Source: Paragordius varius (taxonomy: Eukaryota > Animalia > Nematomorpha). From it: a DNA stretch of 64,000 nt. The notes beneath the pieces were generated by a model. The model was not told the DNA's origin, did no database searches, and was given only the letters and a program-made list of their open reading frames with translations. The stretch is from the NCBI GenBank assembly GCA_964247055.1, contig OZ176054.1, positions 1,178,001-1,242,000 of the forward strand, read 5' to 3'. Made by a program: the position numbers and the translations under genes. Each line of letters starts with the position of its first letter. Positions within the stretch are counted from its first letter, which is position 1. This document shows positions 1-64,000 of the stretch, piece after piece.

Positions 1-152
1 GCTTGACGCATCTGCAGTTACTAATACCCAAAAAAGTATATTAAAAAATTTAATATATAGTTCAGGGTAACAAAGAAGCATTTTAAGAGCCGCATGCGGC
101 CCAGGAGTCGTGGTTAGAGTTGTATATATTTTCAATTAATTAAATATATTAC

Positions 153-3100
153 TGAGTTTGACTGTACCATTGGAATCAATCATGATATTGGTAGATTTTA
201 TGTCTCTATGTACAATATATTTGGAATGAATATGAGATAAGGCTTCCAAGATCTATGAAAAAAGTGGCAAAAAGTTATAAGACATCCTGTTAATTTTTAG
301 TTTAATTTACTCTTAATTCTTTATTTAATATATCCTACACTTATATATCCATAAGGTTTTACAGGTTTAAATTGATGTATATATTAAAAACCTGTTGTGG
401 CGTAAAAATGATGTTTTAGCCTAACATAGATTAAAACAAACGTATATTACGGGGTTCAGAAATATCTTGATGAGTATATATTATGGACAAATATTTCAGG
501 ATTTTTCTGCTATTTTTAACTTTGAGCTTTACCAATAAAAAAGCTAACGATGTTATTTCTCCATATCAAAATAGCCCAAATTTAGTGGAAGTTACGATCA
601 TCGTTTCAGAAAATTTTTAAAAAATATCATAAACTATATTTAAAGACCGAAACAATATCTATAATATATTAAAATTTAATAGGCCTAAGTCTCACATTTT
701 CGGACTCGGTTAAAATGGATACATGTTTGAAGATTTGGGCAAGATTACAATTTAAATCAAATTATAAATAGTTATGGGTGAAATTAAAATGCATTAACTA
801 AAGGACCAACTGAAATGTTTAAGGACCAATTTGAAGTCCAAACGGTATCCTTCAAAGATTTTCGAAACAAAATTATTAATTTTGAAATTGTGTTCAAAAA
901 AAACATATTGAATATTTAATAGCTAGTTTATACATTGAAAATTATTTTTGAAAAGGGTACACTTTTTATGTAAAATTATTAGAACATCAATATGTATGGG
1001 TTTAAGGTCCAATTATAGATTATCGCTTTGGTTAAAGTTTGAAAGCCAGAAGTGATAACTAAACATTTTTATGAATCCTTTGGCATTTTAAATTGTATGC
1101 GTTGAACTTATTATTTCATATATACGATTCATCTCATATAAATGATAAATCTATCTATACATAAACCCGAAACCAAAAGCGACAATCCTGATACATATTT
1201 TTACAAGATTGTTAGATTTAAGCAGTATATTTTTTGTACTGTATCATACAATCACACCAATATTAAGTGCATGCATCGATAAACTTTATATTTTGAAACA
1301 CTAAAATAATAAATCATCCGAAATACGCTTAATTAAAATGATCGTGTGAAAGATAAATACTCAAAATCAGCATTTTATGTAACAAAATATAAAATTAACC
1401 TGATGACAGATTAAGGCTAGTAAAGGTTCGCAAAGCTTTTGACGAGCCAAATCACACAAAGTAACCCCATCAATGTTCTCCATGACGATCTGTGCATAAT
1501 GAAAAAAGCACTAATAGAGAGAGAAATGACACATATTGTAAATATTAATTCATGCAATTAGATAACTCCTTTACCCATAAACTGTGTCTATAAAAGCTGG
1601 AGCCAAGATATTTGACAATGTTGGGATGTTTAAGGTTCATCAATAAAAATATTTCACTGACCGCTTCGTAATTAAGCTGTTTCTTCTTGAGTTTTATCTT
1701 TTTTAATGCTACGTCATACTCTTTACGATATTTGGCAAGGAACACAGTACCAAAGCCCCTAAAAAGTATAAAATCATTAAGTAAATAAACTACAATTTTA
1801 AAAATATTTTAAAAATAATTAAAAATTACCCTTTTCCAAGTTTTTTGCAAACATTATATTCGGGCGGGAAGTGTTTGATAATCTTTATTGTGCATTAAAA
1901 TAAATGTAAAAATGTTGATAGTAATAATATTTTTCAATAATTGTGTTTATGAAAAGAAAAATTTTAAGAGATACTCACCTCTTTCGGAGGTTCAACTGCA
2001 TCATGATAACTGGATACTAAAATATTGACGGTTTTATAATCAATTGTAAAAAGTATTTATATAAAATTTTATATAATACATGAATCATTTTGCCAACAAG
2101 ATTTCGCCGAACCATACTGAGATGAAACTAAATAAAGGTTAAAAATAGTATACTTTTAAAACATTCAAGATTTATTAAAATTTGATTGTATTGATATATA
2201 GAATAATGCCCAAAAAAATACCACAGTATAATTATAATCTACCTGTTTTTGCAGGCTCGAAATCACCAGCGCCCTCCTCTTGCGGCCCTACAATACTGTG
2301 GTAAACTAAATAAAAAAAATATTTACCTGTAAATAACAACAACTAAATGTTAATTTGAATAAACTTTGTCAGAATCGTATTTATTTAAATTGATTATATT
2401 TGGCATGTTAATCAAAACATTCTTCATACTTAAATAATATATTATTCTGTAATTACCTGATTCATTTCCTGGTTTTTCTTGCTTGGCATCTAAAAAAAGG
2501 TTAACAAATTACCATAAATCAAAAATATTTGAATTTATTTGACTATCTTTTATTTAATTGGAACGATATCGTTTTTTATAAATAACCTCACATATCGTAA
2601 CCTAAAATTACTTGGTGAATAACGGAACAAAGCTGGTACTTTAAATCATTTTCTCTGTTTTAAGGTTTTTTTAACACAATATTTTAATCGCTTATGAATT
2701 ATGCAAGCTAACTTTATTAACTTTATACATCCATATGTAATTATCCTTATTATTGTTTAAAAATAGTAATAAAAGTTATTGGGTAGTAAAAAAGATTTAC
2801 CAACTTTGCCGTAACACACGATATTTATTAAAAAATTGTAGGTTTATAATACCTGGAGGGGGACGACGCTTTTGGAACACCTTTCGAAGGGTTCCTAACA
2901 AGCTTTCTCCGGGCACCCCGAGTTTTCCCGCCTCACCATCTAAACAATAATTAATCAGCATTAGGATAAATTAAACTTGCACTCTTAAAGGCAAGCAAGA
3001 AATATTTAAAGAATCTTACCCGGCGGTTCCCTTCTCCTCTTCTGGAAGAACCCCCACCGGTTCTTCCACCGGGGACAACAGGCTCGATTCCTCCTAGAAT

Positions 3101-3212
3101 CGGCTGTTGTCCCCTCCTCACCAGCGTTGGCAATCACTTCCACTTCTTCTGCCTCTCCTCCCACACAAGAACTCCCACAAAAACACAGCGTTAAAAATGT
3201 TTTAAAGTTCAT
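153..3212 (-). CDS. Multi-exon Ser/Thr protein kinase, STE20/PAK-like catalytic domain; 3' end (DFG onward) lies left of the window
   Basis: Manually spliced GT-AG exons (approx. 3212-3020, 2939-2852, 2489-2457, 2306-2243, 2147-2078, 2016-1979, 1883-1829, 1759-1574, 1489-1403, 251-153) give one frame. It reads ...[53 protein letters not shown]|[14 protein letters not shown]..|[33 protein letters not shown], covering the G-loop, VAxK, alphaC Glu and HRDIKS catalytic loop. Confidence 0.9.
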
Positions 3213-5776
3213 AATATTAAAACACTTTTATGATTCAACAATCAAATCAAACTTAATATAAACCCTTCATCGCTATGTAACGATGATGTCATTTAGAATA
3301 ACACTATAATACATTATCAATATAAACCCTAATAAAATAAAACTACTCCTAAGCGCTGCCGTAAAATGCAGAGTATTTTAAGAACCCTGTTTAAAATATT
3401 GTACATACATTAATATAAAAAATTTAGTTAGATCAGACAAAAGAAATCCGAAGGTTATAAGCCATAAAATAAAATTTTCTTTATTCAACTAAACATCGTC
3501 GGCAATTTATAAATACAAACAAATGGAAATTCCAAAAAAATTATAATTACTACCGTCTATACATGGTAAATCACTCCTTATGGCTGTAATAATAATTTTA
3601 CAAAAGGCCCTTTTAAGATTTGGTCGTTTATTAATAATTATGGCAAGAGTCAATAAAAAATCGTATTAGACATAATTAATTAATAGTACCCTCCGTAATT
3701 TAATAGGATGGCATAATTTATAATGAAAATTAATCCTTTTTACCAAAATAGATTTATTATAGGTTGAATTTATGAATAATAATTTTTTAATTTTGTTATA
3801 AATAATTTTGTGTTAAAAAGATAGTTTTCCTGGTTGGATATTCACCTTTAAATGACGTACTTTAAGCGTTAAATTTATTGAAAATATCCTCAAGTTATTC
3901 CGTATTTTAGATATTATAAAAACCTTCCAAAACGACTTTGTAAAAATTTAAATTATTGCACATACCATGGGTGTATTTTGGTTATTTATTGACACTAAGT
4001 TTAAATATATAATAAATATATTCTAAATAAATGATAAATAAATGAAGCCCCCATATTTCATATATTTAAAGCCAATTAATCAGCTGGTTGGATCATTCAA
4101 ATTTTGTTTTTTATCTTAGTGTATAGGATTTCTCAATTTATTTTATTCTCTTTAACAAAATTTTATATTAGAAAACGAAAAATTCAACCAAAATTTTACT
4201 TAAACATTATGCATTAACCAACTTAATCGAGATTTGATAAACTCCTATTTAGCGCTTAAAAATTTTCATCATTTATTTATTAGCTGGCCTTGTCAAGCTA
4301 GTCTGAAAGATAATTAAGATTTTGTTATAACATAAGCTTTAAACTATTATTAAACTTCTTTACTATATAAATAGTGAATTTAATATACATACAATTAAAC
4401 AATGTACAATGTGGATTGGGAATGTGCATAGGTCTAATCAAAATCAAAGTAAAATTTTGTTATTCCTTAATATATGCGCCAAGAATTTCGCCGTGTATTA
4501 AATAGCCATTTAGTTTCCCCCAGCTTCTGTAAAAATAGGCATTTAAAAAATTTATTTTATTAGGTGTATACAAGTTTGTAAATATCAATAATATAATAGT
4601 GTTATAGATTTAAATTTCAATTTACTAGAAGCTTATCAGGAAAAGTTAGAATCATTTAACCTATGTAAAAATAATCGTTAGTCTGTTTATACAAATATAT
4701 TATGACTTTAAGGTACATATTTTCATATTTGAACCAGCTCAGAAAATCGCGTGCTTCCCAACAATATATACAAGATATGTTATATTTAGCAAATATTTGA
4801 TATCGAGTTAGATATTACCTATAATTAGGATAATATTTTGTATTACTGTATATAATAAAAACATAGTTTTACACAACTTTGTAAAATCCATAGAAGTGTG
4901 GAAAACACTAAAAGACCTTTTATTTTTGGAAAAATTTTATAAGCCAGATATTAATATAAATCAAATTGTCTATTAAAATGACTAGAAAATATATTTGTAT
5001 ATTTGATGACTATCATAATTTAACAGCTTATAGAAAATTTTAAATTCCAAATATAACTCCCTTATTGACATTAATCTCTATTAAGATTTAGTTTATAACT
5101 CAAAAACTCTTAATTTCTTATATAACGGGTGATTTGTCTGCACCATTTCGCTATGTTAAAAACTTTATTTATTGCAATATAGATAAAATATATTTTACAT
5201 GTATCATATTAATAATTTTTGCAATTGTATATTTTGGGAAAGCCGTGTTGTATTAGTTTTAAATGGCGGAAGATTTTTTGATATTTTACCTTAAAATATA
5301 TGGAATTATGAATGCAGTGTGTATTAATGAACATAATCTATACAGTTAACAATAAAGACATCAAAGTTCTGATTCAATAAAGTCAATCCTTAAGTGAGAA
5401 TATTTTACAACAATAAATTGTTTTGTGGGCGACTGAGTGATATGTATTTTTAAATGCAGTGTGTATTGGATGTAAAATAAATAGTAATTTTTACATATTC
5501 ATCAATAATTAAGTGGAATTATTTGGTATCATGTATATAATAATTTTTGAATAATTTTTTTTGTTAACATTATATTATAAAAAAGTGATTAAGAAACCGG
5601 ATATTTATCAAACAAACATTGGATTATCTGAAAAGTTTATAAATAATCCATCAATATATTAGGTGAGATTGTGTAGGACAGAAATACCTTAAGATATATT
5701 TACCGCAAAATAATTGTATTTCTTGTTTTATCACATTTTAGGCAAGATGAGAATGTTCATTTTTAGAGGAGGGGGG

Positions 5777-5920
5777 TTATAACCGTTGATTAGAAATAAG
5801 CCAAGTCAGGCCCTCAAAAAGACCATCTCCAGCTGTCGCACATGCAGGTTGAATGTACCAAGCTTTGTCTCGAATGCGATTAAGACCGAGTTTTTCTTTG
5901 AGTTCAGCAGGTTTCATAGT
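5777..5920 (-). pseudogene. ARF6: Orphan ARF6-like C-terminal coding segment (isolated last exon or 5'-truncated retrocopy)
   Basis: Minus strand reads [47 protein letters not shown], closely matching the ARF6 C-terminus ([41 protein letters not shown]). There is no AG acceptor directly upstream and I found no other ARF exons in the window. Confidence 0.75.
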
Positions 5921-6059
5921 TATTACATTTATAAAGATATACAAATTAATATTTTAGTTTCAACGTTTAAATGCAGAAGGTACGTTTATTCAGCTGATTC
6001 CAAATATTAATCTATAAAAGAAATTAACTTTAAATGAAAGAGTTCCAATCACAAAAAAG

Positions 6060-6520
6060 TACAAAAGTGTTTTGGGTATGGTTTAATCGTATGGAAAAAA
6101 ATGGCCAGAAGATAAGAATAACGGTTTATTTTAAGATTAAAAAAACCTATTTTTTAATAATAGAAGTATTCGCCGAAATAAGCATGTAGTTATAAAATAA
6201 TATTTTTCAGCTATTCCAATCAAAAACTATAATGAAATACTTTCAAGATCAAATAAATCCGTAATGTTTGGTAAAACCCTAAATTTTCTGTCCGCTTTGC
6301 TGATAAAACTATTTTATAAACATTTGGGATTCCCCTTTATATATCTTGGCATTAAATTTTATAACGCATATATCAGTAATAAACTGTTTGAGTTGTGCAA
6401 AAGAGACCTGGTAAAACCTGGCAACCGACTATTCAAGAAGACCTTTACTTTCTCAATATAACAATCGAACAAGCAGTAGACAGAAAGGAATGGAAAGCTA
6501 TATCACTCTTTCTTCCTTTG
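6060..6520 (+). mobile_element. Decayed 3' end of an RTE-like non-LTR retrotransposon
   Basis: About 6402-6505 reads RPGKTWQPTIQEDLYFLNITIEQAVDRKEWKA, resembling the RTE ORF C-terminal GRP.KTW...EDL....A.DR..W motif. A weaker W.GH..RM-like remnant lies near 6070-6110. Confidence 0.45.
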
Positions 6521-6974
6521 GAGGAGAAAATAGCGTATAAAGGGTATTAAAAAGTTTGACTGTATTTCTTAAAGTTGTAAGAAAACGCGAATGTGTAGCT
6601 TTATGATAAAATGTTCCACAAAATTAAAAGTAAAATTAACCATACTTTTATGATTTAATTTTTATTTGATCACTACCGTATGGGTTGTTATATATGTGTT
6701 TGTGAGGTGTTTAATTATATAGCCCCTATTTTTATGGACATAAAATATAAAAAGCAACATGCCCTTCATGCAAAAATAATTATGGTTAATGTAATTAATA
6801 AACCCGATAATTAGCAAGTTCTTAACGTTGTATTTGTTTAAATTAAGTTTTGGAGTTGTATCATTTTTGGCTCCATATAGATTACAAATATACTCTTTGA
6901 TCTAAACAGGAGATCATTGTAGAATTATGTTTTTACCAATATAAAAAACCAGCTCCTTATTTACATATAAAGCG

Positions 6975-7565
6975 CTTGGATACAACCTCAAATTTAAATC
7001 GTCTAACAAAAATCATATGGTAACGTAATTCGATTATTGGGGTTTCTAAATATCCCAGGCAATATTCAATTTGATATTTTTTAAAAACTACTAAAAGAAA
7101 CTGTTTCATTTTAAATTTATGCTTCTATCCTTACAAAAATTATATAAATAACCTACCTGAAATATCTCAATAAAATTTGGTTTTGAAAAAAGTTCCAATC
7201 AAACTACTTAGGAGCCCTTTTTATTTTATGCAAATTATCCTGTTTATTTAATTTTTAAGTTAAAATTGAAGCTTATTTTTATTTAAATCACATATTACAT
7301 TGATAGAAACAGAAAAAGTGGTTTATTTTATATTATTTTTATATTTGGCCAATATACATATGTTAGGTTCACTAAATTTTTACCTTTGGGTAATACCTAA
7401 AATAACTATCAAGTTTTTATATTTTGGTTGAGTATTGTTATATAAGTGCAAACTTTTGGCATGGTTTCAATTGCTTACATATTTTTTGAAGTGTCATTTT
7501 AAACAGGCCTAGGGTATCCAACTACCCCAATTTGAATCGAAGTAAAATAAAGTTGTATCCAAGTG
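6975..7565. repeat. Degenerate inverted-repeat (MITE-like) element abutting the left end of the Chapaev3 element
   Basis: cttggatacaac (~6975) is inverted to gttgtatccaag (~7552), and the subterminal ttcgatt..ttggggt..atcc.aggc motif is also mirrored. A similar end (taaacaggcct.ggg...atccaag) recurs at ~43525-43610. Confidence 0.45.
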
Positions 7566-8481
7566 TTAGAAAAACCCATTTTGGATATATTACACTGTGC
7601 AACAAAATATGGGGTCAATTTTCTGGACTTAATTTTCTAAATATTTTCTGATTCCTTATAGTATTGTGATCAGATTTGCGTGAAAAAATTTTTTACTTTC
7701 CTAGCTCGTGTTCGAGATATGGGACTTTTTTCATATTTGGACATATCCAAAATTTTCTTGTTTGTAAATATTTTTCGCTATGTAAACGAATAATATGTGG
7801 CTTACATAAGTATTTTTACAAGAAATTACCAATTTATCTTCAAAATAAAAAAAAATTTACTTAAAATATCCAATACTTTTTGTTTTAGGGGGCATAAACC
7901 CTCAAAAATTGGCTAACTTAACATTTTTTCACACAAAATATTTTTTTTCAAATTATTAAATCAAAACAAACTTTATTATATGTTCTTGGATGTTAATAAT
8001 GTTTGTTTAAATATAAATATCACTTTGTAATAGCTTTGTGGACTTTTATTTTTAAAAATAAATTTAATTTTTACAGCTTTTTTGTTGCTTTTTTTATGTA
8101 AAAAATAATTTAATTTAGTCAGCTGTAAATACTAATTTCATATTTTCATCTAAAATTTTTAAATTTTGACCATATATGGTGGCATAAATGTTGATTCGTT
8201 AGCTTCATTTTTAAATATAAAATAATATAAAATGGACAATGATTCTTATATAAAGTGATTGAATTCTGAATCGGAAAAATCGTCTGCCTTTTGGATAAGA
8301 GAAGAAAACACCTTGATACCATCAAATACATTATATATATATACTTTAGGGATATGGATGATTCCCTCTTTGTCAAGAGTACAATCTAAAGAAGCTTATT
8401 ACCCTGATGAAGTTTTACGACACTCGGAAATGAATTCTTTTTTAAAAAAGTTTAATCACCCATAAAATTTCAGTTGTTTAG

Positions 8482-10125
8482 GGAACAGTATATGGATTTA
8501 TTTGATATGATGGATGATACTGATTTGGAGTTTTATCAGCAAGATATAAATGATACTAATAAATTAAGTGGCACTGAGGTGATATCCCTAATCAAAAAGT
8601 TGCATCTCTCAAAACGGTATTTTTAGAAAAAATAATAGATTTGCGCATTTTATAATTTATTTTAATTTACAGTCATGTATATGTAGAATTGACAGAAATT
8701 CGTTTTTAAATGATTATAATTTGTTTTTAATTGTTTTAATGTTTGATATGTCAACTTTCAACATGCGCATTTTTAAGCATTAAAATAATAATAGCCTATT
8801 TATTGTAAACAATTAAAAACAAAGTAAAATCAATTAAAAACGTATATCTGACAATTCTAGACATACATGACTGTACTTAAGCTGAAATGCTTTAAATATA
8901 TAAGTTAAATTTTGTATTTATCTTTGAATAAGCTAAGCATTTTTTTAATATATTATTATATTAGGTCGTCCGAACTTATGGTGAGGACTCTTAATCGAAA
9001 GAATTTAACTGACATCAATATAACCAGTTTTTGGAATAGAGGAATAAATTTCCGAAAATATTTTTCCGAAAACAGTTATTTATCATGGTGTCATGATATA
9101 ATTGGCTTAATGCAGGAAATGAATTATCCATATGATTCATCACAATGGGTATTATTTCTAGACGCTTCTCAGGTATATAATATTTTACATCTTTAGGAAA
9201 GTTTGAAGGCATTTTTATTGGACCGTGCCGGAGAGCACAGGCCAATATTAATAGCATTCAGCCGAGTTTATAGGGAAACCTATGATAATTTTGAAAATAT
9301 TTTGCAACTCCTCCGATACAACTTCCATTATTGGCATGTAACAGGGGATTATAAAGTTTCTAAAATTCTAATATTTTTATAGGTCATGGGACTGCTTTAC
9401 GGAATACAGAAAGGATTTCCTAAATTCTTTTGTCCTTTGTGTGAGTGGGACTCGCGGGACACCGATAACCATTACACAAAAAAAAATTGGCCCGTCCGAA
9501 CTTATGAAGTTGGGCCCAAGAATCAGACTAATTCTCCATTAATATCAGCTAACAAATTTGTTTTGCCGCCATTGCACACACTGCTTGGATTGGCCAAAAC
9601 ATTTTTGTGCAGTCTCGATAAAAATGGCGAAGCTTGGGCCCATTACTTCAGGAAGTTCAGGATGACGCCTGCCAAAATTAACGCCGCAGTTTTGATAGGG
9701 CCGCAGGTATTATACATTTAATTTTAGGTTACGAATCTTTTCAATGATGTTGCATTTGAATCTAAAATGCAACCCACAGAAAAAGCGGCATGGGTTGCAT
9801 TGCGAACTTTTTCTCAAAATTTTTTGGGAAATACAAAAAATAAGAACCATCTGGAATTAGGCAATCGTTTAATCGATTCTTTCAATAGGATGGGTATGTA
9901 TGTTATAATACATTTGTTTTTTAAACAAATGTATTAATTTTTATCCTATAGGATGCCGCATGAGTCTAAAGCTCCATATGGTGGATTCCCATCTACGTTT
10001 TTTTCCAAAAGACTCAATTAGTGACCAAAGAGGAGAAAAGGGTCACCAGCTTTTGAAACCCTTCGAAAAAACCTATCGAAACAATATAAATTTAATTTGC
10101 GATTATATATATATATATATATGAA
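8482..10125 (+). CDS. Spliced Chapaev3-like DDE transposase, reading frame apparently intact; start codon not resolved
   Basis: Exons 8482-8616, 8965-9172, 9197-9355, 9383-9706, 9728-9893 and 9952-~10125 join in frame. They read ...LIKKLHLSKRSSELMVRTL..WVLFLDASQ|ESLKAFLL..WHVTGDYK|VMGLLYGIQKGFPKFFCPLCEWDSR..LPPLHTLLGLAK..IGPQ|VTNL..EKAAW..FLGN..RMG|CRMSLKLHMVDSHL..SDQRGEKGHQ. The candidate catalytic residues are D (FLDAS), D (GDYK) and E (GEKGH). Confidence 0.88.
8670..8873. mobile_element. ~200 bp Tc1/mariner-type MITE (TA TSD, CAGT termini) nested in a transposase intron
   Basis: Ends read ta|CAGTCATGTATATGTAGAATTGACAGAAATTCGTTTTTAA ... TTAAAAACGTATATCTGACAATTCTAGACATACATGACTG|ta, an imperfect TIR of about 40 bp. 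Confidence 0.75.
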
Positions 10126-12045
10126 TAAATAAATTATTATTTTATTTTTTCTACACCTAATTTACTTTATTATTCTAGATTAGATTATCCGTGTCTTAAA
10201 ATCTTTTGACCAAAATATATTCTAAATATTCACTCTAATAACTGATTATAATTAGGATTTGCATATAGTTCAATATAATATGATGAAATTATTTATTAAT
10301 GATATATATTATTAGGCATATTCTTCAATTTTCTCTGCACAGTCGTCCATATTGAAAGCTAATCTATTAGCTGATGTGATATACAAATTGTGCGATTGGG
10401 TACTTTGTCATGATAATATAACTACCTATCAATAAAATACTTTTATGTGGCAGACGCCAAAATCGAATTGGTAAATAATTTTAAATACTTGGGCGATGTC
10501 ATACATTGTCTAGGTGGAATAAACAAATCAGTTAAATATAGATCCCAACAGGTTGGGGTAAAATATCATTAACTTAAATTTATGCTTAAACATATATCAG
10601 CAAAAAACAAAGGTTGACTAGAGTGTTGATAAGCGACAATAGTTTAAAATAAATGAAACGTTAACGACAAAAAATAATTTAACTGAAGAGACGATAACCC
10701 AAATAAAATTTTTAAGAATATATGGTTAAAATTATTAAAAATATAATTTAGTATATGAGGGTGCTTTCCTTTGATTTCCCTGTGGCATACGTACTGTTCC
10801 CTAAACAACTGAAATTTTATGGGTGATTAAACTTTTTTAAAAAAGAATTCATTTCCGAGTATCGTAAAACTTCATCAGGGTAATAAGCTTCTTTAGATTG
10901 CACTCTTGACAAAGAGGGAATCATCCATATCCCTAAAGTATATACATATAATGTATTTGATGGTATCAAGGTGTTTTCTTCTCTTATCCAAAAGACAGAC
11001 GATTTTTCCAATTCAGAATTCAATCACAAATTTATATAAGAATCATTGTCCATTTTATATTATTTTAAAATATTTAAAAATGAAGCTAACGAATCAACAT
11101 ATCTGCCACCATATATGGTCAAAATTTAAAAATTTCAGATGAAAAAATGAAATTAGTATTTACAGCTGACTAAATTAAATTATTTTTTACATAAAAAAAG
11201 CAACAAAAAAGCTGTAAAAATTAAATTTATTTTTAAATATGAAAGTCCACAAAGCTATTACAAAGTGATATTTATATTTAAACAAACATTATTAACATCC
11301 AGGAACATATAATAAAGTTTGTTTTGATTTAATAAATTGATAAAAAATATTTGTGTGAAAAAATGTTAAGTTAGCCAATTTTTGAGGGTTTTTGCCCCCT
11401 AAAACAAAAAGTATTGGATATTTTAAGTAAATTTTTTTTTTATTTTGAAGATAAATTGGTAATTTCTTGTAAAAATACTTATGTAAGCCACATATTATTC
11501 GTTTACATAGTGAAAAATATTTACAAACAAGAAAATTTTGGATATGTCCAAATATGGAAAAAGTCCCATATCTCGAAAACGAGCTGGAAAAGTAAAAAAA
11601 TTTTTACGCAAATCTGATCACAATACTATAAGAAATCAGAAAATATTTAGAAAATCGAGTCCAGAAAAAAGTTGTGTCACAGTGTTATCGAAAAGCTTAA
11701 CTAACATCCTAATTATGTATTTTGTTACAAATAATTGGATAATCTCTTATTTTTATGACCATTAATTTTATCCTATGTAAAAATATTCATATGTCATAAA
11801 CTTGATTGCGCTCGCTCGGCGTGGTCGGCTACACATTTTTGAAACCTATAAAAAATAAAAGTAATTGTAACTTTTATTGTTTATAATGGTTTATTTTTTA
11901 ATTTATTAATTCTTACACGAAATTCTTATATTGCGCTTAGACATATGGAGAAAAAATAGTAACATAATATAAATATCATTGTGTGTTTTGCTTTAAAAAA
12001 TTTTTATATTATTAATATTTTTTATTTTAGCGATATTTAAACATC

Positions 12046-15000
12046 ATGCATAAATCAAGCAATTATTTACGGTACATCAAAAACGTTATACCAAAAAAGA
12101 ATCCATTTTTGTGTGACAGCCTTGAGGTTTTGCAAAAAATTTTTAAATTTTAGCTAATGGTTAATTATGGATATATTCATCATGGGTCAGTAAGTGGGAC
12201 TTACAATTTATTACCATTAAGCCAAAGAATTATGGATAAAATCGCTCATCTTTTAAATTATTCTATGCAGACAGTTCAAGCTTGTAGAGTTACGATGCCC
12301 AGTTTAGCTTCTCAAAATATATGGAAAACATCTAATCGCTTAAATAGTAATATATAATTCATAAATTTTGTGTAATAAACCGGATTGTATAATAGTTGGG
12401 GAAATTTAATAACGTTTAAATAAATTATAAGTATACCAATATAAATTTAGATGGCAATGATTTAATGAACAAAACTGCATCAGACATTTTTCAAATAGTT
12501 GATAGAGGCCGGAATCGTTTGTGTTTGAATCCAGTATTAAAATGTAATTAATTATCATCAAATTTACAAATATCATTGTTATTAGACACACGAAGAAGCC
12601 ATTTGTGCGTTAGTCAAAGAATGCTTTAAATCAGTACCAACTTTTCACACAAAAAATATGAACCAAAAGGTATATAAACTTACGTTTTTTATTTTTTACA
12701 GGGCTTTTAAGTTGTCTAACACGCGGCTTTCCGTGAATTTTTGTGTTGATCGGTAAAAATTTTAAATATAATCAAAATTGTATAATTAAATTTTTAGCAA
12801 ATGAAATATTTTTTTTGCTAAAAATAGAAATTTTTTTTTCCTCTTCAAAGGTGAATTTTTTTAATTATTTCTTCAGAAATTTTTTTATCGATTTATTTGC
12901 ATCATAGATTTCTTTTTTTGTAAGGGTATAATAATTTCTGATGCACCGAACATAAAATAATCGATATCATTTTTTAAAAATTAAATAACCTAATAAAATT
13001 TGTTGGAAGCCCTAACAAATTTGGCCAACCTGCAGTAGTTTGGACAATGTGAATGAAAATTTTGCATAAATTAAAAATAATCTTAGTACTAATAACAATT
13101 TACTTTCCTGCACCACTTTCAATAGTCAAAAAAATTTATTTCTATCTTTTTAGATGGAGAGTTTTCCATAACGTTTAATGTAACAGATTAGTTAGTTAAA
13201 AGTAGGTTATGTAACATTTTTATGAGGACGACTCATTACATTTTTAAGTTTTTTAGGTATACAAATATAATCACCAAATACTTGGCAATATATTTTAGAG
13301 AGATAGAGATTCCTTTGATGCAAGCCCAAAATTAAAACTGCCAAAGGCGAACGAAGATATTTCGTCTTAAATTATTGATTTTAGTAATTTTATCTAATAA
13401 TAATGGTTCTTTGATTAGTTTTTCGTGATTAACCCTCATTCTCCTATTATATTTTGATAATCAAATGTATGTCTAACGATACTATTTTACAAGACCGTTT
13501 AGGATACTAAAAACAATTTCTACACAAGAGTATTTCATATATAAATTTTAATGGAAATACGAACCAATTTTGTAAACAAATTAATCACCCTAGGTATTGT
13601 AAAATAATAGTTTTACATAGGGCTAATAGTATTCTAAACATCAGGTGTTTATACACATTTGTAAGCAGCTTGATTTTTTAGTTAAAATGCCATTTTGAGC
13701 CATTCGTGTTGGACACCCTTGTTTTAGAAGATTTTATTCAAGATTAGGCGATACTTATATATTTATTAAGGTATACATCATTAAAACTCACAATTCGATC
13801 CCATCATATAGTTTTTGACCTATCAACTTTAACTCTTATAACTCAGATAAAATAAACGTATTATAAGAGCTCGACTAATAATTTACATAAAACTTCACCC
13901 CCAATCAAAAACTTTAGGGACTTATTTTACCTGGAAATAATCAAGAAGTAAAAACTTAGATGTTGCCAACGTTGACGATAACGCTGGGAACGATCGTAAA
14001 ATGAAACATACAGACATATCATATACGGTACAATGGCTCACCACCATGCCACAAAAAAACGATGATGTGGAAATTAATTTATGTATTTCATTGACTTAAA
14101 AATTTTCATACTGCATTCGAAATTTATACAAATTGGCATGTTAAATTTATTAAACATGATTAAATGAGCGAAGATAAACAACAAAATTGCCCACTAGTTT
14201 TTAATTTAAGGTTTAAATTTTTATCATATGTGCCATATATGCTTTGATTGGTACTACAGACATAAAATTACAAAGAATTTGTCATCCATGATGATGTCAA
14301 ATCAGTAATCCTAAAGATTGTGACTCACATAACAGAGCGTTAGGAGAAAAACGATAATGTCTTACAAAAAACTTTTGATATATAGCAATAGGTTTTTTCA
14401 TCAAAGTAAATAAATCAGGGACTTTTACAGTTAAATATATTATGTGGCTATTTAGATAAAATATTACCATGTAAAATTAACAGTAAAGAGCGATAGTTTT
14501 GAAACGCAAAGAGTGAAAAATATTGATACATATCCACTTATTTAACCAATAACTGAGCTCTTTAGTGTAAATATTTCGCTACATATAAAAAACTAGTAAT
14601 GTAGGGAACGAATATGTTAACTATGCGTTTTAAAAGATAATTGGTCCGCTTTAAAGATACCCATAGATATCTGATTGCTTCGAACAATGTATTTTTTCAC
14701 TACTCAATATACAAACCAGCTGACTATATAATTATAAAGGTGCATAACGATCAGATAAAAAATATATAAGCAATATTAGCATTCAGTTTTCTGTTTCTGT
14801 TGGTATTAAGACGAATTTTAGTTATTACATTTTTTTCGAATTTCTTACTTTAAAATAAATTTATACGATGTTAGATCTTCTTGTACCAAATCGGAACTAA
14901 ATATCGCGATGAAGCCAAACCAAAACTTGGTCTTTTACGGACCCGTGAGTTTTGCATGAAAGATGCTTACGCATTCGATTCAAATAGGGAATCAGCCCTG

Positions 15001-17579
15001 CAAACTTATCTAAATGTTCGCAATTTATACGAAAGAATATTTTCTGTACTTTTGCATTTACCTAACCAGCTTTCAAATATGAATGATAAGAAACATGGGT
15101 AATTGATTATTAAGTTTTTTAGTAAATAACGATATTTTGCTTTGATTGGGAAAACATTTATATAGCCTGGAACGGTTTTTGTTGAATCGGAACTATTCAC
15201 TGTTTTATAACCGTTTTTTCTAAAAAAATGAATAAAAACGACTGCGGTTGTTGTGATTTGCGATTTCAAAGATTAACAGATCGAGGACCAAAATTTTTGG
15301 ATTATCATATTAAACCGACCAGATTTTAATATTTTGTAACACATCATTCATAAATAACCTTTTTGAAGCGTGTGTTTATAAAGTTCTTCCATAAACCTTT
15401 TAGTGATCGAGTTCAAACCAATTTTGCCAAATTGGACTGCGCCCACTCCTTTTATACGGTTCAAATTGGAGAGCTTACACCAATTGAAAACAATTCTAAT
15501 ATTAATAGTCATGATAATAGTCCTGATGTAGGATTAATGGATGGAACCAGTCTTTTATCTCATGAATTTCATATCCCTTCTCCCATAGGTGAAGATAAAA
15601 TCCTAATTTGTCCAAATTGTGGATATGCCCAAATCCATAAAGAAACTACTGACTCTCATAACTCAAACATTCAAAATGGATATCACAATGATTTTGAGCC
15701 TAGTGATGTCCCATCAAGTGCCAGAAACAAAAACATAAACACCACTCGTGATAAAGGTATATACTTACGTTAAATATAATTTTATCACTAAATTATATAA
15801 GGATCATATTTTTCAATTATTTAGCTCATGTTCGTAACTATACAACCGCTAATGGAAACCAGGAGAATGTAAATACAAATATCCTTGAAAATATTGATAA
15901 TGATGAAATTAATTCTACCAATAATGACTTAGAATGTCCATACTGTGCCGTAAAAGGCAAAACATCCTCAGAGTCTGGACACACAAAACCTTACTTAAAA
16001 TCCATAAATAGCATTGAAATAGGGCACACATTTTATTTGGGTGATAGGTAATTCTTTGTAAAAGTCTATTTAGATTCTCAAAACCATTCAAAATTACGGT
16101 TGATGGGTTCAACCAATTTTCTCAAATGACTTGTTTTGGGATTGGTGTTACCAGGTTAATTGCCGCTGCTTTGGAATGTGCTTTACAGTTTAATAAAAGT
16201 AGAATAATTTTTTCAAGATTTTTTCGTTATAATCACATGTACTAAGAACAACTAGTTAAATTGAATATATAAAAATGTTTAACTTAAATTTATGATAAAA
16301 TATTTTTAAAGGTGAAACGCATTCAGCTTCAAAAACTCCAACATCCTTATTAATGAATTGTCGTTGGCCTTTGATGGTTTCTCCTTTCACATTTGCTTAT
16401 ATTCCACCAAAGAAAGGAAGTCTAGAGGAAGAACATTTAAAGAAATATGGTATATTAATTAATACAGTTTAATTATTTTTATCCAATGTTTTATGCTTTG
16501 GCATAAAAGAAAATTTTATTATATTATTTAATATAGGAAATGATTTTGAAAAATCTATACACTCATCAGATGGCCAAATGATAAGAGATGACTTGTTGTT
16601 TGAGGATAGAATTCAATATACAATCGGGCGACGTTTAAAGGAAATTCAAATGATTGGAGTTCCTTACATAATAGTGGCTGGCAAAACTGTAATTTATATA
16701 TTTATTAATAAAAATGAGAATGACTTTGATACAATTTTTCCAAAAATATATAGGTCTTTTTAAATTCAATAATGAGAAAATTCACAAGGGTAATTTGCCG
16801 ATTTAGTTGAATTTTAATTAGCCACTCAGGTGTTATTAAGTAAAGGCAATCCCCAAAATCCTGTCGAAAACACGAGGCCTATTTAAATTAAATACTTATA
16901 GCTTTTTCAAGAATGCGCCACATATAGTCACTTTTTAGATTTAAACTTTTTCTGAATCCCAAAAGTCTCTATCTCTAAATTTTTCCTGTATAAAGACAAA
17001 AATATAGCTAGAATTTTTTTATATTAACGGTGTAAAGCCTTTCTCCCATATTATATACTCAGTTTCTTACTTGATACTTGAGCTTTTTATCCTCATTGAA
17101 GGTTTCAGTTAACTATCTTATTCCATAAAATCTTGTTTTTAGACATTTGGTAATGTTAAGATTTAATATTTTTATGTCATATTTTATATTGTTCCAGAAG
17201 TGTGTCGGGCGTCTTTTGCGGTTGTTTTCAATGATTGTATAGATATAATAATTTATTAATAATCAGTAAATCATCGTGGCGCATGATAAGGCGCATCAAA
17301 TAATAAAATCATAATAGTTTATTTTCGAATTTTTTGTGATTAAAAAGTTAAAATAGTGTGTTTTGGTGCAAAATTATATGCGCAAAAATTTTTATATTTT
17401 GTTAATTATTTTATTGTATCAAATAGATATTACAAAACCCAATGAAATATGAATGGTGGGATATGTATAGAGACAAAGAAAATCAATGTTCTTTCTTAAC
17501 AATTGCCGAAATATGGCAAAATATTCAATCAGTTTTGGAGTCTAAGAGACATTTATTAAGTCATATCGATTGTAAATGA
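12046..17579 (+). CDS. PARS2: Prolyl-tRNA synthetase, mitochondrial (class II aaRS), multi-exon
   Basis: Exons encode [34 protein letters not shown]|[75 protein letters not shown]|[65 protein letters not shown] and a last exon at 17427-17579. The ATG at 12046 is tentative. Confidence 0.93.
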
Positions 17580-18295
17580 TACATACAATAAATTCTATAA
17601 TATTCGACACTACAATCCAGAATATAATTTTGTTGTTGACCTTAAAAATGTAAACTTCAATGTCGGTCATACGCAATATTTTATATAAGTGTGGTTAGAC
17701 AAAACAACACAAGAATATTAAATGACAAAAAATAAACCATATAAAAATCATATTTGCATGTGCATGATGCAAAGGCGATATAATAGAAGGTTATACATAT
17801 ATTTATACAGATGTTAGATTATTCTTTGGGCTAAAGTTATGATGTATTAATCATATATTCAAAAGATTAATCGCGCAATCGCGGCTTTTTTGCGGTAAAA
17901 GGATACAATCGTATATTCAATGTCTTCCGTTTGTGACCAATGTACGTGAACCTTTTTTTATTATAGCTTCCATTTAGTGACTCTCAATAGTTTATTTTTT
18001 TGTTTCATTCTTAACCTTGTGAGACCATTAATATTCAAGATTGTCCAATACCACATTTCAAATGCTGCAATCCTTTTTTATCATTCTGTGTTAGTGTCCA
18101 ACTTTCGGCAGCATAAATTGCTAACGGAAAACCACAATGCATATCAAAATATTTATTGAAATATCGCTTGTCTGTGCAAATCTTACGATTTTCGAAATTA
18201 ATATGTATCAGCTGTTTGTGTTTAATATAAATAGTTCATTTTAGCGTAAAATAGGAAATTATCGGAGCTCGCATATTAAAATTAAGATTTAATTA

Positions 18296-20354
18296 CACTG
18301 TGCGCAAAAAAGGCGGGTAAAAAATAAACAAACATGATTTTTATCTAGAATAATAAGAAATCCTTTGGAAAAGGAGACCCCAAAAATTTTGCGGCAAAAA
18401 TGCGCTCCAAAATGGAAATATTCCATTTTTTCATTTTTGACTAGAAATAGATTTTTGTCCATATTTTTAAAACTTATTGAGCAAACATGATAAAACTTTT
18501 ATATATTATATAAAACCTAATATATTCTTAAGAAAAATACATAAAATATCTTAAAGTTTCAATAATTTTTTTATTCCACAAAAATAGAAATTCGTAAATT
18601 TTATAACATTGTCGAAATATATTATAAAAAAATTATTTGTAAGAACTCCATTTTGTTATTATTATTTAAGTTTATGACTTATATAACATACCAAAGAGTT
18701 GGTATATATAATAAAGGCTATGTATCTTTTTAAGTCCCTCAAAAAATTTGTATTTTTTGAAAAATTTTTGCGATTTTTGTTGCATTTTCCTCACATGCTT
18801 CTCACTGTTTCATAAATACATTAATCCGCATTTTTCAAATGCGAATACTGAAAAACCAATAAGTCTTCAAGATTATGAAATTCCCTTTATATTTAATAAC
18901 ATAGTTAATATTCAATTGCAAATTAAATAAAGACCTTTTCTGCTATATATATGGAAGGTATCATCGCCCTACAAATTCGATTAAAATAACTGAACAAATA
19001 ATTACCTATTACAACATGTATTTTGCTAAGAAATTAGTTCATTACAAGGAAGTATGAGCCTACAGCAAGGTAATTATATTAATTCCGGTGGAGGGCTACA
19101 AACCAGGATGGAGAACGGTTCCATCAAACGCTCAAACATAGAGAAAAAAACTATACTAGTTCCAATAGTTGGTGAATACTATTGGAATCATTTTATGTCT
19201 GACTAATATATTCATTGTGTATAAATAAATTTAAATTCTTATATGTATTTGAAGTGTTGTTGTTGGGTTAGACTATCTTCTGATTTGAAGCTTGTCGTAT
19301 TATTTTCTCCAAGAAGTGTGATCGAGATCATCATTAATGTTTATATTTATTATTTGTTTGAGTGCATGGTAGCTTTTCCATGTTTGTGTGATTCTATCTA
19401 TGATAGCCTCAGTTACGCCACCGTTGTCAGTAATAATGTGACCTAATGTTTGAATTGAACAACTGTTTCATAATCAGATTCATTGTGTATCGTATGGTTG
19501 GGAGTGTTTGAAGAGATGTTGCAGGAGCAATTTTTGCAAACGAAGTTTGTATTTGACAATATCTTGATAAGACCGGAACATTTTTATTTTAAAATTTTGC
19601 AGAAACCTAATTAAATATTCCTATTGTAAAAGAATGCTAAAAATTATATCGAATAAAAATAAATCCATCTATTATCAGTTTTTCAATATATATAATTGTA
19701 ATACTTGTTTGATTTATAATTTGGCAATAGAGTTTCTGGAAGTAGATTATTTACAAATGTCAGAATAGGTGCAAGAAAATTCTATATTATGATCAAAAGG
19801 TCTTTAATTAAATTTATTATCTATAGATTAAATAGTATATAAACATTTATCCAAAGTAATGTAATGGGAATTTCATAATCTTGAAGTTTTATTGGTTTTT
19901 TCAGTATTCGCATTTGAAAATTGCGGATTAATGTATTTATGAAACAGTGAGAAGCATGTGAGGAAAATGCAATAAAAATCGCGAAATTCAAAAAATACAA
20001 ATTTTTTGAGGGACCTAAAAAGATACATAGCCTTTATTATATATACCAACTCTTTGGTATGTTATATATAAGTCATAAACTTAAATAATAATAACAATAT
20101 GGATTTCTTACAAATAATTTTTTTATAATATATTTCGACAATGTCATAAAATTTACGAATTTCTATTTTCGAGGAATAAAAAAAATTATTGCTACTTTAA
20201 GATAATTTTGTGTATTTTTCTTAAGAATATATTAGGTTTTAAATGGAATATTTCCATTTTTGGGCGCATTTTTCCCCCAAAATTTTTGGGGTCTCCTTTT
20301 CCAAGGGATTTCTTATTATTCAAATCATGTTTGTTTATTTTTTTGTGCGCAGTG
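18296..20354 (+). mobile_element. Second Chapaev3-type element, an internally deleted non-autonomous derivative (~2.06 kb) with ~0.5-0.6 kb TIRs
   Basis: Ends read tta|CACTGTGCGCAAAAAA ... TTTTTTGTGCGCAGTG|ttt. Arms ~18296-18887 and ~19865-20354 are inverted, with the right arm missing ~85 bp. A transposase remnant NQDGERFHQTLKHREKNY at ~19101-19155 matches the GERFHQ catalytic-Glu motif. Confidence 0.8.
19330..19570 (-). mobile_element. Non-LTR retrotransposon RT C-terminal fragment inserted inside the Chapaev3 derivative
   Basis: Minus strand reads ETVVQFKH/(frameshift)GHIITDNGGVTEAIIDRITQTWKSYHALKQII, resembling the RTE/L2-type V..FKYLGS.IT.DG....I..RI..AW motif. Confidence 0.6.
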
Positions 20355-21187
20355 TTTTATATAAAAAAAATTTTTTGCTATTTTTTGATATGGACCAAAG
20401 TGAATCCTTTTTTCATTGACTAGTAAGGTCCAAACTAAAAGGACCATTAGAATCCTCTTATTATAGGTATAATTTTCATTACTCCTGATTTTGTTGCCCT
20501 GTGTAATGGTTATCGATATGATATGTTATAAAAAGAGAAAGTAAATAATCATAAACAAAATCAGTTGAGAACTGCAGTTTTTCATTATATGATTAAAAAC
20601 AAAATAAATAAGATGAATCATTTTTTCCGGTTCCTTATATTTTTAAACGGCCGTGGAGTGGTTTTGACTCAAGTGTTTTATGATTCCAGTTCTGCTTCCT
20701 TTTTTTGATTTTCTAAATTCCATTGTTATTATAAAATAAGAGTCAAGCGCAAAAGCCCATGGCCACAAAAATTAACTGCTATTTCAATTGAATAAATAAT
20801 AGAAAAGTTTATTATTTAAATAAAAAGGTGTAATTTAACCATTTTGTACCCGTGTTTTCGGCCTATAACCTTACTAAGAAGTGTTTGTCTAAAAGCTTGC
20901 AGCCGCCTTAAACACCTAATCCTCGGGATTAAAAATGGAAAACGATTATTTTTCGAAATTAGTGTTTTATAATTGTATTAAAAATTTTGTTTGGTTAAAG
21001 TTTAAAAATTTTAAATTAAATGTTTTAATACATCAAAAAACTAAACGAAACACTCTCTCCTGAGATGAATCAGACAATTAAACACAACATAACATTAATA
21101 TTGAAAGAGTCAAAAAATAAAAAATGAGAATCCACTATGGACATATTAGATATAACTGGTGTTTTATTTAAAATATAAATAAAAAAA

Positions 21188-21259
21188 TGGAGGTATGGGG
21201 TTTCGAACCCCAGACCTTCCGCATGCAAAGCGGACGCTCTACCACTGAGCTATACCCCC
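21188..21259 (-). tRNA. tRNA-Ala-TGC: tRNA-Ala (anticodon TGC)
   Basis: GGGGGTATAGCTCAGTGGTAGAGCGTCCGCTTTGCATGCGGAAGGTCTGGGGTTCGAAACCCCATACCTCCA folds as a cloverleaf. It has the G3:U70 alanine identity pair, anticodon stem TCCGC/GCGGA, TTCGA T-loop, and a T7 Pol III terminator immediately after. Confidence 0.97.
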
Positions 21260-21319
21260 GTGTGCTGTGTTACACTCATTTGATCATTATGTACCTTTCA
21301 TTAGTGTAAATTTAAACAC

Positions 21320-21904
21320 ATGTTTCGAAACAAAAATCAAAGCAAATACGCCTATGCATATTATCTTGATCAACCTTTTCAATCGTATAAATCAGAAGAT
21401 CAAGGAATCAAGCATACAATTCCGGGATACAACCCTAAAGGATGGACACTTGTTGATAATTTTAAAAATGTTAGCACGGAAAGTGCAAAAAAATCTAGGC
21501 ACGCTTTAAGAGGGTAAAAATTTTGATTAACCTACAGAAAATTATTAAAACCCAATGTGAAAGATGGGAAAAAACATTTGAACGAAAACATTTATTTAAA
21601 ATATCATGAAAAATCTGAAGCTATCGAAAAAGAATGCAAAAAACGTGACAAAGAGTGGAGAAAATCCATCGAGGCAAACGATGATTCCAAACAAAAGAAT
21701 CATATTTCCAACAAACAACTTTCAGAAAATAGCTTTAACCAAAACAACAATACAAACGATCTTATTTTACCAAATTATTCCTATTGGCCTAGCATTTTTG
21801 AAATAAATCGCATTAAAATCGTTAAAAATGAATTACTTCCAAAAAGCGCCTTCGGTAGGTCTTTACCAATAATAGAACCCAAACCATTTTGTTATAAACA
21901 TTAA
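21320..21904 (+). CDS. Hypothetical ~186 aa protein, two exons joined across a 24-nt intron
   Basis: ORF 21320..21517 and ORF 21557..21904 fuse in frame if gtaaaaattttgattaacctacag (21514-21537) is spliced, giving ...HALRG|KLLKPNVKDGKK...LLPKSAFGRSLPIIEPKPFCYKH*. I recognise no family. Confidence 0.6.
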
Positions 21905-22142
21905 TTTATTAATTATATTTATATATGGAAAAATAAATATTATTTATAATTGTGTAGTTTTTATGAATTGTAAATCGATCCATTGGGTGTTGATAATTTT
22001 CTCGCATAGATATGAGTTTTTGAGCATAACATACCCTACAATGAAGAACAAATATATGTGTAAATAGTTAGAACACAAAATTCATTATTTATTCTGATTA
22101 AAGAGATAAAATTTTGAATTTATGTCAGGCCTTAAAGTTTAA

Positions 22143-24971
22143 TTATATACCTTGGTAAGCATGTTTGGAAAATGGGAAATACTGTTTCAATATTGATGGA
22201 AGAATATTGTCTAATGAACTAAGGTTTAGATGTGTTTTGTGGTTATTGATTTTTATTTCTTTTTGTAATGGGATTAGGTTATCAAATAGATATACATTTA
22301 TGTATTTTTCGTCAACTCCAGTAATTTGACACAATGTTTTCTATATACATATAATTATTTTATATATAAAATTAATAAAATCAAAATATTCAATTTTAAC
22401 ACTTTATTTTTAAAAACATTACATTTTGGGGTATTTACAGTAAAAACATTACATTTTGGGGTATTTACAGTAGAGTTTCTATTTAATTGTTTTGCAGTTA
22501 ATTATAAAACATTGTTCTCTTAAATTAGATAAAAAAGATCATCTTTAATTTTCTAATCTATAGAATTTTAGGATAAATCCAAACGATTTCAAACAGCTTA
22601 TTTTGAAATCAATGAATAACACTTCGTGAATTATAATAAAAAAGCTTTCAAGCTAATTATTTATCTTCCATAGACTTTTATCTGTTGTCTTAACGATATA
22701 AAACTCCAAAAAGAAAAATGGCGGCAAAAACGTTTAGGATGATTATTTATAATCAATATTATATTTTTTAAAACCAATAAAAAACAAGCCTAAAAGATGC
22801 TTATATTTGTATGTGGACGAAAATCTTCGAAACTTTATAAGTTATGAATTTAAAATGGCTATACAAAATGTAATGATGTGTTAAAATTATTACTTGAATA
22901 TCGATAGCAGAAGTAATATGACGATTGTGTTGACTAGAAAATAAAAGAACGTTGGGTTTTGCCAAATTACATTTATGCATTTCAAACAATTGTTCAATGG
23001 AAGTTTTTTCAAATTTATTGTGATGTTCATTACAATACGTGAGCCACTGAGACCTTAAAATAAAATATTTAAAAACTAAAATATATCATTTAAAATTTTA
23101 ATACAAGCATTCGGTTTAAAAGGAAAAAATAATATTAAATACATTTATATTGCAATATTAATATTGATTTAAGACCTAAATTATTATATTTTTTATTTTT
23201 AATCTCACAATGCAACAATTACAAAATTTATAGAAATATTAGTTTAAGGAATTATAGATGTACATACTTAAGTATACCATTACACTTCAAATCTCCCATT
23301 ATTAAAATTCACCCTTAAACAATTCAAATTCACCCTAAAAACGAATAATGTGTTTTTTTAAGATTAAAAATTACCTATTTTTTATCTTTAAAAAACATGA
23401 AAATTTGTTTAAAATAATACTGAAACTAAAGATATATATATTAATAATGAGTTATATTAGTTCGAAAACACATAATTTATTTTGGGGTATAATTATTCAT
23501 GAATTTGAATTGTAAATGGTATTTAAAGTAATTAATATTAAGTAGATTTAATGGGGGCACCAGTCTTTTCAAAATAAGAAAAAAATATTTTTTATAATTA
23601 AAATATTTCTCTAGCAAAATAATTTGTGAAAACAATTTTTAATCATACTTACCGAGTCATTAGGAGGGTCTGAGAAATAAAACTTTCGGCTAACCCAAAA
23701 GTTTTGGGAATACGTTTACGCTTTCGCCGTCGTTTCGGATTTTGGGAAACTTTGTTGAGCAATTTTGTTTCACTTACAATCGTTTGAATGGGAAAAAGAT
23801 TTTTTGGAATGTTTTTCTTAATTATTTTGGGTAAGGCGGAAATGTGATTGGGAACAAAAATGGTTGTTGAGATATCAACCTTTTTATTATCATGAGTTAC
23901 AATAGGATTATGCAGGCGGTTTTCATTACTTACGATCGCTTTTTCGTTTATTGCACCGTGATTGATTTTTTCAAAGCTTAAAACATTTTCTTGATTTTGA
24001 TGATTGTGTTTAAGTCGTTTGTTGGGCAAAACAAGTTTTTCAAATTCTGGAGAATCAAAATTTCTTTTATTTGCCATTAAATGATCAATTTTCGGTCGTT
24101 TAACATTACTTATTTCTGTTGGAGTATGAGAGTGTCGTTTAAATCTATTAGGTATCTCAGGCTCATCTTTGCAATTACCAAGGGTATGATTTAACTTTTT
24201 ACCACTTGACTGTCCTTCTGTATTTAACAAATTATCCCCTGTTTCAGGTAAAGAATGCCGCTTGTTTAGAGCTAACGAATTAGGTTGGATATTAGATTGT
24301 GTTTTTGGTTGTGAAGTTAGCTTTTCAGCATGCAAAAATGTCCATAAATTTTTAAATGTTTTATCATTTTTACTACTATTGCACATGAGCTTTTTACATT
24401 TAAGAGCCAATTTCAAAGACTCTTGAGACTCGTAAATAATAAATGCATAGGGTTTAGGTTTTTTATATTTATATATTTTACAAAATTCAATTGGGCCAAA
24501 AAACGAAAACCACTTTTTGATATCAAACAAATTAATATCGGTAGAATTCGAAAAAACAGGATTCAACTAAAGATAAAAAGGACAAAAATACCAAATACAA
24601 AGATCTTGTATGGAAGTCATTACTTTTCAACTTGGACAATAATCCAATACAATACAAGTCTTTTAAGCTACAAACATTAGTTTCGTAATTCACCTAAATT
24701 TTAAGAAAAATATACGTCAAAAATGTCTGATTTGCTTAAAACTCGTTTTATATCTGAAATGTTTGAAGTTATTCTCCTTACTTCGTTAAACTCCAAAAAA
24801 AGTGATATAGGCAATTCTAAATTTTATGTAACATTTACCGTTGTCCAAATCTTTTCCCAATAAATTTTGTAAATATGCATCAAAATTAAGATTAGATGCT
24901 GAAAAATAAAATTCAATCTAACATTAAATGAGTTAAACTTGTTTTTTAAGTCTTTTCAAATTGACAGGCAT
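22143..24971 (-). CDS. LARP7: La-motif + RRM protein, LARP7-like (3' exons tentative)
   Basis: Splicing introns of 21, 22, 22 and 25 nt gives MPVNLKRLKKQ|IEFYFSASNLNFDAYLQNLLGKDLDN|ELPISLFLEFNEVRRITSNISDIKRVLSKSDIFD|V.. (La motif), then RSLYL|LNPVF..IKKWFSFFGPIEFCKI..PYAFIIYES (RRM). Further on, MTR|SQWLTY.. and IHEVLFIDF resemble the LARP7 SEW helix and xRRM (EVLYVDL). Confidence 0.78.
22411..22470. repeat. Perfect 30-bp tandem duplication
   Basis: taaaaacattacattttggggtatttacag occurs twice. On the minus strand it can read TVNTPKCNVF twice in frame within a tentative LARP7-like exon. Confidence 0.9.
23275..23521. mobile_element. MITE with TA-CCATT termini in the LARP7-like intron; a related copy lies at ~52843-53052
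   Basis: Ends read taccattacacttcaaat ... atttgaattgtaaatggta. The subterminal ttcaaattcaccctaa motif is shared with the 52843-53052 copy. Confidence 0.6.
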
Positions 24972-25049
24972 TTAATTCAGATTTTAAATTCATAAGCCGT
25001 GGTTTTAAAACTGAACATTCACTAAACCGTCCGGATTTTCATACGAAAA
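24972..25049. promoter_or_regulatory. 78-bp head-to-head interval between the LARP7-like and PSMC3 start codons (probable bidirectional promoter)
   Basis: The ATG at 24971 (-) and the ATG at 25050 (+) both open frames that splice into conserved domains. Confidence 0.65.
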
Positions 25050-29621
<4,572 letters not shown>

Positions 29622-30157
29622 ACTTGATATGTTTTTACTATTTTAAATAAATAATTTGCGCAATTTTATGGGTAAAAATGACAATTCAATTCTACGGAAT
29701 ATTTTGAGTTAGATTTCCGAGAAGATCCAAATTTTAAGTAATTATGACAAAACGATTAGTATTCATTATGTGTACCATTAGCATTTCAAATATGTCCTTG
29801 AACACTTCAAGTTTCACCACCAACACTTTTATTAGTTCTAAATAAGAAATTTTTTTTAATTATCTTGCGAAATTAATAATTATCACAGAATTATGTTTAA
29901 AGTAACATTTATTAGGGTATTAATTATTTGGATATACATAAAATTAAAATTGAATATAATTAATAAAAGGAGTATACTTAAAATAAGTCATATAAGGATA
30001 AAAGTACAATGAGTGTAGAATGTATTTGCTAAAAAATCGCACCGGGAAATTAGAATTAAGAATTATGGACTTAGTTAAAAATGTACTGGCATAATTTACA
30101 CATAATTTTTTTTACAAAAAAAACATGTGTAACAATATTTTACCCTCCTAAAATTAA

Positions 30158-33100
30158 TTATAAAACAGATAATAGGAAATAAGTGACATATATGAATATA
30201 GGTATGCTTTGTAAAAACAGTGATATTCCAACATTATTGTTTGAGGCAGAATTTCTTTTGTCAATGACTGAGTTGTTTGTTACAAGGGGAACGTTCATTT
30301 GTTCATTTTCATGGATCTTAACAAAATCCATATCGTTTGTGGGACATTGCATGGCTTGACATAAGAGAACAGACTCGCGCGTACAGGCACATGTTTGACA
30401 TGATCGCATATCATTGCTCATTAGAGTTATCTTTTCTGGTGAACCGGCCACATAGTATTGTCCGTTGGCATAGCAACCTATATAACGAGGATTATATTAT
30501 TAAAATTTTATTAATGTACCATTATTTATAAATTAGTGGTAACAAGCTACACGAATGGCTTCGCGGGTCGCATTCGAAATTTGTGTGAGCATAAATGAAT
30601 TTTTTATTAAATTTCAAACATAAGATTGCAAAATCAAAAACTTATTTAAAAAATTTAATTGAAAAGATTAATTTCACTTATATTTTGTGCGGATATTATT
30701 GCAGATTATGGATTTTCAAATTTTTTGCGGCCTGCACATAATATGTCGGAAGTTGGGCACCTCTAATTTAAATCGAATTAAATTATAGGATACAAAAATA
30801 TTTAATTTACCAAATAAGTTTATTGTCATGTTTTGTGGATTAATGTTAAGAAGGTTTCTCGTTTCCATCGATCGCAATTTATCCATCAATGCTTTGTTGT
30901 GTGTGAGATTCGGCGAACTCATAAAAACTACTGTTTCAATTATAACACTTCCAGGTCTACAAAGTGATAATATATTAAAAGTTGACATTATAATTACTTT
31001 TTAATTTAACAAGCCAGTTATTTAACCCATATATAAGTATGATTAGAAATCGCTATTATTTCATTTATTTTTAATTTAAAAATAATCCTTTAAAACAAAA
31101 ATTGAGTGGGTAACGACGAGAGTTTGTAATGTAAATGATGTTAGAATCGTCGTAAAATAACGCAAAAATAAAAATATAATTTATTAATTCTCAAATTTTC
31201 GCCATTGGCATCATCAGGAGATTAGTTAAGAAAAATATATAAAATATAATAAAATAAAAATTAAATTAAAAAAATGAACAAAATCATGGTTGATATTACT
31301 TATATAGGAAAAAAATCACAAAATAACCGTTAGTGATTAATTAATATTTTTTAGCTAATCCAAAAACCGTACCTCAGATTAGCAATTTTAACGTTTTGGA
31401 ACTCAGGCAAATTCATAAGCGCATTTCTCAGCTAACAAAATGTAAAAAATATATTAACGTGATATATTTTTAATTTAACAGGAAATACAGAAATATTGGT
31501 ACCTTTATCTCTAATTCATTTTTGTATAACTGAGTTTCAGGTGAATCCAAAACACTGTATTCCCCTTTCCAAGGCTCATCAATTGCAAATGATAAATTAT
31601 AAACTGACCCAATTGGGTTTTCTGTTAAGATAGTTCCCAACGCGACCGGTATCAAAGTTGTCCCATCTAAAAAAATTAGTTTATTTTTCCATATATTTTT
31701 TTGAATCAAAAATGAAATTAAACTAACTTACTTTCTGGCACACATTTTTTGATACAGATTTTAGTGTTTGTAACATACGGCGGTATTCTATGTTTTTGTA
31801 TGGTTCCATCTTCATTCCTATTCAATCATATCAAATATGATAACGATAGATAAAAATACAAAATTAAATAAATCAATCTACTTACCATTCTCCCGTATCG
31901 TAGGGAAAGAAAAAATAGCCACAATCATTGTCCGAATCTCCGAATTGAAAATCGTGGAATTTATCTTCCGTTTGACGTTTTCGCTTAAATTGAATCGTTG
32001 TAACATTGTTGATAAATGATCCATTTATGTCATATATGTTCTGCATGGAATCTTTAGTCGGTTGGCTATAACCTTCAATCCATCTACAAAAAAAATTAAA
32101 TGGGAGTCCTTTATTTTTATAACCAAATGCTTACAGTAACAATTAATGCAGACAAAACGTAATAATATAAATATTTTTTTTCAAAAGACAACAATCTTTT
32201 TTTATCGCTTCATTTTTCGTATAAAAAATATTTAGCTTCAATGAAAAGATACATATGTTTTTTTAATAAGCGTTTTTACTTCATAATTTGCAATATATTA
32301 AGTTTAAAAAAATAGGTTTAAAAAGTACAGCGGTTTTTAACAAAAAAAATTCGCCTTTATATTTTCCGTTTTGTCCGTTAATTTTCATTTTTTACTATAT
32401 ATTATGTTGACATGACATTCAGATTATATTAATCCCTGGCTCCTAGAAAAAAAGGTAAAATTCTTTTGTATAGCATAACTTTTTACCCATCAAAAAGTAC
32501 GACCATGTTATCGCTCGTAATCCATCCATATATAATATCCGTATTTGGCATATTTCGTTGATTAGAAAATCCAATGCCTGTCCATCGGTTCATACTGTTA
32601 CGAGCTTGAATCGTAAATTGAATATCTTCCTCTGAGTCTCCAACCAACTTCCAAGAAGCATGATATTGGCAATTTTTACTTTTATCACAGCCTGTGGGAT
32701 AACTCCATTCCATTATATTACCTGGGTTAGCATTTGCGCATTTTGTGTTTTGAGCGACAAAACTGTTTGTGGCTAAACCACTTTGAGGGGGAGAGGGCAT
32801 AGGAAAATCTGGGGAAAAATAAATTTAATTAATCAATTTTAGAAATTTTTTAGCTAAAATAATTAATTTTAGTGTACCTAAAAAATTTATAGCATCCGTT
32901 CCTCGTAAATTTCGACTTGTCCCATGATATTTGAGTTCATCATCCCGATAAAAGGCTTTATCCTTGGCACTTCCCTTTTTACAAAAATAAATTTATGACT
33001 CAATGTTTTATTTGATGCTTAAATATATATATTATAAAATTTGCCCGATCGTTTTAATGATTTTTTGTATTTTAAACTTCTAAAATTCTATTTTCGAGAA

Positions 33101-36100
33101 ACCCTAATCAACCATATTTTATTTTCCAAAGCAAAAAATGATAATATTTACCATTTCGATCCCCGAAGGTGGATCATGAACGGGTTTAGTTACGTCTTGA
33201 CCGGTGGCCCAACTTACGTGCATTATATCATTGATAAATGTATGGTCAGCCAAATCAGAACCTATTTGCACACAAATATATTTCATATATTCCATTCCTT
33301 AAATTACGATACCATTTTTCTATCGAAAGCAACACTTTTTCAACCAAACGCAACACTTTTTTGAGCAAACGCAATATTTTTCAAACAAATGGAACGTTTA
33401 TTCATCCAAAAGCAACGGAATTAGAAACATTGCGTTTGCTTGAAAAGTTGTTTTAGTTGAAAAAATGTTGCGTTTGATTGAAAAAGTGTTACTTTTGACT
33501 GAAAAATGGTATATACACCCTCTTGAAAATCACGTTTTATACTAAGGTAAAAACTCTGTTCTAATGGTATTGATGATATGGTATAATCATTTTTACTATT
33601 TCCATTTACCTCATGTTCTAAATGAGAAGCTAAATATGGTGGTACGCAGTATTTAAAAATTTATTGCCAACAAAAATAAGACCCGACTTTAAAAATTAAT
33701 TTTCCTACACAATAAAATGAAAAAATGTACAATATAAGATACTTTTTAGTTTGCGTCTAAACATGATTGTCGTTTGTCCATTGCGTTCGAAGCCAAGGGC
33801 AGCTGTTATATCATCTCGACCCCCAAAAACTGTATCCAACATGGGTGTTGATCTGTCCCGGGAATAATAATCTCCTATTCGAAACAAATTTCCTCTCGCC
33901 ATACCAATCACAACATCTAAACATTCCATTGGGTGAATGGCATCCCCTTCTGAAGACATAAAAATAAAAATTTGGGCTGTTTCAAAATTTCGTGTTACAC
34001 TTAATTTGTAAATCATAAATATAGATAAAATGTTTTAATTAATCCGATGAAATGTTGGGCAAAGGCAAAAATATTGAAGACAATTTATGTAAACACATTT
34101 CTTTAAATTAATTACTCCATAAAGTGCAATCGCCAAGTTCAATGTCTATTACAATCTTAATATCTAACATAAGACAAAATAATTGAAACCTTTTCATCAA
34201 AAATATGGCATTCTTTTATTAATCCATAATCTAAATAACTTAGGTAAGAAAATTCTAAGATTGATACTTGTTGCTATGTTATTCAAATCTTCTTCGGAAA
34301 CAGGAATATTTCCAGACGGTACTATTGGGATGACACTGGCAGATAATTTTGGTTCAGCATTTGGTTCAGCGATGATTTCCGAGAGGGGTTGATTATTGTT
34401 GAGGGTTGGTTCATTTAAAGGAGGAGTTTTTATTGTCTCCGGTTCTGTAACGGGGGCTTTATTAACCTTTGGCGTATTTTCAGGCACTGGTTCTGATTTG
34501 GTTTGGGAAAGAGGTTCACTTTTTCCCACGCTTTCGGGTTCTGCTCTCACAGAATTAGCCGAAGGTCCTCTGAGTGGAATAGTAGAACTCGATTTAGCAA
34601 CAACTTCATTATTGGCCAACGTTTTTTCCGCAATAGGTTGAGGAGGTGGTAAATTTTCAGGAATTGCTTCCTTAACAGCGAAAGGAACGACGGGTTTAGG
34701 ATTGTTTTCCCCGGCTGGAATTATTTCTAGGGAAATATAATTGATTTATAGTAAGCCTATAAAATTTTTGTAAAAAGCCATAATTGAAAAACTAAATAAG
34801 TGAAGGCACCTGGTTTAGCCGGTTTTAATGGATTGTTTTCAGCACTTGGTAAATTTTCAGATGACGGGATTTCTGCTTTAGGAGCCCCAATTATTATATG
34901 AGAATTCGTATTTTTATCATGCAAAACCATAGAAAGTTCTAGTGGTTTTTCAGTTGTCAGAGCTTTGTCCATGAAAGAATCCATTGTTAGCGCGTTTGTC
35001 ACTATTTCTATAGGACGTTGAGTGGTAGACAAACTGTAAATTACATAAAAATATATAAAATATACTGCTGTGGAGCTGACTAAAATTATTACCTATGGGA
35101 AAAAATTTTGAGATACCTTAAAAATATTTTTTTTGTTAATAAATTAATATTGAATTTTAAAAATAATATAATAACCAATAAGATCCCTATAGATATTTGA
35201 AAAAATTAATAAAAAATAAATAATTTAATTCTTTTATTTTTTTGTTATTGAGTGTTTTATTATATTTCACACTTTAAACCAGGCGTGTCCAACACAAATG
35301 GCTTCGCGAACCGCATTTTTGACTTAAAAAACCCGGCAGGCGGCCATGTAAATATATATGGGCATTCATAAGGAATTTATCAAACTTTAAACATAAAACT
35401 GTAAAATGCAATACAAAATGGTAATTTTTCTAGTTCCATGCCAATTGGATAGACTTATTTTGAATTGTTTAGGAAATATCAATATTAGGAAAATTTTGTT
35501 AGCATATTTTTATAATATATGGATTCCAAAATTTTCGCGGGCCGGGTCCTGACCACCTCTGCTTTAAACGATAACTTAAAAATTAGGGCCTTATCAAAGA
35601 ATTGCAAAAACGCAATAATGATCAGCATGATTAAATAGGTATATAGCTGTTAAATAAATTATTATATGAGGGTCTAAGTTATTAAAATTTATATAAAAAA
35701 TTTACGTTCCTAATTTAACTTACATTTGTCTCTTGCGTCGCTTGGATGTTTCTGGTTTTGGCTCATTTTTTGGAATGACATTTTCATTTAACATAATTTC
35801 TTTTTGCTGTAAACGTTGAACTTCCGCTTTCGGCAAATTAGATTCGGCTACAGGGTTTTGAGGATTAGAAGATGTTTCGGGATTTGGAGCTTTGCTTAAT
35901 TGTTCAGATATTGGTAATATTTTAACAATTTTCATTTTTTCGGGTTCTGAGGCAGGGGGACTGTTTAGATTACCGCCTTCCGAAATGGGCACAAATAAAT
36001 TATGTTTCGGTTCTTGACTTTCGGCTTTTGGTCTTAAGAGTGTTTCAGGCTCTGATACAGCAACACCTGATGGTTGGGATCCTTCAGCTATGGGTTCATT

Positions 36101-39100
36101 ACGAGGAACACCACTTTCTGCTTTTGGAACACTTTTTGATATCCTATTGTGATTCGGCAATGGAAGTAACGGAATACCACCAGTTTGTAAATTTATTGGA
36201 TACATTTTGCAGTTACTTCGGAGATCTGAATAGAAGATATTTTGTAGCATAAAATCAAAGTTGTGGTGAAAAAAAATGGAGTGTGGTTAAAAAAACATAC
36301 TGTTCGGTCTCCATCCTAGAGCGACCCAATTGGTGGTATTAGCTTGTAAAACTATTTCGATTTCTTTTGCATTTGAGCCCAGGGTTGAGTCTGGTAAAAG
36401 CTTCCAATACATATTGTATCTTGGTGACAATTGTCGCGATTTATAAAATCGTGGATCAAAATTCCATTTATTTAAATCCGTTTCTAAAACAATTTCGGAT
36501 GACATCATATAAAATTGTTGGGCTTAATTAAAAACGGTTATAATTATAAATTATTATATAAAAACTTTTAATTTTAAATTTCATCAATTTAATATTTATT
36601 TTGGAGTATGTATGAAACTAACTTTTTTGACAATGGGTACCAATGTAACCCCATTTGCAGAAACAAATCTTGCTGGGGGATGATGTCGCATTTATATCAA
36701 TACATTCACCATTATTGCAATCAGCATTGTTAGTGCATTCATCTATTTTTACAAATTAACATAGTTTATTTAAAATAAAATAGTTGAATTAAATTAGTAC
36801 AAAGGTGTTTACTAAATTTTTCACAAAATTCTCCGTTAAAGCCTTTGTTGCAGAGACAAACCCCTGCTTGAAGTTGTCCATTGGGTTGGCATCGGTCCAA
36901 ATCTAATAATAAAACCAGATTTTTAGTAAATAATTTTCTATTTTGTATTGGTATAGAATTCTAATGTTTATTTTTCTTTCCGTTTAAAATTTTACCAAAG
37001 CCGATATGGGACTTTATGAATTTTTATAATCCTTTTGTTTTATTTTATTTTAAATTGAATCCGACCTCTCTCAATATGCAATAAATAAAACGCTTCTGAT
37101 TAACTACCTTTTTGGATTCTAACATCCGCACAACTCCAAAAAATATATCCGTGTGGTCCAGCTGTCCATTCCTTGGCTTGTCTTGTTAGGCGAATGAAGC
37201 AATCATCACAGGTTAAATTGGTTGGAAGTGTTACTCTATGACTTTGAGTCCTAAAAAATAGTAAAAAAAAATTAACTCCAGAAACCGATTATAGAGCTTA
37301 ACGCATATTTTCATCCAAGCTAATGTTATTTATAACATAAATAATTTAAAGGTATTTTTATTACACAGAATATATCCTATTTTTGCGTAAATCATAATTG
37401 AAGGGTAATATGTTGAGCTTCAGAATGATGTAAAATTTATTTTAAAGGTAAGTTACTTACGTGACATCAATGTTTTGGAGATATACGGTGCCATTGTGGT
37501 CATCGCTTGGGGCCAAAGTGGCTAAAACCTTGTTGTTTGAATCAATCAATTCAATGCGATATCCTCCCTATATATATATATATATAAACAAATCATATAT
37601 GATAATATGAAATTTGATTTTACAATACTATACATCATTTAAATTTTATATAAAATTACTTGATGTGGATATCCCAAGTGCCAAATGACATCAAATGTGG
37701 AATTTGGGATGAGATTGGTTACAGGTCCTCTTTCTATCACCATAAAAAAATAATTTTTATACATATTCAATTTAATTTGAACAGCCATTTGCATTAAACA
37801 AACAAAATAAACCGATAAAAAAAGTAGATCTCATCACTACATATTCTGTTAACATTAATATAGTTTAAATATTAAAAATATGGAACGTTTGAGAGTTTCA
37901 ATTTAGCCTCAAAAAGCTCTAAAATATTAAAACTCCAAAGATATTATTTAATATAACTCAAATTAATCGAGGGTACTGCTGTACCGCTCTCTGATACTGA
38001 TACTGATATGCATGACGTGACTAGGGCCATTTTTAAAAAAGTGCACCATGTGATAGACTTCAATCATATATGTACAAGATATAATCATTTCAAATATTTT
38101 AAGTAATCTATATAAAATGGTTTTGATAGATTTTATTATGATAAATAGTCTTTACGTAATATTTTTATCATATATACATTGTGTAATTTAGGACTGAACT
38201 ATTGATTTAGTAATAAGCGCTGAAAAGTTCGACCCTTCTTTTATTTATTGAACTAAAATATATCCCACTTATAAAATGAAATTAATATGAATTGTGCTGC
38301 GTTTTATATATAAGGAAGACGTAACTGGGGCTAAATTAACCAATATTTCAGGATTTTTAATTTAAGCTTAGGTTTTGATTCATCAAACCTTATCAAATTG
38401 TGAATTGTATTTTTTTGGCCAAAATCACTAATTAATAAACATTTAACAAAAAATAATATTATATTATAAATACAAAACGTTGCAAAACAATGTAACAATT
38501 TAAGGGCAAGAAGATATATTATATTTCACACCCAAAATGCATAATATCGATTTTTTAATTTATATAGAAAACGCAAAAACACCTTTCTGGATAATTTGAT
38601 TTGCGGGTATTTTCACACTGTAATATAATAGTAATATATATGTCATAAATAATTCTAGTATGTATTGCCAATTTTTGTAACCATTTATTTTCAGAACCCT
38701 CTAAGGCGCCCAAAACATAATAATGGAGGATTAAACATAATAAAAATTCATTATATCATGATTTTATTGATTTATGCTCTCCAGATATTTTACCCAACAT
38801 AGTGTTCTTAAAATTAAGACTTACTGTTGATTTGTCATGTTAATAAAGTTTCTCAATGTCATTATTAATAAATTTTTGAATAAGTAAAAGGCATCATAAA
38901 TTAATCCTATATATTCCTGGAATATTATATATGTAATAAATTATTTAACATATTTACTATTATAACCTATATATTCGTACATATGAAAAAAAATCAATTT
39001 TAACAACAAAATGTGTTTAAAGATAGACAAAAATGATAAAAAAAATTGTTAATTTTGAATATACAAATTAGTCGAAAACAAAGCGAAATTATATCACAAA

Positions 39101-39763
39101 ATAGAGTTAAGCTTAATTAAAGTTATCTATAAAAGGTTAAAAAATCTTCTTAGCAGTATGTGTTTGATTAAATCATCTTTTTTATGGTAAGAAAAAAACT
39201 TATTTAACAACAACAAACACAGATATTTGAATTTTTAAAGTTTAATTAATATAAATGTTTGGTCGTATAGACTTATAAGATTACAGTATGGTAAAAAACC
39301 ATAAATAATTGCAATTAAACACTTTCCAATATTTTAACATTAATAATATTTATTTGATATGGACCAAAGCTTTTTTACATCATACGCTACGGTATTATTT
39401 TATACCATGCTTTTCGTATTAACATGTCGTTAGTATTAGCCTTTACCTTGAAAATAACTGTCTGACAATGTGTCATTTTATTTATGTGTTTGAAGTGGTA
39501 GTAAATAGTTGTTTAAATTGTATTTTTTAATAAAAAATCATTTCAAATAGATGTAAGTTTTTTTCTATCTAAAAATTTGATCAAATACTTGACGGAACTC
39601 CACAAGGTCCAGAGGTTCTAACATTGTCTAAAAAGTCGAATTGGTATGAGCGTGCAGGGGGATATATAATCCTTATGTGAGCTTTTGTAAAATGATTCCA
39701 ATTTAAAAGGAATATTAACAGAAATCGCCAATATGAAGAAATATGTTTATATGTGATAGCCAT
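30158..39763 (-). CDS. Large secreted, probably GPI-anchored nahoda-like protein: signal peptide, His-brace LPMO-like domain, 2 EGF-like, DOMON with long insertion, DOMON, SEA-like, VWC-like, hydrophobic tail
   Basis: Spliced exons read MAITY..FTKA|HIRIIYPPARSYQFDFLDNVRTSGPCGVP..WHLGYPHQ|GGYRIEL..CDDCFIRLTRQAKEW..YIFWSCADV, then two Cys-rich EGF exons. DOMON motifs follow: WVALGWRP..HPMECLDVVIGMARG..DYYSRDRSTP..RRKL..DELKYHG and WTGIGFS..NMPNTDII..QKH. Then PGSVII (SEA GSVVV-like), CQTCAC..LCQAMQC and NSASNN + hydrophobic C-terminus. Confidence 0.88.
30534..30765. mobile_element. hAT-type MITE in an intron, same family as 35280-35561
   Basis: It shares acacgaatggcttcgcgg..cgcatt with the 35280 copy and ends gttgggcacctcta. 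The TSD is imperfect. Confidence 0.55.
33310..33511. mobile_element. ~200 bp fold-back MITE with internal aaacgcaacacttttt sub-repeats
   Basis: Ends read taccatttttctatcgaaagcaacactttttc ... gaaaaagtgttacttttgactgaaaaatggta. The arms consist of inverted tandem sub-repeats. Confidence 0.7.
35280..35561. mobile_element. hAT (Charlie-like) MITE with a perfect 8-bp TSD
   Basis: Ends read ctttaaac|CAGGCGTGTCCAAC ... GACCACCTCTG|ctttaaac. Another end of this family (ccattcgtgttggacaccctt) lies at ~13710-13731. Confidence 0.82.
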
Positions 39764-40068
39764 TGAATACAATAAAATTAAAATCTTCAAGTCCGATTTC
39801 TATATTAAGTCATGATATAATATGTGAAGATGCGACGCGCTACCTTTAAAAAAACGAATTCAAAAATAAAATATGTGATAGAAAATAATCATTAAATTAA
39901 ACCTTGTATATATGTGAATAAAAATAATATAAATGTTATTACAATTAAATATTATAAATATATACCTGATTATATATATATACACAAAAAATTAGTATAT
40001 AAAGGTAACAAATAATCTTTTAATGTGATCACGAAAAAAAATATTTAAAAATATTGACAATCCTTTGA

Positions 40069-40106
<38 letters not shown>

Positions 40107-43100
40107 ATTTAATATATTTTATAATATAAATGATTTCATTTAGGTGTTTACCCGTTATTTGATTTTATACTAATATTTTTATGGATTAAATGATTTAGTG
40201 ATATGATATTATTAATATTTTGTTTTATCGCTTTTCGCTTCCTTTTTTCTTAAAATTAAAACTTTTTATATGGGCGTATTTAAAATTATGTAATAAAACA
40301 AACATTTAAATCCACAAAACTTTAAATTTTGTGAAGTCGGAATGTTAAAATAAGGTTATAACCCAGGTATATCAATGTAAATTTAACTCATGTGAAAAAA
40401 AGGTGTAAATCAATTTCAGTCAACTATAGACGACACCTTAAGAAATTATTAAAATATCGTTAAAAGATATGTTTGGTGACCAATTGGGTTCCTCGAAAAT
40501 ACCTTGATTGATATAGCGTTGAAAAAAACATATAAACTAGTCCAAATTTAAAATTTTGCTATATATATAAGTTTTGTAAATTTGACCTCAAATTCGCCCT
40601 TGTATGAATTGGCTTTTAAAAAACAAGTTCAAATAGTGTTTTTGAGGCAATTTTTCTAACAACATATAGACCTGGATATTATATTTAAAAACGGATTGAA
40701 AGTTCCTAGAATTGTCCCTAATCTGGCCCAAGGGGTAAGATGGTAGCCGTTAAATCGATTTTCCCGATAACGCATTTAGCCATTCCAATTGAATAATGCT
40801 GGATATTTTATCTATGAATGTAAAGATCATAACAGGGTGCCCTAAGGGTAGAATTGCAAACAGCGGAATATTATAATTTTAATGGATACTTTTTGATTTT
40901 TGACTGCGCCGTTTATGGACCAATTACTTTTTTGTTTTAGCCTATGTTCTCAACCCCTACCCTACCGTGCTGTCGAGTAGGGAAAACTTATTCTCCAAAA
41001 AGTATTTTTGAGGTGCTTGCTATATTTTATCTTTTTCTCTTCCATGTATCAATAAAAATTAAAATACTGGCTTTGATTATTCGTGGGCCCATTCAAATTT
41101 AATTTTTGTAGTTATTTGTCTTTTATAAGGGCGGATTATATCTTCACGCCCATTCATTGTATTTAAGAGATTTGTAAAAATGCAAGTCCCAGAAAATATT
41201 TTATAATAATTGAACAGAGTGTGAGGCTCTTTAATATAGCTTCAAGTATTATTCCTGTAAATGAGTGCACTGGACATTGCTTTTTGTAATCCCTGTTTAT
41301 TTTAAGGCCCTAATAAAAGCTTTCGCATAAATCCTTCAGAAAATATGCAGGCTCCGACTAATCTAGTTTAATAATGGGTCGATCTCTAAAAGTGCCAAAT
41401 TTTGAGGCCAATTAATTATATTGCGGTACTCTAATATGGTTCTAGCCATTGTTTGAATTCAAATCATGATATATATCAAAACGTATTTTAACATTTTACC
41501 TTTTCACTCTGAAATGGTTCGGGGTAGTTTTCTACCCCCAAAGCTTCAAGTTGTAAACAAACTACTGTTTTGAGGTTATTTTGGTTAAAATTTAATTGCT
41601 TGTTTCATATATTAAAAAGAAACTTATAAATTTTAAGTTTTTCACTTTAAAAACACCAATTCATATAGCTAAGCACTATGGAAATAAACATCTAATATTA
41701 AAATCGATAAATATCAAAAATTTACTAAATTTGTAGTTTGAAAGCTTTACAGAGTTATTTTTTTACCATATTATGCATTTAGCCTATTGTATTCGCAATT
41801 TAAAATCTAAAGTAATAGCGAAAAAAAGTTTGAATGAGGATTTCGATTTAATTAATTTTTTTATCATTTTCCTTAAAGGCTAGAAAACATGTTAAATTTG
41901 GCCCAATGCTAAAATATATTTTAAGGAATTTTTAAATGCCTTTGGTATATAATACCCCAAAAGGTCAAAAAGTAATAAAAATGCATAAATATATATAATT
42001 AAGAAATAGATTGCGTTGCAATTAATTTATAAATTCCAAGCATATCCATTTTGTTATTTTTATGCAATAATTGTTTAGTTTTCTCCAGGTCGGAAACACG
42101 TTGCAATATTACACTTTATAAAGATGCTGAAATTTATAAAGTTAATTGTGAAAGTAAGAAATGTCATCTGTGCGCAAATAAAATAACATCAAGCTTGTAG
42201 AACTCTAATATAAAAAACAGTTATGAACACGCTTCATTCACACAATTAATGAAAAATATCCATCACGCGGATAAAATTGTAGAGACCTCACTTTTAAAAA
42301 TTATACTAATACTATTTATAACACAATTTCCACAAAATACCCTGATGAAACATATATATTTTGATAGGAAAATGTATCAGAACTATAATGGTGCTTTTGT
42401 TTTTGGCTTTACAAGTGATTTAAAAATTTATTTACACTTTTATGGTAATGGCTACATATTAAAAAATGGCAATATTTGGGCACATTTTTTTATAATTTTT
42501 TTTTGATGAAAGCTAATGCTTCATTCTAAAATTATCAAAATATATTCTACATATAGAGCGGAATTCCAAAAAAATGATGTCCGAAAGTCCCAAATTTTTC
42601 ACTCTTAATTAAAATGAACGCAAAAGTGTGAATATCCATGATGAAACTTTTAATATATGCAAAATTATAGCAAAAAATATTTTTTTAAAAGTATACTTTA
42701 AAATATTGTTGAAGCGTACTTCATGCTATAAGACCTGATGAAACGGTATAGAAACGCGTTAAGTTTTGCACACTTTTTTTATATATTTCAATAATTAAAA
42801 TACCTCATAATTTTAATAAAAATATTCCTTATATATATTTATGTTGGATATAACTTGTGCTTTTCAAAAAAAGTTACCAAAATTTTGAAGAGGGAATCTT
42901 TAATTAAAATTCCATCGAATTATAAAAAAAGGAGTTTTGTATCCTAAAGCATTTTTATACCGTTGCCTCAAAGCATGATTTACTCGTCAACAAAATTTTG
43001 CAAGTTTTCGAAAAAGTATGCTTTTTTAAAAAATATTTTTTAATGCCATAATCTAGCATATAAATAAATTATTTCTCACGGAAAGCATTTTTGCGTTTAT

Positions 43101-44120
43101 TATATAGCCCATTTTTAAAAAGCGAAAAAATTTGGGACTATCGGAGCCCACGTCTAAAAAATTTTTTTAATTTTGCTTTTTATAAGTAGCTTCTAACATA
43201 ATGATATTTTTAGAAAGAAGCTTTTAGCTTCCACCAAAAAAAATATATCTAATAAATTGTGCGCAAATATTGCCATTTTTCGATATGGTGCACTGACCAC
43301 AAAAAAGTAAATAATAAATTACTCGTAAGGGCAAATACCAAAAGGACAATAGTTCTGATACATTTTCCTATCATATTTAATCATTTTTTTTCATATCCCG
43401 TAATTAATACACAGTGTAAAATAAATAATATTAAGTTTTTTTAATATTTTTTTTATATTCGGCATCCATGTTATATAAGTGTAACCATTTGCAATGTTAA
43501 ACTCCATATTTTTAGAAAGAGTGATTTTAAACAGGCCTGGGTTCCCCAAAGAACCCAAATTTATTTGGAAAACAATAATGAATGTGTTCTATCCAAGTTT
43601 CACATTTTGAGCTATCCAAGTTAAAGAACTGACCGATATTATCTTTTTTATAAAATACAGGCGAGCATTAATAATAACATTAGCAAAGCAACTTTCCAAA
43701 CATACGTTTGTTTATAAAAAAAACTACGTCAAAAATTACTCTTAATGCAATGATGTCTTAAATAATATATTTCCTTAGATAACATATTGTTTGAACTTTC
43801 TACAATGCAAAAACGTTATAAGTATTATTTAGTATTTTTGAATTTTATTATTTATTAATCGCTTAGTAAATGAATTGGATAATAAAGCATTTAAATATTT
43901 GGCTCTTACAACATCTCTGCATTTTTCGTGGTATTGAAAATGTATTAGTTGCGGTTTACTACTATCAGCCGTGATACGCTTATTTTTCCAATTTCAAAAT
44001 TTTTTTAAATCCAAAAATTAAATGTCACGCCAAAATCGCAAACAACTTGCTACAAATGCAAACAGTATATTTAATAATTTATATATTAATTATCTTTTTA
44101 ATCTTTTTTATCTTATCCAG

Positions 44121-47100
44121 GATCTCATATAAACAATCACTCTGATGTTGACCAAGATGAAAATGATGGAACTACAACTCAACGTGAAGAATATTCTTAT
44201 AAGAAATCATCCTATTATGGAACACATCCTTTTAAGACAGCCACAAATTTTATCAAATCAATCCCAAATTTATATGGTTAGCTATTTATTTATTTTTTTT
44301 GCATTATTTTTTATCTTATTTTGATTTTCTATATTTACGTTTGCAAGGTATCACAGGTGTCATTACTTTTTTGTCCGTAAAACTTCTCAGAATCCTGTTA
44401 TATCGATTTGGCTTTGTTTTCTTTCGCTTGCACATGTCTTTTCTTGGTCGCCCAACTTTTGGTTTAGAGTTTGGTGTATATTCAGTTTTAATTTTTTTAA
44501 TTTTAGCTTGTATATTAGTATTTTTTGTTTGGGGATTGGCGGCATATATATGGTTACTTTTTTTGTTTTTTCTTGGTCGACCTCTTTTTCTTTTTGGAAT
44601 TAGTTTATCACTTTCAACCTTTATTTTCTTAATTTCAATTGATTTTTTTGATTCCGTTGTATCAGTTTGAAATATATTTTCACAAGTATTTTGTCTCATT
44701 TCAGTCTTTATTGGTTTATAATTTTCTTTTTTTGACTCAATTATATTATTTACTTCCAATGTATTAATTTGAATCGTATTTTCACAAGTATTTCTTTTAG
44801 TTTCAGTTTTTATGTTTTTGGTAGGATTTCCGTTTCCTACTAATGTTACTTTTGGTGGTTGCATATCAGTTATAGGTGAATCTTGTTTAGGCACAATAAA
44901 AAACTTTAATTTGGAATATTCTTTTATGGATATCAAAACTTGTTCACTGTTTCTATCATAATGATATTTTATCCCATCCCATATATCATTATCTGTAGTT
45001 GGTATTGTTTGATAAATAAAGAAGCAATTTATCATTTTAGCGAAATACTGTGATTTTTCCAAATAATCGAATTTTATTTTTGGATAGTATTCATAATGGC
45101 TTTTAACTTTGATGAATTCTCCCGGCCGGATATTTTCAACTACGTAAATGAAAACAAGATTATCCATTCGAATGGCTAGGGAATTGTAACATGTTCTATC
45201 ACGCATAAAATTATCGGCATAGTTTTTATACACGCTAATATATCCAAAATTGTTGCTCTAAAAATTTTATTTTGTTAATAAAACTTCAAAAATAACGAAC
45301 GGGTATATAAAAGATTCTACTGATCGTTTGATAAAAGGGCCAATAATACTTCCTTTGACCAAATAATATTTTGCCACAGGATTTTGGGTTTCTTGATTAG
45401 AATATCTCATTTCAAAAACATTGTTTTCATTAATGTTGTAAGATACATATTTTATACTAATTTCTAATCTTTGATATTGAGTTAAAACTAAATTTTTAAA
45501 AGAAACAAATACCACTTTGATCCGTCATTATTGATTGATTTTTCAAAAGGTTTACTAAACTATTTATGCAGCATCTCATATTCTCAAATCTTTCGATATT
45601 AAATTTATCCAAAGCCATTTTTATGGAGCAGGCGATATCGAAATCAACAATGTTGATTGGCAAATAATTATCGTCTGCTTCTTTTTTAAACAGCTTTTAT
45701 ATATATACCCATAAAGTATATAAACCACTTTAAAGGCAACTCTTTACATTCAATAGGGCATTATCACCAATATACTAATTTCATATTTAATAATTGCATT
45801 TAAATGAAAATAAAACCAAAATCTTTTCTCAAATAATTTGTCCTAATCAATTTTTAGACCATAAAATTATATACGTTATATATATCAATTCCCTTAAATT
45901 TAAACTTGTTCGTCGTTTAATTTTTCAAATAATAGTTTTTAGTAGAATGATAATAAATGCGCTGATTAAATACAAATTCAATCTAGGGCTAGATATGTCT
46001 GAGGACGAAACAGCTGATCGCAGTCAACGACATAGGACACATCGTAATCGTCAATTCAACAATAATGAAAATGGCTCCTCCACATATGATTCCTTGTCTC
46101 TTTTATTAAACAATACTATCCTTTCCCCTTTGCGATTTGGGAAAAATTTGGTTTTTAATCTCATCCTTACCATCGTGTACATACTCTATTACCTGTTCCT
46201 TAAAATCCGTGATTACTTAGGTATTTATTAGTGAAAATTCAAAATTTAAAAATAATAATGTTTTTTAAGGAACATAGCTAATTACATTGATTTTACCGAC
46301 ATATATAAATACGAGTGATATAAATTTGAGTATTCAATCTTTATGACTTATTTTCAATATAAACCCGTCTTTTTACCTAAAAATTAATTAAGAATAAAAT
46401 AATTTAAATAAAAAATATTAGCCTTTTACTTTTATGTCTTTCCTGTATAGAATTAATTTTTAACGTAAAATTTTTTCCAAATATGGTTTGTTTTATCATG
46501 AATGACATTTTGTATAAGTTGGGACATTGGATAATATATTTCTCGCATCTTAAACAAGTTATTTAAAATATCTTTTTCAATATTTTTCAGGCATAATATA
46601 TTCCCCATTTACATCAATACTTTCATCCCTATACTCATATTATGCGGGTTATGGATACGGTAATATAAATGATCAGGGATATCGATATGGACAAAGGGCT
46701 TTGCGACAGGCTCAGGAACGGTCAAATGGTAAATTTAAATTTATTTTATTCCACCATTAATTTTTATTTTTTTATACAAGAAATATATAAAAATTTTGTT
46801 TATTAAATTAAAACGCATAGAAGATAGATTAATACTTTGATTTATGTAATTATAGATTGTAGTTTGGGATTAGGAAATGAGTAAAAGATATATAATCATA
46901 CCACAATTGATATTTTATAGGGAATGCGAAAATAATCATGGATCATAAATTATGTTTTATTAGTTTTTATTTTATGATTTGTTTTTAAACCTAAATTTTA
47001 CTTAACATTTTTTTAATTTATATTTCGGCTAAAGCTGGTAGAAGCCAAGTTAGTCATCAAAGGCAACATGGAGAAATAACACAAGATTTAAGCAAACTCC

Positions 47101-50100
47101 CCAAAGAACTTAGAAAATTGATGGAAAGTATGATTGTTTTCTAACTAAGAAACTCTTTATCATTTGGTTTATATTCAAATATCTGGCTTTAAAACAAATC
47201 CAAATAAATTTTAGCTACTGGTCCAGACGGTGGCCCCTCACTTCATGGTAAACAACCACATAGTACTGTTTTGAAGACTCAATCAGGGAGTCATCATGTT
47301 AAGAAAAGACTCCCTCACGATAAAATAAGCAAAAGGGAAGAATTGGAAATTCCTTCTGTATCCGATTATTCCGATTCCCACATTGGGAGAAAGGAAGGTC
47401 ATTTTTTGACTTTTTATGCCTGTTTGAAATTTAGTTTTTAAAAATTTATGTTTGTTATATGGTTAATTAAATTTTTTATCGCAATATATTTGAGATATGT
47501 TTAAAATGTTTTAACTTTAAACTTATCTAGTTGGCATATTTTATCGCATTTAAATTATTAGCTAATAAACTTTACATTTTATTAATTTGTAATTGTGTTT
47601 ACACCCTTTTTGGTATTTATAAACAAATATGGAAATATTCTAAGTTTTATTTTAATCATGGCTCTAATCAATCTAATTGCAATTAATAGTAAATACAAAT
47701 AATTGTTTTTTTAACATGATTTTATTACATAAAATTTTAGTTAATCGCATTCTAAGCATAAGGCTACAATAAAAATGGTTTTAGAAGCGGTTTAATTTCA
47801 AATTTATGGTATGTACTATCTTGTAAATCATATATTTGCTAAAAACATCTTTTTGTATTTTACCATAATTTTAAGTATATTGGTTGATTGAAAAATTGAT
47901 GGCAAATTATGATTTATATAGGATTAGGGACACTTTAAGACCATTTTTATCGCAATTTAAATCAGATAAATTTATTTAGTATTAATCTGTGTAATCACTT
48001 AATCACACAATATTTATTTTTTCTATAATATTAGATTATCAATAAAATAACTGCTTGTATGAGAACGGTCCAAACCGTTTTAATTTTACCGAAACTTTAA
48101 TTAATTGGACATCATTTTTAGCGATAGAATTATTTTTAACATTGTTTTGAATGATATAAGAAGGTAATTAGATAAAGATAAAATTTAGAGTAAACCTATT
48201 TTAAGACAAATTGAGAGAATTACGCATTTTAGCCTAATTTTTATAAATTAAACCCTATTTTTAGACATTGTTTCAATATAGCCTCTATGATTACCAGAAT
48301 GACTTTATTGAATGTTTTACCAATTTTTAAACATTTGCAATCCAAAATGGTTATATTAAGATTAATTAACAAGAACTTCATTGAAAATATTAGTTTTTTA
48401 CTTTTTATTTACTGACTTTTGATGCGATATAGATCAAAAAATATAAAAACCGTCTCTAATCCTGTATGTTTTTTAAGTTTTTTTCACGAAAAAGCTATAT
48501 ATCATCAAATAATTTTTTTCAATATTGTAAACGTTAAAGCACCTTTTCTAATCATATAAAAAATTTATCAAATCTTGTCTATCACTCTTTATATTTAAAG
48601 TCTATGTTTATATGTTTTTACCAAAGCATAAAATATGAGATTTAATCAAATTTTGTCATAAAATTAGCACAAAAGTATAGTCCTTCAAGTGGTACAAAAG
48701 TTGTCGTAAGTGGACGTAAAGGTATTTCTGGCTCCTCGACTAAAGCAGCAGCCGCCCGTTCAGGATTCACTTCATCATCAGAGGCTGAAGATTTTGACAC
48801 AACAAACGTTGTCCGTTCTAAAAGTGGGAGACGGTATTTACATATAATTAAATATTTTTTTGAGCATTTTCTTATATTAACCATTTGTAGTTGTTTTCGT
48901 TAAATTTAAAGTCTTGACATATTAAAACAATATATATTGGAACCGGAGAGGTTTAAAATTGTTCCTAAGACTAAAGGCGCTTTTAAACTGTATCTTTCCA
49001 AGTGCTCGTTTTTACCGTTAACCGTATTTTTTGGATCATCATTTTTGAATTATAGAACTTTATATATTAGTATAATCTATAAGTAAAATAATCAAGATAT
49101 TTGACCAAAAGATGAAATAAATCCTCTTCCAAATATTAAATGTTCTTTTGTTTAAATGTTAGTTAGCTGAAAGTATTAATGATTTTGTTTATATTTAGAA
49201 AGCCTGTCAAAGAACCCATTATAACGCCTCGAAAAGCTGCCTTACTGTATCTTCAACAGAGATTGGATCGATCCCGAAATATGGATTATCAAGATGATGG
49301 AACTTCTGGACTAAAAAGCTATAGTTTTGTCAAAAGTAATGTCTATCATTATGCTTAAAATATATATCAGTTTATGACGAGCCATATATAAATAGTGACC
49401 TCCCCTTTAAAAAACCTCAATAACGGAAATGAAATCGCTTTTTATATGTTTTGTGACTTTTTGTTTCGAAATAACTAAAATATTTTAATTTTAATATGAG
49501 ATGTTATTATTTTTCAAGCAACTATTAATGGTTTTATTCTGATAATTAGGATTTTACTTATGGAGATCTGAAAAGTGCCTAATATTTGGCATTAGTCAAT
49601 TGTATAAAATTAAAATTAAGGAAAAGAAATTTAATTTCCTCTATTTTTTATAATAATGTTATAATGTATGGATATGTATGGATAGGTCCAACCTCAAAAC
49701 ATCACCATGAAGAACATTACAGACCTTTGAGTACATCTGTAACAAGCTCACGTTATCCTTACCATGCTGACCGTTATAACGGTCGTCGCCAAAGTTATTT
49801 AGATTCTGTTAGTCCGTACATTTCTTCGATGCTTTCGGGCGGCCCGAATTACGTGAAACACAAATTGTGTGCTATGATGAGACCAGTTATCGATATGTTG
49901 GGCTTCAATAATAATCGAGCAGGCTTTTATGATGTTTCCAGAGGCGACCATGGGAGATCAGGTTATTATTATTATTAATAAAATTATCTTTAAACTTTAA
50001 TTTTTAGTTAGATTTTTGTTTAAAATGAATAAAAAATAAGAAAAAATATTAGTCATTTTTATATGTTTGGCCTTTATAATTTTCTTAACTTTTACTCTAT

Positions 50101-53100
50101 TATTATTTTGATAATTAATAATTAACTAGATCAAGGTTGTCTAACAGGCGTCCTTGGGAAATTCGGAAAAATACCAAATAAATATAAATTTCCTATCACA
50201 AAATCTTTTATAAAATTTAAGTTCCTTGAACAATTTTTTTATAATATCCGTTTGGTAACAAACCAGACAAAGTTTGGTTAAAAAAGAAGTTGTATTGTGT
50301 TTGCATTTTTTTGCAGTTTTATCTTCAAATTTAATAAAATTTATTATTCCACATATATATTTTTTAATGTTTGGGATAAAAATGCGAGCCAAGCCATTTT
50401 TTTGGACACTCAACTAGATATTGTAAATTTGCTTTTTATGAAATCTTTCTGATTTATAAACATTTTTTAAATGCCAAATTTAAAAAATTTTATATTTTTT
50501 TGAGTAAAATATATATTTTATCTGTTTTTTTTTTTTTCAAACAAATAAATTATGAAAAAGTATTCTTATATATAAAAAGTTAAAATTGTTTTATTCATCA
50601 AAAAATTATTAATACAGGTCAACGTAGCCGTTATTATGTGAACACTCCTGATGGGGGTCGCGGCGACAGTGATTATTATAGTGGCGAATATACCGATAAT
50701 AGAGGCGAGAGGACTGGTTTAGACCATACATGGCATACTCTCAGAAAGTGAGAATTATATATTTCACATAATTGGCAAAGTTTAAAAAACAAATGGTATT
50801 TCGATAAAGTTAATATAATATATAAGCTAGCCAAAAAATTTATATATATTATAGATGATATTTAAAGACTGTAGCTTATATAGTATATATGAAATATATT
50901 GATCATAACATAAAAGGCACTCTTTTTATTATTAGCTATTTTGTTTTATGTCTCTTATTTTTGAAAGCGAAACCAATTTATCTAAAATGGATATGTCACA
51001 AACTTTAATTATAATATTTTACCTGTTTAATTTTTTTTAGCATGTATCAACACAGACGCCATCGCCGTGATGGGTTGGGAATATGCAGTTTTCCTTGTCC
51101 TTTCTTACTCATCTTTTTCTTGATGCCTCTTTTGTTGGGTAAAATTTAGCCGTTTTTTATTTCATAACTTTACAGTAAAATCAAAATTTAAAGCAATGAT
51201 ATAAAAAACTATATTTATTCCCCTTAATCTTTTTTATATTACAACTATGATTATGATTTTTTCTTCTACTTTATTAATCAAAGAATATGATTGTTTTAGA
51301 AATAAAAATGTTTTTTAATTTTTTTTATTTCTAGGATTGTTAATGCGTCGACTTGGTTACAACAATCAATACTTGATGAACGAATCACCCATCAAAGAAT
51401 ATTATGGACCACTCAAAACTCGTTTAGATGATATTGTTAATGTATATAATATTGTTATTGCACATAATATTTTAAATTTATGAATTATAATGGTGATATA
51501 TATATTTATAACTTTTTTCTCTTTCGATGAACGAAAAACAGGATAAAATCTACCCAAATTTGCCGCATATGCCAACCCATCTGGCACCGAATTTGACTCG
51601 ATTAACGCGATTGCCTTCAGTTGTTTTAAATGACAGTTATAACTATTTGTCGGATACAGCAAAGCATCTCAAAGACAATCTTAACCCATTCTCCTATTAT
51701 TATACGTCTTCGGAAGATGGTATGTTTAAAATTACAAAAATATATTAAATTTTGATATTTAAAGTTTTTATCGATTTAATCGAGAGGTTTAAAGAGACCT
51801 AATATCAGCAAAATAAAAGTTTGCAATTTAAAAAGTCAAAAATATATTGGGGCAAATAAATTTATCTATAAGACAATATGATTCGGTGGTTTAAAGAATG
51901 CTTGATGATAACAAAAATTAGACCTTTATAGTTTAAGTTAAGACATTTTATCAAAAAAATCTTTCACCTTATATATACATATCTTTTTTATTCTAAGTAA
52001 AAATTAATGTATTTGTCATGACAAGGTATTGTGAAACGCGGTGTGGATTCATTGGTAAAAGAATTGGATTCTTTGAAGGGCAAACTCGAACGCTTGGAAA
52101 AAAATTATTTTTTGCCCAAAGATGAAGATTGGTGGAAATCAAAAGAGGGGTAATTTTTATGCAACAGAAAAAAAAATTTTATTTTCATATTTAAATTTAT
52201 GTTTACATACGATTTAAATTAATGACAATAGTCTTTTAGGACAACCATTTTTTACATAGACTTTTTAGCAATGAGGATTATATAATTTATAATTGTAGGA
52301 GAATTAAGGTTTAAAAGGTATTTTTTAAAAAAAAAACTGCCTTTAAATTTTTACTTGTCATAATTTATATATATATATATATATATAACTTTTTATTTCT
52401 TTAATACACAGAGACGATGATAGACCTGATATACGTTTATTGGTTGAGGATGTGGTGGATAAAAGTTTACATAAAATCACAGATAATAAATGGACCTCGG
52501 GCACAACCAAAACGGTCGAAAAATATTATGAAAGTTTGAATGGAATGTTGACGGATCTCAAGACGCGTTTTAAAGCACTGAGTGATCGTACTGAAGTAAG
52601 GAAATACCTATTTTTTGCTTTAAAGTTTTTACGAACTTTTAATCTAATTTCACAGTATGTGAAATATATTTACAGAGAAACCGTAGTTTTTTGGCTCGTT
52701 ACAAATAGATTTTAATTACATCTATTGAAAAAATTATAAATTAAAAAAACATAACTAATAAACTTTTATTTTTATATATGAAACTACACAATTTTTGTTC
52801 ATTGATTTTAAGTTAAATGATTTAACTGGTTATTGTGAAATATACCATTTATAATTCAAATCCACCCTAAAAATAAATTGAGTTTTTTTCGGCTATAACT
52901 AATTATTGATATAAAATATAATTATGGACTTTTTATATTATTTTAATTTTAATTTTTAAAAATATAAATAAATATAGTTAAGCTTATAAAACTTTTAATA
53001 TAATTAGGGTGTATTTGAATTGTTCAAGGGTGAATTTGAAGTGTAAAAGATATATATTGTATGTTACCAATATACATCCTATTTATTTCGCCACGCCAAA

Positions 53101-56100
53101 CGATATATTTTATTTAAAAAATATGATTTTAATAAAAATATTCTTTTTATATTTTTTATGTTGTTTATTGTAATTAATTTTCGTGGTACTTTAAATACTT
53201 TAATCCCAAAATATATTTATTTATATTTTTAGAAACAAGAAGAAAAAGTAGCCAAAAATATTGATGATTTGACCAAAACGCTCCTTTCCAACAAAAACAA
53301 ATTGGACCATCCTGCAATTAATGATCTCATACGCAGGTATCATTTATATACAATTATAAAGATTTATTTTACCAGATTAAAATAAAATTAATTGATTTTC
53401 GTTTACAGTTTATTTTGGATTTAAATAGGCAAAATGTAATATCTAAAAATTAAATTTTACGGTAAAAATTGAATTTTATGGACAAGAGGTAAAAATATAA
53501 AGACAAATATTTTTTTCTAAAAGATTATTTTTTAAAACATTAATGTTTCTTTAGCTACTGAGTTACAATTGAATGTATTAGTCTTAATTTAAAACATTGA
53601 GTTTAATTGATATAAAACTAGATTTAAAAAGTATAATTGTCTTTTAAAATATTTGTCTGTATATTTTTACCTTTTGTCCGTATAATTTAAGTTTTTACTG
53701 TAAAAAATAATTTTTTAAAGCCTTGTTTCACACATGATTTATCGTTTTGTCGAAAAATATTATAAGATGTAAATTGGTCAATTATTAAAAATAAAATAAT
53801 AATTAATGTACAAAAATTAAAGTTTAAAGAGTGTGGCTCTCTCCTTATTAAAATATTTATGTTTTATTATATAATATTTATACCGAATTATATAACATGT
53901 TAGAGTTGATCAACTTAATAAGCATTTTGAAGATCTTTCGGATCAAATTACGCGCACGAAATCAGACACGGAAGAATTGTCAAAATTTGCTTCAAAGTGT
54001 TGTAGTACCGCTTCTCCAGGAACTAAAAACACTAATGAACTTAGCGGTGGAGACATAAATACCCTGTTTTCTAAGGTAAATAAATTGTTTTACAAAAATT
54101 TTTTTATTCTTTTGAGGTTAAATTTATTGGTAGTTAATTAATGTATGATATTTGGTATAAAGATAAAATTGAGTGATATGGACGCCACAACAAAAGCCAA
54201 ATTTGTGGAATTGTTGAGGGAACATTTTGCATCGCATCACAAATTGGATGAACTCAAACATCTTTTATCACAAAATATTGAAAAAGTAATTTTAGTTTTT
54301 GCTATTCTCGTATTCCTCTAATGTATATCTTTAATTGCTTTTAAACCAAAAACAGATCAATAAGGATTTAGTTCATTTCAAGAATAATGTTATGACTGAA
54401 TTGAAAGATATCGATCGAACAGATCTAAGCAACACTGGAAGCCAAACCGGATCTAAAATTAGTGTGGATGATAGGGTATTTTGTAAATATTTTGCATTTT
54501 TCCCGTGTTATAATAAATGTATGAACTGTGTCACTTTTAACAGTTTGAATTATGTTTAGAATTTCCTAATCTTTAAAGTCAGAGGAATTAATTTTTAAAC
54601 TAACATAAGTAAAAAATAATATTTTTTTATAAATCTATATATATATTTTTCGAGTCTTTAAAATTTTTAAACTATAGTTCATGATTAGGATATTATTCAA
54701 TATTTTTTGGATTATTCCTTAATTTTATATGGATATTGATATAATTTTTCAAGTTGATGTTTTTAAAGTAAATTTGTTTTTATTTTCACTTTTTCGACCA
54801 TCCATTATTTCAAAGTTTACCAAATATATTCTAACTTAACAGAGAGTTCGTACCATAGTAGAAGAAATGTTGGAAAAATACTCAGCTGATCGCTTGGGGT
54901 TACCTGATTATGCGCTCGAAAGTGCCGGAGGTTCTATAATAAGTACGCGTTGTTCCGAAACATATGATACTCATTCGGCCCTAATTAAACTGTTTGGAAT
55001 TCCTATTTGGTATCAAAGTAATTCACCACGGATAGCTATTCAGGTATATCATGTCTATTGCTTTGAATTTTTAAGTTTTATTAATGTTGGCTAAATATTG
55101 TTCAAGAACGAAGTTCATAAGTCGACGGTATGAAAAATATAATGGGTGGATTATACTAATTAAAAGAAATGTAAATTATAATATAGCGAACCTTATTTTG
55201 TGAAACTAAAAACCGTAATTTTCTCCCCTTTATCTATTCTAATTAATTTTAACCTTCTCTTTATAAACGTAGGTGCTTATATAATTATTAAAATCAATGA
55301 TTATATTAAATTATAAATTGTGCAATCTATTGAATGTGGAATAATTAATATGCACAATAATTTTTGTCAATATTTGGGGCATAATCAAAAAACTTCCTGA
55401 CCCCTTCCAATGAGCTATTTTTAATAAATAGGTCCTAACAATTATTTTCTGATCATCATCCGTTTTTCCTTAGATTTTAAAATAGTTCCTAGTAAAATTT
55501 TATTTAAAAAAAATCATTTTAAATTATTCTAAAGCGTCATGATGCCGATATTGAGCTATGTAAATCCATATTTTCTTTTGCATCATACAGCCAGGAAATC
55601 AACCTGGTCAGTGTTGGGCTTTCAAGGGAGCTTCTGGATATATGGTGGTTCATTTAGCTGCTAGAATTAAGCCTACGGCTTTTACCATTGAACATATACC
55701 GAGATCGTTATCGCCTTCGGGAGATATAGACACTGCTACTAAGGATTTTAGTGTTTGGGTAAATGCTTTATTGAGAATTTATATTACAAAATCCAAATAT
55801 TAAAGATAAAAGGCTACCAACTATTTGTATTTAATAATATAATTTAAATCTAATTTTTTATTATAACAAAAATTAAAATTTTAATAAACATAGAAGTTAA
55901 GAGAAGATTATTTATTTTTTATTTAGTAAACCTGTTTTTAGACGTTAATTTATTTTTTATAATACCTTTATCGGTTTGTGTTCCCAAATAAGGGTTATTA
56001 TATTTCAGATTCATCATGTACAAAAAATAAAGAGGAAATGTAGAATAGTATTATATTTTTTATGTTTTTATATATCATTCAATTAATATCTAAAATTATA

Positions 56101-56577
56101 TTAGGGTTTACGTCATGAAAAAGATATTGACGGGGAATTACTTGGACGATATCGCTATGAAAAAACTGGTCGTCCAATTCAAACTTTTGCAACTCAGGTA
56201 ATATGCCACCAATTTTTTTTTCCCGACAGTAAAGAGTTATTGTTGACCTTTTCGCTATTTTAATTGGTCAAAATGATGATTTAGTTTATATGTTAGATTA
56301 GATATATTTTTATTAATTACTTTAAAATTATTTGAAAAATATTTATCTGTGCGAACAAGCGCTATTGCTTTCATTTAAATAAGTAATAAAAACAAACCCT
56401 CTCTTAATCCATAAAAAGAATGAAATTGCCAATAAATGCTCTTTTTACTGTATTTTAAACAAATTGTAGAATCCAACGTCGGAACATTTCGATTTCGTGG
56501 AACTCAAGATTGAAAGTAATTGGGGAAATCCAAACTATACGTGTCTTTATAGATTTAGAGTTCATGGAGAACCTTAG
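44121..56577 (+). CDS. SUN-domain inner nuclear membrane protein (SUN1/2, UNC-84/klaroid-like), about 20 exons; 5' exon(s) not located
   Basis: In-frame exons run from 44121 (phase-1 start, so the start codon is upstream) through hydrophobic segments (46150-46220, 51090-51140) and a likely coiled-coil region. The SUN domain reads [28 protein letters not shown]|[35 protein letters not shown]|G..LGRYRY..IQTF..|[26 protein letters not shown]. Confidence 0.92.
44316..45528 (-). CDS. Nested antisense gene of ~390 aa: degenerate PR/SET-like domain followed by a basic tail with AT-hook-like motifs
   Basis: ATG 45528 plus introns of 25 nt (45488-45512) and 27 nt (45258-45284) joins ORF 45267..45515 to ORF 44316..45233. 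The product reads [52 protein letters not shown] (compare PR domain KGT.FGPF..NWMRYV..NL.A....I.Y...I.PGEEL.VWY), then KRKRGRPRK and KVGRPRK. Confidence 0.7.
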
Positions 56578-57689
56578 ATATAGCAACTCTTACTTACACA
56601 ATAATACATTTATTTTATTCTTCTGGATTACCATAGCGACTGACAAAGATTAAATGACACATATCTACCTTCATCATTTTCAAAATTTGAGCTTTTTTAA
56701 TTTTTAGAACTCATGTTAAATATAAAATATATATATGCCTGAAAAATTGATCTGTTAAATTCAATCCAAAAATCTCCATATATTAAATGGTAAAAATGCT
56801 CTCTATAAATGCCTTAATTACAAATAATCAAAACTTATTATGCAATATATCTTTCCATAATCTTAAAATACATAAGTTACAACTTTTATCCTATATATAA
56901 ATACGATATTATATATGCAAATTGTTCTTGAGTTTTAGCATAGATATGATAAATACAAATTATAAATATTAAATACATGTCATGTAATAATGTGTCTACT
57001 GTAATTATATAAATTAAACTTGAATTTAGTATAAAGTAAATGTAATATATAGATATAAAAATGATATTATTTGAATATTTTATGATTATATTTTTTGACT
57101 TCACTTATCAGATTTTTTATGAATTAAGGATTTGGATTGTTGCCTTATCTAGACGATGAACGACAGTTAGCAATTTTAATTTTTACGAAATAATAATAAA
57201 AAGATATGTTAAGTATATATCATTCCTCCAATGAATGCGTGTTTGTTACGTTTCTCTGCTTTACTTTTTCTGGCTATTCATATCTTTTTCTAATGAGTTT
57301 CCTCTTATTACACAAACATTGACTTTTTGCTTAATGATTATACCAAATATTAGTGTTTTTCTATTAGAAAAATAGTATTAAATACCTTCTCAAGCGTCGC
57401 TGGGACTTAGATACCAAATAAATTAATTATATTTTATTTTTGTTAGGAAACAAAACTGTTTAATAATAATCATAGAAACGATTTTTTTCGATGGCATAAT
57501 TTAGGGTGGGGCCTACCCAGCAACTAATTATAAAGGCGCTCAGTGAAAACATTTGCCATTTTTATGAATATATATTTCATATAATCTCAGAAGTTTTTCC
57601 GAAAAGTTGCTATAAAGTGCGCGTCATTTTTATATGGTTGCGTATTTTGCAAGCGTCAAGGTCTACTCACTGTAAAAGGACTGGCTTTA

Positions 57690-57930
57690 AACTATTATTT
57701 TTGGACTGCTAAAAAATGTCATTTTACGGGGGGCGGCCATAATTGGGGACTAATTCAAAAAAGTAGACTATGCATTCGTAAGAAAAAAACATGTTTAATA
57801 ACGAATTTAAATAATTTACTTATGAAAGATTGTCTTAACACAATCGGAGCAATCAAAAACCATCTATTTCAAAACTTACCTAGGCGTAACTGAGTTCTAA
57901 TTCAAAAAAAGTGGCTCTACTATACCCGAA
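57690..57930 (+). mobile_element. Possible highly decayed Tc1-like transposase C-terminal remnant
   Basis: Frame-shifted pieces WGLIQK..ELK..L..FQNLPRR...I.KK..ST.Y recall Tc1 ENLWG..K..EL..SMPRR..AVI.AKG..TKY. The match is weak. Confidence 0.3.
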
Positions 57931-58449
57931 ACATTAAAGGATATTCATTCCACTTTTGAAATTGAATGGCATGTCGTAAAAAGGTAAAGACAACATTTCA
58001 CATTTTCATCAATATATTTTGATGTTCATGTGTCTATATTTTTTTACATATCAATATAATTAGGCTATCTGAATTTGCACCTAAAAGATTGGTATCGAAA
58101 AATTATTCGTGATTAAAGAATAACGTACCGAACTATATTTTTTAGAAAATTTCAAGGCGGTTTTTGAAATGTGGATTTAGAACATATGATTTCGGTTTCA
58201 TTAGCATATACCTTTTCTGAGTTTAAGATGTCATTAAATAAAAACATTATGTGGATTTTTACCATTTTTCATATTCTCTCGTTGACCTTGAAATATTTCC
58301 GTCATTAAATGACTTAATCTTACCTTGTTAAAATTTTGACCCAATGTATCAGATCAGGTAAAAAAACTAAGTTTATCAATAAATATTTTGCATTTGACTG
58401 GCACCTCTTTTTATATTAGATATCAAATATAATTATTACATTGAATGCT

Positions 58450-59520
58450 CTCCCTCGTGAAAGCGGTCATAGAGCTCTAACTATAGCGTCTTCTGCTTTT
58501 AGCTCATATTTTGCTAATTCTCTTTTCATTCTGTCCATCCATCTCGTTTTGGACTCCCACGTCCTCGTTTCCTTCAACTATATGAATCTCTATTGTTTTT
58601 GCAATATAATGAGAGTTTCCCCTTTGCCCAAATCAACGTAGCCTGTTTTTTGTCATTCTTTCCACTATTGGTTTAACATGTGTGCTGAATATTTTTATTC
58701 CCAACTTTGCTACTTTCCCACACGTGATTCTAAATATTTTCATTTTCGTAACGTTAAAATGGCTTCTTCGGATTTTTAACTTCCCACGTCTGTGATTATA
58801 CATCATTAAGGGTTGAACAACTGAACTGTATATGTTACCACTCACTATAACATCGATATTTCAATCGCATAATATGCTTAAATTCTTCCCCCCCCCCAAC
58901 TGTAATTCATAAATTAATATCGGTCAACGTGCCATCTGAACTTAAAATTACCCCCAAATTTTGGCCATTTCCTTTACCCTTCAAAACCCAACCCGCATCA
59001 ACCTCCGATTTCGTGTTGTTCCCCTGATTCAGTTTTTGATTTTTTGAATTTCTGACCACATTCAATTAGTTTAATTACCAATTTATTTACCGTTTGCGTT
59101 ATCTCAGTCAGTGAATCAAACATAATGAGTATGTCATCCTCATCCATAAAATACTAATCTGACCTTTGATTAATAACTTTGGGTACATCATCCATACACA
59201 TTATATATAATCAATAACGGGCTAAGCAATGAGCCTTGGCAGGCGCAATGCTTTATTAAAAAGGGCTCTGATAATCCTTGGGGAGTTAGGTGTGGAATTC
59301 ATACATAAATTGTAATAACTTAACATAACTTTCCGGCAATTTTTATGATCGAGATTCTACCAAATAGTTTGGCTTGAAATCCTAATGAATTCCTTTTCTA
59401 TGTCAATTAAAACCCCGTGTAACTCTTTCATCTGTTCAATGTGTTTTTGAATCAATCTTCTGACCGCATGTATAGGTTCCATTGTTAATCGTGGCATGAA
59501 ACCAAATTAATTTCTTTCTA
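58450..59520 (-). mobile_element. Decayed RTE-clade non-LTR retrotransposon (RT domain to C-terminus)
   Basis: Minus-strand remnants read FGFMPRLTMEPIHAVRRLIQKHIEQMKELHGVLIDIEK, CQGSLLSPLL..MD, and ERMTKNRLR*FG..G.RGRG.PKTRWMDRMKR. There are multiple stops and frameshifts. Confidence 0.8.
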
Positions 59521-61492
59521 TAACTAATACTTAATTCGTTTCAAAAGCAATTATCCGGCCAAAATCTGGACATCTTTATAAAGGGTTACAGATAATGTAT
59601 TATTTTTTGATTAGTCACTGTATTAGGTCTATAGGGCTTTAGGGTTTTGGAAAAAAAATCAAAGGTTTTCAACAGTCGTTTTGATGAAAAAATTACAAGA
59701 TATGGGTAGCTTCGCTTGTTTTAATTTTTTTTACCATATTGTTTCTATGTGAGCAACCAGACCTCTAAATTACTTTTTAAAAACTATAAATTCAGAGAGA
59801 GTCTTGATAGCGATTATAGGGATGGCTTTTGACTATTGTTATCATTTATAAGGGCGCCGATCATAGTCAAACCATTTTTCAAGTAGCTTTTATGACCAGT
59901 TAGACCGGTTACACTAAGTGTTTTATAAAACACAAATACCTGACACAAAGCTTACCGGTAAACGGGTAAACCCATTTATCATTGATGGAATTAATAATTA
60001 AACAAGCCTAACCCCCTTTTTTAAAAATTAGGATGCACCTATGTTATGACGCACACGTTGTAAGATTTGCATTTTTTACAAACTAAACCACCAAAGATAT
60101 TATATAGAGCTATATCAACTTTATCTAAGACATATGGGTTAAAGTCTAACTACTTGGCCATAATCCAGCTGATTACATTCAAGTGATATGTTGAATTTAA
60201 TCATTGCAAGACTGTGAATTTCAGGACAACATTAATCATAAATATTAAGGATATTTTTAGATATAACTCATATGGTTTGCGAAATACAGAATAGAGATGT
60301 TAAATGTTATTACACTCAATTAATTTTTCAAAATTGTAATTACATAGTTTTAGAGTATAAAATATCCAGGTTGAAAAGTTTTTTTATCTTTTTTGTCTTT
60401 ATAAATTGTCTGAATGAAACGAAAATTTTAATTTTAATATAATTGCTAAAAATTAACGTTAAAATATGAAGATCGCTAATGATATTCTATTATATATGTT
60501 TGATTAAATAACTTATGATATTTTTAACCATTTCAATGGCTCATAGCATTAAAAAAAGAGACTTTATTGAGTTTAAATATGGAAGCTTCTAAAGTTACAA
60601 ATTATTATGAAAATATAAGTTGATTCTTTATTAATCTGTCATTTAATATTTGGAGCCATTATCAAAACGTTAAGTTTATATTTAGTCCTAAATCCTAAAA
60701 TTTTAATTAAAATATAAATAATTTTTTATATGAAAATTAACATCCGCATTTTTAATCTTTTTTAGTAAAAAAAAAACCATTTTATGGCCATTACGATCAA
60801 TACTATGAGCCAATGACAATTGACACGTGATATATTACTCATTTGATATAATGTAAATTTTTCTTTTTTTTTTGCTATAAAAAAAATAAACAAATTTATA
60901 TCTCCCTTCTCCCTTTCTACATATCTTTTCTATATGCGCGTAAAAAACAACAAACACAAAAAAACAAAGAAAATTTCTATTGCATATTATACACACATAT
61001 ACGTTTTTCAGTATAGAACGGTGCATATTTACACTTTGTAGATTATACATATATAATAATCAGAATTCATTATATAATTTAATTCTAATCAAGTAATATC
61101 AACTCAGATGTTAGTCAGTTTTCTTCAGGTCAAAACTCAAATCTCTTTCCTTTAAATATATCACTCTAATAACATTTCTATTGAAATAATTAACTGTTAA
61201 TTTGGCGTAATCCCAAAAACTTTGCATATAATTTAAAATTGCTCTCTGCGTCAAATTCCTTATTACCAAGCTTAGAAACGGCAATAAAGTTGAAAATTAC
61301 CCAAAAAGGATTTAATTTAGGTTGGATTATATTCTTACAGTATTTAAATTATTTGATATATTGATTTTTATGCATATATAAATTTTAGTCGCCATTTTAT
61401 ATTGTGCGCAAGCGCACATTAATTGTTTTTGTTTAAATAAAAAGGTGACGCTATATTGTAACAAATAAACATTATATAGGTTTTGGCATATT

Positions 61493-63945
61493 ATGCTGGC
61501 AACGATAACAAACGATTTGGATCTTGAAGAAGGTGAGCTTTCTGGGGAAGAATTAGATTCTGCAGGACCTTTAGAGTCTGATATAAAGAGTAACCTAAAT
61601 TTTATACGCTACAATTTCCGTAATATACAAACAAATGTTTTTAAAATTTAGACAATATAATCAACGATGCATTTGGCGCTGAATCCAAAATTATAACTGT
61701 AGCATCCTCTGATACAAATGATAATAAAAAAATTAAAAAATCAAGATGGTCAGATGTTATCGAAAAACCAGATGACCTTCAATCACCAAAAACTTTAGAT
61801 AAAAATAATTTTGTTTACAATGACAATAATATGCCAATTAAAAGCACTAAACATTCTTTTAGTGAAACTTTTGATAATGCATCAACTGATTCTTCTTTGC
61901 CTCCTGCTAAGGTGGCTCGATTAGATAAGGTTTAAAATATTAATTGTTTGAATATTTAAAAATTGAGAAGCTTTAAAATTTTTATTATTTTATCAATCAT
62001 TAAATAGGTTATTATTCTACAGCTAAATGTTAAAATTTATTTTAAAACCAATTTTTAAATATTAAAATTTAGCTTGGGAACAAATATTATAAGGATCTTG
62101 ACAGTATAAATGCATCACAAGAGACAAAATCTAATTCAGCCTTTAAACAAAGACACCGCGCATTTCACTTTAATAATAGTAGTCATTCAAATAACTTTTA
62201 CGAAGAGGATTTTGATAAACAGCTGCAATTGGCTCAACAACAAATACACGTAACTTACTTTTTTTTCATTGTTTTAATATTTATGTCTTGACATGAATAA
62301 AAACTATAATTTTTTGCATCATAATAGGCATTTGAACGTCAAAAACAGTCCTCCAATTCCCATTCCAAAGATTTAAGCCCAAATCAAAACAGCGATGAAA
62401 CTGAGAATGGCGACTCCGAATCTTTAAATCCTTTTCCCGCGAACCCTAAAAATGGTTCTGTAACTTCGGGCCTTCCCAATCAAAATGATGGCGGTCAATA
62501 CAAAAAGAATAACCAAAAATCATATTTTGATTCTAAGAAAAAATTTCAGGGCAAACAGTTGAATAACAGCGTTAAAAATGAAACAAGCCATTACAATAAT
62601 AAAAACAATAAAAATGGCAAATTTAATACAATGGTAATTATAGAATTATTACCGCTGTTTTAATCATATAATAGCTATTTTTTAGTTAAAACATTAAACA
62701 TACATAAAATAAGTTATGTGTTCGCTAAAATATAATTTATAGGGCAAATCTAGGCAATAAAAAATCATATAATAAGAAAATCAAGCTTTAAGGGATCCCA
62801 AAGTTTTACTAAATCTGACTTTAAATTTTTTTATATATATACAGTTTAAAATTTAGGATAAGAATATCAAAGCTATCCAATGGGCTTAAAAGTGGCAATT
62901 TCTATAATATTTGCTTTTATCATCAATATGCATTAAATTTAGCTAATATATTGCGATTATTTAGCCTTATTTAAATCGATTATATATAATTTTTAATTTT
63001 ATTATACGGATTCTCAATTGTCTCATCAGAATCTACCCAACTAATAATTTTATAGGAATGTAATCTTAATTTTAAGCGATTGTAAAACAAAATTTGAATT
63101 CATTTTAAAATGCAACATAAACCAATTAATTAATCGTGTTTTTTTAAACCACTCATTAAGACGGGAAGGGGTTTTTATAGGTTTCTTACATTATGGTTTT
63201 ACATGATTTCTGTTTATTCATTATAATCTTACAGGGTAATACTCAGACAAATTTTTATACGAATAAGAGTGATCCATCTAACTCGGTTGCAAACTCCAAC
63301 ACTTCATTCAATAACGATAATAAGAATTTCAAAAACAAAAAACATTTCAATAAACATGGAAATGCTGGTAGCGGAAATAAATACAACAAAGGTCACGCTG
63401 AAACTCATCAGGTTCAATTCACGAAACGACTTTGTCGTTATTATGTCGAGGGTCGTTGTGTTAAAGTATTTCTTTTCATTTTTTTACTAAATTTGGATTT
63501 TCGAATCATAATCAATCATTTACTAATTAATAGGGTTCGGAATGCAAATTTAGCCATGATGGGGATTTAAATCTAAAAAAGGAAGTTTGCAAATATTATG
63601 TGCAGAATACTTGCACTAAGGGAGATGCTTGCGTTTTTATGCATTGTAAGTTGATTAAATTGATTTTTTCAAAATTTTATAACAAATAAACTTATGAATG
63701 TGTCGTATTGTATGATTAATTAAGAGATGTTCACGCATCGTCTGCTTTATGTTAATATAATTTTTGATATATCATAATGTTTTATAAATACCATATAAAC
63801 TAATTATTCCATTTTTATGTTTGTTTATTTAGCTCAATTCCCATGCAAGTTTTTCCACACTGGTCAAAATTGTTTTGGGGCCGAAAATTGCAAATTTTCG
63901 CACGCTCTTCCCTTGTCGGATGAAGGAAGAGAATTGCTAAATAAG
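61493..63945 (+). CDS. CCCH zinc-finger protein, ZC3H4/ZC3H6 (su(sable))-like; continues past the window end
   Basis: The N-terminus reads [11 protein letters not shown]. Three tandem CCCH fingers follow: [11 protein letters not shown]|[29 protein letters not shown] and [22 protein letters not shown], then [14 protein letters not shown]. Confidence 0.88.
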
Positions 63946-64000
63946 GTAAATACTGTTTTTTTATGTTAAATAAAAATATTTTTTATTCATAAATTATGAA

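What the first reader, a model, noticed from the sequence alone, without database searches (positions are those of the whole stretch)
31750..39763. Possible self-contained redox chain: two heme-type DOMON domains wired to the His-brace domain
Both DOMON domains keep candidate Met/His heme ligands: HPMECLD..LKYHG in DOMON1 and NMPNTD..IQKH in DOMON2. In fungi the DOMON-like cytochrome domain of cellobiose dehydrogenase is the established electron donor to LPMOs. Finding an LPMO-like domain and DOMONs in one extracellular, probably GPI-anchored polypeptide suggests a fused electron-transfer and oxidative enzyme for cuticle remodelling or copper handling. I am not aware of this having been described, but I could not search.
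Basis: inference. Interest (0 to 1): 0.78.

Follow-up and report, generated by a model that had tools for sequence, protein, structure and literature searches.

The report
Copper LPMO-like domain fused to heme DOMONs
This minus-strand gene encodes a cell-surface protein of the little-studied 'nahoda' family that joins an LPMO-like copper domain to two probably heme-binding DOMON domains, so it may carry its own electron relay to the copper, though not its own electron source.

Summary
A clean 20-exon minus-strand gene (39763..30158, 1274 aa) encodes: signal peptide, N-terminal His domain, two EGF, DOMON1, DOMON2, SEA-like, Cys-rich module and a GPI-like tail.

- **Copper domain.** The ortholog's N-domain folds confidently (pLDDT 92.7). 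It matches LPMOs only, best TdAA15A (Z 13.4). His1, the second His and an axial Phe align with the AA15 copper site.
- **DOMONs.** Both keep Met and His at the positions of the proposed heme ligands of CYBDOM/CDH cytochromes. Both residues are invariant in the DOMON2 alignment. The pair is kept in 71 of 75 DOMON1 copies.
- **Coupling.** Nematode orthologs that lost His1 also lost the DOMON1 Met. Ulva homologs carry the same module fused to cytochrome b561.

"Self-contained" is not supported: the animal proteins have no electron-input domain. The cuticle role is untested. The closest ortholog is from the horsehair worm Gordionus, so the host is probably a nematomorph, not an insect.

The held literature has only a passing 2019 note of the LPMO_10/EGF/DOMON combination. 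Heme binding, copper binding and electron transfer are inferred, not shown. Another first-reader note (s1-305301) flagged the His domain on this same stretch.

The parts
39680..39763 (-). Start codon and signal peptide (aa 1-28), cleaved before His29
   Evidence: Gene model. In some searches nearly all orthologs show a small residue at -1 and His at +1; His is the first residue in 66 of the 70 N-domains aligned from the start.
37109..39679 (-). LPMO-like His-brace domain (aa 29-166) on four exons: 39763-39589, 37733-37660, 37567-37461, 37250-37108. His1 at 39679-39677, second His (YPH) at 37665-37663, axial Phe at 37141-37139
   Evidence: Profile against PDB hits TdAA15A at E 2.7e-7, with H54 aligned to His91 and Phe to Tyr184. 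Ortholog model pLDDT 92.7. VIA-align Z 13.4 to 5msz. Pfam LPMO_10 27.2 bits on the isolated ortholog domain.
36624..37108 (-). Two EGF-like domains (exons 36902-36813 and 36742-36623)
   Evidence: Pfam EGF_Teneurin E 2e-6 on the exon; same domains in orthologs.
36302..36496 (-). DOMON1, N-terminal part (aa 246-310), ending ..WVALGWRPN
   Evidence: Pfam DOMON profile positions 13-39 on this exon, weak on its own (E 0.04); the profile resumes at position 41 on the exon after the insert.
34269..36301 (-). P/E-rich, probably disordered insert of about 400 aa in the DOMON1 loop just before the Met. It spans exons 36225-35724, 35033-34810 and 34726-34268. It holds a furin-type RRKR at aa 473-476 (from 35740), and Cys316/Cys715 flank its base
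   Evidence: In the 37 of 44 family proteins where the two flanking motifs could be located, an insert of 32-581 aa sits at the same place; 27 of them (window included) have an R-x-K/R-R motif in it. A disulfide between the two Cys is inferred.
32879..34268 (-). DOMON1, C-terminal part (aa 706-843) on exons 33949-33743, 33261-33152, 32974-32878. Candidate heme ligands Met713 (33929-33927) and His828 (32926-32924)
   Evidence: Pfam DOMON E 4.5e-10, profile positions 41-102. Met and His shared by all rows of the family alignment except one doubtful nematode gene model. MH in 71 of 75 N-domain proteins.
31733..32707 (-). DOMON2 (aa 878-1045) on exons 32808-32487, 32083-31886, 31817-31732. Candidate heme ligands Met930 (32551-32549) and His1026 (31792-31790)
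   Evidence: Pfam DOMON E 1.7e-11. Met and His invariant in A3. Ortholog model pLDDT 94.2. Structural matches to DBH DOMON and to heme-b cytochrome domains of CDH, PDH, EBDH and NXR.
30476..31732 (-). SEA-like region (aa 1046-1169) with a G|SVII motif at Gly1122 (30952-30950)
   Evidence: Exons. Pfam SEA hits in orthologs P0008, P0028 and P0162. Resemblance to the SEA autocleavage motif G/SVVV is from my own knowledge and is inferred.
30158..30475 (-). Cys-rich VWC-like module, then a Ser/Asn-rich stretch and a hydrophobic C-terminal tail up to the stop (GPI-signal-like)
   Evidence: The Gordionus isoform P0153 ends in a similar hydrophobic tail, while P0024 has a transmembrane helix plus a cytoplasmic tail. 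No exon for a transmembrane isoform was found in the window.

Best explanation
The gene encodes a nahoda-family, mucin-like protein tethered to the outer face of the cell by a GPI-like tail.

- Its mature N-terminus is a compact AA15/AA10-type LPMO domain. This domain would bind copper in a histidine brace (His29, His82) over an axial Phe156.
- After two EGF spacers come two DOMON domains of the cytochrome type. Each would hold a b-heme between a Met and a His (Met713/His828 and Met930/His1026).
- I propose that the DOMON hemes act as a relay. They take single electrons from an outside donor and pass them, DOMON2 to DOMON1, to the copper.
- The most likely donor is a membrane cytochrome b561/CYBDOM protein fed by cytosolic ascorbate, or extracellular ascorbate itself.
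- Reduction to Cu(I) is the priming step of LPMO chemistry. I take the most likely output to be O2/H2O2-dependent oxidation of an extracellular glycan, with copper reduction for uptake as a close second.

Shown here: the gene model, the domain folds (on the Gordionus ortholog), conservation of the ligand residues, their co-loss in nematodes, and the b561 fusion in Ulva.

Inferred: heme and copper binding, the direction and existence of electron transfer, the donor and the substrate.
For: - Gene model: 20 exons, all AG/GT, one ORF.
- N-domain sequence: a profile of 43 orthologs hits TdAA15A at E 2.7e-7, with the second His on His91 and Phe on Tyr184. These are the copper-site residues named in PMC5823890.
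- N-domain structure: ortholog model pLDDT 92.7. The best 50 Foldseek matches listed are all LPMOs or LPMO-like proteins. VIA-align gives Z 13.4 to 5msz with 137 of 138 residues aligned from residue 1.
- N-domain family: LPMO_10 reaches 27.2 bits against a cutoff of 23, and 40 of 43 members hit it.
- His1 is the first residue in 66 of the 70 N-domains aligned from the start.
- DOMON sequence: Met and His are invariant in A3. The family consensus S-x-D-x-x-M fits the CYBDOM motif SXDXXMGXD, and the Met-to-His spacing of 96 compares with 93 in CG8399 (PMC10691727) and 84 in HYP1.
- DBH, which binds no heme, has Leu at the Met column.
- DOMON structure: heme-b cytochrome DOMONs score Z 10.3-11.7 and CBM9 scores 6.6. 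The 1d7b range 19..179 spans Met65 and His163.
- Related multi-DOMON proteins pass the Pfam cutoffs for CDH-cyt and EB_dh.
- Two degenerate repeats in P0001 lost Met and His together.
- Coupling: five nematode orthologs without His1 have Leu, Phe or Tyr in place of the DOMON1 Met, or no recognisable DOMON1 Met region, while keeping the neighbouring Cys. The gene tree needs two changes for this.
- Electron input: Ulva P0199 and the independent assembly P0200 carry the same N-domain, EGF, split DOMON1 and second DOMON fused to cytochrome b561 (26.8 bits against a cutoff of 23).
- Precedent: the CYBDOM HYP1 reduces Fe(III) and Cu(II) with cytosolic ascorbate (PMC10784544).
Against: - No cofactor was seen. 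Heme and copper binding rest on homology alone.
- I had no model coordinates. The Met-His geometry and the heme-to-copper distance were not measured, and no multi-domain model was made.
- Both folds were predicted on the Gordionus ortholog (64% identical to the window in the N-domain), not on the window protein itself.
- Two EGF domains and a 403-aa insert lie between the copper domain and the DOMON1 core, so contact is not guaranteed.
- The window protein has no electron-input domain.
- The best single structural match of DOMON2 is the heme-free DBH DOMON (Z 13.5).
- Met/His is common in this whole DOMON subfamily, including proteins without the N-domain. Its presence alone does not show coupling.
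- The nematode co-losses may be as few as one event if only well-supported branches count.
- The N-domain has a short L2 region (138 aa against 195 in TdAA15A). The family occurs in organisms not known for chitin, so a polysaccharide substrate is unproven.
- No RNA run holds the locus, so splicing is unconfirmed.
Confidence: 0.5

Rival explanations
1. Copper handling rather than catalysis. The His-brace domain captures extracellular Cu(II), as the GPI-anchored fungal Bim1/X325 proteins do. The DOMON hemes reduce it to Cu(I) for hand-off to a CTR-type importer. No polysaccharide is oxidised.
For: - BIM1-like_dom is hit by 39 of 43 N-domains, best E 2.6e-7.
- LaX325 aligns at Z 11.3.
- The domain is compact with a short L2 region, and the tail is GPI-like.
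- CYBDOM proteins reduce cupric substrates (PMC10784544).
- The family occurs in Ulva, Trichoplax and a sea cucumber, which are not known for chitin.
Against: - The nearest relative by both sequence and structure is the active LPMO TdAA15A, not X325.
- BIM1-like scores on P0024 and P0106 lie below the Pfam cutoff (19.9 and 21.5 against 27).
- Whether the extra Asp ligand of X325 is present was not tested.
Confidence: 0.25
2. The two modules work independently. The DOMON cytochromes act as a surface ferric/cupric reductase or redox sensor. The LPMO-like domain works with other reductants. The fusion only places them together.
For: - Multi-DOMON proteins with Met/His but without the N-domain are common among relatives.
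- In His1-less nematode proteins the other DOMONs keep Met/His.
- The number of DOMONs varies from 2 to 8.
Against: - The DOMON nearest the N-domain loses its Met exactly where His1 is lost.
- The domain order N-domain, DOMON1, DOMON2, b561 in Ulva is the order expected of a wire.
Confidence: 0.15
3. A non-redox adhesion or matrix protein. The DOMONs bind sugars or other ligands, and the N-domain is a chitin- or matrix-binding module with no working metal site.
For: - EGF, SEA and VWC modules and a mucin-like insert are typical of adhesion proteins.
- Some DOMONs bind sugars, and the DBH DOMON binds neither heme nor sugar (PMC10691727).
- The DBH DOMON is the top structural match.
Against: - His1, the second His, and both Met/His pairs are conserved from Placozoa to arthropods and in Ulva.
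- DBH lacks the Met.
- CBM9 is a far weaker structural match (Z 6.6).
Confidence: 0.08

Closest known systems
AA15 LPMOs of arthropods (TdAA15A, PDB 5msz)
   Same: - The fold matches from residue 1 (Z 13.4).
- The N-terminal His, the second His (His91) and the axial position (Tyr184) all align.
- It is an animal protein family.
   Different: - Only 23% identical and 138 aa against 195, with a short L2 region.
- Axial Phe instead of Tyr.
- Tyr where AA15 has Ala89.
- Always found here fused to EGF and DOMON domains and membrane-anchored.
- Activity is untested.
Cellobiose dehydrogenase cytochrome domain (AA8) donating electrons to fungal LPMOs
   Same: - A DOMON-fold b-heme domain with Met/His ligation delivers electrons to a His-brace copper.
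- The ortholog DOMON2 model aligns to the CDH cytochromes at Z 10.6-11.7.
   Different: - There, the cytochrome is fused to a flavin dehydrogenase and meets a separate LPMO protein.
- Here, the cytochrome-type domains are fused to the LPMO-like domain and no dehydrogenase is present.
CYBDOM proteins (HYP1/CRR in plants, SDR2/FRRS1 in humans, CG8399 in Drosophila)
   Same: - The same DoH-type DOMON, with an S-x-D-x-x-M motif and a His about 90 residues later.
- They lie outside the cell and reduce Fe(III) and Cu(II).
- The Ulva homologs P0199 and P0200 are literally CYBDOMs with this LPMO-like head.
   Different: The window protein and its animal orthologs have no cytochrome b561 domain, so they cannot draw on cytosolic ascorbate by themselves.
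X325 / Bim1 LPMO-like copper proteins of fungi
   Same: - A small His-brace domain, a GPI-type anchor and weak Pfam cross-hits.
- Z 11.3 to LaX325.
   Different: - A more distant match than AA15.
- The fungal proteins have no DOMON partner.
- The X325 Asp ligand was not examined here.
Drosophila nahoda and its named orthologs
   Same: Same family and architecture. NCBI names the Anticarsia and Rhodnius orthologs 'DOMON-like domain-containing protein nahoda'.
   Different: No functional study was found. The gene appears only in gene lists. The name mentions the DOMON only, not the copper domain.

Membership tests
LPMO superfamily (Pfam LPMO_10 / AA10-AA15 type) | His as first residue of the mature protein | tested here: met
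   ..FTKA|H in the window. His is the first residue in 66 of the 70 N-domains aligned from the start. The cleavage site is inferred from the -3/-1 rule, not predicted by a dedicated tool.
LPMO superfamily (Pfam LPMO_10 / AA10-AA15 type) | Second copper-ligand His and axial Phe/Tyr at the homologous positions | tested here: met
   H54 of the mature ortholog domain aligns with His91 of TdAA15A, and Phe aligns with Tyr184. The role of those residues is taken from PMC5823890.
LPMO superfamily (Pfam LPMO_10 / AA10-AA15 type) | Immunoglobulin-like beta-sandwich LPMO fold | tested here: met
   Ortholog model pLDDT 92.7. The best 50 Foldseek matches listed are all LPMOs or LPMO-like proteins. Z 13.4 to 5msz.
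LPMO superfamily (Pfam LPMO_10 / AA10-AA15 type) | Score above the curated Pfam cutoff | tested here: met
   27.2 bits against 23 on the isolated ortholog domain, and 40 of 43 members match. The full-length ortholog gives only 18.9 bits. The window's own domain lies on four exons and was not scanned as one piece.
LPMO superfamily (Pfam LPMO_10 / AA10-AA15 type) | Copper binding and oxidative cleavage of a polysaccharide | not testable with these tools
   Needs recombinant protein.
CAZy AA15 | Clear sequence membership, plus Ala at the position of Ala89 | tested here: not met
   Only 23% identity and E 2.7e-7 to TdAA15A. Tyr stands at the Ala89 column. Voshol 2019 places DOMON/EGF + LPMO_10 sequences on an early branch outside the named families.
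Heme-b DOMON cytochromes (CDH-cyt/AA8, CYBDOM, AIR12 type) | DOMON beta-sandwich fold | tested here: met
   Pfam DOMON on the exons. Ortholog model pLDDT 94.2. Z 10.3-13.5 to DOMON structures.
Heme-b DOMON cytochromes (CDH-cyt/AA8, CYBDOM, AIR12 type) | Met ligand in the loop after the third strand, and His ligand 85-100 residues later | tested here: met
   Met and His are invariant in A3. Spacing is 96 in DOMON2 and 115 in DOMON1. The motif fits SXDXXMGXD of CYBDOMs. The Met aligns with the Met of the 6jt6 cytochrome, weakly at E 0.58. Residue-level structural superposition was not available.
Heme-b DOMON cytochromes (CDH-cyt/AA8, CYBDOM, AIR12 type) | Met sulfur and His nitrogen facing each other across a heme pocket | not tested
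Heme-b DOMON cytochromes (CDH-cyt/AA8, CYBDOM, AIR12 type) | b-type heme spectrum | not testable with these tools
   Needs protein.
CYBDOM | Cytochrome b561 transmembrane domain in the same chain | tested here: not met
   None in the window protein or its animal orthologs. Present in Ulva P0199 and P0200.
X325 / Bim1-like | Pfam BIM1-like_dom above its cutoff | tested here: inconclusive
   19.9 and 21.5 bits against 27 on P0024 and P0106. 39 of 43 members match at E up to 0.1, best 2.6e-7.
CDH-LPMO two-protein system | Flavin dehydrogenase domain feeding the cytochrome | tested here: not met
   No such domain in any family member scanned.

The most novel reading that the evidence does not exclude
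An ancient electron conduit across the plasma membrane that ends in a histidine-brace copper. The path would run from cytosolic ascorbate to cytochrome b561, then to a string of DOMON hemes, then to copper. It is preserved as one chain in the green alga Ulva. In animals it would be split into a CYBDOM protein plus the nahoda protein. This would give animal cells a surface copper oxidase or peroxygenase that acts on matrix glycans and whose activity is set by the cell's own redox state.
Probability: 0.3. Interest if true: 0.82.

Novelty: new variant of a known kind. Interest (0 to 1): 0.62.

Why it matters
**Where the electrons come from.** LPMOs need an electron supply. In fungi a DOMON-fold cytochrome on another protein provides it. 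For animal LPMOs the physiological donor is not established, to my knowledge.

**What this family offers.** It is conserved from Placozoa to arthropods and present in a green alga. It has the candidate donor domains built into the same chain as the copper domain. In Ulva the chain even reaches a b561 that can draw on cytosolic ascorbate. The donor question therefore becomes testable with a single recombinant ectodomain.

**A concrete hypothesis for nahoda.** I found no functional study of this Drosophila gene in the papers I could search. This reading gives it a defined hypothesis to test.

**A link to metal reduction.** The family ties the poorly understood CYBDOM metalloreductases to copper enzymology.

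Tried and rejected
- **Single pieces against PDB.** A DOMON1 exon and one Owenia DOMON gave only chance hits or a weak DBH hit. They could not place the CDH ligands residue by residue.
- **DOMON2 profile against PDB**. It reached DBH and, weakly, the 6jt6 cytochrome, but not CDH.
- **RNA evidence.** No RNA run holds the locus. The four runs laid on 31730-37729 are genomic contigs that cover introns and show no splice joints, so splicing and expression remain unconfirmed.
- **Transmembrane isoform.** A tblastn search for an exon like that of Gordionus P0024 found nothing credible in 15001-30300.
- **Gene number CG12781.** I recalled this for nahoda, but it found no relevant paper and is probably wrong.
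- **Insect origin.** Rejected because the best ortholog and sister in the tree is Gordionus.
- **Maximum-likelihood tree.** It did not finish in time, so the tree used is FastTree.
- **Not done.** Two DOMON-type repeats of P0001 and several poorly aligned DOMON copies were left out of alignment A3 by design.
Full report
**What is there**

The window is AT-rich (about 24-33% GC in 2-kb bins). Between 39763 and 30158 it carries a minus-strand gene. I built a 20-exon model by hand from the sequence and from a tblastn of the closest ortholog. Every intron has AG/GT ends, and the joined CDS is one ORF of 1274 codons.

The domain order is:
- signal peptide (aa 1-28)
- His-first domain (29-166)
- two EGF (167-236)
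- DOMON1 N-part (246-310)
- a P/E-rich insert
- DOMON1 C-part (706-843)
- DOMON2 (878-1045)
- SEA-like region
- a Cys-rich VWC-like module
- a hydrophobic tail that runs to the stop

The four quoted motifs are in exons, and one search gives their exact codons. Pfam finds DOMON on the exon pieces. The profile breaks at position 39 on the exon before the insert and resumes at 41 on the exon after it. DOMON1 therefore reads as one domain split by the insert, although the N-part match is weak on its own (E 0.04).

**Whose gene it is**

An exhaustive search with the DOMON2 exon returned long multi-DOMON proteins. Many of them carry an N-terminal domain like the window's.
- The best is Gordionus sp. 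CAK9300686, a horsehair worm. It is 64% identical in the N-domain and 66-85% identical in several conserved exons.
- In a FastTree of 27 family members the window pairs with Gordionus at 100% support.
- A word search with the ortholog's N-domain found 48 proteins, all with DOMON. They come from insects, crustaceans, chelicerates, a springtail, annelids, Trichoplax and the green alga Ulva. The exhaustive search had added a mollusc, a sea cucumber and nematodes.
- NCBI names the Anticarsia and Rhodnius members 'DOMON-like domain-containing protein nahoda'.

The assumption of an insect host is not.

**The N-terminal domain is an LPMO-type copper domain**

- In nearly all full-length orthologs the residue after a small -1 residue is His. 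His is the first residue in 66 of the 70 N-domains aligned from the start.
- A profile of 43 mature domains (A2) hits only LPMOs in the PDB. The best is TdAA15A at E 2.7e-7.
- In that alignment the family's near-invariant His54 lies on His91, and the Phe of the ..FWSCAD.. motif lies on Tyr184. PMC5823890 names His1, His91 and Tyr184 as the copper site. It also notes that some AA15s have an axial Phe, among them the chitin-specific TdAA15B.
- The AlphaFold model of the Gordionus domain is confident (pLDDT 92.7).
- The best 50 Foldseek matches listed are all LPMOs or LPMO-like proteins.
- VIA-align puts TdAA15A first at Z 13.4, with 137 of 138 residues aligned starting at residue 1 in both. AA16, AA10, X325 and AA11 follow at Z about 11.
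- Scanned alone, the domain passes the Pfam LPMO_10 cutoff (27.2 against 23). 40 of 43 members hit LPMO_10 and 39 hit BIM1-like.
- The domain is shorter than AA15 (138 against 195 aa), mainly between the first two strands, and it has Tyr where AA15 has Ala89.

I file it as an LPMO-superfamily domain nearest to AA15, not as a member of AA15.

**The DOMONs look like cytochromes**

- DOMON1 alignment: the Met of ..MDC.D.. and the His of ..KYHG.. are shared by every row except one doubtful nematode gene model, and Ulva has both.
- DOMON2 alignment: Met and His are two of eight invariant columns.
- The consensus around the Met is S-x-D-x-x-M. This fits the SXDXXMGXD motif that holds the proposed heme Met of CYBDOM DOMONs (Met286/His379 in CG8399, 93 apart; PMC10691727).
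- HYP1 has M90/H174, compared by its authors with CDH structures. AIR12, a DOMON-only protein, has EPR evidence of heme coordination (PMC10784544).
- Spacing here is 96 in DOMON2 and 115 in DOMON1.
- The heme-free DBH DOMON aligns at E 6.4e-9 but has Leu at the Met column. The Coprinopsis PDH cytochrome aligns Met on Met, though only at E 0.58.
- The model of the Gordionus DOMON2 is confident (pLDDT 94.2).
- Structurally it matches DBH (Z 13.5), then heme-b cytochromes: NcCDH and CcPDH at 11.7, MtCYT and PcCYT at 11.4, EBDH gamma at 10.3 and NXR-C at 9.2. Sugar-binding CBM9 reaches only 6.6.
- The 1d7b alignment spans chain residues 19-179, which include Met65 and His163. With model Met49 and His143 this gives offsets of 16 and 20. 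That is consistent with equivalence, though I could not view the superposition.
- Relatives pass the Pfam cutoffs for CDH-cyt and EB_dh.

**Evidence that copper and heme go together**

- *Paired loss within repeats.* Two repeats of a 7-DOMON protein have Lys for Met and Gln or Ala for His.
- *Co-loss in nematodes.* The five family members without His1 are all nematodes: Trichinella, Trichuris, Bursaphelenchus, Rhabditophanes and Heterodera.
  - In four of them the orthologous DOMON1 has Leu, Phe or Tyr at the Met column, while the Cys two residues on is kept.
  - In Trichuris the Met region of DOMON1 is not recognisable.
  - Trichinella also has Gln for the His.
  - Other DOMONs in some of these proteins (Trichinella, Bursaphelenchus, Rhabditophanes, Heterodera) keep Met/His.
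  - On the tree the label needs two changes, although well-supported branches alone force only one.
  - Romanomermis and Angiostrongylus keep His1. By the accepted nematode phylogeny (my knowledge) that implies separate losses in Trichinellida and Tylenchina.
- *The Ulva fusion.* P0199 has the same head: His-first domain, two EGF, a DOMON1 split by an Ala/Glu-rich insert with Met and His kept, and a second DOMON. It then runs into a cytochrome b561 domain (26.8 bits against 23), and I can see four candidate His on its helices. P0200, from an independent assembly and 88% identical over the N-domain, has the same Pfam pair. The domain order is the order of a wire.

**What is not supported**

The animal proteins have no b561, flavin or other input domain, so the chain is not self-contained. 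A partner or a soluble reductant is needed.

Nothing here speaks to cuticle. The family's spread to Trichoplax, a holothurian and Ulva argues against a chitin-only role.

Copper handling of the Bim1 kind is a serious alternative, given the compact domain, the GPI-like tail and the cupric reductase activity of CYBDOMs.

**Limits**

- No cofactor was observed.
- I could not read model coordinates, so ligand geometry and heme-to-copper distance are untested.
- No RNA run holds the locus. The laid runs are genomic.

**Literature**

Full-text searches for DOMON with LPMO, LPMO-like, histidine brace or b561, and for nahoda, found no study of this architecture.

The one mention is Voshol et al. 2019. 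[quoted passage not shown] Subscription journals are not covered by that library.

**Verdict**

This is a real and well-conserved feature. It is a new variant of a known kind: an LPMO-type copper domain with cytochrome-type DOMONs in the same chain. Interest 0.62.

Noticed in passing
window 34269-36301 (aa 310-712); family-wide: DOMON1 is split, in the loop just before its Met, by a P/E/S-rich insert. In the 37 of 44 family proteins where the two flanking motifs could be located, the insert is 32-581 aa long. In 27 of those (window included) it holds a furin-type R-x-K/R-R motif; in many insect members the motif lies about 25-35 residues before the Met. In the window it is RRKR at aa 473-476. 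Two conserved Cys (316 and 715) flank the insert and may staple its base. Proteolytic processing next to a heme ligand could be regulatory.
   Followed up: partly
window 30950-30952 (Gly1122), exon 30956-30811: The SEA-like region has ..RPG|SVIIE.., which resembles the SEA autocleavage motif G/SVVV. Gordionus has ..KGSIMV.. at the same place.
   Followed up: no
P0199 and P0200 (Ulva); paralog P0201: Green-alga homologs carry the whole LPMO-like/EGF/DOMON module fused to a cytochrome b561 domain. A third Ulva paralog lacks the b561.
   Followed up: partly
P0005, P0051, P0014, P0019, P0023 (nematodes): Nematode orthologs have lost His1 of the copper site and, with it, the Met of the adjacent DOMON1, or its whole Met region. 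In four of them (not Trichuris) other DOMONs keep Met/His. On the gene tree this label needs two changes.
   Followed up: yes
P0002 (Haliotis asinina, 2975 aa); P0001 (unnamed, 2184 aa): Some members string together many DOMONs. The abalone protein has eight copies, all with Met/His, which looks like a multi-heme wire. Its N-domain is itself interrupted by a Glu/Pro-rich insert.
   Followed up: no
window 33330-33529, 35130-35329 and 32130-32329 (introns): Contig depth in the genomic runs is tens to hundreds of times that of the flanks, with many odd joints and loose ends. These are high-copy repeats sitting in introns of the gene.
   Followed up: no
window 30158-30240; Gordionus P0024 against P0153: Gordionus has two C-terminal isoforms: a transmembrane helix with a cytoplasmic tail, and a short hydrophobic GPI-like end. 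The window shows only the GPI-like read-through. No exon for the transmembrane form was found downstream.
   Followed up: partly
whole window: The host is probably a nematomorph. The closest ortholog and tree sister is Gordionus, and the runs holding the locus carry two organism labels.
   Followed up: partly

What the first reader, a model, noticed from the sequence alone, without database searches (positions are those of the whole stretch)
37106..39763. Histidine-brace LPMO-like domain at the mature N-terminus of an animal EGF/DOMON protein
Predicted signal cleavage (..FTKA|H) makes His the first residue, in an HxxxxxPxxR context typical of LPMO/X325-Bim1 folds. A second His lies in WHLGYPHQGG. 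The domain ends CxxC..RQAKEW..YIFWSCADV, echoing the LPMO C..C.LQW.W....[Y/F]xxCAD.I strand, with Phe at the axial position as in many AA10 enzymes. This implies a copper site in a nahoda-like cuticle or surface protein distinct from arthropod AA15. The motifs are seen directly; copper binding is inference.
Basis: partly seen in the sequence, partly recalled or inferred. Interest (0 to 1): 0.8.

Follow-up and report, generated by a model that had tools for sequence, protein, structure and literature searches.

The report
LPMO-like copper domain on nahoda
Four exons encode a signal peptide and a small domain with the fold and the two copper-holding histidines of chitin/cellulose-oxidising LPMO enzymes, at the tip of a conserved animal cell-surface protein (nahoda family) that also carries haem-type DOMON domains. 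No paper found here describes this combination in any detail.

Summary

- **Gene model.** Minus-strand exons 39763-39589, 37733-37660, 37567-37461 and 37250-37108 all have GT-AG introns. They encode a 28-aa signal peptide and a 138-aa domain that starts at His1.
- **Family.** The domain belongs to a bilaterian family whose insect members NCBI names "nahoda". Taxa seen are arthropods, nematodes, Nematomorpha, annelids, molluscs, hemichordates and a tunicate.
- **Conservation.** In 103 unique domains His1 is 103/103, the second His (YPH) 101/103 and the Phe in FWSCADV 101/103. The domain is always directly behind a signal peptide and is never internal.
- **Homology to AA15.** A family profile hits only Thermobia AA15 among solved structures (E 2.8e-6). 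His54 aligns with His91 and the Phe with axial Tyr184.
- **Fold.** The AlphaFold model of the 64%-identical Gordionus orthologue has pLDDT 87. Its top 50 Foldseek matches are all LPMO or LPMO-like. The best is AA15 5MSZ at Z 13.1 with 137 residues aligned from residue 1.
- **Pfam.** Scores are borderline for both LPMO_10 and BIM1-like_dom.
- **Limits.** Copper binding, catalysis and electron supply from the DOMON domains (invariant Met/His) remain inferred.
- **Prior notice.** I found only passing mentions in two bioinformatic papers. The scan also noted this stretch before, as s1-305308.

The parts
39680..39763 (-). Start codon (39763-39761) and 28-aa signal peptide MAITYKHISSYWRFLLIFLLNWNHFTKA
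   Evidence: Sequence and spliced translation. The hydrophobic core scores 2.72 on an 8-mer hydropathy window, with T at -3 and A at -1. Every homologue has a hydrophobic leader and a small -1 residue before His. No SignalP run was possible.
39589..39679 (-). Rest of exon 1: His1 (39679-39677) and residues 1-30, HIRIIYPPARSYQFDFLDNVRTSGPCGVPS, followed by a GT donor at 39588
   Evidence: H1, P7, R10, D15, D18, C26 and G27 are invariant in the 29-sequence alignment; D18 is 102/103 in the larger set. H-x5-PPAR is the same spacing as DmAA15A HGRLMDPPAR.
37660..37733 (-). Exon 2: residues 31-55, with the second brace histidine His54 (37665-37663) in WHLGYPHQ
   Evidence: His54 is 101/103 conserved and aligns with His91 of TdAA15A; Tyr52 aligns with Ala89.
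37461..37567 (-). Exon 3: residues 56-90 (GGYRIELIDSNNKVLATLAPSDDHNGTVYLQNIDV), core beta strands and a variable loop
   Evidence: G56 and G57 are invariant. An (AT)n run lies just upstream of the acceptor.
37108..37250 (-). Exon 4: residues 91-138, with C105-x2-C108, RQAKEW (E118, W119), the putative axial Phe128 (37141-37139), C131 (37132-37130) and D133
   Evidence: This exon alone hits Pfam LPMO_10 positions 147-183 (E 0.017). Both Cys of CxxC, and the Cys of CAD, align with Cys in TdAA15A; the Phe aligns with Tyr184. The Phe is 101/103 conserved.
36624..36900 (-). Context: two EGF-like exons (36900-36820 and 36743-36624) directly after the domain
   Evidence: EGF_Teneurin 29.1 bits (cut-off 24.3) for the first; EGF_2/EGF are weak for the second. 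tblastn with P0002.
33155..36508 (-). Context: DOMON 1, split. The N-half is at 36508-36290 and the C-half at 33959-33741 plus 33259-33155. Exons for a long Pro/Glu-rich low-complexity insert lie between them.
   Evidence: Pfam DOMON profile 13-39 (weak) matches the N-half and 41-102 (40.1 bits) the C-half. tblastn with P0002. The same split appears in homologues.
31739..32740 (-). Context: DOMON 2 (exons about 32740-32486, 32082-31885 and 31813-31739), with Met in GFSNQRNMPNTD and His in QKHRIPP
   Evidence: Pfam DOMON 45.6 and 31 bits. Met is 100/100 and His 99/100 in homologues. The fold matches the DBH DOMON and the CDH/PDH cytochrome b domains at Z 12-13.7.
30221..30481 (-). Context: Cys-rich module near the 3' end of the gene. 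The transmembrane exon was not located in the window.
   Evidence: tblastn with P0002 residues 1261-1339. Homologues have one C-terminal TM segment.

Best explanation
**What the region encodes.** Exons 1-4 encode a cleavable signal peptide and a compact 138-residue domain. The domain has the LPMO immunoglobulin-like beta-sandwich fold and is a remote homologue of animal AA15 lytic polysaccharide monooxygenases.

**Which protein it belongs to.** It forms the mature N-terminus of the orthologue of insect nahoda. The source is probably a nematomorph, since the closest homologue is from Gordionus. In most homologues the protein is a type I membrane protein: LPMO-like domain, 2 EGF, a DOMON split by a mucin-like insert, a second DOMON, a SEA-like or Cys-rich region, then a single TM segment.

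**How the site would form (inferred).** Signal-peptide cleavage would expose His1. Its amino group and imidazole, together with the imidazole of His54, would chelate one copper ion as a histidine brace. Phe128 would sit beneath the metal.

**Likely function (inferred).** The copper centre is most likely redox-active at the cell surface. It would be reduced through the haem-b-type DOMON domain(s) of the same chain, the in-cis equivalent of the cellobiose dehydrogenase cytochrome-to-LPMO relay. The substrate is open: chitin or another matrix glycan, or O2/H2O2.

**Status of each step.** Shown here: the gene structure, the homology, the fold, the conservation and the positional constraint. Inferred: copper binding, redox activity and the electron path.
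For: **Gene model.** GT-AG introns at all three junctions, and all 17 family invariants retained.

**Family and naming.** Source names include 'DOMON-like domain-containing protein nahoda' and 'Nahoda protein'. The closest homologue is Gordionus sp., at 64% identity.

**Conservation in 103 unique domains.** H1 103/103, H54 101/103, axial F 101/103, four Cys 103/103.

**Positional constraint.**
- The His sits at precursor position 16-63 in 134 of 135 full-length hits and at position 4 in one N-terminally truncated model.
- It is always preceded by a hydrophobic leader and a small -1 residue.
- The domain is never internal or duplicated.

**Sequence homology to AA15.**
- The family profile against PDB sequences gives one significant hit, TdAA15A 5MSZ, at E 2.8e-6.
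- H54 aligns with His91, the Phe with Tyr184, and three Cys with Cys.
- Sabbadin et al. 2018 (PMC5823890) state that His1, His91 and Tyr184 form the TdAA15A copper site.

**Fold.**
- AlphaFold model of the Gordionus domain: pLDDT 87, pTM 0.85.
- The Foldseek top 50 are all LPMO or LPMO-like.
- VIA-align: 5MSZ at Z 13.1, rmsd 3.1 A, 137 aligned. Model residue 1 is within the range aligned from the mature N-terminal His of each LPMO.
- ESM Atlas neighbours are LPMO_10 or BIM1-like clusters.

**Pfam on isolated domains.** LPMO_10 matches 29/29 at E<=1, with 17-29 bits in the 11 domains listed individually. BIM1-like_dom matches 26/29.

**DOMON 2.** Met is 100/100 and His 99/100. The non-haem DBH DOMON has Leu at the Met position, while the haem-b domain of CcPDH has Met there. 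The fold ties with CDH/PDH cytochromes at Z 12-13. Several homologues hit Pfam CDH-cyt.

**Membrane anchoring.** A single C-terminal TM segment in most of the 18 homologues scanned.
Against: **Direct evidence is missing.**
- No metal, activity or expression data exist. The RNA-guessed runs of the same species label hold nothing of the stretch.
- The tools gave no coordinates, so the His1-His54 distance in the model was not measured.
- The fold was predicted for the 64%-identical Gordionus orthologue, not for the window's own spliced protein, which could not be passed by reference.
- The loop after His1 (residues 10-34) is modelled at only pLDDT 59-70. It holds the invariant D15/D18, so it may either open or close the copper site.

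**Differences from active AA15.**
- Tyr52 replaces Ala89 next to the metal.
- The Glu two residues before the axial residue in AA15 (QETF in DmAA15B/C, AETF in DmAA15A, QEEY in TdAA15A) is Tyr here. From my own knowledge, that Glu is a second-sphere catalytic residue in some LPMOs.
- The domain has 4 conserved Cys against 5 disulfides in TdAA15A, and is about 57 residues shorter.

**Lineage-specific losses in Heteroptera and one snail.**
- Halyomorpha has Gln for His54.
- Rhodnius has Gln and Rhynocoris has Leu for the Phe.
- Biomphalaria has Asp for E116.

**Borderline family scores.** In full-length proteins LPMO_10 stays below Pfam's cut-off, at about 19 against 23 bits.

**DOMON ambiguity.** DOMON 2 is as close in fold to the non-haem DBH DOMON (Z 13.7) as to the cytochromes.
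Confidence: 0.65

Rival explanations
1. Copper-handling rather than catalytic. The domain would work like fungal X325/Bim1: a membrane-tethered histidine-brace protein whose fourth equatorial position is closed by a carboxylate. It would capture or hand over copper, for example to a Ctr1-type importer. The DOMON haem could serve as a cupric reductase.
For: - Pfam BIM1-like_dom aligns the whole domain (1-131 to profile 3-122) in 26/29 members, with best E 4.6e-7 and 26.7 bits in Clavelina against a cut-off of 27.
- Three lepidopteran orthologues carry PF20238 in the precomputed Pfam lists.
- The compact size (138 aa) is close to LaX325, which matches at Z 10.9.
- D15/D18 are conserved close to His1 in sequence: D15 103/103, D18 102/103.
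- Most homologues are membrane-anchored. The hemichordate and tunicate forms end in a hydrophobic tail that resembles a GPI signal. Bim1 is GPI-anchored (PMC10952591).
- The AA15-type Glu before the axial residue is missing.
Against: - Sequence and fold are both closer to AA15 than to X325. Only 5MSZ is found by the profile search, and Z is 13.1 against 10.9.
- BIM1-like_dom is below its cut-off in all 11 domains whose scores were listed.
- Whether any Asp reaches the copper could not be checked.
- Multiple haem-type DOMONs fit an electron-consuming catalytic centre as well as they fit a reductase.
Confidence: 0.22
2. Metal-free structural or glycan-binding module. This would be an LPMO-derived fold kept for adhesion or chitin binding, as CBM33 was once viewed. 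On this reading the histidines are conserved for folding or binding reasons.
For: - A shared fold does not prove function (note).
- Some heteropteran orthologues have lost His54 or the Phe yet keep the gene.
- The protein has adhesion-type EGF, SEA and mucin-like parts.
Against: - His1 is 103/103 and always exactly at the predicted cleavage site. The domain is never internal. That constraint is hard to explain unless a free N-terminal His is needed.
- His54 and the Phe are each 101/103 across hemichordates, a tunicate and protostome phyla, including insects.
Confidence: 0.08
3. Gene-model artefact. The true start or cleavage site would lie elsewhere (an upstream exon, or a signal anchor as in the longer Gordionus prediction), so that His is not N-terminal in this organism.
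For: - The Gordionus model has 57 residues before the His.
- The window's leader has a short hydrophobic core interrupted by Arg.
- There is no RNA support.
Against: - An in-frame stop lies just upstream of the ORF that holds the ATG.
- The leader meets the -3/-1 rule.
- 135/135 homologues from many independent annotations place a small residue then His right after a hydrophobic segment.
Confidence: 0.05

Closest known systems
AA15 lytic polysaccharide monooxygenases (TdAA15A, PDB 5MSZ; D. melanogaster DmAA15A-D)
   Same: - N-terminal His directly after a signal peptide, in H-x5-PPAR (identical spacing to DmAA15A).
- Second His in a P-H-x-G context, equivalent to His91.
- LP..LTCxxC strand and [FY]-x-x-CAD[VI]-x-I end, with Phe at the axial register as in the Drosophila AA15s.
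- Best match by profile (E 2.8e-6) and by fold (Z 13.1).
   Different: - 138 against about 195 residues. The AA15 loop 'GICDNSGNGALGCGPQE' and most of the region between His1 and the core are absent.
- 4 conserved Cys against 5 disulfides.
- Tyr replaces Ala89, and Tyr replaces the Glu two residues before the axial residue.
- It is a separate orthologous group that is not in the published D. melanogaster AA15 list.
- It is always fused to EGF and DOMON domains and, in most homologues scanned, membrane-anchored. Insect AA15 groups carry at most a Cys-rich tail or one TM (PMC9156745).
X325 / Bim1 LPMO-like copper proteins of fungi (LaX325, PDB 6IBH/6IBI; Pfam PF20238 BIM1-like_dom)
   Same: - Compact LPMO fold with an N-terminal His.
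- Tethered to the cell surface.
- The BIM1-like profile aligns end to end with the domain at near-threshold scores.
- Fold match at Z 10.6-10.9.
   Different: - Animal, not fungal.
- A TM anchor in most members rather than GPI.
- Below the Pfam cut-off.
- The Asp that closes the copper plane in X325 (PMC10952591) has no identified counterpart here.
- Fused to DOMON domains.
Cellobiose dehydrogenase / pyranose dehydrogenase cytochrome b domains (AA8) as electron donors to LPMOs
   Same: DOMON 2 has the same beta-sandwich fold as these domains (Z 12.2-13.0), and homologues keep an invariant Met and a near-invariant His. From my own knowledge, CDH cytochrome domains ligate haem b through Met/His and reduce LPMO copper.
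   Different: - Here the putative cytochrome and the LPMO-like domain are in one polypeptide on an animal cell surface.
- There is no flavin or PQQ dehydrogenase domain, so the electron source is unknown.
- Haem binding is untested.
Dopamine beta-hydroxylase / MOXD1 (DOMON plus copper monooxygenase)
   Same: An animal secretory-pathway protein that combines a DOMON domain with a copper oxygenase domain. The DBH DOMON is the best sequence and fold match of DOMON 2 (E 1.9e-8, Z 13.7).
   Different: - The copper domain of DBH is the two-copper PHM-type fold, not an LPMO fold.
- The DBH DOMON has Leu where this family has the invariant Met.
- The domain order is reversed.

Membership tests
LPMO superfamily (histidine-brace fold) | Immunoglobulin-like beta-sandwich LPMO fold | tested here: met
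   AF2 model pLDDT 87. Foldseek top 50 are all LPMO or LPMO-like. VIA-align Z is 13.1 down to 8.8 for LPMO entries over about 120-137 aligned residues. The model is of the Gordionus orthologue, 64% identical to the window's domain.
LPMO superfamily (histidine-brace fold) | His as first residue of the mature protein | tested here: met
   By sequence logic only. T..A|H follows a hydrophobic leader in the window. His follows a small residue after a leader in 135/135 homologues, and the domain is never internal. No SignalP or proteomics.
LPMO superfamily (histidine-brace fold) | Second copper-ligating His on the core strand | tested here: met
   His54 is 101/103 conserved and aligns with TdAA15A His91.
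LPMO superfamily (histidine-brace fold) | Axial Tyr/Phe three residues before the C-terminal Cys of CAD | tested here: met
   Phe128 (window numbering) is 101/103 conserved and aligns with Tyr184 of TdAA15A. It is in the same register as F in the DmAA15 'ETF.NCAD' motif.
LPMO superfamily (histidine-brace fold) | Cu binding in a T-shaped brace; oxidative cleavage of a polysaccharide | not testable with these tools
   Needs protein chemistry. No model coordinates were available to check the geometry.
CAZy AA15 / Pfam LPMO_10 (PF03067) | Score at or above Pfam's gathering cut-off (23 bits) | tested here: inconclusive
   Full-length P0002 and P0118 score 18.9 and 19.1 bits, below the cut-off. Of 11 isolated domains, scoring 17.1-29 bits, 6 are above the cut-off. 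Only profile positions about 82-183 match. The window's exon 4 alone scores 16.2 bits. None of about 130 precomputed Pfam lists includes PF03067.
CAZy AA15 / Pfam LPMO_10 (PF03067) | AA15 hallmarks: five disulfides, long loops after His1, Ala next to the second His, Glu two residues before the axial residue | tested here: not met
   The family has four conserved Cys and is about 57 residues shorter. Tyr52 aligns with Ala89, and Tyr takes the place of the Glu.
X325 / Bim1 (Pfam BIM1-like_dom PF20238) | Score at or above Pfam's cut-off (27 bits) | tested here: not met
   The 9 domains with a listed hit score 15.3-26.7 bits, and 2 of the 11 listed domains have no hit at E<=0.1. 26/29 match at E<=1, over the whole domain. 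Three lepidopteran orthologues carry PF20238 in precomputed lists.
X325 / Bim1 (Pfam BIM1-like_dom PF20238) | Asp carboxylate as fourth equatorial copper ligand | not testable with these tools
   D15 (103/103) and D18 (102/103) are candidates by position in the sequence only. The loop is modelled at pLDDT 59-70 and no coordinates were returned.
X325 / Bim1 (Pfam BIM1-like_dom PF20238) | GPI anchoring to the cell surface | tested here: inconclusive
   Most homologues have a TM segment followed by a cytoplasmic tail. The hemichordate and tunicate forms end in a hydrophobic segment resembling a GPI signal. The anchor exon was not found in the window.
nahoda orthologous group (EGF + DOMON membrane glycoprotein) | Collinear architecture and best reciprocal-type similarity to proteins named nahoda | tested here: met
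   tblastn of the Gordionus protein covers LPMO-like, 2 EGF, split DOMON, DOMON and Cys-rich parts in order along 39682-30221. Pfam on window exons agrees. Insect members are named nahoda by NCBI or UniProt. D. melanogaster nahoda itself was not retrieved.
Haem-b DOMON / AA8-type cytochrome | Met and His axial haem ligands in a DOMON sandwich | tested here: inconclusive
   Met is 100/100 and His 99/100 in DOMON 2. Met aligns with Met of the CcPDH cytochrome and with Leu of the non-haem DBH. The fold ties between DBH (Z 13.7) and the cytochromes (Z 12.2-13.0). Haem binding itself is untested.

The most novel reading that the evidence does not exclude
Nahoda-family proteins are self-contained extracellular redox machines conserved across Bilateria. 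One or more haem-b DOMON domains relay electrons in cis to an N-terminal histidine-brace copper centre on the cell surface. This would be the first natural LPMO-cytochrome fusion in animals. It would act in one of two ways:
- as a self-priming oxidase or peroxygenase that remodels chitin or another matrix glycan; or
- as the animal counterpart of fungal Bim1, with a built-in cupric reductase feeding copper import.
Probability: 0.3. Interest if true: 0.85.

Novelty: new variant of a known kind. Interest (0 to 1): 0.62.

Why it matters
**Why the family stands out.** LPMOs and their histidine-brace relatives are studied intensively, but in animals the papers retrieved here describe only the secreted or simply anchored AA15 enzymes. 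This is a second animal lineage of the fold. It is compact and conserved across hemichordates, a tunicate and several protostome phyla, including insects. It is always at the mature N-terminus of a membrane-anchored protein, next to DOMON domains that keep haem-ligand-type residues.

**Why the domain combination is suggestive.** It mirrors in one chain the fungal cytochrome-to-LPMO electron relay. It also resembles the tethered copper-acquisition factor Bim1.

**Why it is testable.** The family has a named but functionally unstudied Drosophila member, nahoda. The hypothesis can therefore be tested with fly genetics and with simple copper and haem spectroscopy.

**What the outcome would give.** It would either assign a function to a widespread orphan surface protein or define a new branch of histidine-brace proteins.

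Tried and rejected
1. **Spliced protein in the tools.** It has no reference and read-through is not accepted, so this was not possible. I searched exons separately and used the Gordionus orthologue P0002 as a proxy. The spliced protein was used only inside scripts.
2. **RNA evidence for the splice sites.** No RNA holder was found, and three small RNA-guessed runs of the same species label laid nothing. This is no evidence either way. Read laying was given 2,801 letters.
3. **Multi-stretch top hits of the exon-4 search (P0001, P0003, P0004 and others).** P0001 and P0003, the two I looked up, are bacterial topoisomerase I proteins; I read their repeated hits as zinc ribbons matching the CxxC...C pattern. 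I rejected this class as noise.
4. **My early idea that nahoda might be a cytochrome b561-DOMON protein.** The insect cytb561 survey does not mention it. The homologues scanned show at most one TM segment, at the C-terminus. Rejected.
5. **Single-sequence PDB search with DOMON 2.** It gave only levansucrase noise. The profile search was needed.
6. **Transmembrane exon in the window.** The only hydrophobic hit, near 29987, is preceded by a stop and lies in AT-rich sequence. It remains unresolved.
7. **Phylogeny against canonical AA15, AA10 and X325 sequences.** Not done. Those sequences were available only as text in a paper supplement or in alignment print-outs, and I did not retype them.
8. 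**ESM Atlas feature search.** It gave only sub-0.9 leads (LPMO_10, BIM1-like and SCE4755 clusters). These were used as leads only.
9. **Literature.**
   - No paper describes the domain in nahoda.
   - Voshol et al. [quoted passage not shown]
   - The PreDSLpmo v2 preprint mentions DOMON-bearing candidates that dbCAN3 leaves unassigned.

Full report
**1. What is in the sequence**

The window is AT-rich (GC about 0.24-0.33) and carries a multi-exon gene on the minus strand.

- **Exons.** Reading 39900-36900 on that strand gives four exons with canonical splice sites. E1 is 39763-39589, E2 37733-37660, E3 37567-37461 and E4 37250-37108. A script confirmed an AG acceptor at E2-E4 and a GT donor after every exon, and gave a 166-aa product.
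- **Product.** It consists of a 28-aa leader, MAITYKHISSYWRFLLIFLLNWNHFTKA, and a 138-aa domain that begins HIRIIYPPAR.
- **Motifs.** The domain contains WHLGYPHQGG and ends CDDCFIRLTRQAKEWTAGPHGYIFWSCADVRIQK.
- **Key codons.** His1 is at 39679-39677, His54 at 37665-37663, Phe128 at 37141-37139 and Cys131 at 37132-37130.

**2. Working round the splicing**

The tools take no spliced or read-through protein by reference, so I searched the exons separately.

- **Exon 4 against Pfam.** The 47-aa exon alone gives a weak hit to the C-terminal end of Pfam LPMO_10 (positions 147-183, E 0.017, 16.2 bits).
- **Exon 4 against the protein library.** Against 1.84 billion representatives it found 174 proteins at E<=0.001. 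Many are gene-model fragments. About fifteen are long proteins in which the match sits at residues about 105-190.
- **Noise.** The multi-stretch top hits I looked up (P0001, P0003) are bacterial topoisomerase I proteins; their repeated hits probably come from zinc ribbons, and I treat this class as noise.
- **Closest homologue.** The nearest full-length homologue is an unnamed 1,425-aa protein of Gordionus sp. (Nematomorpha). It is 64% identical to the window's domain, and the next best is 51%. The window is therefore probably from a nematomorph.

**3. The family**

- **Naming.** Word searches with the Gordionus, Drosophila willistoni and Saccoglossus domains and a cluster look-up show one orthologous family. 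NCBI or UniProt name several insect members 'DOMON-like domain-containing protein nahoda', 'Nahoda protein' or 'nahoda'. Most others are 'uncharacterized protein'.
- **Taxa with source names.** These are insects of many orders, crustaceans, chelicerates, a millipede, springtails, nematodes (Steinernema, Romanomermis), Gordionus, annelids (Owenia, Capitella), molluscs (Lottia, Babylonia, Biomphalaria, Elysia), hemichordates (Saccoglossus, Glandiceps) and a tunicate (Clavelina).
- **Vertebrates.** None appeared among the named hits. The searches are length- and word-limited, so I do not claim absence.
- **Architecture.** Signal peptide, this domain, two EGF-like modules, two to seven DOMON domains, often a SEA domain, then one transmembrane segment and a cytoplasmic tail. 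The short hemichordate and tunicate forms end in a hydrophobic segment that looks like a GPI signal.
- **Collinearity in the window.** The Gordionus protein aligns in order from 39682 down to 30221. Pfam on the window's own exons confirms EGF and two DOMON domains.

**4. Conservation**

- **Invariants.** In a 29-sequence alignment the invariant residues are H1, P7, R10, D15, D18, C26, G27, H54, G56, G57, C103, C106, E116, W117, S128, C129 and D131. The window keeps all of them.
- **Larger set.** In 103 unique full-length domains, H1 is 103/103, the YPH histidine 101/103 and the Phe of FWSCAD 101/103. The residue before His1 is G, A, S, T or C in 135/135.
- **Position of the domain.** The domain is never internal or repeated. 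The His lies at precursor position 16-63 in 134 of 135 hits, with one truncated model at 4, and it always follows a hydrophobic leader. That constraint is what a free N-terminal histidine requires.
- **Exceptions.** These cluster in Heteroptera. Halyomorpha has Gln for His54, Rhodnius has Gln for the Phe and Rhynocoris has Leu for the Phe. One Lutzomyia model is probably mis-predicted.

**5. Homology and fold**

- **Profile against solved structures.** The family profile has a single significant hit, Thermobia domestica AA15 (5MSZ), at E 2.8e-6.
- **Residue alignment with TdAA15A.** YPH-GG aligns with APH-GF, so His54 matches His91 and Tyr52 matches Ala89. Both Cys of CxxC and the Cys of CAD align with Cys. 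The Phe aligns with Tyr184.
- **What those residues do in TdAA15A.** Sabbadin et al. 2018 report that His1 and His91 hold the copper, that Tyr184 is the axial residue, and that Phe at that position is typical of chitin-active AA10s and some AA15s. The Drosophila AA15 sequences in their supplement start HGRLMDPPAR and end ETF.NCADV. This is the same spacing and register as here.
- **Model.** AlphaFold on the Gordionus domain with the 29-row alignment gave pLDDT 87 and pTM 0.85. It is weaker (59-70) at residues 10-30.
- **Foldseek.** All 50 top matches are LPMOs or LPMO-like proteins: AA16, AA10, AA11, AA15, AA9 and X325.
- **VIA-align.** 5MSZ ranks first (Z 13.1, rmsd 3.1 A, 137 aligned, 23% identity). 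Then come AA16 (12.1), AA11 and AA10 (about 11) and LaX325 (10.9). In every case the alignment starts at model residue 1 and at the LPMO's N-terminal His.
- **ESM Atlas.** Shape neighbours are LPMO_10 or BIM1-like clusters.

**6. Family membership**

- **LPMO_10 in full-length proteins.** It scores about 19 bits, below the 23-bit cut-off. None of about 130 precomputed Pfam lists carries PF03067.
- **LPMO_10 in isolated domains.** Scores are 17-29 bits, and 6 of 11 are above the cut-off. Only the C-terminal half of the profile is matched.
- **BIM1-like_dom in isolated domains.** Where it hits (9 of the 11 listed domains), it scores 15-26.7 bits against a 27-bit cut-off, but it aligns over the whole domain.
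- **Conclusion.** The domain sits between AA15 and the X325/Bim1 group. Its motifs are AA15-like and its size is X325-like.
- **AA15 hallmarks it lacks.** It has four conserved Cys rather than five disulfides. The loops after His1 are short. Tyr stands in for Ala89, and Tyr in for the Glu that precedes the axial residue in AA15.
- **How I file it.** I place it as a new, compact branch of the LPMO superfamily nearest AA15, not as a plain AA15 member.

**7. How it probably works**

- **Copper site.** The conservation, the position and the fold argue for a histidine brace that binds one copper after signal-peptide cleavage.
- **DOMON 2 conservation.** In the membrane-proximal DOMON, Met66 is 100/100 and His160 99/100.
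- **DOMON 2 profile.** Its best PDB hit is the non-haem DBH DOMON (E 1.9e-8), which has Leu at the Met position. The haem-b domain of Coprinopsis PDH has Met there.
- **DOMON 2 fold.** A model of DOMON 2 (pLDDT 89.7) matches DBH at Z 13.7, the PDH cytochrome at 13.0 and the CDH cytochromes at 12.2-12.5. Several homologues also hit Pfam CDH-cyt.
- **Inference.** I infer, but have not shown, haem-b DOMON domains that could reduce the copper in cis. This would be analogous to the cellobiose dehydrogenase cytochrome and fungal LPMOs.
- **Open points.** The homologues scanned show at most one C-terminal TM segment and no cytochrome b561 domain, so the primary electron source is unknown. Whether the copper centre cleaves a glycan such as chitin, makes or uses H2O2, or merely handles copper like Bim1 cannot be decided from sequence.
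- **For the copper-handling rival.** The missing AA15-type Glu, Tyr52 beside the metal and the conserved D15/D18 loop keep that reading alive.

**8. Prior knowledge**

- **No description found.** Full-text searches found no paper describing this domain in nahoda or in EGF/DOMON proteins.
- **Passing mention 1.** Voshol et al. [quoted passage not shown]
- **Passing mention 2.** The PreDSLpmo v2 preprint mentions DOMON-bearing candidates that dbCAN3 leaves unassigned.
- **AA15 list.** The D. melanogaster AA15 list of Sabbadin et al. names CG42749, CG4362, CG4367 and CG42598, and not nahoda.
- **Insect LPMO15 groups.** Those described by Qu et al. 2022 carry only a Cys-rich tail or one TM segment.
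- **This scan.** It noted the same stretch before, as a possible DOMON-to-His-brace redox chain (s1-305308). It also noted a second EGF/DOMON giant gene elsewhere in this genome (s1-326762).

**9. Limits**

- The fold was predicted for an orthologue, not for the window's own protein.
- No coordinates were available, so the brace geometry is inferred by homology.
- There is no expression evidence.
- No SignalP run was possible.
- The 3' end and anchor exon of the gene were not located.
- Read laying was used once on 2,801 letters.

Noticed in passing
window 27104-29621, + strand: Exon-like ORFs encode a proteasome-type AAA ATPase ([13 protein letters not shown]...; ...[45 protein letters not shown]; ...[26 protein letters not shown]). 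This is a convergent neighbour gene that ends about 600 bases from the last identified exon of the nahoda-like gene.
   Followed up: no
window 36508-33155, - strand: The first DOMON domain is split between Pfam profile positions 39 and 41, that is between WVALGWRPN and HPMECLDVVIGM. The intervening exons encode several hundred residues of Pro/Glu/Ser-rich low-complexity sequence. Homologues show the same split, with only the C-half detected. So a long disordered insert sits in the loop just before the putative haem Met.
   Followed up: partly
proteins P0255, P0249/P0250, P0157 (Halyomorpha, Rhodnius, Rhynocoris): Heteropteran orthologues have lost putative copper-site residues while keeping His1 and the rest of the protein. 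His54 is Gln and EW is KK in Halyomorpha. The axial Phe is Gln in Rhodnius and Leu in Rhynocoris. This may be a lineage-specific relaxation of the site.
   Followed up: partly
proteins P0101, P0067, P0129 (Saccoglossus, Clavelina, Glandiceps): The hemichordate and tunicate members are short (657-771 aa). They end in a hydrophobic segment at the very C-terminus, which suggests a GPI signal. Most protostome members scanned have a TM segment plus a cytoplasmic tail.
   Followed up: no
proteins P0001, P0003, P0004, P0029, P0041, P0090, P0100: The 47-aa exon-4 query (CxxC...W...C) hits 6-17 stretches in each of these proteins. The two I looked up (P0001, P0003) are bacterial topoisomerase I proteins, so the hits probably come from tandem zinc ribbons. 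They ranked at the top of the exhaustive search although unrelated. This is a trap for short Cys-motif queries.
   Followed up: yes
window 37559-37597: An (AT)n microsatellite lies directly upstream of the exon 3 acceptor. Read laying skipped it as a repeat.
   Followed up: no
window 31500-31610 and 30221-30481, - strand: A weak SEA-like stretch and a Cys-rich module (CxxCxC...C..C) follow DOMON 2, as in the Gordionus protein. The transmembrane exon expected after them was not found before the neighbouring gene.
   Followed up: partly
run X3 (organism B) laid on window 37000-39800: DNA contigs of a second organism label cover parts of the stretch, including intronic pieces. Some are 100% identical and others 85-95%. 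This suggests a very close relative or a mislabelled sample.
   Followed up: no
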